A stretch of DNA of 64,000 nt from Candidatus Calescibacterium sp. (GCA_025059235.1 JANXCV010000001.1:207204-271203); one strand, 5' to 3'; counted from the stretch's first letter, positions 1-64,000 are shown. Program-made: numbers and translations. The notes: generated by a model not told the origin, from the letters alone.

Positions 1-883
1 TATGGGTGTGTCCCCATGGGAAGAGTATCATATTTCCATAGCTATGGAGGTCTATAACTGCGTTTATTTTGTTTTCTTGGGTGTATTTTTCGATGGCTTG
101 TATTTCATTTTCACTTTTGCCGTATGGTCCTCTGTAGGTATCTGAATATGGGTTATCGCTTGCTCCATAGTCATCCAAAGTTGAATCTGGTTTATCGTTT
201 GCAGGTCTATATAACTCTGGATTTTTGTCCGTATAGTAGTTTCTGTTTAGATCTACTCCAATTGCTTTTTCTGTTGGTTTTCTGTTTTTTCTCCACCAAC
301 TGTAGGTTTTGAGTGAATACTCATAACCGTCAGGGTTTACGACGGGTATGATATGCAAAACGGTATTATCCAGTAAGTTTTTGACTTCCTGATTGGTATC
401 ATACTGTTCTAGTAGTTTTTCTGCTATATTAAGTGCTGATTCTGCTGTTGCCCACTCTCTTGCATGATGTAAACCCGTAATCAATAAACTTTTCTTATCT
501 TCTTTGTTGGATGTAGATATTTTGATAGCCACTATATCTCTTCCTTCGTGTGTTTTACCTATGTATTCAACTTTTACTTTGTCCAGATATTTTTCCTGTA
601 GTTTTTTGATAGATTCAAGGATTTGGTTGTAATCTCTTATGAAATCTTTTCTTAGATTGTCTAGTAAAGACTGCTTGAATTCTTTTATTATTTCGTTTTC
701 GTTCAGAATAGTATTGTTGCGCTTACTTTTTTTAAGTATAACCTCGTCGTTTTTAATCAGAAAGTCTTTTATTTCTTGATTGGAAATTATTTTGTTTTGA
801 TTTTGATCTATTTCTTGTGCTATGTGATTGTATTTAGGAGGGATTTTAGCTATTTTACCATCTATTCTGAGTATGTAAGTCAT
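1..883 (-). CDS. M14-family zinc carboxypeptidase (partial; C-terminus lies beyond the window start)
   Basis: Not in the supplied ORF track because it runs off the window edge. My translation of the minus strand from ATG 883-881 stays open to base 1: MTYILRIDGK...SLLITGLHHAREWATAE...LHIIPVVNPDGYEYS...SWWRKNRKP...IGVDLNRNY...NAVIDLHSYGNMILFPWGH. The HxxE zinc ligands and the NPDGY, WRKNR and DLNRN motifs are those of carboxypeptidase A/T-type M14 peptidases. AGGAAA lies about 7 nt upstream of the ATG. Confidence 0.8.
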   Translation of the reverse strand, partial: MTYILRIDGKIAKIPPKYNHIAQEIDQNQNKIISNQEIKDFLIKNDEVILKKSKRNNTILNENEIIKEFKQSLLDNLRKDFIRDYNQILESIKKLQEKYLDKVKVEYIGKTHEGRDIVAIKISTSNKEDKKSLLITGLHHAREWATAESALNIAEKLLEQYDTNQEVKNLLDNTVLHIIPVVNPDGYEYSLKTYSWWRKNRKPTEKAIGVDLNRNYYTDKNPELYRPANDKPDSTLDDYGASDNPYSDTYRGPYGKSENEIQAIEKYTQENKINAVIDLHSYGNMILFPWGHTH

Positions 884-982
884 TTTCATATTTCCTTTCC
901 TTTCCTTTTTTTGTTTTTTGAGATATGAGGTTCGTTGTTGGTTTTAATGGGGTATTTGTAAAAAAGATGTAAATTTTTGGGG

Positions 983-2369
983 TTATATTTGGAGTATGAT
1001 TTTGGCTACTGTGAAATATATGATTAGCCCTGTTGTGTCGACAAAGGTTGTTATAAATGGTGCGGACATTACTGCAGGATCTATTTTTAGTTTTTTTGCT
1101 ATTATGGGTAATGTTGATCCTACTGTTGTAGCCCAGATCACTATTAGAATCTGAGAGATCACTACTACGGGTATTATTCTCCATTCTATTTTGAGGATGA
1201 ATATTCCTATTGATAGGATGTACAGGAGTGCTATGATTCCTATTTGCATTCCCATTAGCAATGCTGTTTTCAATTCTTTTTTGAGTATGTATAGAAAGTC
1301 TTTTTCGGATAATTCGTTAAGAGCAAGTGATCTGAGGATAGTTACTGCTGATTGTGATCCTGAGTTCCCCCCAGTTCCTATAAGCAATGGAATGAAGAAA
1401 GATAGTTGAACATATTTTTCTATTGCTTCGCTGAAGGAGGATATGACATTACTTGTCAGGGAAGAGGCTAGGAAGAGAGCTATTAGCCATGTTGCTCTGC
1501 TTCAAAGCTAACTGAAACGGAGTAAGTTGAATATAAGATTCTTCAAACGATTGTACTCCACCTGTCTTGAGTATATCCTCGGTATACTCTTCAAATATCA
1601 CTTCGATAATGTCATCATGAGTTATTATTCCTAGAAGTTTGTTTGATTTGTCTACTACTGGTATGGCCAAGATGTTGTAGTCTTTTAGGATTTTTGCAAC
1701 TTCTTCCTTATCTGTATGGGCATCAACTTTTATTAGGTTTTTGGACATTATGGACTTTACTTGTATGTAAGGTTTAGAGACGACTAGTTCTTTTAGTGAA
1801 ATGACTCCGACCAATTTTTCTTCGCTATCCACTACGTAGATATAGTTCAAGAAATCGGGTAAGCTGTCTAGTTCGTTTTTTTTTCTTATGATTTCAAGTG
1901 TTTCTCCGACGGTATAGTAGGGGTATATTTTGAGAAAGCTTTTTGTTGTTAACCTCGCTGCTGTACTTTCTGGGTATTTGAGGTATTCCTCGATTTCGGT
2001 ATATTGACTGGGATCTAATTTGTGGAAGATTTGTTTTTTAAGGTCATGTGGTAGTTGGTCTACTATTTCTGCTGCTTCGTCTTCATCCAATTCGGTTATA
2101 ATCTGGATTATATTTTGTGGTTCTATTTCTTTTAGGATTTTTTCTACCAGACTATCATCCAGCTCGGTCAGTATTAAAGACGTCTTTTCTATCGGTAATT
2201 TCTTTAGAAAGGATTTGATTACTTCCCAATCCTCTATAGAGTTGATAGCTTTGGATATTATGGGGATATTTATTTCATCGAAGAAATGGGGATCGTATAT
2301 GAAATCGTAGTTGCCGGTATTATATGCGTTTAATATTGCTTCTTTAAGCTCATCTATTTTTCTTGTCAT
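983..2369 (-). pseudogene. mgtE: Mg2+ transporter MgtE with the reading frame broken by a frameshift located between 1452 and 1501
   Basis: ORF 1449..2369 encodes the MgtE N-domain plus tandem CBS domains (LVGVISLKELV, LLGIITHDDIIE). ORF 983..1387 encodes the MgtE membrane domain. On re-reading the junction, the downstream frame is open from 1501 and reads RATWLIALFLASSLTSNVISSFSEAIEKYVQLSFFIPLLIGTGGNSGSQSAV. That is the conserved R-x-x-WL...FIPL...GNxGxQ segment that normally follows the CBS pair directly. It is therefore one gene in two frames. There is no homopolymer at the junction. Confidence 0.75.
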
Positions 2370-2806
2370 TGAGAAGTTTTTTAAGAATTTTAGTTCTTAG
2401 TTTGTTTTTTATTAGGTAGAGTTTTATCGTTCTTGTAGAGAGTCCTTTTGTGTTTATCAGTAATGTTCTATTTTTGAAATTAAACATGACGAGTATAGGC
2501 TGGGTTTCGCTCTTTTCAGATAACCCCAAAAATCTCGTAAAAATATTCAAATAACTGTCTGATACATACCTGTACATTCTAATTTATTATTTCTATCTAG
2601 TTGATTTTATTTTCCTTCCATTTTTGAAGGATTTAGAAATAATCTCCAGAAGATATATAGGGATATGCAATAAAGGAATTTTTGCTAATAGGTATACACT
2701 AATGCAAAGGAACCAGAACTATTATCAAAAAGAAGTATCTTTGCAATAGTGCTTAAAATCTGGCTTTTGTTTCTGATATAGATCAAATGAAGATTTAGAT
2801 AATAAC

Positions 2807-5746
2807 ATGATAATAAAAAGATTGACGCTGTATAATTTTGGGAGTTATTTTAAAAAGACGACGATTGAGTTTCCGGAAAGTGGTTTCTTTTTGATCTCTG
2901 GTCCTACGGGTTCTGGCAAAACTACTATACTCGAAGGGATCTCGTTCGCTTTATTCGGTAGAGTTCCTCGCTACGGAAACTCACAAGAAGTACAAAGAGA
3001 ACTTTTAGCTAAAAATGAAGAAACAAGGAGACAAAGATTCAATCGAATGGAAGTAGAACTTGAATTCGTTCTTAACGATGAAATATATACCGTAAAAAGA
3101 ACCGTCGATTTCACTCTTAGGGGCGATAAACAAAATACTATTCAAAGAGTAGAATTAAGGAATTCCAATAAAGTCATTGCCGAAAAAGTAACAGATTATG
3201 AAAAAGAAATATCAAAAATATTTGGTATGGAATCAATAACTAAAGCATATAAAACTTTTACGAAAAGTATATTCTTACCTCAAAACGCTTTTGACACATT
3301 CCTAACACTCTTTTCAAAAGAAAAAAAAGATATTATCTTTGACCTATTAAACCTAAATATATACCTTAAATTGAAAGAAAAAATAAAACAAAAATTTCAA
3401 CAGCTGGAAAAAGGCAAAAGTATTCTAAAAGAACAAAAAGAATATGAAGAAAATACGCTTCAGAAAGAGGAGGAAAAAGTTAATCATCTCAAAAGCAAAA
3501 TTCCCAGCCTGAAAGAAAATATAGCAGAATTATCAGAAATTATCGAAAAAGCAAACAAAAAGGTAATAATCCTAGAAAACTTTGTAAAAAATCTCCTAGG
3601 AAAAGACAAAAATGTGATCCAGGAAACTATAGCCATACAAAAAGAATTGCAAAAAATACAAATTATTGAAGCAGAAAAATATCTTCCACAGATCAATGAC
3701 CTAGAAAAAAAACTATCACTTAATCACCTAAGGTTCGAATTACTACACCGAAAATATCTCGATATACAAAGAGAAATACAGAATCTAAAAAAACTGGATC
3801 TAAAGCTTCAGGATTATTTCGACGTAAAAAATCTTTTTCCTGATCTCAGAGTATATGATCTGATCGGAAAAATTATAGAGTTAAAAGGTAGGTTAGAAAG
3901 ACATCAAGAATCTTCCAGAAGAATATCCGAACTACAAGAAAAAGTAAACGAACTAACTCTCAAAATCGAAAAAATAAAACATAACATAGAAAAAATCCAA
4001 GATGATTTAGGTAAACTCGAAGAAGATGGAAAAGAGATAGATAAAGATATTGGAGAAAAAGAAAGTGAACTGAAAGATAAAAGACAAAAATTAGATTTAA
4101 AAAACAAGGTATTAGAAATACAGAAGGTTATCCATCATAAAAATCTAGATAAGTGCCTTGTATGCTATTCCGATATAACTGATAAAAACAAGACTCTGAT
4201 CCAAAAATCTCTAGAAAAAGGCAAAAGTAATATCCTAGAATCCATACAGAAACTAGAGAATCAAATAGAGATTTTAAAGGAAAAGAAAAAGCAACTAGCA
4301 AACGATATACTTGAAAATCAGAAAATACTAGCTACCAAGAACTCAGAAAAAGAACAAAAAGAGTATCAAATAAATCAATTAAAACGAGAAATTATAGATC
4401 AAGAAAAAATAATCAATGAAACCGCAGAATTCCTTAAACAAAATCAAGATCTATTAGGCAAAATTAAAAAAATGATATATACAATCTATAAACGGGAAGG
4501 AATAGATACCAAGATACTGGAAAAATTGGTAGAATACTTGAGAGATATTAATGCCTTATCTGGATTTGTCGAAAAAATAAAAGAATATATTGATATCCAT
4601 CCTGAGTTTGAATACTTGTCAGCCATAGAAGTAGAGGAAAATGCACTAAGAGAAGATTTTGAACGTCTAAATAACGGGGTAAGTAATCTAAATCAAACAA
4701 TCGAAGAGATTAAAAATTTACTTAGGAAATTCAAGATGGGCGATTGGGAATACATTCAAAAAACCATATCTAATGAACATTTTAAAAATCTTCACGAAAA
4801 GGCCTATAAACAATTCGAGAAACTATTTTCTATTTTCAAACATATAAAACAAAAATTAGAACTTACCGAATCACTAAAAGAAAAAAAACAAAAATTGCAG
4901 GATAATCTCAAAACTATTACTTTTTACACAAAGGAAATAATAGATTCGAATTTCAAACCTTTGGGAATTGATGAAGAAAAAGAAAGGAAAATCGTCAAAT
5001 GTATAGACTCATTGAGTTCTGTATTAAACGAGAAATTAGATGAGTCAAATCTAGAGAAAATATTGGATGAATATCAAAAACTTCGCATTTTTTGCCAAGA
5101 ATACAAAGAGGTAATCGATTCATATTCTAAAATCCTTTATGAAGTAAGAGTCTCATTAAATAATATAAACAATTACAAACAAAAAATCGAAGAGATTGAA
5201 AAGAAACTAAGAATTTATCAAGAAGAATACGAGATTCTAAACATACTACGAGAGGACTTCGAAGAAAATGAAAGAAGAAAAGAAAGAAGAAGCTTTCTAG
5301 ATTTTGTATATAACACTATTGTTGATATGATATCTCACAAAACAAATTCCATACTCAACGACCTTACAGAAGGAAGATATTCCATTAACTTCACAGACGA
5401 TCTGATAGTGATTGATAATTGGTATGGTACAGAAAGAAATATTAAGAGTCTATCTGGGGGAGAGAGGTTCTTGGCCTCCCTTTCAATCGCTATGGCAATA
5501 AGTGAACTCTTAAGCACTTGTAGATATCAAGTAAGAAGTATGTTTATAGATGAAGGATTTGGAACACTGGATGAAGATACTCTTAACTATGTAGTCGATT
5601 ACCTTGAAAATTATTTCTATAAACAATCAGACAAAGTTCTAGGAATAATAACTCATGTCGAAGAGATAAAAACTAGGTTTAATTATGTTATAAAGGTAAA
5701 CAAGACAAAAAATGGATCAGAAGTCCAAATTATAAGCAATATTTAG
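2807..5746 (+). CDS. sbcC: SbcC/Rad50-family DNA repair ATPase
   Basis: 979 aa. Walker [13 protein letters not shown] at the N-terminus. About 700 aa of K/E/L/I-rich coiled coil with a central CxxC zinc-hook-like motif (LDKCLVCYS). C-terminal ABC signature [12 protein letters not shown] and Walker [12 protein letters not shown]. No sbcD is adjacent. Confidence 0.8.
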
Positions 5747-8094
5747 TAATTGCCTAGATAATTTATTATTGTTGCTTCTTGAATTAGGGTTTCATTGAAA
5801 TCGCCGATTATAAGGGTTTCTCTTTCGTTTATAATTAAATTTTTCTTGCTTTTATCTTGCGAAAATAATCCAAAGTTTGAGTTTATCGATGATTTCAATT
5901 TTCTATCTTTTGGAATTATTCTGTTCTTTTCTGTGATGTTTTTACCCCGCTGTAAGTACTCTATATCTTTCAAGTTGATGTCAAGTATTCCACTTGTTGT
6001 AAGAAATATGATTTTGGTTTCAAACAGATCGTTCAGAGTTTCTGCGAAAAATATTTTATCGTTTTCTTTTAGTGATGCTATCTTAACTCCTTTGGTGTTT
6101 TTTGAGTATTCTGGTATTTCGTCTGGGTTGATTTTAAAAGCAAATCCGTTTTCAGTTATAACTAGTATGGTTTTCTGTTCTCCTATTGGTAAAACTTTTA
6201 TGACTTCGTCTTCTTGATCAAGTTTTATGTAGATACTTATCCTTGATATGTCCAGTAGTTCTTTAATGTTAATTGCCTTGACTATACCGTTTTTGGTTAT
6301 TATTACCACTTTTGAGAATTTCTGTAGTTTTTTGGGAAGTGCTAGGAATATGACTTTGGTATTATCAGAAGTTTTGTAGAACTTGGGGATAAAAATCGAT
6401 GAATCTATAAACTTTGATAGGTCAAATAGGGAATATTTTCCGTTTGAAAGGAAAACCAACAGCTTTTGTCTAGAATTGGCCTGTACTATTGAAGTCACAT
6501 AATTGTAATTACTTATATTACCAAAAATCTTTTCTGGCTTTGTATTCTCTTTGTATGAATAAAGATATCCGTTTGATAGCCCAAGGATTATCAGTTCTTC
6601 TGTTATCTGAGGTTTTTCTATTTTTATCTCTTTGAAATTATCTGAATGTGCTATTTCTGTCTTCCTTTCTCTACCGTATTTATTCTTTATCTCGAGTAAC
6701 TCTTTTTTGATGGTTTCTCTTAGTTTATTTTCGTTATCTAGTATTCCGGAAAGCTCTTTTATTTTTTCAGCTGTTTGATTGTATTCTTGTATTAGTTTAT
6801 TTATTTCTAGTTTGGTTAATCGATGTAGTTGTAGATTAAGGATATGTTCTGCTTGTTTATGACTTATTTGTAGTTCTGCTATAAGTGTTAGGAGAGCGGA
6901 TTCATAGTCTTGACTATTTTTAACTATTTGTATTACTTTGTCTATGTTTTTGGTTGCTTTTATTAATGCTTTGAGTAAGAAAGCTTTTTGTGAGTTCCTT
7001 TCTAATAACTCCTTCGTTCTTCTTATTACAACTTCTTTTCTATGATCTATGTATTTTTTTATTAGCTCTATTATTGAGTATTGCTTAGGTATGTGTCCAT
7101 CTACTGCTATAAACGAGCAGTAGAAGGTTGTTCTGTACGAGGTGAAATTTTTGAGATAGTTTATTATACTATTTTCGTTGTAAGGTTGCTTTAGTTCGAG
7201 TAAGATTTTTATTTCTTTGTTATTACTTTGATCTATTACGTCTACGACGTCTGTGAGTTTTTTTTCTTTTATTGCCTCGGCTATTTCTTTTACCAGTTTG
7301 GCTTTGTTTACCGAGTAGGGAATTTCATATATGACAAGATAATCTTTTTTCTGAATATTTTCTATTCTGTATTTACCTTCTATTTTGAGTATACCTTTAC
7401 CTGTTTGGTAGATTGATTTTATTATTCTTGATGTGTATACTACTCCTCCTGTTGGGAAGTCTGGACCTTTAATTATCTCAAGTACTTCTTTGACGGAAGC
7501 TTTTGGATTTTCTAGTAGAAGTATACAGCTGTCTATTACTTCATTTAGGTTATGAGGGGGTATATTGGTTACCATTCCTACTGCTATTCCTGTGGATCCG
7601 TTAACTAGAAGGTTTGGGAAAGCTGAAGGTAAGACAGCTGGCTCTTTAGTAGAATCATCAAAATTAGACCTGAAATCTACTGTGTTTAAGTCTATGTCTT
7701 TTAGCATCAGTGTTCCTATTTCTGTGAGTTTTGCTTCTGTGTATCTGTAGGCTGCTGGTGGATCACCGTCGATTGATCCAAAATTGCCTTGACCCCATAC
7801 TAAGGGATAAGCTAGGGTAAAGTCTTGGGCCATTCTCACCAGAGCTTCATAGACTGAACTATCTCCATGTGGATGATACTTTCCCAATACTTCTCCAACT
7901 ATACTTGCACACTTTTTGAATTGAGAATTCGGAAGTAAATTCATCTCATACATAGCAAAAAGTATTCTTCTTTGAACTGGTTTCAAACCGTCTCTGACTT
8001 CAGGTAAAGCTCTTGACAATAGTACACTGAGCGAATAATCTATGTAGCTTTCTTTTATTTCATCTACTAAGTTTGTCTCGATTATCTTTGTCAT
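5743..8094 (-). CDS. Type IIA topoisomerase subunit A (GyrA/ParC family; ParC-like because no GyrA-box is visible)
   Basis: [39 protein letters not shown], and the active-site tyrosine context [12 protein letters not shown], followed by a coiled-coil and a beta-pinwheel-like C-terminal domain. I could not find a QRRGGKG-type GyrA box at the start of that domain. I prefer ATG 8094 over the track's GTG 8103. ATG 8094 forms an ATGA overlap with the stop of the upstream ORF. Confidence 0.85.
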
Positions 8095-8800
8095 ACTACC
8101 CACGTCAATAGATCTTTTAGCCTTTTCTTATAGATAGGTTTGCTTGCTATTAGGTGTCTGTATTTGTTAAAAATAGAACTTGCTATTTTTTGATTTGGTA
8201 CTGGTTTATATTCTTCTTTCCAGTTGTTAAAATACATAGGTATGAAGTTTGTATGCATTTGTCCTTTAACTGGCATAAATTTTTTTTCTGGATCTTCTGT
8301 AGTTATTCTGTATTCTATTGAGTGTCTGTCGAAGTTTACATATTCTGTCATTTTGCTTCTGAAAGCTGTGTTATACTGGAGCTCAACTAGATCAAGACCG
8401 ATTATCATTTCAGTTATGAGATATTCTCTTGTAAGCTGGTGTTTACTTCTAAAAAGTGGGGTTTGTTGTTTTTCGATATAAATTCTACTAGTGTAGATGC
8501 TTCTTCTATTTTCTTTTGATTTCTTCTCTGTATTGAGTACTCTGTAATGTTCAGGTGTATGAAGTTATGGTAGTGATCTCCAAATATTTGGGCTTTTATG
8601 TGTCTTGGATTTTCAAAGAATTTTTCTAGGTAGATTGAGTCGTCTTTGAATGCTATAATGTTGTTATCTTTGCATGCTTTTGAGAATTGATAGTTTTCTA
8701 AAAGGGTATGTCGTAAATTGTAGCTTTCATGAGCTAGGGAATGCTCTCTATTTTTATCGACTTCCGATTCTACTTTGTCAGCTATTAGGAATTTCTTCAT
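8091..8800 (-). pseudogene. accC: Relic of biotin carboxylase (AccC-like), internally deleted and frameshifted
   Basis: ORF 8414..8800 contains YLEKFFENPRHIKAQIFGDHYHNFIHLNITEYSIQRRNQKKIEEA and FLEVNTSLQENIS. ORF 8091..8408 contains IIGLDLVELQ...HSIEYRITTEDPEKKFMPVKGQM. These align with the AccC blocks YxEKYxENPRHxEIQ...ERDCSxQRRHQKxxEEAP, FIEMNTRIQVEHPVTE, TGxDLxxxQ and HAxECRINAEDP. The two ORFs total only about 233 aa against about 450 for AccC. The glycine-rich ATP loop is missing, catalytic positions are substituted (ERDCS -> ITEYS; NTRIQVEH -> NTSLQENI), and the two pieces are in different frames. Confidence 0.75.
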
Positions 8801-8886
8801 ATGTATTTTAATTCTTCAAATAATGTTTTTAACCTTGTTATTGATGTAGGGGAGATTCGATGTGGTATAGAAAATATATAAGAGGT

Positions 8887-8977
<91 letters not shown>

Positions 8978-9217
8978 CTTCCCATTCCCACTACTCATCA
9001 TCCCCATGGTATTCAAAATAACCAACTCCCACCTTTCCTACTTCAAAATATCATCCAATAGCAAAATACTACCCAAATATCTCAAAACCATAGAAAAAGC
9101 CTTCTATAAAATCTTGAACAGAAAAATAAAAATAACAATAAAGGAAGACAATTAGAAGTTGTCAAAATAAAAATATAGCCAAATTTTAGTAATTCTAGTG
9201 TGGTAGGTGATAGCTAG

Positions 9218-10954
9218 ATGTTAGAACAAAAGATAAGAGAAGAATTGGGTGAAATACTGGTAAGAAAAGAGTATATTACCAAAAAGCAACTAGAAAAAGC
9301 TATCAAAAAAGCAGAAGAAGAGAACAAAGAGCTAGACAAAGCAATAGTAGAACTCGGTTATATAACCGAAAAAGAAATATATCAGGTTTTGGCTGAAGAA
9401 CTGGGATTCGAATTCATAGATCTATCTGAAATAGAACTAAGAACAGAACTAGCTCAGTTTTTACCAGACAATATAGCAAAAAGATATAATGCAGTTCCAA
9501 TAAGGTTTGACGGGGAAAAGCTTGTTGTTGCCATGATTGATCCCCTAGATACCAATGCAGTAGACGATATCATGTTGATGACAGGACTAGAAATAGAAAC
9601 CGTAATGGCTACCGAAACAGACATCAGAAGAGCTATAAACAGAATATATGGCAGTGCAGAAATAGCAGAAGCCGATGAACTAGCATCTTCTATAGCAGAA
9701 ATTGACATAGGCGAACTATCAAACCTAGAGATAGGAGAATTAGAAGAAGAAGAAATATCGGTTGACAAACTGAGAGAAATGGTGGATGAAGCACCGATAG
9801 TTAAACTCGTGAACCAAATCATTTTCCATGCTATTTCTGACAGAGCCTCGGATATTCACATAGAACCTTGGCCAAAAGAAGTAGTCGTAAGATATAGAAT
9901 GGATGGTATACTCCACGAAATAATGAGAATTCCGAAACACTTACTGGCACCAATGGTATCTAGAATAAAGATCATGTCAGCTCTAGATATAGCCGAAAGA
10001 AGAAGGCCACAGGACGGAAAAATACACCTGAAATACGAAGGTAGAGATTTCGACCTACGGGTATCTACTATTCCAACAGTGAACGGAGAAAAAGTCGTCA
10101 TGAGAATACTTGATAAAAGTTCTGTTATGCTAGGTTTGGACAGATTGGGCTTTATGCCAGATATAAGAGAAAAGTTGGAATGGCTGATTTCAAAACCTTA
10201 CGGGATGATACTTGTAACCGGACCCACGGGTTCAGGTAAGTCAACAACCCTATACGCTTGTCTGAATAAACTGAACCAAGGTACAGTAAATATCAGCACA
10301 GTAGAAGACCCAGTTGAGTATCAGATCCAAGGTATAAACCAGGTTCAGGTAAATCCTAAAGCTGGTGTTACATTTGCTTCTGCACTGAGAGCTTTTCTGA
10401 GACAAGACCCTGACATAATAATGGTTGGTGAGATACGGGACCATGAGACCGCTCAAATAGCAGTCGAAGCAGCTCTAACTGGACACCTGGTACTTTCTAC
10501 TCTACACACCAACGACGCCCCCTCCGCAGCAACAAGATTAATAGAAATGGGAATAGAACCATTCTTAGTAGCATCAGCAGTGGTCGGTGTTCTCGCTCAA
10601 AGGTTAGCCAGAACAATATGTACAGCATGTAAAGAACCCTATGTTCCACCCAAAGAAGCTCTCAAAGACATAGGTCTAGCATATACCGAGGAAGAAATAG
10701 TTTTCTATAAAGGAAGAGGTTGTGAAGTTTGCAAAGGTACTGGATACAAAGGAAGAACAGGTATACATGAACTACTTATCATCTCTGACGCAGCAAGAGA
10801 AGTAATATTAAGAAGAGGTAGTGCAAACGAAATAAAGAGAGCCGTATTAGAAGAAGGATTTAAAACTCTGCAAGACGACGCAATAAGAAAAGTGTTAGAA
10901 GGAATAATTACAGTTGAAGAAGCACTAAGAGTAGTATTCATGGGAAATGCCTAG
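9218..10954 (+). CDS. pilB: Type IV pilus / T2SS assembly ATPase (PilB/GspE family)
   Basis: 578 aa. N-terminal T2SSE_N-type domain. Walker A LVTGPTGSGKSTT. Asp and His boxes (RQDPDIIMVGEIRD, TGHLVLSTLHTND). Tetracysteine cluster CTACKE...GRGCEVCKGTGYKGRTGIHELL. Confidence 0.9.
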   Translation: MLEQKIREELGEILVRKEYITKKQLEKAIKKAEEENKELDKAIVELGYITEKEIYQVLAEELGFEFIDLSEIELRTELAQFLPDNIAKRYNAVPIRFDGEKLVVAMIDPLDTNAVDDIMLMTGLEIETVMATETDIRRAINRIYGSAEIAEADELASSIAEIDIGELSNLEIGELEEEEISVDKLREMVDEAPIVKLVNQIIFHAISDRASDIHIEPWPKEVVVRYRMDGILHEIMRIPKHLLAPMVSRIKIMSALDIAERRRPQDGKIHLKYEGRDFDLRVSTIPTVNGEKVVMRILDKSSVMLGLDRLGFMPDIREKLEWLISKPYGMILVTGPTGSGKSTTLYACLNKLNQGTVNISTVEDPVEYQIQGINQVQVNPKAGVTFASALRAFLRQDPDIIMVGEIRDHETAQIAVEAALTGHLVLSTLHTNDAPSAATRLIEMGIEPFLVASAVVGVLAQRLARTICTACKEPYVPPKEALKDIGLAYTEEEIVFYKGRGCEVCKGTGYKGRTGIHELLIISDAAREVILRRGSANEIKRAVLEEGFKTLQDDAIRKVLEGIITVEEALRVVFMGNA

Positions 10955-10956
10955 GT

Positions 10957-11757
10957 ATGCTAGATCAATGGGTTAAATGTGAAAAGTGTAGCTCTATCAT
11001 AAACAAAATCGATCTCGAAGAGAATTTATGGATATGTACCAAATGTAATAAACATCTGTATATCAGTGCAAGAAAGAGAATAGAAATAACATTCTTAGAT
11101 TTCAAGGAGATGTATCAGGATATAAAACCCCTGGATTTTCTGAATTTTGAAGATTATTCCAAAAAGATAAAAATGGATAGTCAAAAGCTAGGGATAGAAG
11201 ACGCTATAATAGTAGGTACAGCTTATCTACGAGAGGATATAGGTAAGGATTATTTAATAGGAGTAGGAGTTATGGACTTTGGTTTCAGAGGAGGTTCAAT
11301 GGGAAGCGTCGTCGGACAAAAAATATACCTCATAGCTCAATACTGCTACGATAATGAAATACCACTAGTTATATTTTCTGCTTCTGGTGGTGCTAGAATG
11401 CAGGAAGGCATAGTCTCACTAATGCAAATGGCTAAAACTGTAAGTATGATAAACAGACTTAAATCCAGAAGGGTTCCGTTTATAAACGTGGTTACTAATC
11501 CTACAACCGGTGGGGTGGCAGCAAGCTTTGTCGGTCTTGCAGATATAATAATCTCCGAACCCGAAGCCATAATAGGATTCGCAGGACAAAGAGTAATAGA
11601 ACAAACAATAAAAAGAAAATTACCCCCCAATTTCCAAACAGCAGAATTTAACCTGGAAAACGGATTAATAGATTACGTAATAGATCGAAGAAAAATAGGT
11701 ACCTTTATACTAAAATTCGTCAGTTCTTTTTACAAATGGAAAAGTAAATATGTCTAA
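10957..11757 (+). CDS. accD: Acetyl-CoA carboxylase carboxyltransferase beta subunit
   Basis: N-terminal zinc ribbon WVKCEKCSSII...WICTKCNKHLYISARKRIE. Carboxyltransferase core GGSMGSVVG, FSASGGARMQEG, SLMQMAKT, PTTGGVAASF, IGFAGQRVIEQT. No accA is adjacent. Confidence 0.9.
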   Translation: MLDQWVKCEKCSSIINKIDLEENLWICTKCNKHLYISARKRIEITFLDFKEMYQDIKPLDFLNFEDYSKKIKMDSQKLGIEDAIIVGTAYLREDIGKDYLIGVGVMDFGFRGGSMGSVVGQKIYLIAQYCYDNEIPLVIFSASGGARMQEGIVSLMQMAKTVSMINRLKSRRVPFINVVTNPTTGGVAASFVGLADIIISEPEAIIGFAGQRVIEQTIKRKLPPNFQTAEFNLENGLIDYVIDRRKIGTFILKFVSSFYKWKSKYV

Positions 11758-13126
11758 ATTTCCCCTCAGTTTCTGCCAAGAAATAATCCAATTTGCCATA
11801 TCAACAAAAATAATTGACAAAAAACAAATCTCAAAAGTAAAGAAATTTTTTAAACAAATTTCGTCATATTCAAAAGAAGTAATAAACCAAATAGAGACCG
11901 AAGATTATTTGAAAGATATGTTCTCAAAGGAACAATTTTTAGAAATCTACAGTCTATACCTTTCTCAAAACGATAGACACATAAAAGAGCTGTTCGTTGA
12001 TATACCCTATATAGATTTGGATGAGATAGATATCAACATAGAAGAATTAGCTGAAGTAAACGAAAAGATAAAAAAAATCGTACAGAAAAGTTATGCTTTT
12101 GTAATAAAAACCAAGGAAAAGAACTATTTGGTAATTTCTCTTCCCTTGGATAGAGCAACTTACAATGATATTAGAAATACTATTGGCCCATATAAACTTG
12201 TTGTAGGTTATCCCTATGATGTCTTTAAAATTTGTAATAAAATAATCGAAAAAATAGCAGAGAAATTTCTTGAATCTACATCATCTATGATCCAGCATGA
12301 TATAATAAGACTAGTTAACTTTGAAAAATCGCTGATTGATATCCCAAGTAAACCTCAAATCTCGTTAAGGGATATAAAAATAAACTTACCTGATTTGAAT
12401 GAGAGAAAATTTGCGGACACCAGCATTAGTAGAAAAGATCGTTTACAAAATCTTATGAAAAAGAAGTTTGTGATTATCGGATCTCCTTCTACAAACGATC
12501 CAGAGATAGTAAAAGCTTTCATAGAGGGAGGAATAGAAGCTATTAAGCTTCATCTGAATATAACACATCCCGTAAGTCATAAGAAGATGGGTTCATACAA
12601 AAATGAAAAACAAAAAATATTGAGCTTAGTAGTTGAATATCCTTCAGTTGTGTGGGGAATAGTTCCCGGTAATTTACTTACTGATAGAGAATCTTTTCAA
12701 GAGATTGATTATTCAGAATTGGAAGCTTTTTTTGATTTTATAGATTTGTTTTATCATTCGTATACCTCTCATTATTTGTTGTCTGGTCTAGAAAAGATAG
12801 TTGCTATTGACAAAGTTATAACAAAAGAAGAGCTGGATGTATTTAGCAAATATAAATTTTTGGCAATAGAAGCATCTATTGTGGACAAGAGCTTTTATGG
12901 GTTTCCCCTTACACTTAAGGATATAACAGATTATAGAAGACTGATTGAGAATACGGATATACCTGTATTTATTCCTACTCAGAAGAAAATTATTCCCTCT
13001 GATATAAAAATTTTGTATAGTATCGGTGCTAGAGGAATAGTATTAGGACAAATCTCTACTTCGTTCGAAATAGATAAGATTAGGAAGACTGTCAGTGAAT
13101 TCTTAGAATACTCTCATAGGATATAG
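11750..13126 (+). CDS. Hypothetical protein: T2SSE_N-like N-terminal domain fused to a TIM-barrel-like C-terminal domain
   Basis: 458 aa, with an 8-nt overlap with accD. The segment IPYIDLDEIDINIEELAEVNEKIKKIVQKSYAFVIKTKEKNYLVISLPLD...YKLVVGYPYDVFKI follows the pattern of the GspE/PilB N-terminal domain. The C-terminal half (FVIIGSPSTNDPEIVKAFIEGGIEAIKLHLN...IGARGIVLGQ) looks like alternating beta/alpha units. The domain calls are by eye only. Confidence 0.45.
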   Translation: MSKFPLSFCQEIIQFAISTKIIDKKQISKVKKFFKQISSYSKEVINQIETEDYLKDMFSKEQFLEIYSLYLSQNDRHIKELFVDIPYIDLDEIDINIEELAEVNEKIKKIVQKSYAFVIKTKEKNYLVISLPLDRATYNDIRNTIGPYKLVVGYPYDVFKICNKIIEKIAEKFLESTSSMIQHDIIRLVNFEKSLIDIPSKPQISLRDIKINLPDLNERKFADTSISRKDRLQNLMKKKFVIIGSPSTNDPEIVKAFIEGGIEAIKLHLNITHPVSHKKMGSYKNEKQKILSLVVEYPSVVWGIVPGNLLTDRESFQEIDYSELEAFFDFIDLFYHSYTSHYLLSGLEKIVAIDKVITKEELDVFSKYKFLAIEASIVDKSFYGFPLTLKDITDYRRLIENTDIPVFIPTQKKIIPSDIKILYSIGARGIVLGQISTSFEIDKIRKTVSEFLEYSHRI

Positions 13127-13130
13127 ATCC

Positions 13131-14066
13131 ATGTTAGATATATCAGTTGTTATTCCTGCTTATAACGAAGAAAAATATATCCTGAATTCTTTAAAGTCTC
13201 TCATAAATCAATCCATGGCAACTAAGATAAATTATGAAGTGATAATAGTTGATAATAATAGTGAAGATAGAACGAAGGAAAAGGTATGCGAGTTTATAAA
13301 TTACTTCAATAACAAGAAGAAAATAGAAAGTAGTAATGTAGAGTTTTTGTTAATAGAGGAGCCTAGGAGAGGGGTTGCTTTTGCAAGAGAAACCGGATTT
13401 AGAAAAGCTCGAGGTAAAATAATCGCAACCACTGATGCCGACTGTATAGTCTCTCCCCTATGGATAAGAACAATATACAACATATTTAAGTATAACTACG
13501 ATTATCTCTATTATCAATTCCTTCAAAATTTCCCAAGAAAGATAAGAAAAAGAATAATCAATAACGTAAATAAACCTATAGTTGCTGCTACAGGTTTGAT
13601 AAAATTTTACGATGATGATACATATGAGTTAAAAGTGATTAATAAGTTAATCCCTGTGTTTTTAGGATTGGGTAATTTTTTCTGGTTATTTCCAGCTCTA
13701 CACGGTTCAAATTTTGCAGTTCGTAAGGATTACTTCGAAATCGTCGGAGGTTTTAATACTAATCTCAAAACCGGTGAAGACTTAGATCTAGGAGTAAAAC
13801 TGTCAAAATATGGAAGAATAGTTTTTTTACCATCTATAGTCTATTCTTCCTCGAGAAGATTTAGAAAAAATCTTCTTAAAGCTGTATTGATATATACCTT
13901 TGGAAATTTTCTTTCTCATAGGATATTTGGAAAACCAATGATAAATGAGTTAGATTTGGCAAGAGGAGAAAGAGATATATTATATCCAGATAAAATTAAG
14001 CAAAAAATAAAGGAAATAGTTGAAGAATTAAAAGAAAAACTTAGTAATAACCATCTCAGGAAATAG
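13131..14066 (+). CDS. Family 2 glycosyltransferase
   Basis: ISVVIPAYNEEKYI, IIVDNNSEDRT and a DxD-like ATTDADC are typical of the GT-A fold GT2 N-terminal domain. Confidence 0.8.
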   Translation: MLDISVVIPAYNEEKYILNSLKSLINQSMATKINYEVIIVDNNSEDRTKEKVCEFINYFNNKKKIESSNVEFLLIEEPRRGVAFARETGFRKARGKIIATTDADCIVSPLWIRTIYNIFKYNYDYLYYQFLQNFPRKIRKRIINNVNKPIVAATGLIKFYDDDTYELKVINKLIPVFLGLGNFFWLFPALHGSNFAVRKDYFEIVGGFNTNLKTGEDLDLGVKLSKYGRIVFLPSIVYSSSRRFRKNLLKAVLIYTFGNFLSHRIFGKPMINELDLARGERDILYPDKIKQKIKEIVEELKEKLSNNHLRK

Positions 14067-14082
14067 AGTAGGAGGGGTAAAC

Positions 14083-16713
14083 ATGGAAGACTTTGTAAAT
14101 ATTATGGACGGTAATAAATATATTGATTTGAAAAGAGTTCCAAATATTGAATATTTGCCCTTTTGTATTAGGATAATCTTGGAAAATATTCTAAGAAATT
14201 ATGACGGTTTTAAGGTGAACGATGAGCATGTTGAGACTATTCTTAGGTACAATGCCAAGGATGTTCCTGATAGGGAGATTCCGTTTTGTCCAAATAGGAT
14301 TTTGGCTCAGGATTTTACGGGGGTACCGTTGATAGTTGATCTTGCTTCTTTGAGGTCTGCAGTAGCTTCAAAAGGCAAGGATCCTTCATTAGTGAACCCT
14401 CTTATACCAATAGATCTAGTTATCGATCATTCAGTGATCGTAGAAAGCTACGGAAATTACCTTTCCCTGTCAAAAAATGTAGAATTGGAGTATGAACAGA
14501 ACAAGGAAAGATATATTTTCTTGAAATGGGCTCAGAAAAGTTTCAAAAATCTACTTTTGATTCCTCCATCAACAGGAATATGTCATCAGATAAACTTAGA
14601 GTACTTATCCAAGGTTGTTTGGGTTTCTGATGGGTTTGTTTTTCCGGATACCGTCATAGGTACGGATTCACATACTCCTATGGTTAACGGGATAGGGGTG
14701 GTTGGATGGGGTGTTGGCGGTATTGAAGCTGAAGCTGTTGCTCTTGGACAACCCCTATACTTTAGCGTCCCAGAAGTTATAGGTCTAAAACTCATAGGAA
14801 ATCTAAATGAAAAGGTAACAGCTACCGATTTAGTCCTACATATTACCGAATTGCTCAGAAGGTATGGGGTTGTGGGTAAGTTTGTAGAAGTTTTTGGACC
14901 AGGGTTGGATAATTTAAGTGTTCCCGATAGAGCAACTATTTCAAACATGTCTCCCGAGTTCGGATCTACCATAACTTATTTCCCCATCGATTCCAAAACC
15001 TTAGAGTATCTTAAACTTACCAACAGACCATCTGAATTGATAAATCTAATAGAAAGATATACTAAAGAAAATCTTCTATGGAGGGAAAGTGAGGAAAAGA
15101 TTATATACACTGATGTCATAGAGGTTGATTTATCTGAGGTTGAGCCATGTGTAGCCGGTCCTCGTCGCCCACAGGATAAAGTAAAACTCCAAAATCTAAA
15201 AAGTGTCTTCTTTGATAATTTGAAAACCTATAGAAAGGAAGGTGCTGCAGTTCTTACTAAGGTAAAAGTAAAAATTGGTGATGAGGAGACAGAAATAAAG
15301 GATGGAGATATCGTGATAGCTGCTATAACAAGTTGTACCAATACTTCAAATCCGTTTGTGATGTTAGGAGCAGGTTTATTAGCTAAAAAGGCTGTCCAAA
15401 GGGGATTGACAGTTAAAAAGCACGTAAAAACAACATTAGCACCGGGATCCAAAGTGGTTACCAGATATTTAGAAGAGGCCGGTTTAATGCCCTATCTTGA
15501 AGCTCTGAGATTTTTTGTTTCAGGCTACGGATGTACCACTTGTATAGGTAATTCTGGAAGTTTAAACCCAGAAATTTCTAGAGCGATAGCAGAAAATGGT
15601 TTGGTAGTGGCTGCCGTCCTTTCTGGGAATAGAAATTTTGAAGCAAGGATTCATCCATTAGTCAGAATGAATTTTCTAGCTTCACCTATCCTAGTTATAG
15701 CTTTTGCTATCGCTGGAACCATACATATCGATATATTTAATGATCCGATAGGTTATGATCCTCTAAATAAACCTGTTTATTTAACCGAAATTCTACCTAC
15801 CAATCAGGAAATATACGATTTAATCAAAAAGGTAGTTAAATCAGAGTTTTTTAAAGAAGTATACCAAGGGATAATCGAGGGAGATGAGAATTGGAAGACG
15901 TTGCTGTCTTATTCAAGTGAACTCTATCCGTTTGACGATAAATCTACCTATATAAAGAAGGCTCCTTTCTTTGATGATGAATTCCTAAACTTTAACCCCT
16001 CAGATATTATCGGAGCAAAAGTATTACTGTTGCTAGGTGATAGCGTAACTACTGATCATATTTCTCCTGCTGGAAGTATAAGGGTTGATTCACCTGCAGG
16101 AAAGTACCTCATCTCCTGTGGTGTTGAACCAAAAGATTTCAATTCGTATGGTTCGCGCAGAGGTAATCATGAAGTGATGATAAGAGGGACGTTTGCTAAT
16201 GTTAGACTAAAAAATCGCCTGGTAGATGTAGAAGGAGGCTATACCCTTAAAGATGGACAGATAAAAACCGTTTATGAAGCTGCAATGGAGTATAAACGGG
16301 AAAATATTCCGCTGATTATCATAGCTGGTAAGGAGTATGGTTCAGGGTCATCTAGGGACTGGGCAGCAAAAGGAACCAGGTTGCTCGGCATAAGAGCCGT
16401 TATTGCCGAAAGCTTTGAAAGAATCCATAGAAGTAACCTGGTAGGCATGGGAGTATTACCCCTGCAATTCATAAAGCATCAGGATTATATCGATTTAAAT
16501 ACTCCAGAAATATCCAACTACTCATTTAACATACTTGGCCTGGACAATATCTATCCTAAAAAAATACTTAAGGTACAGGTAATTAACAAGGAACAACATA
16601 TTCTAAAAGAATTTGAAGTAATTCTTAGATTGGATTCAAAAGTCGAGGTAGAATACTATCTAAACGGAGGTATTCTACAATATGTAATGAAGAAGAATTT
16701 CTTAAGGCAATGA
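14083..16713 (+). CDS. acnA: Aconitate hydratase A
   Basis: 876 aa with ILAQDFTGVP, GTDSHTPMVNG, ITSCTNTSNP, GYGCTTCIGNSG, TTDHISPAG and GSGSSRDWAAKG. GGAGGGG lies upstream of the ATG. Confidence 0.95.
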   Translation: MEDFVNIMDGNKYIDLKRVPNIEYLPFCIRIILENILRNYDGFKVNDEHVETILRYNAKDVPDREIPFCPNRILAQDFTGVPLIVDLASLRSAVASKGKDPSLVNPLIPIDLVIDHSVIVESYGNYLSLSKNVELEYEQNKERYIFLKWAQKSFKNLLLIPPSTGICHQINLEYLSKVVWVSDGFVFPDTVIGTDSHTPMVNGIGVVGWGVGGIEAEAVALGQPLYFSVPEVIGLKLIGNLNEKVTATDLVLHITELLRRYGVVGKFVEVFGPGLDNLSVPDRATISNMSPEFGSTITYFPIDSKTLEYLKLTNRPSELINLIERYTKENLLWRESEEKIIYTDVIEVDLSEVEPCVAGPRRPQDKVKLQNLKSVFFDNLKTYRKEGAAVLTKVKVKIGDEETEIKDGDIVIAAITSCTNTSNPFVMLGAGLLAKKAVQRGLTVKKHVKTTLAPGSKVVTRYLEEAGLMPYLEALRFFVSGYGCTTCIGNSGSLNPEISRAIAENGLVVAAVLSGNRNFEARIHPLVRMNFLASPILVIAFAIAGTIHIDIFNDPIGYDPLNKPVYLTEILPTNQEIYDLIKKVVKSEFFKEVYQGIIEGDENWKTLLSYSSELYPFDDKSTYIKKAPFFDDEFLNFNPSDIIGAKVLLLLGDSVTTDHISPAGSIRVDSPAGKYLISCGVEPKDFNSYGSRRGNHEVMIRGTFANVRLKNRLVDVEGGYTLKDGQIKTVYEAAMEYKRENIPLIIIAGKEYGSGSSRDWAAKGTRLLGIRAVIAESFERIHRSNLVGMGVLPLQFIKHQDYIDLNTPEISNYSFNILGLDNIYPKKILKVQVINKEQHILKEFEVILRLDSKVEVEYYLNGGILQYVMKKNFLRQ

Positions 16714-18860
16714 ATTATTCTGAACTTGAAAGAAAACGAAAGAAAATAGAGCTATTAGCAAAACTAGTAAAAATTTACGGATTTTTATTCAATACAATAG
16801 ATGTAGTTATTTTTAGGATCGATCCCATAACGTATGGAGTAAAACAAGTAATAGGGAACGTCAAAAAATTTTTTGGAGTCAAAAAAGTCGATATAATCAA
16901 GGATAGAGAATGGATTTTGAAAAATGTCTTGCTTGCTGATGGTGAAATTTTTTGTGATGGTAAAAAATTAAAAAGAACGAAATATTTTTTTCGAGATATC
17001 TGGATTTCACACAATTGTTATAAGGTGATTAATTTTCGCCTACCCAATGGGTTTCAAAGAAGAGTAAAATTTATGTGGAATATCTACAAAGAAAATGTAT
17101 TTATTGTCTGTTTGGATATAACCAAAGAAGTTGAAATGATACAGGATTTGGAAAGGAAGGAAGCCTTTTTGAATTCTCTTATAAATTCTATACCCCACGG
17201 CATAATTCTAGTTGACTCTGAAAAATTAAAAGTCATAAGACATAAGACAAGTGTTAATACTGCTGATATATGCAGGATGATGGGGATTAAGGATGGTGTT
17301 TCACTATATGATATTCTCCCCCCAGATAGGCTTAATTTCATAAAGTATAATATCGATTACGTGAGAATGAGTGGAAAATATAGAGTGGAGCTGATAGACA
17401 TTCAGATTCTCACTGATAAGGAAGAAACTATTAAGAAAATAATACAGTTGACTTTTACTAAGGTAGATGATATGAATGTGTTAATTCTGGTGAACGACGT
17501 AACCGAATTTTTTCAGCTAAAGGAAAAATATGAGTATTTATCGTTACATGATCCCTTGACAGATCTACCTAACAGGAGATATCTTCTTAAACAGCTTGAA
17601 CATTTGTGTATACAAGCTACTAGGCATGGTAGAAAATTAGCGGTTCTATTCATTGATATAGATAATTTTAAGGAAATTAATGATTTCTATGGTCATGAAA
17701 TAGGGGATAAAGTGCTAATAAAAATTTCCCAAGCAATAAAATATTGCTTAAGGCCAGGTGATGTAGTCGCTAGAATGGGAGGAGATGAATTTATAGCTAT
17801 CCTTGATGATATGTCCAAAGTAGAAGATATTCAGATGGTCTGTAGAAGAATAATGGATAGTTCTAGAAATTTCGCTAAAGATTTAAATATAGATGTTACT
17901 ATCAGTATCGGTGTTTCTGTGTATCCAGACGATACCACCAATCCCGAAGAATTAATAGCTTTTGCCGATATAGCTATGTACAAAGTAAAACAGGAAGGAA
18001 AAAATAATTTTGAATTCTATTCAAAACAATTTTCTGATAAACTTAGAAATAGGGTGAATATGATAAACAGGCTTATAGAGGCAATAAGAAATAGAAGTTT
18101 TCTTGTTTATTACCAACCAGTTGTAGATATAAAGGACATTGAATTTTTTGAAGACGAAGAAAAAATAAGAGAACAGATAGTTAGACGTGATTTGATTATT
18201 GGGGTAGAAGCTCTGGTAAGGTGGATTGATAACGGCAGGTTAATACCTCCTATGGATTTTATTCCCCTTGCTGAAGATACTAATCTTATCGTCCCCATAG
18301 GTATGATAGTTGCTGATATTGCTACGCAGCAAATCTCTCAGATCAACAAAAAACTTTTTATTAACGTTTCATCTAAGGAATTTGATTATCCGCTTTATTT
18401 TGATAACTTTCTGAAAATTCTAGATAAAAATAATTTTGATGCCAGAATGTTAAATATTGAAATAACGGAGAGTGTTATAATGAGGAATATTGAGAGTTTT
18501 ATGAAGAATTTGGAGACCGTTAGAGCTAGAGGTGTCGAAATTTGTATCGATGACTTCGGAACAGGATATTCCTCTTTTTCTTCTTTAATAAATATTCCTG
18601 CAAATACTATAAAGATAGATAAGTTTTTCACTCATTCCATGGATAAGAATGACAAGGTAAAAAGAATAGTCAAGACTATAATAGATATAGCAAATGTTTT
18701 GGGATTTAATGTAGTTGCTGAAGGAGTGGAGACTACTGAGCAGCTCAAGATTTTAAGGGAATATGGCTGTAACTTTGCACAAGGATTCCTATTTTTTAAG
18801 CCTATGCCGTTTGATGAATTAAAGAAAATAATTGCACCTACCGGAAAGGGTGCAATATAA
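16710..18860 (+). CDS. PAS-like sensor with GGDEF diguanylate cyclase and EAL phosphodiesterase domains
   Basis: HDPLTDLPNRR, the intact GGDEF motif (RMGGDEFIAIL), EALVRW, NIEITES and DDFGTGYSS. ATGA overlap with acnA. Confidence 0.9.
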   Translation: MNYSELERKRKKIELLAKLVKIYGFLFNTIDVVIFRIDPITYGVKQVIGNVKKFFGVKKVDIIKDREWILKNVLLADGEIFCDGKKLKRTKYFFRDIWISHNCYKVINFRLPNGFQRRVKFMWNIYKENVFIVCLDITKEVEMIQDLERKEAFLNSLINSIPHGIILVDSEKLKVIRHKTSVNTADICRMMGIKDGVSLYDILPPDRLNFIKYNIDYVRMSGKYRVELIDIQILTDKEETIKKIIQLTFTKVDDMNVLILVNDVTEFFQLKEKYEYLSLHDPLTDLPNRRYLLKQLEHLCIQATRHGRKLAVLFIDIDNFKEINDFYGHEIGDKVLIKISQAIKYCLRPGDVVARMGGDEFIAILDDMSKVEDIQMVCRRIMDSSRNFAKDLNIDVTISIGVSVYPDDTTNPEELIAFADIAMYKVKQEGKNNFEFYSKQFSDKLRNRVNMINRLIEAIRNRSFLVYYQPVVDIKDIEFFEDEEKIREQIVRRDLIIGVEALVRWIDNGRLIPPMDFIPLAEDTNLIVPIGMIVADIATQQISQINKKLFINVSSKEFDYPLYFDNFLKILDKNNFDARMLNIEITESVIMRNIESFMKNLETVRARGVEICIDDFGTGYSSFSSLINIPANTIKIDKFFTHSMDKNDKVKRIVKTIIDIANVLGFNVVAEGVETTEQLKILREYGCNFAQGFLFFKPMPFDELKKIIAPTGKGAI

Positions 18861-18884
18861 ATACCCGGTCAGAAGAAAAACAAA

Positions 18885-19142
18885 ATGGATAAGATAGATG
18901 GGGAATTGATTGAACAGATAGAAAAGAGTGATGAACCGACCATCAGGGTAATAGTTCAAACCTATGATGGTTGTAAGGAGGAAGAGGATAAGAAACTTGT
19001 TAAATCTGTCGGTGGTGAGTATTTGTTTGATTTACCTATCATAAGTGCTTTTGTAGCTAAACTTCCAAAGACAGGAATAAAGTTGTTAGCTTTGAACAAG
19101 AGGGTTAAGAAGATATTTTATGATAAGCCGGTTAGTTTATAA
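18885..19142 (+). CDS. Small protein resembling a stand-alone subtilase propeptide (inhibitor I9-like)
   Basis: 85 aa. IRVIVQTYDG...VKSVGGEYLFDLPIISAFVAKLPKTGIKLLALNKRVKKIFYDKPV follows the I9 pattern (GG-x-v-x-x-f-x-x-i-x-gF-x-A-x-L...L...P-x-V-x-x-I-x-x-D). No peptidase S8 domain follows it. Confidence 0.45.
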   Translation: MDKIDGELIEQIEKSDEPTIRVIVQTYDGCKEEEDKKLVKSVGGEYLFDLPIISAFVAKLPKTGIKLLALNKRVKKIFYDKPVSL

Positions 19143-20308
19143 TGAAAGTTGGTATAGTATCGAATAGTCCTGGTGAGGTTGCTGGTTGGGCTATACCTGC
19201 CTCATCAATCCTAAAAAAAATAGGATCAAAAGTTGATCTGTACCTTACACCCTGTGTTTTCTCTACCAAGAAAGAATATGAAGTAGCTCTTAGGTACGGC
19301 AACTTCAATACTATATTTCCCCCAGAGCAAACCATACAGAAAATATTTTTTAAATCTCCTAAGTACGATATCTTTTTCCACATGGGAGGAGAAATATGGT
19401 ATTCAACAAGGTTTAGAACAAAAAAGCTTTTTTCTTACGGATGGGGAACTAAAAGTCTAGATAAATATTTTGAAGCCTACTTGGTTCCAAACCAATATTA
19501 CTATAGAAAACTCTTAGATCGAAATATAAGTTCTGGAAAGATAATCAAAATAAAAGACTTAACGTTTGAAAAATTAAAGCCACAAGAATATAATATTAAC
19601 TCCAATTTAATTGGTTTCATGTTAGGTAGCAGAGAAGTAGAGTTTTGGGGACTATTAGAAATCTATCTCGATGCCATAAAATTTATAGATCATCAATACA
19701 CCTTCATATTCTTTGTTTCACCTTTTATTTATCATCTTTTCAAAGACTATGAAGATTTTATGAGTAAAGTCAATTATTTTGTTAGCAAAAAAACGGGAAA
19801 ATATTCTGAGAGATTGAGATTTGTTATAGAGGAGTGGGAAAAAATAGACCTGTTGCCTAAGCTAAAACTACTGGTAACTATTCCTGGTACAAAGACCAAC
19901 GAGGCTGGTTATTTGGGAATACCACAGCTGGTTATTTTACCCGTTCAGAAACCAGAATACATTCCCATATGGGGCTTAGGAGGATGGCTGGATTTCCTCG
20001 GAAAAATAGGTAAAAAAATAAAAGGATACATCGTATCGAAATATATAAAAGATAAGATACTAACAGGTAAGAGATTCATAGCTATGCCCAATATAATAGC
20101 CAACCAAGCAATTATACCTGAATACGTAGGCAATATCCAAGGATATGACTTAGCAAATAAACTAAACCAGATTTTAGCTAATCACTCTTTTCTTATCGAT
20201 ATTTCCAAAAAACTAAGAAGTATCTATGAGGAATGGGAAAAACAGAGCATTAGTTTTGAAGAGTTTACTAGAAGAATATTAGAAGTTAATGGAGGTAAAA
20301 ATGGTTAA
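19142..20308 (+). CDS. Lipid-A-disaccharide synthase (LpxB)-related glycosyltransferase
   Basis: 388 aa. The N-terminus VGIVSNSPGEVAGWA and the C-terminal IAMPNIIANQAIIPEYVGN resemble the LpxB / LpxB-related family (SLPNLxAGxxxxPELLQ). This is by-eye similarity only. Confidence 0.5.
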   Translation: MKVGIVSNSPGEVAGWAIPASSILKKIGSKVDLYLTPCVFSTKKEYEVALRYGNFNTIFPPEQTIQKIFFKSPKYDIFFHMGGEIWYSTRFRTKKLFSYGWGTKSLDKYFEAYLVPNQYYYRKLLDRNISSGKIIKIKDLTFEKLKPQEYNINSNLIGFMLGSREVEFWGLLEIYLDAIKFIDHQYTFIFFVSPFIYHLFKDYEDFMSKVNYFVSKKTGKYSERLRFVIEEWEKIDLLPKLKLLVTIPGTKTNEAGYLGIPQLVILPVQKPEYIPIWGLGGWLDFLGKIGKKIKGYIVSKYIKDKILTGKRFIAMPNIIANQAIIPEYVGNIQGYDLANKLNQILANHSFLIDISKKLRSIYEEWEKQSISFEEFTRRILEVNGGKNG

Positions 20309-20708
20309 GAGTATTGCTTTTATATGTGTTGGTAACTCTGCAAGAAGTCAGATAGCCGAAGCTATAGCTAAAAAAATGATAAAAGATAGAAACCTAGACT
20401 TAAAAGTATATTCAGCAGGTACAAATCCTTGTGGGTATATTAACGCAATGGCAATAAGAATTCTAGAAGAGCAAGGTATTTCTATAGAAGGTCAATATTC
20501 AAAGGGGATTGAAGATATACCCTTACAAGAGATTGACCTTTTTATTTTGGTATGTGAACAAAGTAACTGCCTTAATTTACCCGGTAAGAAAGTTATTCAC
20601 TGGTTTTTACCAGATCCCTTTTACTACGAACAGTTTTACTTCATAACAGAAAGTCTTAAATCAAAAATTCAGGAACTGTTAGATATGATTCAGATGGGTA
20701 AAATATAA
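20301..20708 (+). CDS. Low-molecular-weight phosphotyrosine phosphatase / ArsC-type reductase family protein
   Basis: P-loop CX5R(S): IAFICVGNSARSQIAE. I prefer ATG 20301 (GGAGG 5 nt upstream) over the track's ATG 20289. Confidence 0.8.
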   Translation: MVKSIAFICVGNSARSQIAEAIAKKMIKDRNLDLKVYSAGTNPCGYINAMAIRILEEQGISIEGQYSKGIEDIPLQEIDLFILVCEQSNCLNLPGKKVIHWFLPDPFYYEQFYFITESLKSKIQELLDMIQMGKI

Positions 20709-20735
20709 AAAGTAAGATGTGGGGGTAGATTAGAA

Positions 20736-23700
20736 GTGAAAAAGATAGGTATCACTATGATTGAACTTTTAGTTTCCATAAGCATTATAATAATATTCTT
20801 TGTTTTGCTTTCGACATCTTTGATTTATTTTTATAGATTTCCTACGTTCGATATTTTCAAGGATGCATCGACGTACAGAACGATTTTCTTTGAATTATCC
20901 AAAACTCTAAAAGAAGCAGATGAAATTAAAAACATATATAATACTTCATCAGTCAGTGCTATATATGTTCAGGTTGAAGACAGTATTTATGCTTATAGGA
21001 TAAATAGAGTGGTTTCTAACAGAAGGTTAGAAAAGTCGGTAGATAGAGGATATACTTGGTTTTTTGTTCCGAATACTTCTAATTTGCAGGATATAGTATT
21101 TAAAGCTCCGGTGCCTTATAGTCAAGCAAAGATAGTTTTCGTTTCCCTAAAAACCAACTATCCCAATTATAAAATTTCTAAATTTCATCAATTTGCCGTA
21201 AAAATAAGAAAAGAAAAAGAAAAAAGATATGTTATAGCTGGGATTGTGAATTCTAATATTAATCCAAACAATAATAGGGTTCAATATACCTTAGGTGGTG
21301 CCGCTAACTGGCAGAATTTTTTAAATATATCAAATAGATTTTCTCCAAATTTTCTTAACATAGATACTTTCGTTACTTCTTCTTATAACAGTATTCAGCC
21401 TATTAGGATTCAAACAGATAATAGGTATCAGTTGTGGTACTTTTATAAGCAGAACTATAATTCTAGTTTTGGTTATACCTATCTAGATACATCAGGTGAT
21501 TTTCAGAGGGGTAGTACAGACACTATTCCTGGAGCCGATAGAGATTGGTTGAAAATCGTAAATGTTGGTAATTACTTGTATACTGCCTATGCTGTTATTG
21601 AGAAATTATATAATCCTTCTACAGGAAGCTGGGAGGACTATTATAGTGTCTATTTTGCCTACAAAAAATTAGTTCCCAATTATTGGCAGAATAATGTTAA
21701 ATCCTCTTGGCTTAAAAAGAGAGTATACAGTATAAGGAGAGTAGATATTAGCGGGGGAGATATTAAGTTTGTAAGGTTTTCTTACGGAAATGCAGCAGGT
21801 AACAAATTTCATATAACTTTCTGTACAGTTATCTCACAACTTCAACTGAATGCGAATAATTACCCTAGTGACTTTTACTACCTCGGAAGTAAAGATGGCA
21901 AAAATTGGAATTCAATAAATATTGACAAGACCTTAGTTTCAAAAAATATTATACCTATAGATAAACTCAATCCTCTTTTTGTTGTACCATTAGTTGATAC
22001 TTCCAATAAGCGTCTACACTTTGTTTTTGTGAATTGGGGTAATTTTAATAATCAAGATATCTATAGAGTAGCGTATTTGTATACAGATGATTTAAGTAGT
22101 TTCTCTGCTATTGAGTACTTGAATACTGGTAGTTTACCAGGTCCTGCTTATAGGAATATTCTTAATCAACCTTTTGGATGTGAGGAAATACGAGATTTTG
22201 ATGCTATTTTCTACAATGATTCAATATATATTGTTGTATCTGGGAGATTTAGGAGTTTAAGTATTCCTCGATTGTGGAATGGTCCAAGAGACAAAATTGC
22301 TATCTTATCCAAAAATATCTCCTCTGGCACAACAGTATATAATTTATATCCCAATCATTTGGATCCAACTAATATTACTTTTTCTAGTTGTTCATTAGCT
22401 ATAGAAAGGAATTATATTCATATTATTGGTAATAATCGAAATACTTTTTATTATCTCAGGCAGTTGATATTGATTGCGATGACAGTTGACATGATCTCAT
22501 CAACTTTTGGAAATCAGAATGCTTTATGTATAGATTCTTTTCATGATGGGAATTATTTACATTTTAGTTTTTATGATGTTAACTCAGGGGATTTGGATTA
22601 CTACAGAATATTTAATCCTTTGAATCCATCGCTTGCGAAAATAGGTTCACGGTCAATTGACGATAACTTGGTTATTCCTTCAAATAGTATTGATGGTGAG
22701 CGACTGCTAGGTAGGGATATAGTCAATGGTGAAATGAGTGGGATTACGAGAGGTTCTGATGGTTATTTACACTTTTTAACGTATTGCCGTGACTCCTCAA
22801 GTTTAGGCGAGGTAATTTATATTTATCCTACTAATCCTTCTAATCCCATGCCAAATGCTAATGGATTCGACACTTTGCTGGTCCATGACTCTTCGTCATA
22901 CTATAGATCCATAAATTGTGATGTCAACGATAACGGTAATTTCGTTGTAACCTACACCGATAATTCTGGTAACGAAGGATTACCTCCTCAGGCTAACAAT
23001 ATAAATGATCTGAAGATATACATCGATAATTTTCATACTGAGATAGACGGTAACAGGAGATTTGATACTGAAAATAATACTAACATATCCGGATCTTTAA
23101 GTTGTGGATTTCATAATGATGTAAAAATTGTTAATAATACAATTTATGTGGCTTATTTTGTATTAGACGGAGACATTTTACTCTTAAAATTTGCTAAGTC
23201 ATATGATAAAGGAGAAACGTGGATTCTAGAAGAAGATTACCTATCAAAAACTTTTGTAATCAATAATCTATCTAGCAATGATATTAGTTTGCAAGTCAAG
23301 GGGAACATTATAAATGTTGTGTACAGGTATTATGACTTTTATTTAGGTGTATCAAAAAAGGAAAATGGCTACTGGAATACATATTTTCCTTCCGATGTAC
23401 CTACCGGAGCGTTTAATATCCGTACTTTTCTCGACAAATCTAATAACCTCCATATCCTTAGTTTTGGAGATAATCAGAACCCAACTGAAAAAGTATATTA
23501 CAGAGTATTCAGAAATGATACGAATATGTTTGAACTTTTTGATGGAATTGATACACTTAACTTAAGAGAGAAGTACATAACTTATGGGATACAAGCTATG
23601 GGTCCAACAGGAGATATATTGGTCGAGGATGATGGTACAGTATATATAGTCATTAGTACCCTAAGGAGTAATAATCTATATGGTGTGGATTTGCTTATTA

Positions 23701-23792
23701 GGAGGAATGGTATTTGGCAGCCACCTATAAGAATTCCTCCATCCTCACCAGTAAATTACCTACTCAATTCGCTGAGAATCAATAAATGGTAG
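20736..23792 (+). CDS. Large (1018 aa) protein with a prepilin-type N-terminal motif and BNR/Asp-box repeats
   Basis: The N-terminus MKKIGITMIELLVSISIIIIFFVLL matches the G-[FI]-T-x-I-E + hydrophobic helix class III signal. Three Asp-box motifs of SxDxGxTW type are present: SVDRGYTW, SKDGKNWN, SYDKGETW. Confidence 0.7.
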   Translation: MKKIGITMIELLVSISIIIIFFVLLSTSLIYFYRFPTFDIFKDASTYRTIFFELSKTLKEADEIKNIYNTSSVSAIYVQVEDSIYAYRINRVVSNRRLEKSVDRGYTWFFVPNTSNLQDIVFKAPVPYSQAKIVFVSLKTNYPNYKISKFHQFAVKIRKEKEKRYVIAGIVNSNINPNNNRVQYTLGGAANWQNFLNISNRFSPNFLNIDTFVTSSYNSIQPIRIQTDNRYQLWYFYKQNYNSSFGYTYLDTSGDFQRGSTDTIPGADRDWLKIVNVGNYLYTAYAVIEKLYNPSTGSWEDYYSVYFAYKKLVPNYWQNNVKSSWLKKRVYSIRRVDISGGDIKFVRFSYGNAAGNKFHITFCTVISQLQLNANNYPSDFYYLGSKDGKNWNSINIDKTLVSKNIIPIDKLNPLFVVPLVDTSNKRLHFVFVNWGNFNNQDIYRVAYLYTDDLSSFSAIEYLNTGSLPGPAYRNILNQPFGCEEIRDFDAIFYNDSIYIVVSGRFRSLSIPRLWNGPRDKIAILSKNISSGTTVYNLYPNHLDPTNITFSSCSLAIERNYIHIIGNNRNTFYYLRQLILIAMTVDMISSTFGNQNALCIDSFHDGNYLHFSFYDVNSGDLDYYRIFNPLNPSLAKIGSRSIDDNLVIPSNSIDGERLLGRDIVNGEMSGITRGSDGYLHFLTYCRDSSSLGEVIYIYPTNPSNPMPNANGFDTLLVHDSSSYYRSINCDVNDNGNFVVTYTDNSGNEGLPPQANNINDLKIYIDNFHTEIDGNRRFDTENNTNISGSLSCGFHNDVKIVNNTIYVAYFVLDGDILLLKFAKSYDKGETWILEEDYLSKTFVINNLSSNDISLQVKGNIINVVYRYYDFYLGVSKKENGYWNTYFPSDVPTGAFNIRTFLDKSNNLHILSFGDNQNPTEKVYYRVFRNDTNMFELFDGIDTLNLREKYITYGIQAMGPTGDILVEDDGTVYIVISTLRSNNLYGVDLLIRRNGIWQPPIRIPPSSPVNYLLNSLRINKW

Positions 23793-23927
23793 AAATAGGA
23801 TTGAAATTTATTCAGAGCTAGTAGGAGGGGTATCCCAAGTTAAAACAACATTATGTCATTCCTAGGAGTAAAGATTTACTTTACTTACATTGAAGAGGTT
23901 ATAAAAAATTCAAAGTGAACTATATGT

Positions 23928-24695
23928 ATGAATCTTAGTCTAATATTACCTATTTATAATGCTCAGGAATTCATTCATGATTCTCTGGAAAAGCTGGTTG
24001 AATTACTTGAAAAAACTGAGGTTCCAGAGATTCAGGTTATCCTTGTTAACGATGGAAGCGAGGATAATACCCTTGAAAGGATAAATAATTTTTTACAGAG
24101 TTATAACGGTAGAATAAAATTTGATCTTATTTCCTATGAAAAGAATAGGAATATAGGTTTTGCAATAAGGCAAGGAATAGAAAAAGTTAAGAATGAAGTG
24201 GTTATGATAATGGACTGTGATTTACCTTTTAAGCTAGATATAGTCACTCAATCTCTGATTCTTATTCGAAGTTGTGATATGGTTACAGTAGATAGAACCA
24301 AAAAGAAAGAGTCTTACAATGTAGGATTTCTGAGATTTTTGTTGCATCGTGGTCTAATTTTTATCATTAAGATCATTTTTGGAAAATACTTAAGGGGTAT
24401 AGATGATTTCGTTGCTGGTTTTAAAGTTATAAAGAAAGATCTCTTGGATAAAATAAAGCACAATCTTTGCTCTAATACTTCCTTAATTCATTTCGAGATA
24501 ATATTGCTTACTCAGTTGTTAAATTTGAAGGGAGCTAACTATAAGATTTGTTTTGTTTACCCTTATCTTAATGTAGATACCAATAAATTTTCAACTTATT
24601 CCTTTGCAAAAATTATAAAGACTGTGATGAAAATTTTGCTTGAGCTTATTGTGATAAAAATAAACCTAAGAAAGATTATCAATGAAAGGATATGA
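23928..24695 (+). CDS. Family 2 glycosyltransferase (polyprenol-phosphate sugar transferase-like)
   Basis: LSLILPIYNAQEFI, ILVNDGSEDNT, MIMDCDL. Confidence 0.75.
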   Translation: MNLSLILPIYNAQEFIHDSLEKLVELLEKTEVPEIQVILVNDGSEDNTLERINNFLQSYNGRIKFDLISYEKNRNIGFAIRQGIEKVKNEVVMIMDCDLPFKLDIVTQSLILIRSCDMVTVDRTKKKESYNVGFLRFLLHRGLIFIIKIIFGKYLRGIDDFVAGFKVIKKDLLDKIKHNLCSNTSLIHFEIILLTQLLNLKGANYKICFVYPYLNVDTNKFSTYSFAKIIKTVMKILLELIVIKINLRKIINERI

Positions 24696-24795
24696 GGTTT
24701 TCGATATGGAGTTTTCAGAGGGCTAGTTATGATCATCCTCTTAAAAAATGTCATCTTTTTGAATAGCCATTACTTTGTTATAGGATGGTAGATAT

Positions 24796-26055
24796 ATGAT
24801 CGAGAAGGTATATTTTCAAGATATTGATATTGATGGTGCTTGTTTTGGTTATTTAGGAGATAAAAGGGTTAAGGCTTATGGGGTTTTGCCAGGCGAAGTA
24901 GCAAAAGTAAAGATCATAAATAAGAAGAAAGAATTTTTTGAAGCTATTCCAATAGAAGTCATAGAGTCTTCCCCTTACAGGATAGATTCTGTAGAAGAAC
25001 ATTTTATTTCCTGTTCTCCCTGGCAAGTTATGGATTATAGTTATCAGTTGAGATTAAAGAAGCAGATACTGAGGAACATTTTTGGTGTAGAGGATTTGAT
25101 TTTGGAACCTTCTCCCAAGATTTTTGGATACAGAACGAAGGTAGAGTTTTCTTTCTTTATTGATCAAAAAGTCAATTTAGCTTTTTTTAAAAGGGGAACC
25201 TATAAATCGAAATACAAATTAAGTTCTGGTTGTGTGCTTGCTTCTGAGAGAATGAATAATTTTGCAATTAAGATAGTTGAGTTGATTAACCGTAGTTCGT
25301 ATGATTTTTCTTTACTTAAGGGATTTGTAATTCGTGAAAGTAAGTCCTATAACGATTTAGTCGGTTCTTTATTTGTAAAAAGCGAAGAAATCGAACTTAA
25401 TGTTGATCTGGAGAAAAACGAAGGATTTTATGTCTTTTATTCCGATCCTAGATCCCCTGCTTTTGTCTTTACCAAACAGATAAATCACAAAGGTATTGAT
25501 AAACTAGCAGAGGATATAAACGGATTGAAGATATTCTATGGAATCAAATCTTTCTTTCAGAATAATGTTTACCTATTTAAAAAAGCTATAAAGGACATGA
25601 AGTTTCAAATTGATCGGGTAAAGAAGATAATTGAGTTGTATTGTGGAGTCGGAACTATAGGTTTATCCTTTACCGATTTGGCCAAAGAAATTATCGGTAT
25701 AGAAATAATAGAGGAAGCTTGTCAATTTGCAAGATTAAACGCAGAAGTTAACAACATAAAAAATTATACGATTATAAATGCTGACGTTGTTGATATTGAT
25801 CGAGATTTATTAGAAGGTGCGGATATTTTAGTTATTGACCCTCCCCGAACTGGCCTCAATCCAAAGGTCATAAAAAAAATACTCGATTGCTTGCCAAATA
25901 TCATACTATATCTTTCCTGTAATCCTTTGACTCAGAAAAGAGATTGTGAATTTCTCAGTGACAGGTACGCTATTGATTTTATAAAAGCTTACGATTTTTA
26001 TCCTCATACACCTCATATCGAATGCCTAGTTAAACTTATCAAAAAAGGATCTTAG
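24796..26055 (+). CDS. SAM-dependent RNA (uracil-5)-methyltransferase, RlmD/TrmA family
   Basis: FFQNN, ELYCGVGTIGL, VIDPPRTGL, YLSCNP, and an N-terminal TRAM-like segment. The Fe-S cysteine cluster of RumA is not evident. Confidence 0.85.
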   Translation: MIEKVYFQDIDIDGACFGYLGDKRVKAYGVLPGEVAKVKIINKKKEFFEAIPIEVIESSPYRIDSVEEHFISCSPWQVMDYSYQLRLKKQILRNIFGVEDLILEPSPKIFGYRTKVEFSFFIDQKVNLAFFKRGTYKSKYKLSSGCVLASERMNNFAIKIVELINRSSYDFSLLKGFVIRESKSYNDLVGSLFVKSEEIELNVDLEKNEGFYVFYSDPRSPAFVFTKQINHKGIDKLAEDINGLKIFYGIKSFFQNNVYLFKKAIKDMKFQIDRVKKIIELYCGVGTIGLSFTDLAKEIIGIEIIEEACQFARLNAEVNNIKNYTIINADVVDIDRDLLEGADILVIDPPRTGLNPKVIKKILDCLPNIILYLSCNPLTQKRDCEFLSDRYAIDFIKAYDFYPHTPHIECLVKLIKKGS

Positions 26056-26104
26056 ATGGAATAAGTGGAAGTATATTATAAACCCATAGGGGGATTGTAC
26101 AGAG

Positions 26105-28627
26105 ATGACAGGATTTATTAAAGTGTTTTTGATGACTATTTGTTTTGTCTGTATTTGGTTATTTTTTGTTAACGCTCAAGATAGGGTTTATAGAGCTGTA
26201 TCGACAGACGGTAGTCCATCATTCCAAGAAGTTGTTTCACATATTTATGGAAACTCTTTTACCAATGATTCTGCTATATCCAATAGCTACGTGTTGGTTA
26301 ACGAAAATCAGTGGTTATGGGACCATAATTTTGCAGTTTATGTTTATGACCAGATTTCTTCTACTTTTGTAAATAATGCTCAAATTACTAATCGGGCAGA
26401 TTTCATCAATCGTACATATCCTAATAACTTCATGAATGTAGCTGCCTGGGTTGGTTATAATTGGAATTCAGGTAGTCAAACATCATCAATACAAAATAAT
26501 GGAATATTAGGGAATATCATATATTTGTCTAACCATAATGGGGGAAATTTCTTCAATTACTCCTTGTATTCTTCCAATTCTAATCCCACAATCATTAACA
26601 GAGGCACCATTGATAACATTATCGATATATCAGATTCTTACAATATACAGAATTTATACAACTTTTCCATGAGTTCATATAATTCACAAACTAGAGACAT
26701 AATTGAAAATTATGGAGAGATAAATAATATCATAAGAGCTAATAATCTACAAATATCAAACTCTTCCTCTTATCAGGGGATATTCAATTACTCAATACAT
26801 TCTTTCTCAGAAAATTCTCTGGAAGTCAGTATTAAAAATGATGGTACTATCAATACATCTTCTTATATTTTTTCATCTTTTTCTCCTGTAATAAGGAATC
26901 AAAGCATGCTGGTAGCTAATTTATCATCTTACTTATCCAGAGTGGAAATTTTAAACACTGGTTTCTGTGTCTCTAATTTGACGCTAATAGATTCGAACTC
27001 TAATGCTATTTCTAATGATGGCATTGCTATTTATAATTCTGTGGAATCTATTGTGCAGAATATTGGGAGTATAGATGTTAAAACCTCTCTAACGAATTCT
27101 AACTTTAATAATATTTCTATTCATGGTATTGCTACTTATAATTCTACGCAATCTATTGTACGGAATACTGGAAGTATAGTTGTTAATACCTTTTTAGATT
27201 CTAGTTTTACGGGAGAGATTAAATCAATCTCTGGTATATATTTTGAAAATATAGGTTCTGGTAGTATTGAAAATATAGGAAATATTAGTATGTTAGGAGA
27301 TTTACCTAATAATTATGTTGGTGCGGGGATAAGATTATATCAGTCTGGATTTACAAGTCCTATCCGTATATCGACACCTGTTTTGATGGACCTTGATCCA
27401 GGTTATAGGAGTATAATACTTGATGGATCGAATGCAGAGTTATTGAGTTTTGGTCTTTATATCGACGGTGATCCAACTTCACCATTGTACACCAGACCAA
27501 TATTACTAATGAATTCATCTGAACTTAATCTAAATAACACCATCCTTCACTTGCATATAGGTAATAACATACATTTGAATAAGCCATATTATATTATAGA
27601 AAATCAGGGATCTATTGTTACCGGAGAATTTGATCCCAATTTCATAAGGTATTTCAATATTACTAATCCTAGCATAAATGTGGGATGGTACAATGGTCTA
27701 ACCGGAGGAGATGAAGTGGCAATAATATTCACCTATGATCCCAAGATGAGTATATCTAATAATCAACAAATAGCATACAGCTTAGTATATAGAAATCTTT
27801 CAGATAGTCTCAGAGATGTCATAATAAATGATTATCATAATTTAACCAGTTCGATAGATAGATGGCAGATAGGAAGCTACAAATTCTATGAGGTAATAGA
27901 GGGCGAAAAACTTGGATTCGAAGCTAAAGTATATGGAAAGAACATAATGATAAATAGGATAGGAGAAAAGTACAAGTATGGAGGTATAATTTCCTTTGGC
28001 AAAATGGACTCAGATAGTACAGAGTACTCAGATATGATCTACAGAGCAAGAGGTAAATATTTTGGTTATGGGGTATATGGTCTAAAGGAAATCGGAAACG
28101 GCTATCTAGTTGGCATATATCATAGGATGAAAATGGACACTAAGTATAACAGTTATACTGGATTGAATATGGACATTCAGGAGAGATATAAGGATAAAGT
28201 GGATATGAGTAATGCTAAGATAGAATATGGTTTTGGAAATAGAAGCAGGATAGTATTGGGTTTATCAAAGACGATAATAGAGGGGTACGGATATGAGACA
28301 AATGCGGATTATCAGTTGTGGAATAGAAGGGTAGAAGTAGAGAGTTTGGACTCTACTGAAGGGTATATTGGATTCGATATACTTGACAAGACCAAAGAAG
28401 ACTCATATTATTTCACGATAAGGCTATGTCAGATACTTTCAGGTGATACCGTATCATCGTATGAGGAGCTTCAAGGAAATCGGGAAAATATCTCACAAAA
28501 AATACCACGTACTAATTTGAAGCTAGGTGCATATTACAAAACTTCATCGAATATATTCTTGGGATTAAAAGCAGAAATCAACAAGGATTATCAAAAATAT
28601 GCAATAAAGGTAGGAAAATATTTTTAG
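26105..28627 (+). CDS. Autotransporter-like outer-membrane protein (signal peptide, N/S/I-rich repeat passenger, C-terminal beta-barrel ending in F)
   Basis: The N-terminus MTGFIKVFLMTICFVCIWLFFVNAQ is signal-like. The passenger carries repeated I-x-N-x-G-x-I modules. The last ~270 aa have an alternating aromatic/polar pattern and end ...YAIKVGKYF. Confidence 0.6.
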   Translation: MTGFIKVFLMTICFVCIWLFFVNAQDRVYRAVSTDGSPSFQEVVSHIYGNSFTNDSAISNSYVLVNENQWLWDHNFAVYVYDQISSTFVNNAQITNRADFINRTYPNNFMNVAAWVGYNWNSGSQTSSIQNNGILGNIIYLSNHNGGNFFNYSLYSSNSNPTIINRGTIDNIIDISDSYNIQNLYNFSMSSYNSQTRDIIENYGEINNIIRANNLQISNSSSYQGIFNYSIHSFSENSLEVSIKNDGTINTSSYIFSSFSPVIRNQSMLVANLSSYLSRVEILNTGFCVSNLTLIDSNSNAISNDGIAIYNSVESIVQNIGSIDVKTSLTNSNFNNISIHGIATYNSTQSIVRNTGSIVVNTFLDSSFTGEIKSISGIYFENIGSGSIENIGNISMLGDLPNNYVGAGIRLYQSGFTSPIRISTPVLMDLDPGYRSIILDGSNAELLSFGLYIDGDPTSPLYTRPILLMNSSELNLNNTILHLHIGNNIHLNKPYYIIENQGSIVTGEFDPNFIRYFNITNPSINVGWYNGLTGGDEVAIIFTYDPKMSISNNQQIAYSLVYRNLSDSLRDVIINDYHNLTSSIDRWQIGSYKFYEVIEGEKLGFEAKVYGKNIMINRIGEKYKYGGIISFGKMDSDSTEYSDMIYRARGKYFGYGVYGLKEIGNGYLVGIYHRMKMDTKYNSYTGLNMDIQERYKDKVDMSNAKIEYGFGNRSRIVLGLSKTIIEGYGYETNADYQLWNRRVEVESLDSTEGYIGFDILDKTKEDSYYFTIRLCQILSGDTVSSYEELQGNRENISQKIPRTNLKLGAYYKTSSNIFLGLKAEINKDYQKYAIKVGKYF
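26996..27205. repeat. Two tandem 105-bp (35-codon) in-frame repeat units inside the autotransporter-like gene
   Basis: Unit 1 (26996-27100) encodes NSNAISNDGIAIYNSVESIVQNIGSIDVKTSLTNS. Unit 2 (27101-27205) encodes NFNNISIHGIATYNSTQSIVRNTGSIVVNTFLDSS. They are clearly alignable at the DNA level, with many substitutions. Confidence 0.8.
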
Positions 28628-28708
28628 GGGATTAGCTTTAGTCGAGTTGTGTTAGACTCTAGTTAAGTACTGTTGGTGCCCTTGCTTATGTGATTATTTA
28701 GGGAAGGA

Positions 28709-29329
28709 TCACTTCAAAAAGGGATTATAGATTTTTTCATGTTTTATTGTTGTTGATTCTCCATGACCAGGTAAAACAATCATATTTTCGGGTAGTATCA
28801 TTATTTTTTGGTTTATACTGGTTATGAGTTTGTCGAAACATCCTCCTATTAGGTCGGTTCTTCCTATCGATTCTCTAAAGATTGTGTCTCCTGAGAAAAG
28901 TACTCCATCTATAATCAGTGATATGCTTCCCTCGGTGTGACCTGGTGTATGTATGACTTCAATCTCGAATTCTCCTATTTTTACTCTACCCTCTTCTATA
29001 TGAGAATATTCAAATTCAGGATATTCTGTAAATCCATACTCTTTATATATTTGTTGAGATATTTTTATTTGTATGTCATCTAGCTTATTCATGAATGGTT
29101 TTATTTTTGTGTGAGTGATTAGATTTTTTACTCCACATATGTGATCTACATGCCCATGGGTTAGAATTAATCCAACGAGTTCAAGGTTATTATTTTTTAT
29201 AAAATCTATTATTGGCTTACTTTCTGTACAGTCTATAAGCAAAACTTTACCGTTTTTAATGATGCAATAATTATTGGTATAGAATTCGCTTAATGTGAAT
29301 CTGAATATGTTGGGTAAAATTTTTTCCAT
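28709..29329 (-). CDS. Metallo-beta-lactamase-fold hydrolase (glyoxalase II-like)
   Basis: LILTHGHVDHICG (HxHxDH), HTPGHTEGS, GDTIF...GRTD, PGHG. Confidence 0.85.
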   Translation of the reverse strand: MEKILPNIFRFTLSEFYTNNYCIIKNGKVLLIDCTESKPIIDFIKNNNLELVGLILTHGHVDHICGVKNLITHTKIKPFMNKLDDIQIKISQQIYKEYGFTEYPEFEYSHIEEGRVKIGEFEIEVIHTPGHTEGSISLIIDGVLFSGDTIFRESIGRTDLIGGCFDKLITSINQKIMILPENMIVLPGHGESTTIKHEKIYNPFLK

Positions 29330-29330
29330 G

Positions 29331-31175
29331 TTAGTTTTTTGTATATACCATTATTTGAGGTGTTAAATCTTGGATAATTTCGTAGCAGTATTGATATCTT
29401 TTTTTTGGATCTTTTTCTATCATTTTTCTTATTATCTTCTCTATGTCTGGGGGTATATAGGATTCTGAGTGTATGTTTGTACTTATTGGGTTATTTAGCA
29501 TATGTGCTTTAAAGATTGCGTATATGTTATCTGAAGGTTCGAAGGGAAGACTACCTGTTATCATTTGATATACTATTACTCCGAGAGAGTATATATCTGA
29601 TCTGTTATCTACTTTGTTGTTTTTTATTTGTTCTGGTGACATATACCATGGAGTTCCCACGAAGTCTTGAGTGAGGTTTAGGGCTTTGTCTAGTTTTTTT
29701 GATATACCGAAGTCAGTGATTTTTGCTGTTCCATCATTTCTTATCATAATGTTTTCTGGTTTAAGGTCTCTATGAACTATTCCTTTATGGTGAGCATAAT
29801 CTAGTGCTTCTAGGAGTTGTATCCAGATTTTTAGTGCTTCGTTTAGGGATAGCTTTTTTTTCTCTTCCAGGATTTTACTTAGGTTTTTGCCTTCTACGTA
29901 TTCGAAAGCTAAGAACGGTTGGTCTCCCTCTATATCATAATCAAGCATCCTAATTATGTTTGGATGTGTAAGAATTTTATTGATTTCTATTTCGTTTAGT
30001 ATTCTTTCTTTGAACCATGTTTCTGAAAAGAGGTGCTTATGTAATAGTTTTAGTGCTACTATGGACTTATTTTTGATGTTTTGTGCTTTGTATACTACTG
30101 AGGTTGCTCCTGCTCCAAGTTTTTCCAGAAGAATGTAATTAGATACCCTTGGATTGGAAGAAGTGTCAAACGATAGCTTTTGAACTTTACCTTGATCGAT
30201 CCTTTTCAGATTTACTATCACTCTCTTATTCCTGTAACGATAGATCAAATACGATATTGCAATTAACAATAATAGTAGATATGGTAATAACTGCAAGTAT
30301 GGGTTAGGTAGTTTATTTTCTAGAATTACTATTCTTTTGTACTGTGGGAATCTATTCTTTATGATTCCTGGTGTGATTTTTAATCTTATGTTTTCATCTT
30401 TATATTCTTTATTCTTCTGAAAGCTGACACTGATTTCTGAAATCATTGTTTGTATTCTATTTATTTTGCTATCTATTTCTTCTTGTTTTAGATCACTTAT
30501 GTTATACTCTTGTTGACTGTTTAACTCTATAGGTATGATAATCGTGTTTTCATTTGTCTGAAAGTTTTTGTATTCAGTGTTGTTGAATAGAATCTTGAAG
30601 TTAAGGGATTTTATATCTTCTATTTTTTTAGATGCTGTGTTAAAAATAGGCAATACTACATCAAATTTAGAGGGAGGTATTTGAATACGCAAGTATGTGT
30701 CTTTATTTATTTGACTGGATATTCTTATTTTCTTGAGTTGAGGGTTTTCAGGATGAATATATATGTTAATACTGCCGGGTTCTATATTCTTAAATATAGC
30801 CCTTGAAGAATTCTTAACTATTTCTTTTAGACCGTTGTTTTGTATTTCTATGTATGATGGTATTTCTTGATTCTGTATATTTGTCACGTGTAATTCTAAG
30901 GTAATTTTTTTGTTTTTTAGTTTTTGTTCTTGAGGTGGGGTGTTATGCGGATAGGTTATATAATTCTCTACACGGTAGGAGCTATTTTTATTTTGTTGAT
31001 TATTATTTCGTTGATTATTATTAGCTTTTTTTTGTTTATTTTGTACGTTTACTTTATAGGTAGGTTTTGAGGATTCTATTGTCTGAGGTTCTTCTGTTTC
31101 TATAAGTAAACTTTTATTGGCGTTTACTATAGATATTAGCAGGATTAATATGGTTATAAAGAATGTTTTTTTCAT
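29331..31175 (-). CDS. Membrane Ser/Thr protein kinase with N-terminal extracytoplasmic domain and C-terminal Hanks-type kinase domain
   Basis: Signal peptide MKKTFFITILILLISIVNA. About 290 aa ectodomain. TM segment LQLLPYLLLLLIAISYLIY. Then LGAGATSVVYKA, VALKLL, HRDLKPENIM, DFGISK and GTPWYMSPE. Confidence 0.85.
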   Translation of the reverse strand: MKKTFFITILILLISIVNANKSLLIETEEPQTIESSKPTYKVNVQNKQKKANNNQRNNNQQNKNSSYRVENYITYPHNTPPQEQKLKNKKITLELHVTNIQNQEIPSYIEIQNNGLKEIVKNSSRAIFKNIEPGSINIYIHPENPQLKKIRISSQINKDTYLRIQIPPSKFDVVLPIFNTASKKIEDIKSLNFKILFNNTEYKNFQTNENTIIIPIELNSQQEYNISDLKQEEIDSKINRIQTMISEISVSFQKNKEYKDENIRLKITPGIIKNRFPQYKRIVILENKLPNPYLQLLPYLLLLLIAISYLIYRYRNKRVIVNLKRIDQGKVQKLSFDTSSNPRVSNYILLEKLGAGATSVVYKAQNIKNKSIVALKLLHKHLFSETWFKERILNEIEINKILTHPNIIRMLDYDIEGDQPFLAFEYVEGKNLSKILEEKKKLSLNEALKIWIQLLEALDYAHHKGIVHRDLKPENIMIRNDGTAKITDFGISKKLDKALNLTQDFVGTPWYMSPEQIKNNKVDNRSDIYSLGVIVYQMITGSLPFEPSDNIYAIFKAHMLNNPISTNIHSESYIPPDIEKIIRKMIEKDPKKRYQYCYEIIQDLTPQIMVYTKN

Positions 31176-32071
31176 CTTGTATATAATTCTGAGAGGAGGG
31201 AGTATATGTCTGCTACTTTTTCGATGATTTGGTTTATTGTTTCTTGATCTGCTCCGTTTTTTATTGCTTCGAATAGTTCTCTTTCGACGTCTTTTAGGAG
31301 TTTTCTTGCTCTTGATATGTTTTCGTAGTATGATTTTTTTTCTGATATTCCTAGGCTAGTGAGTTCTTTTTTCATTTCTTCTCGGATATCGGTGTAGGAT
31401 TTGTTTCTTTTTCTTCTCAGTCTGTTTACTGCTGCTGCCATCATACCTGCTGTGATCATGCAGTGTTGGTTTTCTTCTGCTTCTCCTTTTGGTAATCTGG
31501 GGTCGTTTCTAGTATCTGTATATTCTTCTACCATTTTTTTTGCGTCTTTTACTAGTTTTACTAGTTGAAGTTTTACGTATATTTCTGCGTTATTGGGTTG
31601 TAGTTGGAGTTGGAGATTAAGAAGTCTTTCTAGGTTTTGTATTGTTCTGGCGTCAGAGTTCAGCCATGTATTTACGAATCTTTGTGTAGAGTTTTCGTTG
31701 ATATTCGAATTTTGTATTAGATTGAAGTTAGATGAGGGGTTTAGGATTCCGTTTACCCAGTTTCTTAGGACCCCTTTTAGGGTTTGCAGTTCCTGTTTGT
31801 AAAGATAGGTCTGTTGTTGATTTGATTGTACTTGTTTTTGGGGATTTCTTAGAAGATTTATTCTTGATATTTGTGATTGCTGGATTTGGTCCTTGGTTTG
31901 TTGTTCTTTCGTTTGTTCTTCTTTGGTTTTTTGATCTCTTTTTATTTCTTGTTGTATTGTTTTTGTGTCTTTGGTTTGGTTAGGTTGTGATAGATTTCTC
32001 TGTGTTTCCTGGGCTTTACCTGTAAAAGAAGCTTGTGTATTTTTTATCCTGTTTATATTTGTATTGTCCAT
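31172..32071 (-). CDS. Hypothetical Q/K/T-rich protein, translationally coupled to the kinase gene
   Basis: 299-aa ORF whose stop overlaps the kinase start by 4 nt. Low-complexity Q-rich N-terminal third and helical C-terminal part. No recognisable motif. Confidence 0.55.
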   Translation of the reverse strand: MDNTNINRIKNTQASFTGKAQETQRNLSQPNQTKDTKTIQQEIKRDQKTKEEQTKEQQTKDQIQQSQISRINLLRNPQKQVQSNQQQTYLYKQELQTLKGVLRNWVNGILNPSSNFNLIQNSNINENSTQRFVNTWLNSDARTIQNLERLLNLQLQLQPNNAEIYVKLQLVKLVKDAKKMVEEYTDTRNDPRLPKGEAEENQHCMITAGMMAAAVNRLRRKRNKSYTDIREEMKKELTSLGISEKKSYYENISRARKLLKDVERELFEAIKNGADQETINQIIEKVADIYSLLSELYTR

Positions 32072-32234
32072 ATCCCTATATCCTCACTCAGTTAGTTTAG
32101 TTCGTTTTATAAAAATAAGATTAAATATATGTGAAAAAAATGTTACAATTTATCCAATATAATATTTTGTGATGGAATGTAAGGATTCCTTATTGGAGGG
32201 AAAGTTTATTGGTTTAGAGAATATATAGAATTGA

Positions 32235-32306
32235 GCGGTAGTAGCTCAGTGGTAGAGCTCCTGCCTTCCAAGCAGGAGGTCGCGGGTTCGAGTCCCGTCT
32301 ACCGCT
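32235..32306 (+). tRNA. tRNA-Gly (anticodon UCC)
   Basis: Acceptor GCGGTAG/CTACCGC. D arm GCTC-AGTGGTA-GAGC. Anticodon stem CCTGC/GCAGG with loop CTTCCAA. T arm GCGGG-TTCGAGT-CCCGT. Discriminator T. CCA is not encoded. Confidence 0.9.
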
Positions 32307-32315
32307 CTCCATACA

Positions 32316-33902
32316 ATGATCAACCTACTCCTGAAATCCAACAAACCAACTGTTCTCTATACAGAAAGCCCAAAATTAGCAGCCATTATAACCCAAGATA
32401 TAATACAACAACAAAACTATAGATATTCTTCAGAAATAGATGAAAAAACGATTATAAATTGTTTTAACTATAAAGAGGCAAAGAAAATTGCTACTAAAAT
32501 TAAAGAAGACACCATAATAGTTTGTACGTTTGACCTATCTGTCTGGGATGAACTAAATCCAAATTTACAAAAGATTAACCTTGATAATCTAAGTGATGAG
32601 GATAAAATAGTTTTAATGTCTAACCTAGTCTTTTCTAGTAAAAGATTACGTAAAGCTTTTTCTTCATCTTTCTGGATAAACCTTCTTAGAATATTATCAA
32701 ACAGCTTCTTCGAATTACATTTTCTTGATAAGGTTATTAGTTTGTATTTCAACGACACCAAAGAGAAGATAAGCATAGGGAGAAGTTTTTTTAATGCTTT
32801 GATCGATTACTTTGAGGATAACTATTCTATGGATAATATCCTGGATATTTATCCACCTTCGGAAGATACCGGTAGATTTCTATATTTTCTGACTAGCTCG
32901 GATTCACATAACAACCCATACAAAATATTCCAAGAAGTAGATATGCTAGAGAGATTACACTACAAATATAAGCTACTTGCAGAGTTCTCAACAAAACAAA
33001 TAGAAAATCTAGTGATCTCAAAAGAGCTACCAATGATACAAAAAATCATTGGTGTTTTCAATCAATATCTAGGTAATCTTGTATATATAACTTCTCTGAG
33101 AAGTTTCCCTGATTTTAACGATCAATCTATAATATACAATCTTAGTCTTAGCGATCATAGATCTCTATACCCCTTCTCATTAGTCTTTCTTCTTCTGGAT
33201 AAAAAAGTTCTAGTTCTCAGGATAAACGATTATTACTTTTTGTTTGAAATCAAGTCATATAAGTATGGTAACATTGAAAATATTAAAGCAGTTTTTAGAA
33301 GATTTGGAATAGATTTTTCATATTTGGACATAATCTACTATTCATCTTCTGAAATCTACTCGGAGTTTATAAAATTGGTAATAGAATTGCTTAATACTAA
33401 TCCATCTTTAGCTTATAATGTGATTGGTATGCCTTTGTTGGCTTTGGACTATGAGTACTACAACAATGTAGGATTTGTTTGTATGGTTGTAGATAGATTG
33501 GATTTAGCTGAAAAGAATTTCAAACAATACCTTAGCTCTGTTCCCAATGATTTCCTTGTTAACTACAATTTAGCCACTACATACTGGTTAACTAAAAGAT
33601 ATACAGAAGCTTTACAGATAATCAGTAGGTTATTAAATTTGTTCAATACTAGCAGGATTTTTAGTGTTATCATTCCAATATATCCTTTTCGCAAAAAGAC
33701 AATATTATATGATATAGAATCTATAAACCTTTTGAAGATAAGTTATGCAAATCTTTTGTTTTTAAATGGAAAAAGGGAAGAAGCGTTGAATATTTTAAAG
33801 AAACTTTTACAAGATGGTATCACTATTAACATCAGTCTAAAAACTTATCTTGAAGAATCTCTGAGGTATATAAATGAGAATAGTAATCCAGAGGGTAATT
33901 AA
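32316..33902 (+). CDS. Hypothetical protein with TPR-like C-terminal region
   Basis: 528-aa ORF. The C-terminal NYNLATTYWLTKRYTEALQII...ANLLFLNGKREEALNILKKLL segment resembles TPR units. The start is uncertain because the first ~35 codons lie in the G-poor tRNA trailer. Confidence 0.55.
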   Translation: MINLLLKSNKPTVLYTESPKLAAIITQDIIQQQNYRYSSEIDEKTIINCFNYKEAKKIATKIKEDTIIVCTFDLSVWDELNPNLQKINLDNLSDEDKIVLMSNLVFSSKRLRKAFSSSFWINLLRILSNSFFELHFLDKVISLYFNDTKEKISIGRSFFNALIDYFEDNYSMDNILDIYPPSEDTGRFLYFLTSSDSHNNPYKIFQEVDMLERLHYKYKLLAEFSTKQIENLVISKELPMIQKIIGVFNQYLGNLVYITSLRSFPDFNDQSIIYNLSLSDHRSLYPFSLVFLLLDKKVLVLRINDYYFLFEIKSYKYGNIENIKAVFRRFGIDFSYLDIIYYSSSEIYSEFIKLVIELLNTNPSLAYNVIGMPLLALDYEYYNNVGFVCMVVDRLDLAEKNFKQYLSSVPNDFLVNYNLATTYWLTKRYTEALQIISRLLNLFNTSRIFSVIIPIYPFRKKTILYDIESINLLKISYANLLFLNGKREEALNILKKLLQDGITINISLKTYLEESLRYINENSNPEGN

Positions 33903-34335
33903 CTCTTTTGTGAAAGTTGACGGCAAGTTAATTAGTTCTATAAATAGAGGTCTAAATTTACTGGTCGGTTTCTCTAAATCTGATTATCCTTCTATTTCAT
34001 CTGATTTTAGCAAAATAATCGATAAGATTTTGAATCTTAGAATATTCGAAGATGACAAGGGGAAGATGAATTTATCCCTTATTGACGTGGATGGAGAAGT
34101 TTTACTAGTTTCTCAATTCACTTTATATGGAAACATTTTCAGTGGTAGGAGACCCTCTTTCGATAAAGCTTTGGAATATGATAGAGCTAAGGAGCTATTT
34201 CTTAAGCTGCAGGAGGAGTTCAGTAAAAGATGGAATAAAGTAAAAGTGGGAGAATTTGGGGCTCATATGGAAGTCGGAATTTTCAATGACGGTCCTGTTA
34301 CCTTCATACTCGATTGGGAGGTGAAAAACCCATGA
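33874..34335 (+). CDS. dtd: D-aminoacyl-tRNA deacylase
   Basis: MRIVIQRV...GLNLLVG, VSQFTLYG, GRRPSF, FGAHMEVGIFNDGPVTFIL. Confidence 0.9.
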   Translation: MRIVIQRVINSFVKVDGKLISSINRGLNLLVGFSKSDYPSISSDFSKIIDKILNLRIFEDDKGKMNLSLIDVDGEVLLVSQFTLYGNIFSGRRPSFDKALEYDRAKELFLKLQEEFSKRWNKVKVGEFGAHMEVGIFNDGPVTFILDWEVKNP

Positions 34336-34922
34336 AGGATATAAAAATATCAAATTCTGCTCTTATTGTGGTGGATATGCAAAATGATTTTTTACCTGGT
34401 GGAAGTCTTGCAATACCTAACGCTGACACGATAATACCTGTGATCAACGAATACATCAGATTCTTTGAGACCCAAGGATTACCAGTTGTGTACACTCGTG
34501 ATTGGCATCCCGAAGATCACTTATCGTTTAAAGAAAATGGTGGGCAATGGCCCAGGCACTGTGTGCAAAATACTCCCGGCTCAGAATTCCACCACAATCT
34601 ATATTTCCCTAAAAACTATATCATAATCTCTAAAGCCTATGAACCCCAACTAGAAGCTTACTCAGGGTTTCAAAGCACTGACCTGGATCAAAAGCTGAAA
34701 GATATGAATATAGAAAACCTATTTGTTTGCGGTGTTGCAACTGACTATTGTGTCTTTCATACTGTCATGGATGCAATTAGATTGGGTTACAAGGTATATT
34801 TACTTGTCGATGCTATCAGAGGAGTGGATCTGAATCCAAATGACAGTGAAGAAGCAATAAAAAAAATGATCAATGCTGGTGTCGAACTAATAGTCTTTGA
34901 GGAATTATTCCAGGCAGTATGA
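34332..34922 (+). CDS. pncA: Nicotinamidase/pyrazinamidase (isochorismatase family)
   Basis: ALIVVDMQNDFLPGGSLA, the catalytic Cys context VCGVATDYCV, and a metal-site-like DWHPEDH. I prefer ATG 34332 (ATGA overlap with the dtd stop, GGAGG upstream) over the track's TTG 34314. Confidence 0.8.
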   Translation: MKDIKISNSALIVVDMQNDFLPGGSLAIPNADTIIPVINEYIRFFETQGLPVVYTRDWHPEDHLSFKENGGQWPRHCVQNTPGSEFHHNLYFPKNYIIISKAYEPQLEAYSGFQSTDLDQKLKDMNIENLFVCGVATDYCVFHTVMDAIRLGYKVYLLVDAIRGVDLNPNDSEEAIKKMINAGVELIVFEELFQAV

Positions 34923-36328
34923 GAATTTACAATACTTTGACGGAGAGGATTGAAAATTTTGAGCCTATTAATCCCCCAGTCGTCGGTATATATGCCTGTG
35001 GACCTACAGTCTATGACTACCCACACATAGGTAACCTAAGAACTTTTTGTTGTGTCGATTTTCTAAGAAGAACTCTGGAGTACTTTTCTTACAATGTAAA
35101 ATTAGTTATTAATATAACAGATATAGATGACAAGATAATAAAGGCTGTAAACGAGACTAATACTTCCCTCAGGGAATACACGTCCAAATATGAAAAGTAT
35201 TTTTTTGAAAGCATAGATAAATTAAATATTAAGCCTGCTAGTTTCTATCCCCGAGCTACAGAGCATATAAATCAAATGGTCGAGATTATTAAACTACTTT
35301 TGGAAAAGGGTATAGCCTATAAAGCCGAAGATAATAGCATATATTTTTCGGTATCCAAGTTTGAGGAATACGGTAAACTAAGCAAGATAGATAGGTCTAA
35401 TTTGAGGAAGGGAGTTAGAGTAGATATCGATCAGTATGATAAGGAGAATCCTGCCGATTTTGCTCTATGGAAAGCTTATAGTAAAGAAGATGGACAAATT
35501 TTTTGGGATTTGGATATAGGAAAAGGTAGACCTGGGTGGCACATAGAATGTAGTGCTATGAATCGACATTACCTGGGTCAACCATTTGATATCCATGCCG
35601 GTGGAGTAGACTTAATATTTCCCCATCATGAAAACGAGATAGCTCAATCTGAAGCTGCATACGGTAAAAAACTTGCAAATTATTGGTTCCACGTCAATCA
35701 CCTGATTGTTGATGGTCAAAAGATGAGTAAATCTCTTAACAATATACTGACTATAAAAGATATACCAAACCCCATGGCTCTAAGGTTACTGTATCTTCAG
35801 ACACACTACAGGAACAAGTTGAATTTCACTTTTGATAGTTTAAAATCGGCTGAAAATGCTCTAAATTCCCTGGATTCTTTCGTCAGGACTTTGATTGATA
35901 TAAAGACATACTATGAATTTGACGATAACAAAAGTGATACGAACGAGTATATTAGGTCGATAGGTCAGAAGTATAAATATAGTTTTGAGGAAGCTCTTAA
36001 GGATGACCTCAATACTCCCCGAGCAGTCTCCTACCTCTTCGAGCTTTCCAACGAGTTTTTCTCTTTTCTTTCGAAGAACCCAAAAGAGGTTAGATATTCC
36101 GAAGCTGTATACCTGATCGATATTATATCTGAGTTTGATAAGGTCTTGGGATTAAAGTTGCTCGATATCCCAACAATTCCAACCGAAGTACAAGAATTAC
36201 TTATCGCAAGGAAAAAGGCAAAAGCTGAAAAGGACTATATCCAAGCCGACAACATAAGAAACAAAATACGAGAGATGGGATATATTGTCGAAGATACTCC
36301 TTGGGGAACAAGATGTAGAAAAGCATGA
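34919..36328 (+). CDS. cysS: Cysteine--tRNA ligase
   Basis: YACGPTVYDYPHIGN (HIGH), GRPGWHIECSAM, GGVDLIFPHHENE, KMSKS. Confidence 0.95.
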   Translation: MRIYNTLTERIENFEPINPPVVGIYACGPTVYDYPHIGNLRTFCCVDFLRRTLEYFSYNVKLVINITDIDDKIIKAVNETNTSLREYTSKYEKYFFESIDKLNIKPASFYPRATEHINQMVEIIKLLLEKGIAYKAEDNSIYFSVSKFEEYGKLSKIDRSNLRKGVRVDIDQYDKENPADFALWKAYSKEDGQIFWDLDIGKGRPGWHIECSAMNRHYLGQPFDIHAGGVDLIFPHHENEIAQSEAAYGKKLANYWFHVNHLIVDGQKMSKSLNNILTIKDIPNPMALRLLYLQTHYRNKLNFTFDSLKSAENALNSLDSFVRTLIDIKTYYEFDDNKSDTNEYIRSIGQKYKYSFEEALKDDLNTPRAVSYLFELSNEFFSFLSKNPKEVRYSEAVYLIDIISEFDKVLGLKLLDIPTIPTEVQELLIARKKAKAEKDYIQADNIRNKIREMGYIVEDTPWGTRCRKA

Positions 36329-37023
36329 ACCTCTCTCACCTAAATCCCAAAACTATACTCTTCTCTTACCAGCAGGCAAAAGAATATATAGATAGTATTA
36401 TCCAGAATAATGGGAAGGAAGTCGTCATTACCCTGAATACCGAAATGTTTGTCGATTCTATGGAAGACTTCGAATTTAGAGATATAATTAATAACTCTGC
36501 TGTTGTGTTAGAATCGAACGGGATATGCTACCTATTTTCTAAAAAAAATGGTATTAAGGTCAATCCATTAAATGGAATAGATTTGGCTGAAAAACTTATT
36601 GCTGAAGGTTATAAAGTGTTTATCTTAGGATCAAAACAGGAAAACGTTGAAGCAGCAGTAAAAAATCTTAAGCAAAGATACATAAAAGCGAATATAGTTG
36701 GATATCACAATGGATATTTTGATCAAAGTGAGCAGGTGATAGATTATATAAACAAAGTTGAGCCACAGGTGTTACTAGTTGGAATGGGAAGCCCAAAACA
36801 GGAAAAATGGATATACAGAAATTTAGATGAATTACGATTTAATATTGGCATTGGTATTGGAGGTAGTATTGATGTTTGGTCGGGGTTTGTTAAAAGAGCA
36901 CCTGACATTTTTAGGAGATCGAATTTAGAGTGGGCTTACAGAATATTTACTGATTTTAAAAGGTTACCTAGACTTAAAAAACTGCTGAAATTTGCCATGA
37001 TGACTGCTACTGGGAGGATATGA
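36325..37023 (+). CDS. WecG/TagA/CpsF-family (GT26) glycosyltransferase
   Basis: LLVGMGSPKQEKWI, GIGIGGSIDVWSG, EWAYR. Confidence 0.8.
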   Translation: MNLSHLNPKTILFSYQQAKEYIDSIIQNNGKEVVITLNTEMFVDSMEDFEFRDIINNSAVVLESNGICYLFSKKNGIKVNPLNGIDLAEKLIAEGYKVFILGSKQENVEAAVKNLKQRYIKANIVGYHNGYFDQSEQVIDYINKVEPQVLLVGMGSPKQEKWIYRNLDELRFNIGIGIGGSIDVWSGFVKRAPDIFRRSNLEWAYRIFTDFKRLPRLKKLLKFAMMTATGRI

Positions 37024-38558
37024 TGGTGAGGGTAAGAAAGGATTCCGTTGGTATACTGGGATTATCACGTAGTGGTCTGGGATGTGCAAAGCTATACAGT
37101 CACCTGGGATTCAAAGTAAGAGGATTTGACGATAATTATAATCTCACTATTCCTCAGGAATATAGCCAGTATTTCTATGAGGTTTATCTAGGAAAACAAC
37201 CACAGTACGTTATCAACGAGATAAAGAATTATAAATTCTTGGTTGTTAGTCCTGGGGTTCCTTTTGACCATCATATTATTCAGTTTGCTAAGTCTGTCAA
37301 GGTTCCTGTCATTTCTGAGGTAGAAGCGGCTTATAAAGCTATTCCTCAAAAAAAGATGCTTATAGGAATAACGGGAACCAACGGTAAAAGTACAGTTTCT
37401 GCATTGACTTACCAATTGATAAAAGCTCATGATGATAATAACATATACCTTGGTGGAAATATAGGCTATCCTTTCTCAGAGATAGCTTATCAATGTATAG
37501 GAATAGATGATCCAACGATTATCCTCGAACTTAGCTCTTTTCAACTAAAAATGACAAACTATCTGAGAACCCAAATAGCTCTTATCACAAATATAACTTC
37601 TGATCACCTAGATAGGCATATCACTCTTCAAGACTACGTATCTTCAAAGTTGAAATTGTTTTATTTTCAATTGAAGAAAGACTACTGCATTATAAACATT
37701 AACGATGAGAATACGAATAAACATATTGATCGTAGTGTCCTAAAGTCTGCCATAAACTATTTCAGTAGGAATTATATCGATCTTTCTACGATTAGAAATG
37801 GTCTTTTCAAGGCTTTCTATAGAGATGGTGTGATTTTTATTAGAAATCTAAAGAAGCAAAGAGATGTTTTTCAATTAGATCTTTCAGAGGTTAACAATCC
37901 TATTTTCAAACAGGAAGGGATATATTTGGATAATCTCATACCCTCTTTGTTAGCTTCTTTCATTTATCTAAAGGTTATAAAAAAGAGTGACATGGTGGAT
38001 AGGAAAGTAGTTGAGGTTTTGGATAATTTTGCTCCTTTGGAGTACCGATTGAAGCCTGTTACCAGTTGGGCAAATATAGAATTTTTCAACGATAGTAAGG
38101 CTACAAATTTAGCTGCTACTAAGTCTAGTATCGAAACAGTTAAGAATTATTTTATTAAAAATGAGGTCAGGAGATATGGTATAATACTTTTGATAGGTGG
38201 GGTTCCTAAGTATCCATCCAAAGAAGAACTGTGGAAGGAAATTGAACAATTATCTTATTCAATCAAGGATGACATAGTAGGGGTAATCAGTTTTGGCAAA
38301 TACGCAGACATATTTATTAGCCCATTTATCAAACAATCTTGTAAGTATATGTATGCTTTTAATAATTTGGAGTCAGCTTTTTATAAGGCTATTAGTTTAG
38401 CTTGTTTAGAGAGGGAGAATTTTGATAGGATAGCTATACTTTTAGCTCCTGGGGGAGCTAGTTTTGATGAATTCAAGTCAGCCGAAGAAAGGGGAAAATG
38501 GTTTGAAAAATTGGTTGAATCTTTCTTGAAACAGGGTATAGTTCCGCTAGGTGGGTAA
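37020..38558 (+). CDS. murD: UDP-N-acetylmuramoylalanine--D-glutamate ligase
   Basis: GITGTNGKSTV, GGNIGYP, ITNITSDHLDRH, NDSKATN. At 512 aa it is somewhat longer than usual. Confidence 0.85.
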   Translation: MMVRVRKDSVGILGLSRSGLGCAKLYSHLGFKVRGFDDNYNLTIPQEYSQYFYEVYLGKQPQYVINEIKNYKFLVVSPGVPFDHHIIQFAKSVKVPVISEVEAAYKAIPQKKMLIGITGTNGKSTVSALTYQLIKAHDDNNIYLGGNIGYPFSEIAYQCIGIDDPTIILELSSFQLKMTNYLRTQIALITNITSDHLDRHITLQDYVSSKLKLFYFQLKKDYCIININDENTNKHIDRSVLKSAINYFSRNYIDLSTIRNGLFKAFYRDGVIFIRNLKKQRDVFQLDLSEVNNPIFKQEGIYLDNLIPSLLASFIYLKVIKKSDMVDRKVVEVLDNFAPLEYRLKPVTSWANIEFFNDSKATNLAATKSSIETVKNYFIKNEVRRYGIILLIGGVPKYPSKEELWKEIEQLSYSIKDDIVGVISFGKYADIFISPFIKQSCKYMYAFNNLESAFYKAISLACLERENFDRIAILLAPGGASFDEFKSAEERGKWFEKLVESFLKQGIVPLGG

Positions 38559-38590
38559 TAGCGGTATATAAGTCCCACGAGGGAAGCAAA

Positions 38591-39154
38591 ATGTATAACA
38601 AGATATTATTGATTGGTAGGGTGGTTAACGATCCTACGCTAAAATATAGTCAGCAAGGGAAAGCAGTTGCTAGCTTTTCTCTTGCCGTCGAAAGATCTCA
38701 AGAAGAAACAGATTTTTTTGATATCATAGCTTTTGACAAGCAGGCCGAAATAGCTTCAAAATATTTGACAAAGGGAAGATTGATAATGGTAGAGGGTAGG
38801 CTTCAAACCAGAAATTTCGAAGCTCAGGACGGAACAAAAAGGAAAATATATGAAATAATTGTCGATACCTTTAGAATGCTTGACAAAAAACCAGAGACAG
38901 ACAAAAGAACAGATTACGATAAAAAATCCGAAGTAGAAAAAAAATATGATGAAAGAAAGTATGATAAGTACGAAAAAGAAAAGTATGAGAGAAAACCATA
39001 TAAAACTTTTGACGAAGATTATGAAGAAGATGAAATAATTCAGGAAAGGACGAAGTTTGGTAGTATAAAATCTAAACATGATCATGGATCTTACAGATCT
39101 AGAAAGAGTGCAGAAGAAGATGAATTCGATGATTTCTTTTTTGACGAAAATTAA
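38591..39154 (+). CDS. ssb: Single-stranded DNA-binding protein
   Basis: OB fold: MYNKILLIGRVVNDPTLKYSQQGKAVASFSLAV...DFFDIIAFDKQAE...YLTKGRLIMVEGRLQTRNFE. Acidic/aromatic tip EEDEFDDFFFDEN. The linker is K/E/Y/D-rich rather than G/P/Q-rich. Confidence 0.9.
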   Translation: MYNKILLIGRVVNDPTLKYSQQGKAVASFSLAVERSQEETDFFDIIAFDKQAEIASKYLTKGRLIMVEGRLQTRNFEAQDGTKRKIYEIIVDTFRMLDKKPETDKRTDYDKKSEVEKKYDERKYDKYEKEKYERKPYKTFDEDYEEDEIIQERTKFGSIKSKHDHGSYRSRKSAEEDEFDDFFFDEN

Positions 39155-39157
39155 TTA

Positions 39158-40300
39158 ATGGATAGATCTTATCGGGTCGTTATTCTTTTTGGGGTTTTAA
39201 GTTTTCTGGGAGATGTGATTTATGAAGGTTCAAGATCCATCTTAGGACAATATCTATACATTCTCGGTGCTTCATCGCTAGCTATAGGAATCATCTTTGG
39301 TTTAGGAGAGCTGATTAATTTTATCTTGAGATCTATTGCTGGATACCTTGCAGATCGTACCAATTCTTACTGGTTGATGTTGGGTGTCGGTTATGGTTTG
39401 TTAATTTGTATTTCTTTGATAACCTTTGTTAACGTGTGGTACTTTGCTGGTTTATTATTTTTATTTGAGAGGTTAGGTAAAGCTATCAGAACTCCGGCCA
39501 GGGATGTTCTTTTAGCTCGGGTTTCAAAAGGTATAGGTTTGGGGAAAACTTTCGGAATTCATAAATTTATCGATCAATTCGGCGCAATATTAGGCCCAAT
39601 CATAGTTTCTTATATAATACTAGTTGGCAGTTATAAACAAGCATTTTTTTTCATGATAATACCTTATCTTTTGGTTCTGCTCGTCATTTTTTTAATAAAG
39701 AGGTTATATCACTACGAGATCGGTTTTCATATGGAAAAAGGGGGTGATGTAGTATTTAAAAAGGGAGTTGTATATTTTTTGCTATCGATTTTTTTTGCAG
39801 GTATGGGATGTGTTAGTTTTGGTATTATGGGTTTTCATTGGAAAGCTAGTTCTGTTTTCTCTGATGCTATTATCCCAATTATTTATTCTTTTGGGATGTT
39901 GATAAGTGGATTTTTTTCTCTTTTGTTGGGAGTTTTGTTTGATCGATTAGGGATCAAAATTATTCTAATAGGCATTTTAGTTTCTATATTTTACCCATTT
40001 CTTACTTTTTCTAATTCATGGTTTTTAATTATTTTTGGAGTATTTTTGTGGGCTATTGGTTTGGGAGTAAATGAGTCTACTTTTAAACTAGGATTGGCTA
40101 GGCTATATGGAGTAAGTGGACAAACCTTTGGGATTTTTTATTCTTTGTATGGACTAGGGGTATTTTTAGGAGGAGTGTTTATGGGATATTTCTATCAATT
40201 TTCGATTTACTTTGTAGTTATATTTTCCGTTTTGTGTCAGTTTATTAGTTTCTGTATTTTTTGGGCTTTGTACAGGTTTTCATCTAGGAGTACTTTGTAG
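39158..40300 (+). CDS. Major facilitator superfamily-type transporter
   Basis: 380 aa with about 10-12 hydrophobic segments. MFS-like loop GYLADRTNSYW between TM2 and TM3. Confidence 0.65.
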   Translation: MDRSYRVVILFGVLSFLGDVIYEGSRSILGQYLYILGASSLAIGIIFGLGELINFILRSIAGYLADRTNSYWLMLGVGYGLLICISLITFVNVWYFAGLLFLFERLGKAIRTPARDVLLARVSKGIGLGKTFGIHKFIDQFGAILGPIIVSYIILVGSYKQAFFFMIIPYLLVLLVIFLIKRLYHYEIGFHMEKGGDVVFKKGVVYFLLSIFFAGMGCVSFGIMGFHWKASSVFSDAIIPIIYSFGMLISGFFSLLLGVLFDRLGIKIILIGILVSIFYPFLTFSNSWFLIIFGVFLWAIGLGVNESTFKLGLARLYGVSGQTFGIFYSLYGLGVFLGGVFMGYFYQFSIYFVVIFSVLCQFISFCIFWALYRFSSRSTL

Positions 40301-40727
40301 GGTGGTACTTATTTCGGGAGTTGATGGAAGAAAAAGTAAAAGTGTGGTGTAGATAGGAGGCCTGTAAACTTTACTGTTCTTGTTGCAGCCTTGTAATTTT
40401 TTAAATGCTTTTGCTTAGGATGATTTTGGTACGCTATTTTGAGGTTTTTTGTTGGTATGGGTATTGCTTGTGAACTGAGAGTTTATGAATGCGAAGTTTA
40501 TAGATTTAGAAGGCAAAGAGAAGATTTTTGCAGCTAATAGTATTATGTTGGCATATTTGGGTGTTTATGCATGAGACATGTTTGCTGAAATATTAACCCA
40601 AAAACTTAAAAGCAGAAAAAAACTGTCATATTATTTTATGTTTTATTGATCGTTACTATGTTTTTGTACTTGTTACTGATGGGTTAAGAAGGGGTTTTGT
40701 TTTGGGTTATAGAATTAATAAGAAAGA

Positions 40728-40802
40728 GCGCCCGTAGCTCAGTAGGATCAGAGCATGGGATTTCTAATCCCAGGGTCGCAGGTTCGAGTCCTGCCGGGCG
40801 CG
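40728..40802 (+). tRNA. tRNA-Arg (anticodon UCU)
   Basis: Acceptor GCGCCCG/CGGGCGC. D arm GCTC-AGTAGGATCA-GAGC. Anticodon stem TGGGA/TCCCA with loop TTTCTAA. T arm GCAGG-TTCGAGT-CCTGC. Discriminator G. This fits the heavy AGA codon use in the window. Confidence 0.9.
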
Positions 40803-40895
40803 AAGCAAACCATCTATCTCACCACTGCACTGCATAAAAATGGACCATCTGGTTCTGAAGGTATCATTTGACACCGGTTGTAATTACTAATACAT

Positions 40896-41570
40896 ATGAA
40901 TAAAATAGATTTTCTCTGTATAGGTGCTCATCCTGACGATTGTGAAATAGCTATGGGGGGAACCATAGCTAAGATGGTAAGTCAAGGATACAAAGTGATG
41001 ATCTTAGATCTTACAAATGGTGAGCCAACTCCGATGGGGACTCCTGAAAAAAGAATGAAAGAAGCAAAGAAAGCAGCCGAAATACTCGGTGTAGATAGAA
41101 TTACTCTTGATCTGAAAAACAGATTCTTGTTTGACAGTCTGGAAGCAAGATTTAAGGTAGCTTCAGTAATTAGAAAGTATAAGCCAGAGGTTATTTTTTG
41201 TCATTTTGAATTGGATGCTCATCCCGATCATATTCAGGCGTTCAATATTTCTTATGCTTCTAGATTTTACTCAAAGCTAACTAAGGTTCCTTTAGAAGGA
41301 CAAAGTTGGTATCCAAAGAGAATTATCAGGTTTTTCTCTAATCATTTAAGAATAAACGTCACTCCCTCTTTTGTTGTGGATATAAGTGATTTTATTGAGA
41401 AAAAGATAGAGTCGTGCAAAGCTTACGAAAGTCAATTTAATGCTTTTAATGTGGAGGATTATATTAGGACGTTTGCTTCTTATTGGGGATTACTGGCTAG
41501 GACTAGGTATGCTGAGCCGTTTTATTTACATGAAATACTACTGTTGGATCCCTCTTCTTTGTTAGTTTAG
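40896..41570 (+). CDS. PIG-L/LmbE-family N-acetylglucosaminyl deacetylase
   Basis: IGAHPDDCEIAMGGT, DAHPDHIQ. Confidence 0.85.
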   Translation: MNKIDFLCIGAHPDDCEIAMGGTIAKMVSQGYKVMILDLTNGEPTPMGTPEKRMKEAKKAAEILGVDRITLDLKNRFLFDSLEARFKVASVIRKYKPEVIFCHFELDAHPDHIQAFNISYASRFYSKLTKVPLEGQSWYPKRIIRFFSNHLRINVTPSFVVDISDFIEKKIESCKAYESQFNAFNVEDYIRTFASYWGLLARTRYAEPFYLHEILLLDPSSLLV

Positions 41571-41579
41571 TTGTATATA

Positions 41580-42563
41580 TTATTTTTTAGCCCAGTTACC
41601 GAGTAAGTTATCCATTGCTTTATCTGCTGCGAAAGCTGCTACCCCTGCTCCAACCACTGCTCCTACTACGGTTCCGATGCCTGGTACAACTGATCCCAAT
41701 GCTGCTCCTGCAGCTGCTCCTCCCAGGACGCCAGCTGCTGTTGATACCGTTGTTTCTAGTAGAGCTCTCTGGGGTTTTTTACCTTCTTCTAATCTGTCTT
41801 TGTAGTCTATTACTGCTGTTGCTGTTGCTACTAATGGTCCTGCTACTTTCGATATAGTTTTTATTCCTGACTTTGCTAATGATTCTGTAATTTCGAGGCT
41901 ACCTTTTTTGATTCCATTGGTTTTTATTATTTCTACTCCTTTACTTGCTATCTGTTTTGTATTTTTTATTACTTCTCCTGAGGCTATCTTCTTAACGGAC
42001 TCTTTCCCAATTTTTAGTGCTTGTAATTCACCGCTTTCTACTACTTCCGATGAGAACTCTCTAAGTATCTTTTTCGAACCTTGTTTTATACCATTTTCGA
42101 AGGGGTTTTGAATTTTGGCATTTCCTGCTAAATCTTTTACATCGTCTTTCAAGGATTGAATTCCTTCTTTAACAGATTTCTGTATTACTTTAGATATATT
42201 TTCTTGCTTTATTTCTTTTGCTTTTTTTGTGACCTTTTGTGCTATTGAATTGCTATTGGAAAGGATAGTCTCACTTATTTGCGCTTTTGATTCATCAAGG
42301 ATATATGATCCCATATCCTTCAGGATGCTTCCTTGAGAATCATTATTTTGGTTTGATTTTTCACTACCTAGACTTTTTTCCCATTGCTGTATTATTTGTT
42401 CTTGTGTTTGAACTTTTTGATACTTATTGTGGATGTTAGTTTCGATTTGGGATTTTTGTTGTGTAGATGTAATATTCTTTGATTGTGTTTCAGTTGGGCT
42501 TTTTTCAGAATATCTATTCTGGTATTGGTATATATTTTGTTTGGTATTTTCTATCTTCTCCAT
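41580..42563 (-). CDS. Hypothetical protein with Q-rich N-terminus and C-terminal glycine-zipper membrane segment
   Basis: 327 aa. The C-terminus reads AAGVLGGAAAGAALGSVVPGIGTVVGAVVGAGVAAFAADKA (repeated GxxxG/AxxxG). No signal peptide. Confidence 0.55.
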   Translation of the reverse strand: MEKIENTKQNIYQYQNRYSEKSPTETQSKNITSTQQKSQIETNIHNKYQKVQTQEQIIQQWEKSLGSEKSNQNNDSQGSILKDMGSYILDESKAQISETILSNSNSIAQKVTKKAKEIKQENISKVIQKSVKEGIQSLKDDVKDLAGNAKIQNPFENGIKQGSKKILREFSSEVVESGELQALKIGKESVKKIASGEVIKNTKQIASKGVEIIKTNGIKKGSLEITESLAKSGIKTISKVAGPLVATATAVIDYKDRLEEGKKPQRALLETTVSTAAGVLGGAAAGAALGSVVPGIGTVVGAVVGAGVAAFAADKAMDNLLGNWAKK

Positions 42564-42675
42564 GATGTTCTACCTTCTAATATAAATTGTTAGCACATTT
42601 CCCTTTTAAATGAATTAGAGATTGAAATAATTTTACATTTTTTTTACAAAAATATTTTGACAAATCCTGGGAAGA

Positions 42676-43221
42676 CTAAAACTTTGTGATACCTATATAA
42701 TGGACAAGTTGAGGTTTTGAAGAAAAGTTCTTATCATGTTTGTTGTATACATAACATTTTACTTCATAGAAAAAACAGAGTGATCTATAGTTATTATAGT
42801 CTATATGATCTATTATATGTGATTGTAAAACTATATACATTTCCCTTTTTATATTTATTTCCATTTGTTTTTGTTGGTTAGGAGATATAATTATTATTTT
42901 CCTTGGATTTTTTAGAAATTTATAGATGTATTTTGGTTCTTGTTGTTTACCTATGATTAAAGTTGATCCGTTGGCTTCTTGAGAAATAGATAAATTTTGT
43001 GCTAGTATTATTTCTCTTTCTATTTTGTTTAACAAGTTTCTTGCTTGTATAGTTGTGTTACTCATAAATGAGTATTTTCTATTTATTCTGCTATATAAAA
43101 GCATTACTTCGATAAGCATTAGAACTAGAATTGATAATATAGCAACGCTTACCATTAATTCAAGCAAAGTGAAACCCTTATTAATCTTGTACTTGTACAT
43201 CAAATGCAAGGCTATCTCCAC
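42676..43221 (-). CDS. Pseudopilin / minor pilin with prepilin-type N-terminal motif
   Basis: INKGFTLLELMVSVAILSILVLMLI. The real start may be the internal Met at 43200, giving leader MYKYKINKG. Confidence 0.75.
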   Translation of the reverse strand: MEIALHLMYKYKINKGFTLLELMVSVAILSILVLMLIEVMLLYSRINRKYSFMSNTTIQARNLLNKIEREIILAQNLSISQEANGSTLIIGKQQEPKYIYKFLKNPRKIIIISPNQQKQMEINIKREMYIVLQSHIIDHIDYNNYRSLCFFYEVKCYVYNKHDKNFSSKPQLVHYIGITKF

Positions 43222-43690
43222 TGTTACTAGAAGAATTTGATGATGTTTGAATTTCCTTCTTTACGTAATAAAGATAAATTTTTAATTCATTATCTTTTGT
43301 TTGATTATGAATTTTGTAATTAACTGTAATTTCTTTTATTTTTTGTTTTATTTTTATTTCTTTTCCGTCATTTTGAATTTGATATAGTGTGCGCTCTACA
43401 GTATGTTGGTTCTGAGGAAAATCATTTGGTATAACAGAATTTATAATGACTTTAACGTTTATATCTTTATCATTGTCTATTTCCTCTTGAAGTTGAGATC
43501 TTGTTATATTGGGATTTTTTCTTACATGCAGTTCTATTTTTTTATTTACTAGATCTATATAGAATGAATTATTTTGGTTTGTAAATATGATCATATATGT
43601 AAAACTTATCGTAAGTATACATAATGCTATTACAGCTATAGCTATGAGTATTTCTATGAGAGTTAATCCTTTAGATTTCTTCCTTAACAT
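43181..43690 (-). CDS. Pseudopilin / minor pilin with prepilin-type N-terminal motif
   Basis: MLRKKSKGLTLIEILIAIAVIALCIL is a canonical G-x-T-L-I-E class III signal. Confidence 0.75.
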   Translation of the reverse strand: MLRKKSKGLTLIEILIAIAVIALCILTISFTYMIIFTNQNNSFYIDLVNKKIELHVRKNPNITRSQLQEEIDNDKDINVKVIINSVIPNDFPQNQHTVERTLYQIQNDGKEIKIKQKIKEITVNYKIHNQTKDNELKIYLYYVKKEIQTSSNSSSNSGDSLAFDVQVQD

Positions 43691-44633
43691 CTATTCTTAC
43701 TATTCTTGTTTTTAATTTTTTAAATACCCTGAAATTTGAGCTTCCGTAGCCTATGTATACTATGCAATCGAATGTGTATTCTGTACCTGTTTGTTTTGGT
43801 GGGGTGGAGTTATCAAAGATTGGTTCTTCTTTTATATTACTAACTTCATGATAAAATCCTCCTCCTACATTGCACAAAGCATGTATTTCATATTCTGCTA
43901 TTATCTTCAATTTTCTATTTATTGGTAATTTTTTGTTTTTATCAACTATTAATTCCTTTACAAGAACATGATATTCTATGCTATTGTTTAATTTTACCTC
44001 TATATTTTTTATATTTTCACCTGGTCCGCTTTTTTGAGGATCTATATTTTTGTGTCTAACATCTTTTAATTCTATTATTACATTGTTTGCTTCATACATT
44101 CTTTTTAGTTCTTCGAATAAATCGTCTTGTAATGATCCACTACTTTCTTTTATTTTAGCGGTTAGTTCGTCTTCTATACTCTGCCTAGTTATGTTAGTAG
44201 ATATTGTTTTTGAATAAGTTGCTTTGTTAGTGATTATTTCAACCATCATTTCTCCTGTAGTTATTTTCAGTATTACAGATGGACTTACATTATCTCTGTT
44301 TGGTTCTTCATTGTATGAAGATAGATTTTGAAATTTTACTACAATTTCTGGTTTTTCTATTTTTGTGAAATTATACTTATTTTGGGATTCAACATTGAAT
44401 ATTGGGTATTCTCTATCTAATTCTTTGAGTTGTTTTATTAATGATATTCTGTAATTAATATTACTGTAGTTAGGATAATAGAATTGATAATTCTCATTAG
44501 ATTCTTTGGTTGAAAATATTATATTCCTGTTTGAGATATATACTATTGCGGTTATGCTGGTTACGAACATTACTATAAATAGTGCCAGTAGAAGCACTAT
44601 TCCTTTTTTGGTGTTAACTTGTCTCTTTTTCAT
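43671..44633 (-). CDS. PilX/GspK-like minor pilin-associated protein
   Basis: The N-terminus KKGIVLLLALFIVMFVTSITAIVY lacks the Glu5, as in GspK/PilX-type proteins. It is the first gene of a three-gene string with overlapping stops and starts. Confidence 0.5.
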   Translation of the reverse strand: MKKRQVNTKKGIVLLLALFIVMFVTSITAIVYISNRNIIFSTKESNENYQFYYPNYSNINYRISLIKQLKELDREYPIFNVESQNKYNFTKIEKPEIVVKFQNLSSYNEEPNRDNVSPSVILKITTGEMMVEIITNKATYSKTISTNITRQSIEDELTAKIKESSGSLQDDLFEELKRMYEANNVIIELKDVRHKNIDPQKSGPGENIKNIEVKLNNSIEYHVLVKELIVDKNKKLPINRKLKIIAEYEIHALCNVGGGFYHEVSNIKEEPIFDNSTPPKQTGTEYTFDCIVYIGYGSSNFRVFKKLKTRIVRIDVKEEI

Positions 44634-44674
44634 TCCATATCTATATTTTGCTTTTCATATCCTTTTTTCCTCGG

Positions 44675-44699
44675 TTTAGTTCATAGCTTTAGTTCATAG
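44675..44699. repeat. Tandem direct repeat TTTAGTTCATAG-C-TTTAGTTCATAG in a divergent intergenic region
   Basis: Exact 12-nt copies at 44675-44686 and 44688-44699. They lie between the minus-strand minor-pilin operon and the plus-strand flagellar gene string. Confidence 0.85.
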
Positions 44700-44790
44700 A
44701 ATTAAATCTTTTTTAACATTTTGTTAATAATTTTGTAAAGAATAATAGGAGAAATTAAGACTGAAAGCAAATGTATAAGGGTGAAGAAAA

Positions 44791-45381
44791 ATGGATGTTT
44801 TTAGAAGGTTAGACGAATTACTAAACACCAAACTGGAAGCAAGATTTAATAGAGTGAACGAAATATTTGACAATGTTGGTTCTTCAACAGTATCTAAAAG
44901 CGATAATAAACAGAAGGAAGAGTTTGAGGAAATATTTGGAAAATATCTTAATGATCAACCTCCTATGAATACTAATATAAAAGTTGAAGAGGAGATAAGG
45001 GATGCTGTTAGGGAAGCTTCGAGGAAATATGGAGTCGATGAGGCTTTGATATTGGCTATAATAAAGCAGGAAAGTGGGTTTAATCCACGTGCTGTTTCTC
45101 CTGTGGGTGCCCAAGGACTTATGCAACTCATGCCAGAAACAGCTAAAGAATTAGGTGTCACCGATCCATTCAACATAAGACAAAACATCATGGGAGGAAC
45201 AAAATACATAAGACAAATGTTAGATATGTTTAACGGCGATCTTAAATTAGCTCTTGCTGCTTACAATGCAGGTCCTGGAAATGTCCAAAAATACGGAGGA
45301 ATACCCCCGTTCTCAGAAACACAAAACTACGTATCCAAAGTCCTCTCCTACTACATCAATTTCAAAAACAATAACGCATAG
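44791..45381 (+). CDS. SLT-domain lytic transglycosylase (flagellar-cluster associated)
   Basis: ILAIIKQESGFNPRAVSPVGAQGLMQLMPETA (catalytic E-S motif), AAYNAGPGNV. No N-terminal hydrophobic signal is visible. Confidence 0.85.
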   Translation: MDVFRRLDELLNTKLEARFNRVNEIFDNVGSSTVSKSDNKQKEEFEEIFGKYLNDQPPMNTNIKVEEEIRDAVREASRKYGVDEALILAIIKQESGFNPRAVSPVGAQGLMQLMPETAKELGVTDPFNIRQNIMGGTKYIRQMLDMFNGDLKLALAAYNAGPGNVQKYGGIPPFSETQNYVSKVLSYYINFKNNNA

Positions 45382-45395
45382 GAGGAAAATAAAAA

Positions 45396-46163
45396 ATGGA
45401 AATTAAAAACAGCATACAAATACCCCAAGAAAAAGCTAACCACCAACCTGAAAACAAGAAAAACACGTATTCAGACGAATTCCAAAAGGAAGTGGATAAA
45501 AAAATAAAAGAAGAAAACAAAGATAGGAGACAAAGTGACTCTAAGGAAGAAAAGATCGAAAAAAACCAGGAAGAAAAACCAAGAGTAGATACAAAAGACC
45601 TGACAACCCTTAAACTGTTCGTATTACCATACGTGAATAAGGATATTTTAAGTGTAAACATCAGAGAATCATTGTATTCGAACGATCTATCCAAAAATAG
45701 CAAGAAAAATAATATCATGATAGATTGCGATCAAAAACTATTTAAATCATTTCAGGACAATATACTTCTAGACACGACCGAGCAAAAGAAAAACAAAACT
45801 AATTTGTATAACCCAGATTTTAACCCATTCTCAGCTTTCGAAAAACTGAACAACACACTAAAAGAAATCTCAAAAGAAGAAAAAATAAAAGAAAGCAGGA
45901 TAATAAGAGAACTGATAGAAAAGCTAGACGTTCAGAAGCTAAAGGATTCTCGCCAAGTAGAAATAAAATTCGACAGAGAAAATATAGGTAACCTCAACGT
46001 CAAAATAGTTAATCAAGATAATAAGGTAACGGTTGTGTTTAAAACAAGTTCAAAGTTTATCTACGATGAACTGAAAAATAACAGAGATCTTCTAAAGAGC
46101 ATGCTTGAAAGTAGAGATTTGAAAGCCGAAAAAATAGTAGTAGACTACGAGGAGGTGGTATAA
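45396..46163 (+). CDS. FliK-like flagellar hook-length control protein
   Basis: K/E-rich disordered N-terminal part. The C-terminal block QVEIKFDRENIGNLNVKIVNQDNKVTVVFKTSSKFIYDELKNNRDLLKSMLESRDLKAEKIVV fits the Flg_hook (FliK C-terminal) pattern. Confidence 0.55.
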   Translation: MEIKNSIQIPQEKANHQPENKKNTYSDEFQKEVDKKIKEENKDRRQSDSKEEKIEKNQEEKPRVDTKDLTTLKLFVLPYVNKDILSVNIRESLYSNDLSKNSKKNNIMIDCDQKLFKSFQDNILLDTTEQKKNKTNLYNPDFNPFSAFEKLNNTLKEISKEEKIKESRIIRELIEKLDVQKLKDSRQVEIKFDRENIGNLNVKIVNQDNKVTVVFKTSSKFIYDELKNNRDLLKSMLESRDLKAEKIVVDYEEVV

Positions 46164-46164
46164 A

Positions 46165-46980
46165 ATGTTTGATTTCTATAGCCAAATGAATGCTATCAAC
46201 TCTACCTACGAGATGATTAATAACCAGTTCAAGAACTTACAAAAATTTAATACAATAGGTTATAAAGCTGAAATAAAGACTTTCAGTGAGATCTATAATG
46301 ATAATATGGCCACCGGTGCAGTAAAAACAGAAAGTAAAACACTTTTTACACAGGGTAACGTCAAGAAGACCGGTGGAAAGAATCACATGGCAATAGAAGG
46401 TAATGGATTGTTTATTGTAAGCGACGGAGAAAAGACTTACTATACACGAAGAGGAGATTTTGAAGTCAAAGACGGAAAACTAGTTTGTCCAGAAGGAAAC
46501 CTGGTCGTAAAAGCCTTTGCAGTAGATGAATCCGGTAAACCAAGAAATGATAAGCTGGTCGATGTTAAACTAGAAATCGATAAAAATGGTCTTATTCTAG
46601 GGAAGTATAACGACTATGTTATCGAGGACAATGGTGTAATAAGTGGAATAATCAGGTACACCGATCCGATATCTGGACAGACGATAACAAAGAAAGAACC
46701 CATATACAAGATAGCACTTGCTAACTTTTCAGATCCAAGCACCTTGATAAGGAAATCTGATACTGTTTTTGCTGCTGACGAGAAACAAAAGCCAATCATA
46801 GGAGAAGCAGGAGTAGGAGCAATGGGAAATATTAAAGCCCAACATCTGGAAATGTCTAACATAGATATTCCCACTCAGGTTCAACAAGCAATGCTAGCCC
46901 AAATGCAATATAATGCCACAATGGCCTCATTCAGAGCACTAAACGACATGGTGAAGAATGCTTCTCAATTAGTAAGATAG
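46165..46980 (+). CDS. Flagellar rod/hook family protein (FlgF- or short FlgE-like)
   Basis: N-terminal NNQFKNLQKFNTIGYKAE (compare ANNLAN-x-NT-x-GYK). C-terminal LEMSNIDIPTQVQQAMLAQMQYNATMASFRALNDM (compare LE-x-SNVD...M-x-x-QR-x-Y). Confidence 0.7.
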   Translation: MFDFYSQMNAINSTYEMINNQFKNLQKFNTIGYKAEIKTFSEIYNDNMATGAVKTESKTLFTQGNVKKTGGKNHMAIEGNGLFIVSDGEKTYYTRRGDFEVKDGKLVCPEGNLVVKAFAVDESGKPRNDKLVDVKLEIDKNGLILGKYNDYVIEDNGVISGIIRYTDPISGQTITKKEPIYKIALANFSDPSTLIRKSDTVFAADEKQKPIIGEAGVGAMGNIKAQHLEMSNIDIPTQVQQAMLAQMQYNATMASFRALNDMVKNASQLVR

Positions 46981-46992
46981 GAGGGATAGATT

Positions 46993-47727
46993 ATGTTTAG
47001 CTCGTTTTATACTGCTGCCAGTGGAATGGAAGCTCAGCTTAAAAAGGTAGAGATATTATCCCAAAACTTGGCTAATGCCAACTCTATCTCTTACAAACAA
47101 CAGAGGATAAGTTTTCAAGAATTAATGTACCAAAAGATTGATCAAATGAATATTGGTACTGGTACAAAAATAGGAGAAGTTGAGAGAGTATTCAAAATAG
47201 GAGCTATGGAAAGAACAAATTCCCCCCTTGACGTAGCCATCCAGGGAAGGGGATTCTTCAAAGTTCAAACACCCGAGGGAAAAACAGTTTATACAAGAGA
47301 CGGAAGATTTAACGTAGAAAATGGTGAACTGGTAATAAAAGATATAGGAAAGACAGGAATAAAAGTGCCACAAGATGTAACTGGAGTAACTATTGAAGAA
47401 GATGGAACAGTCGTAGGATATAAGGGAAAAGATAAGGTAGAAATAGGGAAGATTAAGATATACGATTTTGTCAATCCGAACGGCTTAAAAGGTATAGGCA
47501 AAAACGCTTTCGAATGGACTGAAAATGCAGGAAAACCAATAGAAATAGAACCAGGAAAAGGGGATAACCCGAAAATTGCAGCAGGGTTTCTAGAAAAAAG
47601 CAACGTCAACGTCATTACCCAAATGATGGATATAGTATCTTCACAAAGGAACTACGAGCTAGTAGCCAAATGCGTTGAATCTGCAGACCAAATAGCAAGA
47701 ATGGCTAATCAAATGAAAAAACATTAA
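46993..47727 (+). CDS. flgG: Flagellar distal rod protein FlgG
   Basis: FYTAASGMEAQLKKVEILSQNLANANSISYKQQR, GRGFFKVQTPEGKTVYTRDGRF, GFLEKSNVNVITQMMDIVSSQRNYE. Confidence 0.85.
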   Translation: MFSSFYTAASGMEAQLKKVEILSQNLANANSISYKQQRISFQELMYQKIDQMNIGTGTKIGEVERVFKIGAMERTNSPLDVAIQGRGFFKVQTPEGKTVYTRDGRFNVENGELVIKDIGKTGIKVPQDVTGVTIEEDGTVVGYKGKDKVEIGKIKIYDFVNPNGLKGIGKNAFEWTENAGKPIEIEPGKGDNPKIAAGFLEKSNVNVITQMMDIVSSQRNYELVAKCVESADQIARMANQMKKH

Positions 47728-47737
47728 GGTGATAGGT

Positions 47738-48049
47738 ATGGAAATATTTAACAATATTGATTTATCAAAGATAAAATCACCACAGGAGTATAACAATTAC
47801 TTACAGGCCAAAAGAGGTGCACAAGAATTCGAAGCAGTGTTTATAAACATGATGCTAAAAGAAATGCTCAAAACTGCTACTAAGAGCCCATTTACTTTGG
47901 ATGAACAAGGAAGTGGAGTTAATAATACACAAAAAGAAATGATGTACGATTTGCTAGCTCAATCCCTATCTCAAGAGTGGGCAAAAAGCAATTCTATACT
48001 GTCTGAGCAAATACTACAACAACTGAACCCCAACTACCTAGAAGAATAA
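47738..48049 (+). CDS. flgJ: Rod-binding protein (FlgJ N-terminal domain only)
   Basis: GAQEFEAVFINMMLKEMLKT matches the FlgJ rod-binding motif (A-x-x-FEA-x-F-x-x-x-ML-K-x-M). It is only ~103 aa and has no muramidase domain. I prefer ATG 47738 (AAGGTGA upstream) over GTG 47729. Confidence 0.8.
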   Translation: MEIFNNIDLSKIKSPQEYNNYLQAKRGAQEFEAVFINMMLKEMLKTATKSPFTLDEQGSGVNNTQKEMMYDLLAQSLSQEWAKSNSILSEQILQQLNPNYLEE

Positions 48050-48056
48050 GCTTCAA

Positions 48057-48803
48057 ATGTTACAAAACTGGATCCTTTATATAGGATGGATAGGACTAGT
48101 TTTTTTTAATTCGTTGTCCTCTATTTTCAGATTAAGGATATATTTTGAAAATCTGCCCTATCAGATAATCCATTTGGGATATAACTCGATATTTATCGTG
48201 GTTTTGACGATAACTTTTACCGGTATGGTTATATCCTTGGAATTGTCGAAAGAGGCCGTTAGGTATGGGGTTGCTGATATGGTTGGTGGAGGAGTTGCAA
48301 TAGCTATGGCCAGAGAGTTCGGCCCTATGCTCACTGCAATCGTGCTTATCGGTAGATCAGGATCCTCTATTGCAGCCGAAATATCTACCATGAAGATAAC
48401 AGATCAGATAGATGCTTTAAGAAGTATGGGAATCGACATATACGATTATCTTGTTTCTCCAAGACTATTGGCAATGCTAATAACTCAACCAATAATAACC
48501 ATATTTTCTGTGATTTCTGGTACTTTCGGAGGAGCAGTTATGGCAGAAATCTATGCCAATATAAGCTATAGTGTATATTCTGACTCTGTTCAGAGATTTT
48601 TGGAAACCAGTGATATAATAGGAGGTGTAATAAAAAGTGTAGTTTTTTCAGTTGTTATCGTTGTAGTTGCTGTTGTAGAAGCTTTGAATTGTCCTCGTAA
48701 TAGCGCAGGTGTAGGGATTGCTGTTACTAATGCCGTCATGAAATCAATTATATTTATCTTTATCCTGAATTTTGTTCTATCTTACCTGTTGTTTGCAAAA
48801 TAA
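48057..48803 (+). CDS. mlaE: MlaE-family ABC transporter permease
   Basis: LIGRSGSSIAAEISTMKITDQIDALRSMGIDIYDYLVSPRLLAMLI matches the MlaE core. No mlaF or mlaD is adjacent. Confidence 0.8.
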   Translation: MLQNWILYIGWIGLVFFNSLSSIFRLRIYFENLPYQIIHLGYNSIFIVVLTITFTGMVISLELSKEAVRYGVADMVGGGVAIAMAREFGPMLTAIVLIGRSGSSIAAEISTMKITDQIDALRSMGIDIYDYLVSPRLLAMLITQPIITIFSVISGTFGGAVMAEIYANISYSVYSDSVQRFLETSDIIGGVIKSVVFSVVIVVVAVVEALNCPRNSAGVGIAVTNAVMKSIIFIFILNFVLSYLLFAK

Positions 48804-48857
48804 GAGGAGTTTTAATCAGGAAATTGAATTTTATTTCAGTAAGGTGGTGTAAGTGTT

Positions 48858-49202
48858 ATGAAAACAGTAAGAGTCAAAAATAGTAGCATAATACTTCGAG
48901 AGATCCATAAAAAATACCTACCCTCCGAAAAAGAAATAAACTTCAAAGTTGGTGATTATGTAAAAGTTCATCAAAAAATAGTCGAAGGAGATAAAACCAG
49001 AATCCAGGTTTTTGAAGGGCAAGTAATAGAAATCCATGGACCAAAAGAAAATATCTTCTTCACTGTAAGAAAAGAGGTACAGGGAGTAGGGGTAGAAAAA
49101 ACTTTTAGGTTAAATAGCCCTATCATAGAAAAAGTAGAGTTTGTAAGACACCCACTTAAAAAACCAAGAAGAAAGAAACTCTTCTACCTTAGAGGAGGAT
49201 AG
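48858..49202 (+). CDS. rplS: 50S ribosomal protein L19
   Basis: FKVGDYVKVHQKIVEGDKTRIQVFEGQVIEIHG...FTVRKEVQGVGVEKTFRLNSPIIEKVEFV. Confidence 0.95.
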   Translation: MKTVRVKNSSIILREIHKKYLPSEKEINFKVGDYVKVHQKIVEGDKTRIQVFEGQVIEIHGPKENIFFTVRKEVQGVGVEKTFRLNSPIIEKVEFVRHPLKKPRRKKLFYLRGG

Positions 49203-49204
49203 TA

Positions 49205-50086
49205 ATGTATAAAAAAATACTCCTTCTAACTTTAATCTTTGTGCTCTTTTCTATTTATTTACATAGTTGTCAAAAGACAGATAATACGATCGTAGCTGAA
49301 GTAGATACTGAAAAAATTACCCAAGCTGAACTGAATAAAGAGCTGAATAATCAATATGGAATGGAGGTCCTCCAGAATCTAATTAACCAAAAGTTAATAA
49401 TACTGGAAGCAAAGAAGAAAAATATATCTGTCACAGAAGCTGAAATAGAAAAAGAAATTGAAAAAGTCGCTCTAAACTTAGGAGGAATTGATAAACTAAA
49501 GGAACAGATAAAAAATAGAGGAGTATCCATGAACGATTATAAGGAAAAGTTAAAACTGGATATTTTGCTAAGAAAACTGATAGTGGCAGATCTGACCGAA
49601 GACGAAATAAAAGTGTTCTATGAAAATAATAAACAAAAGCTTCCTATTGTTGAGGTTTCTTTCATTATGGTTCCGGATAAAAATCTGGCGGAATCAATTA
49701 TTAAAAGTCTCAAGAACGGTGGCGATTTTTCTAAGCTAGCAGAAACATACTCCCAAGATCCGATAAGTAAAGACACCAGAGGGTATGTCGGCTTCTTGGC
49801 TAGATACGATATCTCAAGAAACTCCCCTACTTTCAAAGCTCTGGAAGACGCAATATTTAAAAACCCTAAGCCTGGAAACGTCATAGGCCCAATAGAAATA
49901 CAATACAATAATCAACCCCTATACTATATCGTAAAATATCATAATGTACTAAGAACATATGAAGAAGTTAAGCCCAAAATCCAAGAACTACTAGCTCAAC
50001 AAAAAGCACAAGAGTATATCCAGAGACTTAGAAAAAATGCTAATATAAAGATAAATTACAAACAAAATCTAGAAGAAAAGAAATAA
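49205..50086 (+). CDS. Parvulin-type peptidyl-prolyl isomerase (PrsA/SurA-like), secreted or lipoprotein
   Basis: Signal-like N-terminus ending YLHSC. PpiC domain VSFIMVPDKNLAESIIKSLKNGGDFSKLAETYSQD...GYVGF. Confidence 0.8.
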   Translation: MYKKILLLTLIFVLFSIYLHSCQKTDNTIVAEVDTEKITQAELNKELNNQYGMEVLQNLINQKLIILEAKKKNISVTEAEIEKEIEKVALNLGGIDKLKEQIKNRGVSMNDYKEKLKLDILLRKLIVADLTEDEIKVFYENNKQKLPIVEVSFIMVPDKNLAESIIKSLKNGGDFSKLAETYSQDPISKDTRGYVGFLARYDISRNSPTFKALEDAIFKNPKPGNVIGPIEIQYNNQPLYYIVKYHNVLRTYEEVKPKIQELLAQQKAQEYIQRLRKNANIKINYKQNLEEKK

Positions 50087-50089
50087 GAT

Positions 50090-50896
50090 ATGATAAACAG
50101 ATTATTGCTTATAATATTTCTGATGGTGTCTATATTTGTATTAGCTAAGGAGGAAAAGGATTTAAGAGCAAGGTTAGTAATAGTGAGTGATCCTTCTCCA
50201 GCAGCGGTATATATAAACAATGTCTTTGTAGGAAATACGCCCCTAGATATAGAAATTAGTCCTGGACAGCATAGGATAAGAATAGCAATAGACGAAAATT
50301 ATGTACCTGAATACATAACACTTGTTGCTTTTGCAAAGAATAAGTATGAGTACAAGGTGAACATGAATCTTACGTCGCAAGGGGCATACAGAGCGGCTGA
50401 ACACTATCACAAACTAGGAGACCTTCAAAAAGCAAGAGATTACTATATCCTGTCTACTACATCTTTTGGTAAAACCATCCCAGAAGCATATTTCTATGCC
50501 GGATATATCGATTTTTTATTTAAAAATTTCGAAAAGGCAGAAGAAAACCTATTAAGCTATATCAGTTATAACTCAAAAAGTGCGTCAACTTGGTACGTAC
50601 TTGGAGAAACCAGGAACACACTAGGTAAAAAGAACTTAGCTATAGCTTGTTACAAAGAGTGTCTGAAAGTACTCTATCCGAAGACACAAAACCTGTTAAA
50701 CTCCGTAAAGGTTAGCAGCGAAGAACTGGAGAAACTGAAAAAGGAAATAATAAACTATCCAACACTAGATAACTACATAAGATTGGCAAGGATATATGAA
50801 CAAAAAGGAGATCTCGAAAATTCAATCTATTACTATAGAAAAGCTATCTTTCTATTTGATTTGAATCTAAATGAGCCTTACCAGAAGAGAGGTTGA
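50090..50896 (+). CDS. Secreted PEGA-domain / TPR-repeat protein
   Basis: Signal-like N-terminus. PEGA-like LVIVSDPSPAAVYINNVFVGNTPLDIEISPGQHRIRI. TPR-like AEHYHKLGDLQKARDYY and IRLARIYEQKGDLENSIYYYRKA. Confidence 0.6.
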   Translation: MINRLLLIIFLMVSIFVLAKEEKDLRARLVIVSDPSPAAVYINNVFVGNTPLDIEISPGQHRIRIAIDENYVPEYITLVAFAKNKYEYKVNMNLTSQGAYRAAEHYHKLGDLQKARDYYILSTTSFGKTIPEAYFYAGYIDFLFKNFEKAEENLLSYISYNSKSASTWYVLGETRNTLGKKNLAIACYKECLKVLYPKTQNLLNSVKVSSEELEKLKKEIINYPTLDNYIRLARIYEQKGDLENSIYYYRKAIFLFDLNLNEPYQKRG

Positions 50897-50903
50897 TAGA
50901 TAG

Positions 50904-51695
50904 ATGGAGTGCTTAGCACCTCTGGCAAGTGTAGGTATATTCCTTATCATTCTGTTTGTATCTTTTATTTTGCCGATCATAATTTCGATGATAAAGATAA
51001 TAAATCAGTATGAAAGGGGTATAAGATTAAGACTGGGGAAATACAGAGGAGTAGTTGAGGGTCCCGGTCTAGTAATCCTTATACCCTTTATAGATAAGAT
51101 GATCGTTGTCGATACCCGTGAAACCCCTATGAACCTTCCCTCCCAAGAAGTCATTACTTCCGATAATATAACCATAAAAGTAAGTGCAGTAGTTTATTTT
51201 CAGGTAATTGAGCCAGATATGGCAGTATTGAGAAATCAAGATTATATAACATCTATCTTTCAGATAGCTCAAACAACACTTAGAAACGTCGTCGGTCAGT
51301 CAGAATTGGATGAAATCTTACAACAACGAGAAAGGATAAACGAAAAAATAAGAGATATCGTAGATGAAAATACCAAACGTTGGGGTGTAAAAATAACTTT
51401 GGTAGAGATAAAAGATATTGAGTTGCCAGAGAGCTTACAAAAGGCAATGGCAAAGCAAGCTGAAGCTGAAAGAGAAAGAAGAGCAAAGATTATAAGTGCT
51501 GAAGCTGAATACCAAGCTGCTCAAAAGTTGGTCGAAGCCGCTAACCTAATAGCTTCACAACCTGTTGCACTTCAACTCAGGCTTTTCCAACTCCTAGCCG
51601 ATATAGCTTCCAAGGGGTCTAACCTGGTTATACCCTTACCAACAGAACTATTTAAGTTTTTTGGAAATTACGAAAAACCAAAGCAAGTAGATTAG
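50904..51695 (+). CDS. SPFH/Band-7 (stomatin-like) protein
   Basis: N-terminal TM, then INQYERGIRLRLGKY...ITSDNITIKVSAVVYFQV...TLRNVVGQSELDEIL...WGVKITLVEIKDIELP...AMAKQAEAERERRAKI. Confidence 0.9.
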   Translation: MECLAPLASVGIFLIILFVSFILPIIISMIKIINQYERGIRLRLGKYRGVVEGPGLVILIPFIDKMIVVDTRETPMNLPSQEVITSDNITIKVSAVVYFQVIEPDMAVLRNQDYITSIFQIAQTTLRNVVGQSELDEILQQRERINEKIRDIVDENTKRWGVKITLVEIKDIELPESLQKAMAKQAEAERERRAKIISAEAEYQAAQKLVEAANLIASQPVALQLRLFQLLADIASKGSNLVIPLPTELFKFFGNYEKPKQVD

Positions 51696-51772
51696 AATTG
51701 CCGCTTTTATCGGCAAGCGGTATAGAAATGAGCCGATACAAGCCAAAGCATGGCTTGAAATGAAAAATAACC

Positions 51773-53650
51773 GTGTACTACTACCCTTATGTGAATAGAT
51801 ACATGGAATTCTACAAGTTTAGCATAGAAAACCCCGAAAGCTTTTGGGGGTTTCAAGCAAATATAATTCCCTGGTTCAAAACTTGGGAAAAAGTATTAGA
51901 AAAAAACCATCCGTTTTATAGGTGGTTTGTCGGTGGACAATTGAACGCCTCTTATGTATGCCTGGATCAGCATGCAGAAGGCAATAAAAAAGATAAAGTA
52001 GCTTACTATTGGGAAAATGAATTGGGAGAAAAAGAAGTAGTAAGTTATTATGATCTTTACTGTAAGGTTAACTCTTTCAGTAAGTTTCTGATGGATATCG
52101 GAGTTAAAGAGGGAGATATGGTATTAATATATATGCCTATGGTAATAGATGCTATTGTAGCTATGCTTGCTACTGCAAGACTGGGAGCTACTCATAATGT
52201 TGTATTTTCAGGATTCTCAAAGAACGCGATAATTGATAGGATAGAAGATAGCAAAGCCAAATATATAATAACGGCCACCCATACCTATAGAAGGGGTAAA
52301 AGAATAGATTTACTTTCAACAATACGAGAAATAGAGAATGAAAAGATAGAAAAAGTCGTTGTATTAGACAGAGATGGTAGTTTTACAGAAGGGGGAAAAT
52401 ACATCAAGTGGCCACAGAACAAGAATTTCGAATATGTTGCACCTGTGCACGTTGAGTCAACTCACCCACTATTTGTTCTGTATACTTCTGGAACTACAGG
52501 AAAACCAAAGGGAATAGTTCATTCTACGGGAGGATATTTGGTTTATGTAGCTTGTACATTGAAATGGACTTTTAACGTAGGTGAGGATAGTACTTGGTGG
52601 TGTACTGCGGATATTGGTTGGATAACTGGGCATAGCTATGTGGTCTATGCTCCTCTTGCTTTGGGTATAACAAGCTTTATATACGAGGGAGCTCCAGACT
52701 ATCCAGATCCCTCAAAATGGTGGAGTCTAGTAGAGAAGTACAGAATAACCGAATTTTTCACTTCACCAACTGCTATCAGAATGTTCATGAAATACGATCC
52801 GGAATACATTAAGAAGCATGATCTAGGATCGCTAAGGGCTTTGGGATCAGTGGGTGAACCTATTAATCCTGAAGTATGGGAATGGTACTATAAGAACATA
52901 GGGAATAGTAGATGTCCGATTATTGATACTTGGTGGCAAACTGAAACCGGAGGCTTTATGATAGCTCCATTTATGGGTATAATTCCTCTCAGACCAGGTT
53001 TTGCTTCCTTACCTTTACCCGGAATCTTAGCAGATGTGGTTGATGAGCAAGGAAATAGTTTACCTCCTAACACAAAAGGTTATTTGGTAATAAAAGCTCC
53101 TTGGCCAGGTATGATGATGGGAATACTTAACGATGACGAGAAATATAAGCAAGTTTATTGGTCTAAATATGAAGGGATGTATTATCCTGGAGATTATGCT
53201 TTGAGGGGAGAAGAGGGATATTTTCAATTACTAGGCAGAGCGGACGAGGTAATAAAAATCGCGGGACATAGATTGGGTACCACAGAGATTGAAAGTGCTA
53301 TTCTTGAAAATGATTTTGTTGCAGAAGCTGCTGTTGTCGGAGTTCCAGATGAAGTAAGAGGAGAAACTATCGCAGCTTTTGTAACCCTTAAGCAAGGAGT
53401 TAATAAAGATGAAAGTCTAAAGCAAACTATTATTTCCAAAGTAAGAGAAATAATAGGTCCGGTTGCAGTTTTCTCATCGATATTCTTTGTAGACAAACTA
53501 CCCAAAACCAGATCTGGAAAGATAATGAGAAGGTTATTAAAAGCTATAATGCTTGGAAAAGAACTAGGAGATGTAACCACCCTGGAAGAAGAAGCCTCTG
53601 TTGAGGAAATCAAGAAAGCATACGAAGAACTAAAGCAATCTATAGGGTAA
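51773..53650 (+). CDS. acs: Acetyl-CoA synthetase (AMP-forming)
   Basis: YTSGTTGKPKGIVH, WWCTADIGWITGHSY, DTWWQTETGG, YYPGDYA, GRADEVIKIAGHRLGT, PKTRSGKIMRR. The true start may be ATG 51803 rather than GTG 51773. Confidence 0.95.
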   Translation: MYYYPYVNRYMEFYKFSIENPESFWGFQANIIPWFKTWEKVLEKNHPFYRWFVGGQLNASYVCLDQHAEGNKKDKVAYYWENELGEKEVVSYYDLYCKVNSFSKFLMDIGVKEGDMVLIYMPMVIDAIVAMLATARLGATHNVVFSGFSKNAIIDRIEDSKAKYIITATHTYRRGKRIDLLSTIREIENEKIEKVVVLDRDGSFTEGGKYIKWPQNKNFEYVAPVHVESTHPLFVLYTSGTTGKPKGIVHSTGGYLVYVACTLKWTFNVGEDSTWWCTADIGWITGHSYVVYAPLALGITSFIYEGAPDYPDPSKWWSLVEKYRITEFFTSPTAIRMFMKYDPEYIKKHDLGSLRALGSVGEPINPEVWEWYYKNIGNSRCPIIDTWWQTETGGFMIAPFMGIIPLRPGFASLPLPGILADVVDEQGNSLPPNTKGYLVIKAPWPGMMMGILNDDEKYKQVYWSKYEGMYYPGDYALRGEEGYFQLLGRADEVIKIAGHRLGTTEIESAILENDFVAEAAVVGVPDEVRGETIAAFVTLKQGVNKDESLKQTIISKVREIIGPVAVFSSIFFVDKLPKTRSGKIMRRLLKAIMLGKELGDVTTLEEEASVEEIKKAYEELKQSIG

Positions 53651-53655
53651 ACGTC

Positions 53656-54411
53656 ATGGATATAGAAAAATTAAGATTTGTAAAACCGTACGGGGATACT
53701 TTTAACGACGGGATTGTTCAATTAAGTTTTACCTTACCCGCAAAAGATAGATATACTGCTATCGAGGCTGCAAAAGTTTTGGTCTCGAAAATGGGGATAA
53801 GAGATGCCAAGGTAGCTACTGTAGAGGAGCCCTTAGAAAGATTCTTTTTCTTCGTTATCTATGGTTCTGTTGTTCACGAGATAGATATGGAGCAAATAAG
53901 ACCAATAGTACCTGAGTACGTCAAAATGTCCAAGGAGGAGGTAGAAGAATACGCAGCTAAAAACGGTATAGAAAAGATTGTTATTGTTGGAGCGACAATA
54001 GGTACCGATAGTCATACTGTGGGATTAGATAGTATACTGAATATCAAGGGATTCAAGGGGGAAAAAGGTCTGGAAGCTTATAAATGTTTTAAGGTCTATA
54101 ACTTAGGTCCCCAAGTTATGCCATCTGAATTAGTTAAGAAAGTAAAAGAATTAAAAGCACAAGCGATTCTGGTATCCCAGACTATAACTCAGAAAAATAT
54201 GCATCTTAAGAATTTAACTGAACTTGTTGATTTACTGGAAGCAGAGGAGCTAAGAGAGAGAGTGATTCTTATATGTGGTGGTAGTAGAATAGACCATAAG
54301 ATTGCCAAAGAATTGGGTTATGATGCAGGTTTTGGACCTAACACCACTCCTTCTGATGTTGCTTCCTTTATAGTACAGTTTTATGTAAAGAAGGGAGTGA
54401 GAGATAAATGA
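53656..54411 (+). CDS. kamE: D-lysine 5,6-aminomutase beta subunit-like B12-binding protein
   Basis: KPYGDTFNDGIVQLSFTLP, VGATIGTDSHTVGLDSILNIKGF (DxHxxG), LVSQTITQKNMHLKNLTELVDLLEAEELRERVILICGG, IAKELGYDAGFGP. This pattern is as I recall it for KamE/OraS-type subunits. No alpha subunit (kamD) is adjacent. Confidence 0.75.
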   Translation: MDIEKLRFVKPYGDTFNDGIVQLSFTLPAKDRYTAIEAAKVLVSKMGIRDAKVATVEEPLERFFFFVIYGSVVHEIDMEQIRPIVPEYVKMSKEEVEEYAAKNGIEKIVIVGATIGTDSHTVGLDSILNIKGFKGEKGLEAYKCFKVYNLGPQVMPSELVKKVKELKAQAILVSQTITQKNMHLKNLTELVDLLEAEELRERVILICGGSRIDHKIAKELGYDAGFGPNTTPSDVASFIVQFYVKKGVRDK

Positions 54412-55742
54412 TCATGAAGATAATCTTCTTGATATTTATAGTTATGTCTATTATTTTAACGTTTGCTAATGTAGAGAGAAAAGTGCTGTATAATCCGTCG
54501 ATAGAAGTCATAAATAATAGTTTGGACTTAGACGGACAATACCTCGTTGCTGGAAATATAAAGGGCTATACTGAGACTAGTGACGACTGGATATTCGTAA
54601 TTACCAATCCAGATCTATCTATCTCAAGGATTTCTATTCTAAGTGGGGAATTCAGTGATAGGCTTGTTAATGTTGCTCTAGTTGAAGATAGTATAGTAGG
54701 AATAGGAGATACATGGAGTTTTAGAAGAGAAAGTTTAGACGACATCCTTGTTTCTTACTTTGACAGGAAGCTAGACATGAAGGGGTATTATGTGGTTTCT
54801 GGAATAAGAGATGATAGAGCCTCTAAAATCGTTAGATGGGGAAATAAATACTATTTCTTGGGTTCTACTAGGAGTGTAGGTTTTGGAGCGAATTCCACCC
54901 TTATCTTTTCTTTTGATACCAATTTTTATCCATCTTCATTTTGGGTTATAGGTTCATCAGTCGATCAGGAAACGTTTGATTTAATTGAATTGTCTCCTAC
55001 TAAAGCCCTATTAGTTGCAGGATATCAAAAAATTCCTGGGAATAAGGATTGTTTAATAGCCATAGTCGATAACGAATTCTATATTTCTCGAGCTTTTGCC
55101 TTCGGTGGTGGTTTCGATGAAAATATCGTCGATATTATAAAAGACAAAGATAGGTTTTACTTTATATTCGAGAGTAGATCTTTTAAGCCTCATGACAAGA
55201 CAAATATTTTAATCTCAGCATATAACAGATCTAATCTTTCCCATATTCGCAGTTTTTCATTTGGTACAACTGAGGAGGATAAATACCTGTCTGCATACAA
55301 ACAAGGAGAAAATATTTTCATATTCTTTAGTACTTTGATAAACAAGAGTCCTGTACTGGCAGTGGCAGTACTAGATGAAAAAATGGGATTAAAAGGAGTA
55401 CATAATTTAAACGAATTTTTTGAAATAAACACTCAAGTTTCTGGACTAAAAAGACTAAAAAATGACTTGTGGGTGCTTAATTTATTTAACATAAACACCT
55501 TAGAGGATATATCATTTTTCAGAACAACAGATGTTTTTAACTATCTCTTAAAAGCCGGCTCTAAGGGTAAGGGAGAATCAAAACAAATGTCAGAGGATAT
55601 TAAAATACAAAAATATTATTTGAAGATTGCAAGATATCCTAATATAGAGAGCTATCCTGTCGAGATAAGAAGTCGACAAATATCCTCGGATAACTTCATA
55701 GTGACAAATGAAATAAAATTAAACTATTTTGATGTTCCATAA
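54408..55742 (+). CDS. Hypothetical secreted protein with repeated beta-strand-rich modules
   Basis: 444 aa. Signal-like MIMKIIFLIFIVMSIILTFANV. ATGA-type 4-nt overlap with the preceding gene. No recognisable motif. Confidence 0.55.
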   Translation: MIMKIIFLIFIVMSIILTFANVERKVLYNPSIEVINNSLDLDGQYLVAGNIKGYTETSDDWIFVITNPDLSISRISILSGEFSDRLVNVALVEDSIVGIGDTWSFRRESLDDILVSYFDRKLDMKGYYVVSGIRDDRASKIVRWGNKYYFLGSTRSVGFGANSTLIFSFDTNFYPSSFWVIGSSVDQETFDLIELSPTKALLVAGYQKIPGNKDCLIAIVDNEFYISRAFAFGGGFDENIVDIIKDKDRFYFIFESRSFKPHDKTNILISAYNRSNLSHIRSFSFGTTEEDKYLSAYKQGENIFIFFSTLINKSPVLAVAVLDEKMGLKGVHNLNEFFEINTQVSGLKRLKNDLWVLNLFNINTLEDISFFRTTDVFNYLLKAGSKGKGESKQMSEDIKIQKYYLKIARYPNIESYPVEIRSRQISSDNFIVTNEIKLNYFDVP

Positions 55743-55753
55743 AATTTCTGGAG

Positions 55754-56881
55754 ATGAAGAAAGCGATTAGATATGTAGATATAAAGCCAATTTCTGAAGA
55801 TCTTTTTATTGTCGATGATCCATTCGGTGTTTTCGATAGTTTTATGGTAAATAGAATAACTTTGATGATAATGTTTTTATTTGATGGTACGAGAACTGAA
55901 GAGGAAGTCAGGGTGGAATTTATTAGGAGGACCGGTATTTTTATTCCACACGATCAATTTATAGAGTTAGTTGAATTTTTTAGAGAGAATGGATTATTTC
56001 TCGATGATAGTTTTCATAAGATAAAGGAGAATAGGATAAGAGAGATAGTTAAGAGGGGGTCTTTAGAGTTTTACTTTTCTGATAAAGATTTCCCGTCAGA
56101 TCCTCAGGAACTGATAGTATTTTTGGGGATAGACAAGGTAGACGGTTTGGGTGATTATACTGCAGCCATCATGCCTCATATTGATCTAAGAGTTGCTTCT
56201 GAAACGTACTACAAGACTTATGATAGACTTAAGAAAACCGATTCGAAAAGAGTTTTTGTTTTCGGAGTATCTCATTATTTTCATAAGGGTTTATTTTCGG
56301 TATTTCCGTTGGATTGGGAAACGCCGTTTGGTCTGGTAAGTACTGATAAAGAAGCCGTCAGGAAAATTTCTTCTAAATTCAATTTTGATGTATTTGAAAA
56401 CGTTTTATCTTACAGAAAGGAACATTCAATAGCTTTCCATTTACCTTATATAAAGAGATTATTCGAAAACGTAAAAGTACTGGGAATTTTAGTTTCATAT
56501 TCCGATGATTTACGTTCTGCATGTAAAGTTTTAGATGAATTAGCTCACTTTATAGCAGAAAATTATCCCGATTCTATTTTTATTTCCAGTGTCGATTTAA
56601 GTCATGTAGGTAAAAAATTTGGTGATGATAGATGTTTTGATCCAGAGGAAGTGGATATGAAGTATCTTGAGTTTGTAAGAAACATCAGACCAGAAGAAGC
56701 ACTGGATTATTTAATCGAAATCGATAACTTTACCAGAATAGATGGAATCTTGACAAACTACTTATTCCTTAAAGTTATAAAGAATATAGGGCTAAACCAA
56801 GGAAGTATAGTTGATTATAAAAAACATATCGATAAGTATACCGACTCTATAGTTTCGTATTCTTCCATAGTTTTTAAATGA
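55754..56881 (+). CDS. Memo-family (AmmeMemoRadiSam system protein B-like) enzyme with a PqqD/RRE-like N-terminal extension
   Basis: Memo core: AAIMPHIDLRVASETY, VFGVSHYF, EHSIAFHLPYIK, SVDLSHVG. N-terminal ~100 aa: FMVNRITLMIMFLFDGTRTEEEVRVEFIRRTGIFIPHDQFIELVEFFRENGLFLDD follows the PqqD pattern (LN-x-t-x-x-i-x-x-l-x-DG-x-rT-x-x-Ei...v-x-x-Fl-x-x-L-x-x-x-gl). Confidence 0.7.
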   Translation: MKKAIRYVDIKPISEDLFIVDDPFGVFDSFMVNRITLMIMFLFDGTRTEEEVRVEFIRRTGIFIPHDQFIELVEFFRENGLFLDDSFHKIKENRIREIVKRGSLEFYFSDKDFPSDPQELIVFLGIDKVDGLGDYTAAIMPHIDLRVASETYYKTYDRLKKTDSKRVFVFGVSHYFHKGLFSVFPLDWETPFGLVSTDKEAVRKISSKFNFDVFENVLSYRKEHSIAFHLPYIKRLFENVKVLGILVSYSDDLRSACKVLDELAHFIAENYPDSIFISSVDLSHVGKKFGDDRCFDPEEVDMKYLEFVRNIRPEEALDYLIEIDNFTRIDGILTNYLFLKVIKNIGLNQGSIVDYKKHIDKYTDSIVSYSSIVFK

Positions 56882-58146
56882 GAGCGATACTAGAAATAAA
56901 GCATGATAATAGCATAGAGATAATTTACTCTAAAGGTGGAATTATAAGGAGCTCTAAATATTCCTCTTTTTTGGACTTAGATGCTTCTGAAGTAGGAAAT
57001 AAAGAGGTAATAGTTGTTATTCCTGATAGTTTTCTAATAACAAAAAATCTAGTAATTCCCTGGGATATAAAGAGTATATTGGCTTTAAAGTCATATCTGG
57101 TTAAATCGCTGCCTGTCAAACCAAATGATCTATATAATGATTATCTTATTATCGGTAATAAGGTTTATTTTGTTGGTGTAAGAAAGGAATTACTTTCAGA
57201 CTGTATGAAACTTTTGAAAAGGTTAAAAGCAAAATTAAGAGCGGTTATTCCTAAGAGTTATGTCCTTAAGATTGCATGTAATCTGAGTCATCCTAAATAT
57301 GTGGGAATCAATTTTGATGAGAGTTATACTTCTATTTTTTCGTTTGAGGGTAATGGATATTTCTTTTTTGTTGTTTTACCGTATGGGTTTGCTAGTTTTT
57401 TGGACGTCAGTGATGAAATTCAGTTAACCAAATTTATAAATGAGGTATATAGGTTGGTATCTTCTTTTCAGAATCAGACAAAGATAAGCATAGAAGAGTT
57501 TTTCTTGATCGTAAACAAGGAGTATTCTAGGTTACCTGTTTTGAGCTACTTATCGAAGACTTTTCTGGGTATGAATATTATAACGATGGATGATGGAAAG
57601 TATTGGGATGTATATTCAAAAATCTTAGAACTTAGAGGATCCTTACCCGTTAACTTATCTATCGATAAAATTTCACATAGTTCAAATAAAGAGGAGTTTT
57701 TAAGACGGTTGGAAAATTCTTTAACTTTCGTAATTATGGGACTGATGGTATTTTTAGTAATAACTTTCATTACTGGTGGAAATTCTGTAAAGAGGCAAAG
57801 AATTATCCTAGAAGCAGTTAAAAATAACTATAACTCTCAATTGAGTTTATTATCTTCCAGTTATATACAACATTCGAATGTAATAGAGAATAAGAGCTTT
57901 TATGCTTATGAAGCTCTGGAAAATCTAAATAGGATGTCTGCTATAGAAGTATATCTTGAGAACTTTTATGTAAAGGATGGGAATTTTTATCTAACGGTAG
58001 TCAGTAAACGTTATTCAGAAATCGTAGCTTTAGTAGATGGTCTTAGAAGTAGTGGGATCAATGCTTCTATAGAGGGAAACGTAAAGTTTAGCGTTTTGGA
58101 CTTGTATGAACTTAATAGAGCTCAAATAAGGATAGAACCGAAGTGA
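56878..58146 (+). CDS. PilM-PilN-like (GspL-like) fusion: cytoplasmic actin-like domain, one TM, periplasmic domain
   Basis: VVIPDSFLITKNLVIP, LKSYLVKSLPVKPNDLYNDYLIIG, VYFVGVRKELLSDCMKLLKRLKAKLRAVIPKSYVL and VGINFDESYTSIFSF follow the PilM block order. TM LTFVIMGLMVFLVITFITGG sits at ~aa 285, followed by a ~115-aa domain. By-eye call. Confidence 0.5.
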   Translation: MRAILEIKHDNSIEIIYSKGGIIRSSKYSSFLDLDASEVGNKEVIVVIPDSFLITKNLVIPWDIKSILALKSYLVKSLPVKPNDLYNDYLIIGNKVYFVGVRKELLSDCMKLLKRLKAKLRAVIPKSYVLKIACNLSHPKYVGINFDESYTSIFSFEGNGYFFFVVLPYGFASFLDVSDEIQLTKFINEVYRLVSSFQNQTKISIEEFFLIVNKEYSRLPVLSYLSKTFLGMNIITMDDGKYWDVYSKILELRGSLPVNLSIDKISHSSNKEEFLRRLENSLTFVIMGLMVFLVITFITGGNSVKRQRIILEAVKNNYNSQLSLLSSSYIQHSNVIENKSFYAYEALENLNRMSAIEVYLENFYVKDGNFYLTVVSKRYSEIVALVDGLRSSGINASIEGNVKFSVLDLYELNRAQIRIEPK

Positions 58147-58988
58147 CAACAGTAAAAATTATTCTAATTTTTATCTTGGTCATGGCTATTTTCTTGGTAA
58201 GGAAAAATTATAAAAATCAAGAAGACGCGATTGTAAAGGAAAAAGAGAAATACAACAACTACATAGTTGTTTTGAACTCTATATATTCAAAGGACAAACA
58301 ACAAAAAGTTAATCCAGAGTTATTGAAGCAAGAGTTAAACAATCTTTTGAATCATATGGAAAATAGAGGCATAGTTATAGTCGATGAGATATATGAAACT
58401 TCTAGTAGTAGAACTAGTTTAATATTTAGGATAAAGAAAGAATATTTTCTTAATTTCTTAGAATATCTGTACGATAACACTGGATCATATAATGTTGATA
58501 GTTTTTCTCTGATTTCTACTAGCAATGAGTATATAAAATTATCGATGGTGATTGATTACTTGTATTCTTTGCCTTTTAGTGAATGGAGTCAGTACTTTTT
58601 TGATTCCCGAGGTTTAAAGTATAGATTTTGGCAGGAAGAACTGAAAAATTATGAACAAAAGAGGAAGATAAGAGAACAGAGACAAAGAACAGAAAAAGAG
58701 ATGGAAAAAACTTCTCCGTATTTGGCTGGAAAAGATAAAGATGAACAGAATATTCTCGAGTCTGCAAAGATATCAGAATTTAACTTGGATATCAAGTACA
58801 AAGGATATATAATGATTTCAAGTAAAAGATTCGGAATAATTGAATACAACAATAATGAAATTTTCTGTGAAGAAGGAAAAAATTATGATATAGAGGGCTT
58901 TGCCGTAAAAATACTAGAAATCAATGAGAAGTATATTGCTATTGGAGTTGATGGCAAGGTATACTTTTATAAGGTAGAAATGTTATGA
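58143..58988 (+). CDS. Bitopic protein, PilO/GspM-like with a PilP-like C-terminal beta domain
   Basis: N-terminal TM VKIILIFILVMAIFLV, a coiled segment, then a ferredoxin-like region. The C-terminus YKGYIMISSKRFGIIEYNNNEIFCEEGKNYDIEGFAVKILEINEKYIAIGVDGKVYF resembles the PilP/GspC-HR pattern. Weak by-eye call. Confidence 0.4.
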   Translation: MTTVKIILIFILVMAIFLVRKNYKNQEDAIVKEKEKYNNYIVVLNSIYSKDKQQKVNPELLKQELNNLLNHMENRGIVIVDEIYETSSSRTSLIFRIKKEYFLNFLEYLYDNTGSYNVDSFSLISTSNEYIKLSMVIDYLYSLPFSEWSQYFFDSRGLKYRFWQEELKNYEQKRKIREQRQRTEKEMEKTSPYLAGKDKDEQNILESAKISEFNLDIKYKGYIMISSKRFGIIEYNNNEIFCEEGKNYDIEGFAVKILEINEKYIAIGVDGKVYFYKVEML

Positions 58989-61402
58989 AATATGTAATTT
59001 TTCACTTACATTTCTATCAGCCTCCGAGAATGAATCCTTTTGTGAACGAAATAGAGTTTCAAAGTAGTGCTTATCCTTATGATAATTGGAATGAAAGGAT
59101 AGCGAGGGAGTGTTATATTCCTAATGTTTATGCCAGGATTTTTGATTCCAGTGGTTACATACTAAATATTATCAACAACTTAGATTATGTCAGTTTTAAT
59201 TTCGGACCAACATTAATAAACTGGATAAAAAAATACTGTCATGATCTATACTGCAAAATAATTGAAGCCGATAGGAATAGTATAAATAGATTAGGGTGTG
59301 GTAATGCTATTGCACAAGTTTACAACCATGTGATTATGCCTCTTGTTAACAGAATAGACAAGGAGAATCAGGTCTATTGGGCTATACAAGATTTTCGTTA
59401 TCATTTTGGGAGAGATCCTATGGGTATGTGGCTTTCTGAAACTGCTGTGGATATCGAAACCCTTGAAGTACTTGCTTTACATGGAATACGTTTTACTATT
59501 CTTGCTCCACATCAGATAAAAACGTTTAGAAGAATAGGTGATTCTGAATGGATAGAAAATAATGGAAATCTTCCTAACAAACCATTTTTAATCAACCTAC
59601 CATCGGGAAGAAAAATTGTAGTATTTGTGTATAACTCGATGATTTCTCATGCTGTTTCTTTTCAGGATTTACTCAGTAGTGGTGAAAGACTATCAAAGAC
59701 AATTCTGGGTGAGTTTAAAGATGACAACGATGTTATTGTTATTGCCTCGGATGGAGAAACTTACGGACATCATAAAAAATTTGGAGAGCTGGGGTTAGCG
59801 TATTGTATATATACTTTGCTTTCAAACCCATCAACAAAAGTATGTAATTTTGAATACTATATCAAAAATGTTGATATTCTGTATGAAGCTATGATAAACG
59901 AGAATACTTCATGGAGTTGCTTTCATGGTATAGGAAGGTGGAAAGAGAACTGTGGTTGTAAGTTCGATATGAATACTTCTCAAGAATGGAGAAGAAACCT
60001 TAAGATAGCAGTTGATGGTATAAGAAATGTTTTTGAGGAAATATACGTTAACACTATTAATGAAATTGGTATTAGTGACCTAAGAAGAGAATATATCAAC
60101 TACATAATAAAAAGGGATAATCATATAGATTCTGTTGATGATTTGCAAAAGATTATTTGTGATTTTATGAATGACAATGGAATAGATGATTGTCAGAATG
60201 CGAAAAAGTTAATGAATCTACTGGAGATATATAAGAATATTTTGTTTGCTTATACTAGTTGTGGTTGGTTTTTTGATGATATATCTGGTTTGGAAGCTAC
60301 TCAAAACTTGAAATTTTTGTACTGGGCTGTAACTAAGTTGAAAGAATTTTTTGGAGTAAACCTTGAGCCTATTCTAGAAACTATACTTAAAGATGCCAAA
60401 TCTAACTACTATTATGACGGTTATGCAGTATTTAAGGATTTTGTAAAGATATCGTGTTTGGGAAAGGATAGGATTTTGGCATCCTATATTTTTAGCAAGA
60501 TGTTTTTTGAAACACCTAGCCGCTTTTTGAATTGTTTCTGGCAAATAGAAGATTTACAGAAATACTCCGATGAAAATGTTATTATTTCTACAGGAAGGGC
60601 TAAGTGTACTGATATATCTGATTTTTCTTTTTATAGTAGTAATTTTGTATTTGTATATTTGGGAGGGCTTTCGCTTTATTTTGGGATGGGTGAGTTTGAA
60701 CCTTCAGAGGTATTCGATACTGTTAAGAACTATTCTCAAAATGGTGATTACCCTGAAATTATTAATTTTATTAACAGATGCTCCTTCAAAGTTTTCTCGT
60801 TGAATGATGTTTTTGTAAATTCTCGCCGGAACATAATAAGAAAATTAATTTCTTCTAATGTTGAGCAGATTGATAAGAAAATAGATGAAATATTCTTCGA
60901 ACAAAAAAATATTATTCGTAATCTGATAGATGCTGATTTTTATCCGATTCCTCTAGAGATGAGATTGATAACCTTGTTAATATTGGATAATCAAATAGAT
61001 AGAGCTATAGAGAACTATGATTTAAGGCAAAATTATTACGAAGATATAATGTACTTTGTTACCAATAGAGACAAGCTAGATTTATCACTAGATCAAGAAA
61101 AAATAAAAAATAAATTTGAAACGAGATTAAAAGATATGCTGATAACCTTGAAAAGTTATATAGAGGAAAAGAATATAAAGGCAATCGAATGTCTGGATAA
61201 TATTCATAGTTTTATAGATTTTGGTATGAGGCTAAGGATTAGCTATAATTTGTGGGAGTCTCAAAACATTATGTTTTTGTTATATAGGTACTTTATACAT
61301 AATAAACAGGTTTTTATTGAAAAGTACGGAAAGGACTATCAAGAAATAGAGAGAAAAATTATATCCTTAGCTGATATTCTGAGGATAAGGCTGATTACGT
61401 AA
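58985..61402 (+). CDS. Glycoside hydrolase family 57 protein (long form with helical C-terminal extension)
   Basis: FHLHFYQPPR (GH57 region I), MWLSETAV (WxxExA, nucleophile Glu), IASDGETYGHH (region IV, acid/base Asp), TSCGWFFDD. 805 aa. Confidence 0.85.
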   Translation: MKYVIFHLHFYQPPRMNPFVNEIEFQSSAYPYDNWNERIARECYIPNVYARIFDSSGYILNIINNLDYVSFNFGPTLINWIKKYCHDLYCKIIEADRNSINRLGCGNAIAQVYNHVIMPLVNRIDKENQVYWAIQDFRYHFGRDPMGMWLSETAVDIETLEVLALHGIRFTILAPHQIKTFRRIGDSEWIENNGNLPNKPFLINLPSGRKIVVFVYNSMISHAVSFQDLLSSGERLSKTILGEFKDDNDVIVIASDGETYGHHKKFGELGLAYCIYTLLSNPSTKVCNFEYYIKNVDILYEAMINENTSWSCFHGIGRWKENCGCKFDMNTSQEWRRNLKIAVDGIRNVFEEIYVNTINEIGISDLRREYINYIIKRDNHIDSVDDLQKIICDFMNDNGIDDCQNAKKLMNLLEIYKNILFAYTSCGWFFDDISGLEATQNLKFLYWAVTKLKEFFGVNLEPILETILKDAKSNYYYDGYAVFKDFVKISCLGKDRILASYIFSKMFFETPSRFLNCFWQIEDLQKYSDENVIISTGRAKCTDISDFSFYSSNFVFVYLGGLSLYFGMGEFEPSEVFDTVKNYSQNGDYPEIINFINRCSFKVFSLNDVFVNSRRNIIRKLISSNVEQIDKKIDEIFFEQKNIIRNLIDADFYPIPLEMRLITLLILDNQIDRAIENYDLRQNYYEDIMYFVTNRDKLDLSLDQEKIKNKFETRLKDMLITLKSYIEEKNIKAIECLDNIHSFIDFGMRLRISYNLWESQNIMFLLYRYFIHNKQVFIEKYGKDYQEIERKIISLADILRIRLIT

Positions 61403-61418
61403 AGGAGGTAGAAGAAAG

Positions 61419-64000
61419 ATGGAATTCAATATACCTACGATAGTGATAGGTTTGGGAGGAACAGGACTAAGAACAGTAGTCAATCTCAAAAGGAGAGTGG
61501 GTAGCATAGATAAAGGCTTATTGAAGTTCTTATGTATAGATTCTGATAAGAACGAGGTATTAATTAAAGAGTTGGAGCCGGATGAGTACTTAAATGTCGG
61601 TGTGCCTGGAGTATCTGCTATCATTAGTAACTTAAAGTCTGAGGCTGCTGAGTACATAAGACCTTGGTTTCCCTCAAACCTTAGTTTCAAGGTTGTAGCC
61701 GGCGATGAAGGAGCTAAACAATTTAGACCCATGGGTAGACTCTATCTATTTAAGAATATAGACAAGGTATTTAAAGCAATTGATATGGTAACTAAACAGC
61801 TGAGAGCTAGATTTGCCGAAGTTAGCATATCTTCAAAAACTATCAATGTATACTTAATATCTTCTACTTGTGGTGGTACTGGCAGTGGAATGCTACTTGA
61901 TATGGCTTATATAGTTAGGAAAGTGATAGAGGAAGAGAATGCGGTTCCGGCTCTAATTAAAGGCATACTCTTTCTGCCTACAGCTTTTCATCCTTACCCC
62001 ATATCCGACGAGGCTGAGAAAAAACATATTTTTGCTAACGGCTATGCAACTCTCAAAGAAATAGATTACTATATGAACCCGAACAAGGATACTGAGTATT
62101 ATGTACAATTCAGTCAGACAAGAGTAATCAGGAGTAAAAAGCAACCCTTTGACGTTTGTTATATAGTTGATGATGAAAACGAGGAATTCCCAATTGGTAG
62201 TCTAGAGGATACTATAAATGCTGTAAGCGAATCTCTAGTTATACTATTAACTTCTGGTGTTGGAACAACTATAAAATCTGCGGAAGATAATTTGTTTACT
62301 GTTTTAAGTCAAACACAAAAAATGCAACCTTACTCCGGAAAAAACTATTTATATAGTTCCTTTGGAACGTCTAGTGTTGTATACCCATATGAGTCTGTAA
62401 AAAAATATGTAGCAGGAAAGCTAGTAAAATACATGCAAGATACTCTGAGTAACAAAGAGGTAAAATTAAACCATGTTTTTGATATAATGAGAACATTAAA
62501 AATAGATGAGATAAATTCAGATGATCTTATTAATACTTTCTATTCTTTTAAACCATTCTCTTCAAATGAAGTAAGTGAGAAAATTTATCAGGTAACTAAT
62601 AACAATCTAGCGGTTATTGTAAAGGAAAAGATAGTTAGTGAGCAACTCTCGACTTTACAAGCAATAAGAGAAAAGCTTGAAAAAAGTATAGATGAATTAG
62701 TGAAACAAAAATTCGAAGAATTTAAAAATTTAGTCCAGGAGTATATTTCTAATCCGTATACTGGATTCTTTTGGGTATATAAATTACTTACTGATTCCGA
62801 AAATGGATTCCCATTCTATATCGAGAAAGTGAAAGAAACTCTAAGAAAAGAAATAGAAGAGCACAGTAATCGTATTGCAAAGCTGGATAGAGATGTGAAT
62901 TTCTATTCTAATGCTCTAGTTGAAAAGTCAAATTCTTTACTTTCCAGAATATTTAACAAAAAAGATAGGAAACTTGTTGAAGGATACTCAAGGTCGATAT
63001 CCGAGCTGGGTACACATAGAGTATATCTGACTTTGAAAGAGTACGCATTGGTATTCTATAATAAATTTAGCTTGCAAGTTCAAAGATATGTAACTGATGT
63101 CTTAGAGGGAATAAACAATACTTGGAGAAGATTCTATAACGACTATATCTCAAATTATCTAAAAATAACTTTTGATTCAAAGCCAAGCAGCTGGGGAAAC
63201 AAAATAAACTTTTACGTAGCAAATAGAGACATAATCGACAAAGATATAGAGATCATAGTAGAAAATGATAAAAACAAAATAATTAGTCAGCTTTACAAGA
63301 TTTTTGATAATTTTCTAAATCTCAGATATGATAAATTTAAAAGTTATGAGGAAGCTTTACTTAACTTTATTGAGGAAAACTACAAGGATAACCTTTACAT
63401 GGATATAGAGGATCAGGTAGTAAGTATATTTGGTAGTGAAGAGGAGGTGATAAAGAAACTACTAACATCTTCCTCAGTCCTGTATAGATATAACCCTCAG
63501 GGATTTTATGATTCGTATGTCAAGTACTATAAAGTACTGGGGGTTAAAAATATAAACAATAGTAGGTTCTATAATGTCGCTAAGGTTCAAAATATTGAGG
63601 TTATAGAAAATTATAATCCTTTCAGAATATCAATGTTACAAATCAAGCATGGATTACCTTTGTATGCTTTTGTGTTGCTTGAAATCATGGAGAGTGCTTA
63701 TATGGAATTAGTAAACTCCGATCCCGGACTTCATATAGATCCATCGTATCGAGATATTGAAAACTTATCAGTTGATTATGATATTTCTGATGAAGAGATC
63801 CAAAAATATCTATATATCTACTTAGGATTAATTTTTGAGGTTATAAGAAAAGAGGGAATGAATTTTGTAGTTTACCTGGATAGTATAAAGATTGACTTGG
63901 GATCAGACAGACAAGAAGCTATTAACAATGCATTAAAGAAATTCAACGATGTTAAATTCTCCTCTAAATTTTCTGAAACTATAGAAGGTTTGATTAGATC
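61419..64000 (+). CDS. Giant tubulin/FtsZ-superfamily GTPase-like protein (partial; continues beyond the window end)
   Basis: Absent from the ORF track because no stop occurs in the window. My translation from ATG 61419 (AAAGGAGG at 61401-61408) is open through 64000 (860 codons). N-terminal TIVIGLGGTGLRTV (61449-61466 encodes GLGGTG). About 150 aa later, VYLISSTCGGTGSGMLLDMAYIV (GGTGSG at 61872-61889) matches the tubulin/FtsZ signature GGGTG[ST]G. The rest is long and helical or coiled-coil-like. Confidence 0.75.
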   Translation, partial: MEFNIPTIVIGLGGTGLRTVVNLKRRVGSIDKGLLKFLCIDSDKNEVLIKELEPDEYLNVGVPGVSAIISNLKSEAAEYIRPWFPSNLSFKVVAGDEGAKQFRPMGRLYLFKNIDKVFKAIDMVTKQLRARFAEVSISSKTINVYLISSTCGGTGSGMLLDMAYIVRKVIEEENAVPALIKGILFLPTAFHPYPISDEAEKKHIFANGYATLKEIDYYMNPNKDTEYYVQFSQTRVIRSKKQPFDVCYIVDDENEEFPIGSLEDTINAVSESLVILLTSGVGTTIKSAEDNLFTVLSQTQKMQPYSGKNYLYSSFGTSSVVYPYESVKKYVAGKLVKYMQDTLSNKEVKLNHVFDIMRTLKIDEINSDDLINTFYSFKPFSSNEVSEKIYQVTNNNLAVIVKEKIVSEQLSTLQAIREKLEKSIDELVKQKFEEFKNLVQEYISNPYTGFFWVYKLLTDSENGFPFYIEKVKETLRKEIEEHSNRIAKLDRDVNFYSNALVEKSNSLLSRIFNKKDRKLVEGYSRSISELGTHRVYLTLKEYALVFYNKFSLQVQRYVTDVLEGINNTWRRFYNDYISNYLKITFDSKPSSWGNKINFYVANRDIIDKDIEIIVENDKNKIISQLYKIFDNFLNLRYDKFKSYEEALLNFIEENYKDNLYMDIEDQVVSIFGSEEEVIKKLLTSSSVLYRYNPQGFYDSYVKYYKVLGVKNINNSRFYNVAKVQNIEVIENYNPFRISMLQIKHGLPLYAFVLLEIMESAYMELVNSDPGLHIDPSYRDIENLSVDYDISDEEIQKYLYIYLGLIFEVIRKEGMNFVVYLDSIKIDLGSDRQEAINNALKKFNDVKFSSKFSETIEGLIR

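Follow-up and report, generated by a model that had tools for sequence, protein, structure and literature searches.

The frame that opens at ATG 61419 on the plus strand, near the end of the 64,000-nucleotide stretch of DNA analysed here (the window), is a genuine conserved gene of the FtsZl1 / Tubulin_2 branch in a low-GC MAG of Calescibacteriota type, a lineage whose known habitat is hot springs. Judged by its sequence, the 915-residue product belongs to the FtsZl1 (FtsZ-like 1) family, already known and described by Makarova and Koonin in 2010 from comparative genomics (Biol Direct 5:33, PMC2875224). The sole unusual trait of the gene is that it stands alone, without the partner genes of its relatives. 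As a database finding it is therefore ordinary, in that the family is known and the gene is already correctly labelled; new here are the narrow clade, its stand-alone context set against the partner operons of three distant relatives, and a C-terminal architecture with no significant PDB match. With about even confidence, we favour a product that acts as a GTP-regulated, intracellular, self-assembling scaffold, cytoskeleton-like, and that in this clade works without vWA, kinase, PP2C or FHA partners.

Gene and nucleotide-binding domain

The frame runs through 860 codons to 64000 with zero stops (translation of 61419-64000). As the preliminary description had pointed out, it carries AAAGGAGG upstream and is missing from the ORF track, because it runs off the window end. 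Its end and its neighbours are supplied by contig JAOAFR010000008.1 (GCA_026416135.1), which differs from the window at 12 of 12,582 bases (~99.9% identical) and carries the frame to 915 amino acids (aa; GenBank protein P0001, locus L001 10001-12748); the early in-frame stop that had been named as a refutation is not seen. In window coordinates the coding sequence would end at about 64166, 55 residues past the window end, and the window protein differs from P0001 by a single residue (A487 versus G487). GenBank already labels the 915-aa protein "tubulin-like doman-containing protein", so its earlier presentation as an unnoticed protein does not hold. The features of the gene and of its N-terminal domain are as follows.

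61401..61408, plus strand: Shine-Dalgarno-like AAAGGAGG, 10 nt 5′ of the ATG, overlapping the upstream TAA
61419..64000, plus strand: coding sequence, tubulin-like (FtsZl1 / Tubulin_2), residues 1-860 of 915, with ~166 nt beyond the window
61440..62429, plus strand: predicted tubulin/FtsZ-fold domain, residues 8-337 (PF13809, AF2, Foldseek, hhalign)
61449..61466, plus strand: T1 loop G11-L-G-G-T-G16; G11, G13, G14 and G16 in 105/105 family sequences, T15 in 102/105
61869..61889, plus strand: T4 signature C151-G-G-T-G-S-G157, the family version of GGGTG[ST]G, placed by hhalign onto FtsZ GGGTGTG
62274..62291, plus strand: candidate T7/H8-like motif K286-S-A-E-D-N291, directly 3′ of the H7-like helix 262-279

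The upstream gene, GH57/DUF3536, has its TAA stop at 61400-61402, overlapped by AAAGGAGG, and the 16-nt gap suggests co-transcription with the co-directional upstream genes. A scan for promoters and terminators around the gene found 35 promoter-like sites where 33.7 were expected, and 0 terminators, with no signal above chance. The GC content of the gene is ~31%, equal to that of the flanking genes, and its composition is native; a horizontally acquired island was rejected, with GC at 30-34% throughout the region. The dN/dS against orthologues is 0.02-0.11, a rough value because dS is saturated, and purifying selection extends across the whole length of the protein.

Membership of the tubulin/FtsZ superfamily, as first proposed for this frame, is borne out by profile, structure and profile-profile comparisons. 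First, the Pfam family Tubulin_2 (PF13809) matches residues 8-337 over positions 1-352 of its 356-position profile, scoring 215.5 bits (cut-off 27; E 1.7e-63). In the same Pfam search neither PF00091 nor FtsZ_C (PF12327) matched at E up to 0.01, and no domain other than Tubulin_2 was found in the protein; NCBIfam gave no model for it, and a phmmer search of the PDB sequences with the full-length protein gave only ATP synthase b-subunit coiled-coil noise (E 0.37-0.63). Together with the lack of a C-terminal conserved peptide, these results agree with the earlier view that this is not a normal FtsZ.

Second, the AlphaFold2 (AF2) model (pLDDT 89.8, pTM 0.74) retrieves 111 PDB chains at E <= 1e-3 in Foldseek, and every one of the 50 listed is an FtsZ, a CetZ or a tubulin, at probability 1.00. 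The top matches are CetZ2 4b45 (E 9e-6), CetZ1 4b46, Staphylococcus aureus FtsZ and Methanocaldococcus jannaschii FtsZ 1w5a, with β-tubulin also present, at modest target-normalized TM-scores of 0.32-0.51; the BFVD matches include phage FtsZ and tubulin models. Third, hhalign places the family profile on residues 15-165 of Escherichia coli and Bacillus subtilis FtsZ with a probability of 94% (E 1e-7). This sequence similarity to FtsZ ends at H5/S6, the same limit found by Makarova and Koonin. On these comparisons, the predicted fold of residues 8-337 is that of tubulin and FtsZ, and both nucleotide loops, T1 and T4, are intact.

The glycine-rich loop region reads IVIGLGGTGLRTV (residues 8-20) and the T4 region SSTCGGTGSGMLLD (residues 148-161). 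The T4 signature had been described as lying about 150 residues after the glycine-rich loop; the signature is there, with a spacing of ~140 residues from T1. Within T4, G152, T154 and G155 are present in 105/105 family sequences, G153 in 104/105 and G157 in 102/105; elsewhere in the domain, D41 is invariant (105/105) and R103, R107, N207 and E214 occur in at least 97 of the 105. In the model, the order of elements is S1-H1-S2-S3-H3-S4-H4-S5-H5, an inserted hairpin, S6-H7, the T7/H8-like segment, S7 and H9. From the canonical four-stranded C-terminal domain S7 alone is recognizable in the AF2 model and the S8-S10 sheet is not, and the protein may therefore lack the usual longitudinal interface.

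The segment that follows the H7-like helix, KSAEDN, is by position only the putative counterpart of the FtsZ T7 loop. Its extended form KSAEDNL is invariant in the clade (13 aligned orthologues), and across the family N291 is kept in 94/105 sequences, S287 in 58/105 and D290 in 55/105. The region is left unaligned by hhalign to FtsZ, and at residues 281-290 the model pLDDT falls to 67. Within the N-domain, the model is least confident in blocks that include the T3, T5 and T7-like loops, whose counterparts in FtsZ and tubulin become ordered through the nucleotide or a neighbouring subunit.

A protein with these features might bind nucleotide as a structural component that does not polymerize and possibly does not hydrolyse. 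The early end of FtsZ similarity, the reduction of the canonical C-terminal domain to S7-H9 and the fact that D290 is not universal all fit such a protein. However, the near-invariance of T1-T4, R103, R107 and N207 speaks for a functional nucleotide site, and the conservation of N291, Y761 and H772 despite ~20% overall family identity suggests that they form a conserved interface or contribute to the active site. We regard this alternative as very unlikely; Makarova and Koonin likewise rated the no-filament option for FtsZl1 'less likely' (PMC2875224).

C-terminal architecture and possible assembly

Beyond the Tubulin_2 domain lie ~575 aa. The preliminary description had given more than 650 aa of helical extension, and the long helices are indeed predicted; the extension is shorter than that and residues 700-830 are modelled as alpha/beta. 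Nor is the protein 'giant': 915 aa is ordinary for the family, most members among the matches listed being roughly 700-1250 aa long. Three parts can be distinguished.

62466..63488, plus strand: predicted helical stalk and bundle, residues ~350-690 (AF2 models)
63516..63908, plus strand: predicted alpha/beta domain, residues ~700-830, with strands 702-709, 727-730, 736-746 and 809-828 (AF2)
63951..64000, plus strand: first part of the basic C-terminal helical tail (residues 845-915), truncated at the window end

The stalk is modelled as long helices 394-444, 464-504 and 517-581 (51, 41 and 65 residues), followed by a smaller bundle at 603-684. Motifs shared across the family mark the alpha/beta domain, namely R-I-S-x-L-x-x-x-H-G-L-P-L-Y (736-749), Y761 and L-H-I-D (771-774), with Y761 in 100/105 sequences, H772 in 92/105, P747 in 85/105 and G745 in 79/105. 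The tail is modelled as helices 845-862, 864-886 and 893-914, and residues 836-915 have a pI of 9.55, compared with 4.7-6.8 for the other segments. The protein contains no transmembrane or strongly hydrophobic segment.

Searched alone against the PDB with Foldseek, the C-terminal part matched nothing at E <= 1e-3, the best matches being long-helix proteins (SmhB/NheA, E 0.08-0.14; MxA stalk, E 0.78). In a single-sequence search among 1.84 billion representative proteins, the C-terminal 520 residues matched this clade alone. When the alpha/beta domain was modelled with the N-domain its pLDDT was 77-95, falling to 52-68 without it, which suggests that the domain may dock on the GTPase domain, although the alignment of the second run was shallower and this could explain the drop. 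The idea that the alpha/beta domain is a displaced FtsZ C-domain is unsupported: hhalign of residues 685-835 against FtsZ gave a probability of 0.1%, and thus no sequence evidence for it.

In the scaffold reading that we favour, the cytoplasmic 915-aa protein would bind GTP through T1-T4 and, by analogy with other tubulin-superfamily proteins, would self-associate in a nucleotide-dependent manner, with the KSAEDN segment after H7 serving as a T7-like element that completes the GTPase site of the neighbouring subunit. More tentatively, the stalk and alpha/beta domain could replace the canonical C-terminal activation domain (S8-S10), the alpha/beta domain folding back on the GTPase domain, and the stalk and basic tail might provide lateral or dimer contacts or attachment to a membrane or another polyanion. 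Weighing against the scaffold reading are the positional nature of the T7 assignment, the presence of D290 in only 55/105 sequences and the stop of FtsZ similarity at H5/S6.

The same parts could instead make up a functional analogue of dynamin, whose head, helical stalk and basic tail would form assemblies at the cytoplasmic membrane and reshape it. The head-plus-stalk architecture with its three long helices and the basic tail are consistent with this, as are a weak whole-chain Foldseek match (586 aligned columns, E 8.3e-4, probability 0.85) to a viral dynamin-1-like protein and a weak likeness of the stalk to the MxA stalk and Drp1 (E 0.78-1.4). Yet TM-scores of 0.09-0.18 and an rmsd of 17-25 Å for the MxA stalk, Drp1 and viral dynamin-like matches indicate a generic long-helix likeness and nothing more; the protein has no membrane-spanning segment; and OmpA-family proteins, vWA proteins with signal peptides and membrane-protein partners are absent at the examined loci. 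We consider a dynamin-like role unlikely. It is compatible with the scaffold reading, as filaments can act on membranes too.

Membrane remodelling or vesicle biogenesis has in fact been proposed for FtsZl1, resting on its operon partners (vWA, OmpA, GTPase and kinase; PMC2875224). The preliminary description had carried this proposal over to the window protein; it is indeed published for the family, but the partners behind it are absent in ~74 kb around the gene and around the orthologues.

A stand-alone gene in a narrow clade

The family has several hundred detectable relatives, with 258 matches in our sequence search. The clade of the window protein comprises proteins of 915-923 aa with 43-100% identity, encountered only in Calescibacterium and in unclassified MAGs related to it; it includes 19 more 90%-identity clusters, whose full-length members are 43-78% identical to the window protein. 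Across the clade, the gene lies in three independent neighbourhoods, GH57/YjbQ, aminotransferase/YceD and FBA/HEAT, all of them housekeeping. These neighbours differ between lineages, and the protein length stays constant.

In the 2010 survey, a vWA gene shares an operon with the majority of FtsZl1 genes, frequently joined by genes for a Ser/Thr kinase, a divergent P-loop GTPase or an OmpA-family protein, an arrangement that is typical of the family without strictly defining it (PMC2875224). By contrast, the immediate neighbours of the gene, whether in L001 and the window or at the orthologue loci L002-L008, include no vWA, FHA, PP2C, kinase, divergent GTPase or OmpA partner. A tblastn search of ~74 kb around the gene with the partner proteins of three distant relatives (L017, L019 and L020) found only a generic kinase domain 30 kb away, and the same ~74 kb holds no second Tubulin_2 paralogue. 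The clade gene is thus a stand-alone single gene in housekeeping arrays, without the usual partners of its relatives. We also rejected the idea that the gene forms a functional operon with the GH57/DUF3536, Memo and B12-binding genes that precede it, because synteny is kept only at identities of at least 62% and is lost at 52% and 43%.

The three distant relatives, all of them full length, are organized otherwise. L017 is an operon of PP2C, FHA, FHA-kinase, vWA and two Tubulin_2 genes; L020 has FHA, FHA-kinase, two Tubulin_2 genes and PP2C, adjoining nSTAND-like AAA and PhdYeFM antitoxin genes; and L019 has vWA followed by five tandem Tubulin_2 genes. Domain fusions among the matches join TIR to Tubulin_2 (P0051) and PP2C to Tubulin_2 (P0037 and P0075). 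These arrangements, L017 being among the nearest non-orthologous full-length relatives, raise the alternative of a nucleotide-dependent signalling or sensor switch, derived from a conflict or regulatory system that lost its partners, in which a trigger would induce an oligomer and no cytoskeleton would form. Such partners are, however, neither adjacent to the clade gene nor within about 74 kb of it, and the housekeeping neighbours change by lineage around a protein of fixed length. PADLOC-DB 2.0 gave no defence family at E up to 0.01 for the protein and its seven upstream neighbours, and the composition is native. Vertical conservation in one phylum-level lineage with low dN/dS is also unlike a mobile defence gene. 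A switch of this kind therefore seems quite unlikely.

The housekeeping context bears on cell division as well. In Calescibacteriota the protein might take the place of canonical FtsZ as the main division protein, or might be its obligatory partner. In keeping with this, the gene sits amid housekeeping genes clade-wide, as a single copy in the regions examined, and two of the three independent neighbourhoods carry same-strand division genes within 4 kb upstream, MinC-MinD-MinE in L006 and FtsX with an M23 peptidase in L004. A tblastn search with E. coli FtsZ found no canonical ftsZ in the window or the fetched loci, which make up a small part of each genome, and gave only matches of E >= 1.1 around the T4 loop. 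That search covered about 74 kb of this genome only, however; the proximity of division genes has, roughly estimated, a ~4% probability of arising by chance and does not occur in the lineage to which the window belongs; and MinC, which normally acts on canonical FtsZ, lies beside the 43%-identity orthologue. FtsZl1 genes, moreover, typically accompany a normal ftsZ (PMC2875224). We therefore hold a main or obligatory division role to be highly improbable.

A broader version of this idea, in which the stand-alone FtsZl1 would be a core division or shape element of the cytoskeleton in Calescibacteriota, acting with MinCDE or FtsEX or in place of FtsZ, appears to us a long shot. The protein would then form a novel polymer in which the stalk and alpha/beta domain replace the activation domain, Y761 and H772 contributing to assembly or to the active site. 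As a thermophile protein with no partner genes close by, it would then offer the simplest handle on a family of several hundred relatives.

No other branch of the tubulin/FtsZ superfamily is as divergent as FtsZl1/Tubulin_2, which is widespread in bacteria and archaea, and our searches found no experimental work on it in the sixteen years since it was described. The literature searches on FtsZl1 and Tubulin_2 returned only the 2010 description, incidental mentions and a 2023 phylogeny with the family as its outgroup (PMC9871819), in agreement with the earlier statement that this FtsZ-like family is known only from comparative genomics. A search combining Calescamantes or Calescibacterium with FtsZ returned no linking paper, and a Calescamantes paper (PMC4791363) makes no mention of cell division. 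As a single gene with no obligatory-looking partners and a confident structure prediction, the clade offers a simple test case, and its thermophile origin makes the protein likely to be stable. The question that it poses in vitro is whether a tubulin-fold GTPase can polymerize without the canonical C-terminal domain.

Comparison with known systems

With the dynamin superfamily (dynamin, MxA and bacterial dynamin-like proteins), the protein shares a nucleotide-binding head and a long helical stalk, an analogy at most. Its head has the predicted tubulin/FtsZ fold in place of a P-loop (TRAFAC) GTPase domain with G1-G4 motifs, and the stalk scores are not significant (long-helix matches at E >= 0.08, TM < 0.2). 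The plasmid and phage tubulins TubZ and PhuZ are, like the window protein, divergent tubulin-superfamily GTPases, and they use non-canonical C-terminal extensions in assembly; the window gene differs from theirs in having no mobile-element context and no tubR/tubC-like partners, and its protein is two to three times longer.

FtsZ and archaeal CetZ resemble the protein in the predicted fold of the first 340 residues and in having glycine-rich T1 and T4 loops, a T2-like motif of DxD type and a long helix like H7. Identity to them is 11-16%, with TM-scores of 0.35-0.51, and the window protein has no PF00091 or FtsZ_C match. Canonical FtsZ further differs in its T7 motif NxDxxD (KSAEDN in the window protein), in its S8-S10 sheet and C-terminal conserved peptide, neither of which is recognizable here, and in its length of about 350-450 aa compared with 915 aa. 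The window gene also lies outside the dcw cluster.

FtsZl1 itself, a separate branch in the Makarova and Koonin tree (PMC2875224), shares with the window protein the strong PF13809 match, the T1 and T4 loops, an FtsZ similarity that is reliable only to H5, a length of about 900-1100 aa and the absence of an FtsZ_C or Tubulin_C domain. The clade differs from its relatives in having neither their usual operon partners nor their tandem paralogues. Hot springs are the known habitat of the lineage that carries the window protein, whereas in the 2010 survey the hyperthermophilic Thermotogales and Aquificales had no member of the family (PMC2875224). Finally, where the 2010 prediction gave a purely helical C-terminal domain (PMC2875224), the AF2 model predicts an alpha/beta domain within it.

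The reading frame and its conservation

From its ATG at 61419 the frame runs through 860 sense codons to 64000 without a stop, as the preliminary description had it, and its absence from the ORF listing is due solely to the window ending before the frame does. The ribosome-binding-like sequence and the two glycine-rich motifs of that description were also recovered in their places:

61401–61408, +: Shine–Dalgarno-like AAAGGAGG, 10 nt 5′ of the ATG, overlapping the upstream gene's stop codon
61419–64000, +: open frame of the tubulin-like gene
residues 8–20 and 148–161 of the translation: glycine-rich motifs

Identity between the window and GenBank contig JAOAFR010000008.1 (GCA_026416135.1) is about 99.9%, with 12 single-base differences in the 12,582 bases shared by window 51419–64000 and positions 1–12582 of L001, the locus fetched from that contig. 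There the gene ends after 915 codons, and its product, P0001 (labelled ‘tubulin-like doman-containing protein’ at NCBI), and the window translation are identical except at residue 487 (A in the window, G in P0001). The window would thus represent a near-identical strain or an edited version rather than the GenBank deposit. Judged from its sequence, this is a genuine gene under selection, with dN/dS of 0.02–0.11 in comparisons with orthologues (rough values, with dS saturated). GC content equals that of the flanking genes. A 121-aa antisense ORF (61367–61732, −) overlaps the 5′ start of the gene, lies inside this conserved coding region and is most likely spurious.

Family, fold and nucleotide-binding loops

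A profile search matched Pfam Tubulin_2 (PF13809) to residues 8–337 (E 1.7e-63) and found no other significant match, PF00091 and FtsZ_C included. The AlphaFold2 model, computed from 105 family sequences, has high confidence (pLDDT 89.8, pTM 0.74), and in its first 345 residues strands and helices follow one another as in FtsZ and tubulin:

residues 7–12: strand S1
residues 13–27: helix H1
residues 35–41: strand S2
residues 57–59: strand S3
residues 103–134: helix H3
residues 142–149: strand S4
residues 154–173: helix H4
residues 178–185: strand S5
residues 198–219: helix H5
residues 227–239: inserted hairpin
residues 246–250: strand S6
residues 262–279: H7-like long helix
residues 284–300: short helical segment
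residues 312–321: strand S7
residues 324–344: helix H9

Foldseek matched the model to 111 PDB chains at E ≤ 1e-3, led by CetZ2 (4b45, E 9e-6) and then S. aureus FtsZ and β-tubulin, at 11–16% identity and TM-scores normalised to the target of 0.32–0.51. The N-domain profile of the family could be aligned with residues 15–165 of E. coli and B. subtilis FtsZ at 94% probability, and no further. The protein matches the FtsZ-like 1 description of Makarova and Koonin (2010): proteins about 1000 aa long whose similarity to FtsZ is reliable only up to H5 and which continue into a coiled-coil region and a C-terminal domain (PMC2875224). In a 2023 phylogeny, the FtsZ-like sequences of that study are treated as equivalent to Tubulin_2 (PMC9871819). 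The present protein is a member of FtsZl1/Tubulin_2; every defining feature open to testing was found, and the proposed placement in the tubulin/FtsZ superfamily is supported by both the profile and the structural matches.

Family membership and fold are joined by an intact set of nucleotide-binding loops. Across the 105 family sequences, only about 20% identical to the tubulin-like protein, invariant residues comprise G11, G13, G14 and G16 in T1, D41 in the T2-like DSD/DTD, and G152, T154 and G155 in T4; R103, R107, N207 and E214 are retained in at least 97 and N291 in 94. Conserved residues of the C-terminal domain (Y761 in 100 of the 105, H772 in 92, P747 in 85 and G745 in 79) suggest a preserved interface. 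By its position after the H7-like helix, corresponding to the T7 loop and the beginning of H8 in FtsZ, K286-S-A-E-D-N291 appears to be a T7-like segment; it is invariant among the close orthologues (the clade), and its acidic residue, D290, is retained in only 55 of the 105 family members. In FtsZ and tubulin, the T3, T5 and T7 loops are ordered by nucleotide or by a neighbouring subunit, and the lowest-confidence blocks of the modelled N-domain (residues 91–100, 191–200 and 281–290) hold the T3, T5 and T7-like loops.

Family membership, fold and loops suggest that the protein would bind GTP. More weakly, nucleotide-dependent self-assembly is suggested by the T7-position motif, by how the superfamily generally behaves and by the conservation of C-terminal residues; we regard it as evenly balanced. 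Set beside these features, a scaffold that does not polymerise appears very unlikely.

The C-terminal 575 residues

The remainder of the model is largely laid out as follows:

residues 394–444, 464–504 and 517–581: three long helices
residues 603–684: smaller helical bundle
strands 702–709, 727–730, 736–746 and 809–828: alpha/beta domain
residues 845–914: helical tail

The tail is basic (pI 9.55, against 4.7–6.8 for the other segments), and no hydrophobic, transmembrane-like segment occurs in the protein. Speculatively, stalk and tail could provide lateral or dimer contacts, or bind membrane or another polyanion. Modelled alone, residues 341–860 form the same elements as in the full-length model and have no PDB match at E ≤ 1e-3 in Foldseek; the best matches, SmhB/NheA pore-forming toxins (E 0.08–0.14) and the MxA stalk (E 0.78), are generic long-helix proteins. 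A dynamin-1-like entry in a viral model library aligned over 586 columns (E 8.3e-4) with a TM-score of only 0.12–0.14. We treat all of these predicted similarities as likeness of overall architecture only, and a dynamin-like membrane remodeller, which would be compatible with self-assembly, is unlikely.

For residues 741–790, pLDDT falls from 77–95 at full length to 52–68 when the C-terminal part is modelled alone, a hint, and no more than that since alignment depth differed between the runs, that the alpha/beta domain may pack against the GTPase domain. A single-sequence search of 1.84 billion representative proteins with the C-terminal part returned only its own clade; its motifs are nevertheless common to the whole family in full-length alignments.

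Gene neighbourhoods, distant relatives and known systems

The homology search gave 20 clusters at 824–1886 bits (full-length members 915–923 aa, 43–100% identity); then comes a sharp fall, the next matches scoring 154 bits with identity near 24%. With each GTDB species represented by one genome, eight loci were detected: one labelled Candidatus Calescibacterium sp., the rest from unclassified MAGs, an isolate named for Tibet and an entry labelled Deltaproteobacteria. Calescibacterium is a member of candidate phylum Calescibacteriota, in the literature a hot-spring lineage. In orthologues of at least 62% identity the gene sits within one co-directional housekeeping array, and the tightly packed upstream part, with overlapping stops and starts, is kept:

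51773–61402, +: acetyl-CoA synthetase; 251-aa OAM_dimer/B12-binding protein; 444-aa protein without Pfam match; Memo/AmmeMemoRadiSam-B; 422-aa and 281-aa proteins without Pfam match; 805-aa GH57+DUF3536
upstream in these orthologues: acetyl-CoA synthetase, B12-binding protein, Memo, unknowns, GH57/DUF3536
downstream in these orthologues: YjbQ, thiolase, MoxR-type AAA protein, PilT-like ATPase, metallophosphatase

The 52% orthologue (L004) adjoins aminotransferase and YceD; FtsX and an M23 peptidase lie 2.4–4.4 kb upstream (L004 5555–7633). The 43% orthologue (L006) has genes for fructose-bisphosphate aldolase and for HEAT-repeat proteins as neighbours; downstream is the S10 ribosomal operon, and MinC-MinD-MinE lie directly upstream of the aldolase, one gene from the tubulin-like gene (L006 6440–8438). 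This proximity, absent in the window's own lineage, gives a weak and possibly chance link to cell division. Seen in two of the three lineages, it alone suggests a role as main division protein, which is highly improbable given that MinC normally goes with canonical FtsZ; no ftsZ was found in the window or any fetched locus (about 74 kb of the genome covered). No neighbour is conserved throughout the clade, and PADLOC gave no defence match for the protein.

All three distant full-length relatives looked up lie in multi-gene systems, those of L017 and L020 being the nearest non-orthologous ones:

L017 1–14476: PP2C, FHA, FHA-kinase, vWA, two Tubulin_2 genes
L019 1–17758 (ENA ERZ28614304 scaffold_38): vWA, then five consecutive Tubulin_2 paralogues of 1012–1188 aa on one strand, a striking tandem expansion
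L020 473–16545: FHA, FHA-kinase, 838-aa unknown, two Tubulin_2 genes, PP2C; nearby, genes for an nSTAND-like AAA protein and a PhdYeFM antitoxin

Homology-search matches include TIR–Tubulin_2 (P0051) and PP2C–Tubulin_2 (P0037, P0075) fusions. The fusions and the L017 and L020 partners suggest that much of the family acts in signalling or conflict, instead of remodelling membranes as has been proposed in print. For the present protein, a signalling switch derived from vWA/kinase/PP2C systems is quite unlikely: tblastn searches of the window, L001, L004 and L006 with the partners of all three relatives gave no match beyond a generic kinase domain at a distance of 30 kb, and the vWA/kinase context, typical though not strictly defining for the family, is absent here.

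A 614-aa Ser/Thr kinase (29331–31175, −; N-terminal ~340 residues without assignment) is about 29% identical in its kinase domain to the FHA-kinases of the distant operons, generic kinase similarity only. Near it lie large ORFs of 1018 aa (20736–23792, +) and 840 aa (26105–28627, +) with no Pfam family at E ≤ 1e-3. Downstream in L001 (14435–17618) a MoxR-type AAA_3 ATPase, a PilT-like T2SSE ATPase and a metallophosphatase follow one another, and no vWA or DUF58 partner adjoins the first. Since vWA proteins are the customary partners both of MoxR ATPases and of FtsZl1, a search for a missing or unrecognised vWA-like gene could be worthwhile.

The tubulin-like interpretation is supported, but the protein is less exceptional than the title of the preliminary description implies: this is a known family, and GenBank already annotates the protein accordingly. 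A literature search found no experimental work on FtsZl1/Tubulin_2, for which the protein offers a thermophile-derived, partner-free test case in an uncharacterised tubulin-superfamily branch. That it is not a normal FtsZ is borne out. Unlike canonical FtsZ, CetZ, TubZ, PhuZ and tubulin, it matches neither PF00091 nor FtsZ_C, carries a different motif at the T7 position, is missing their C-terminal domain and reaches 915 aa; it is none of these.
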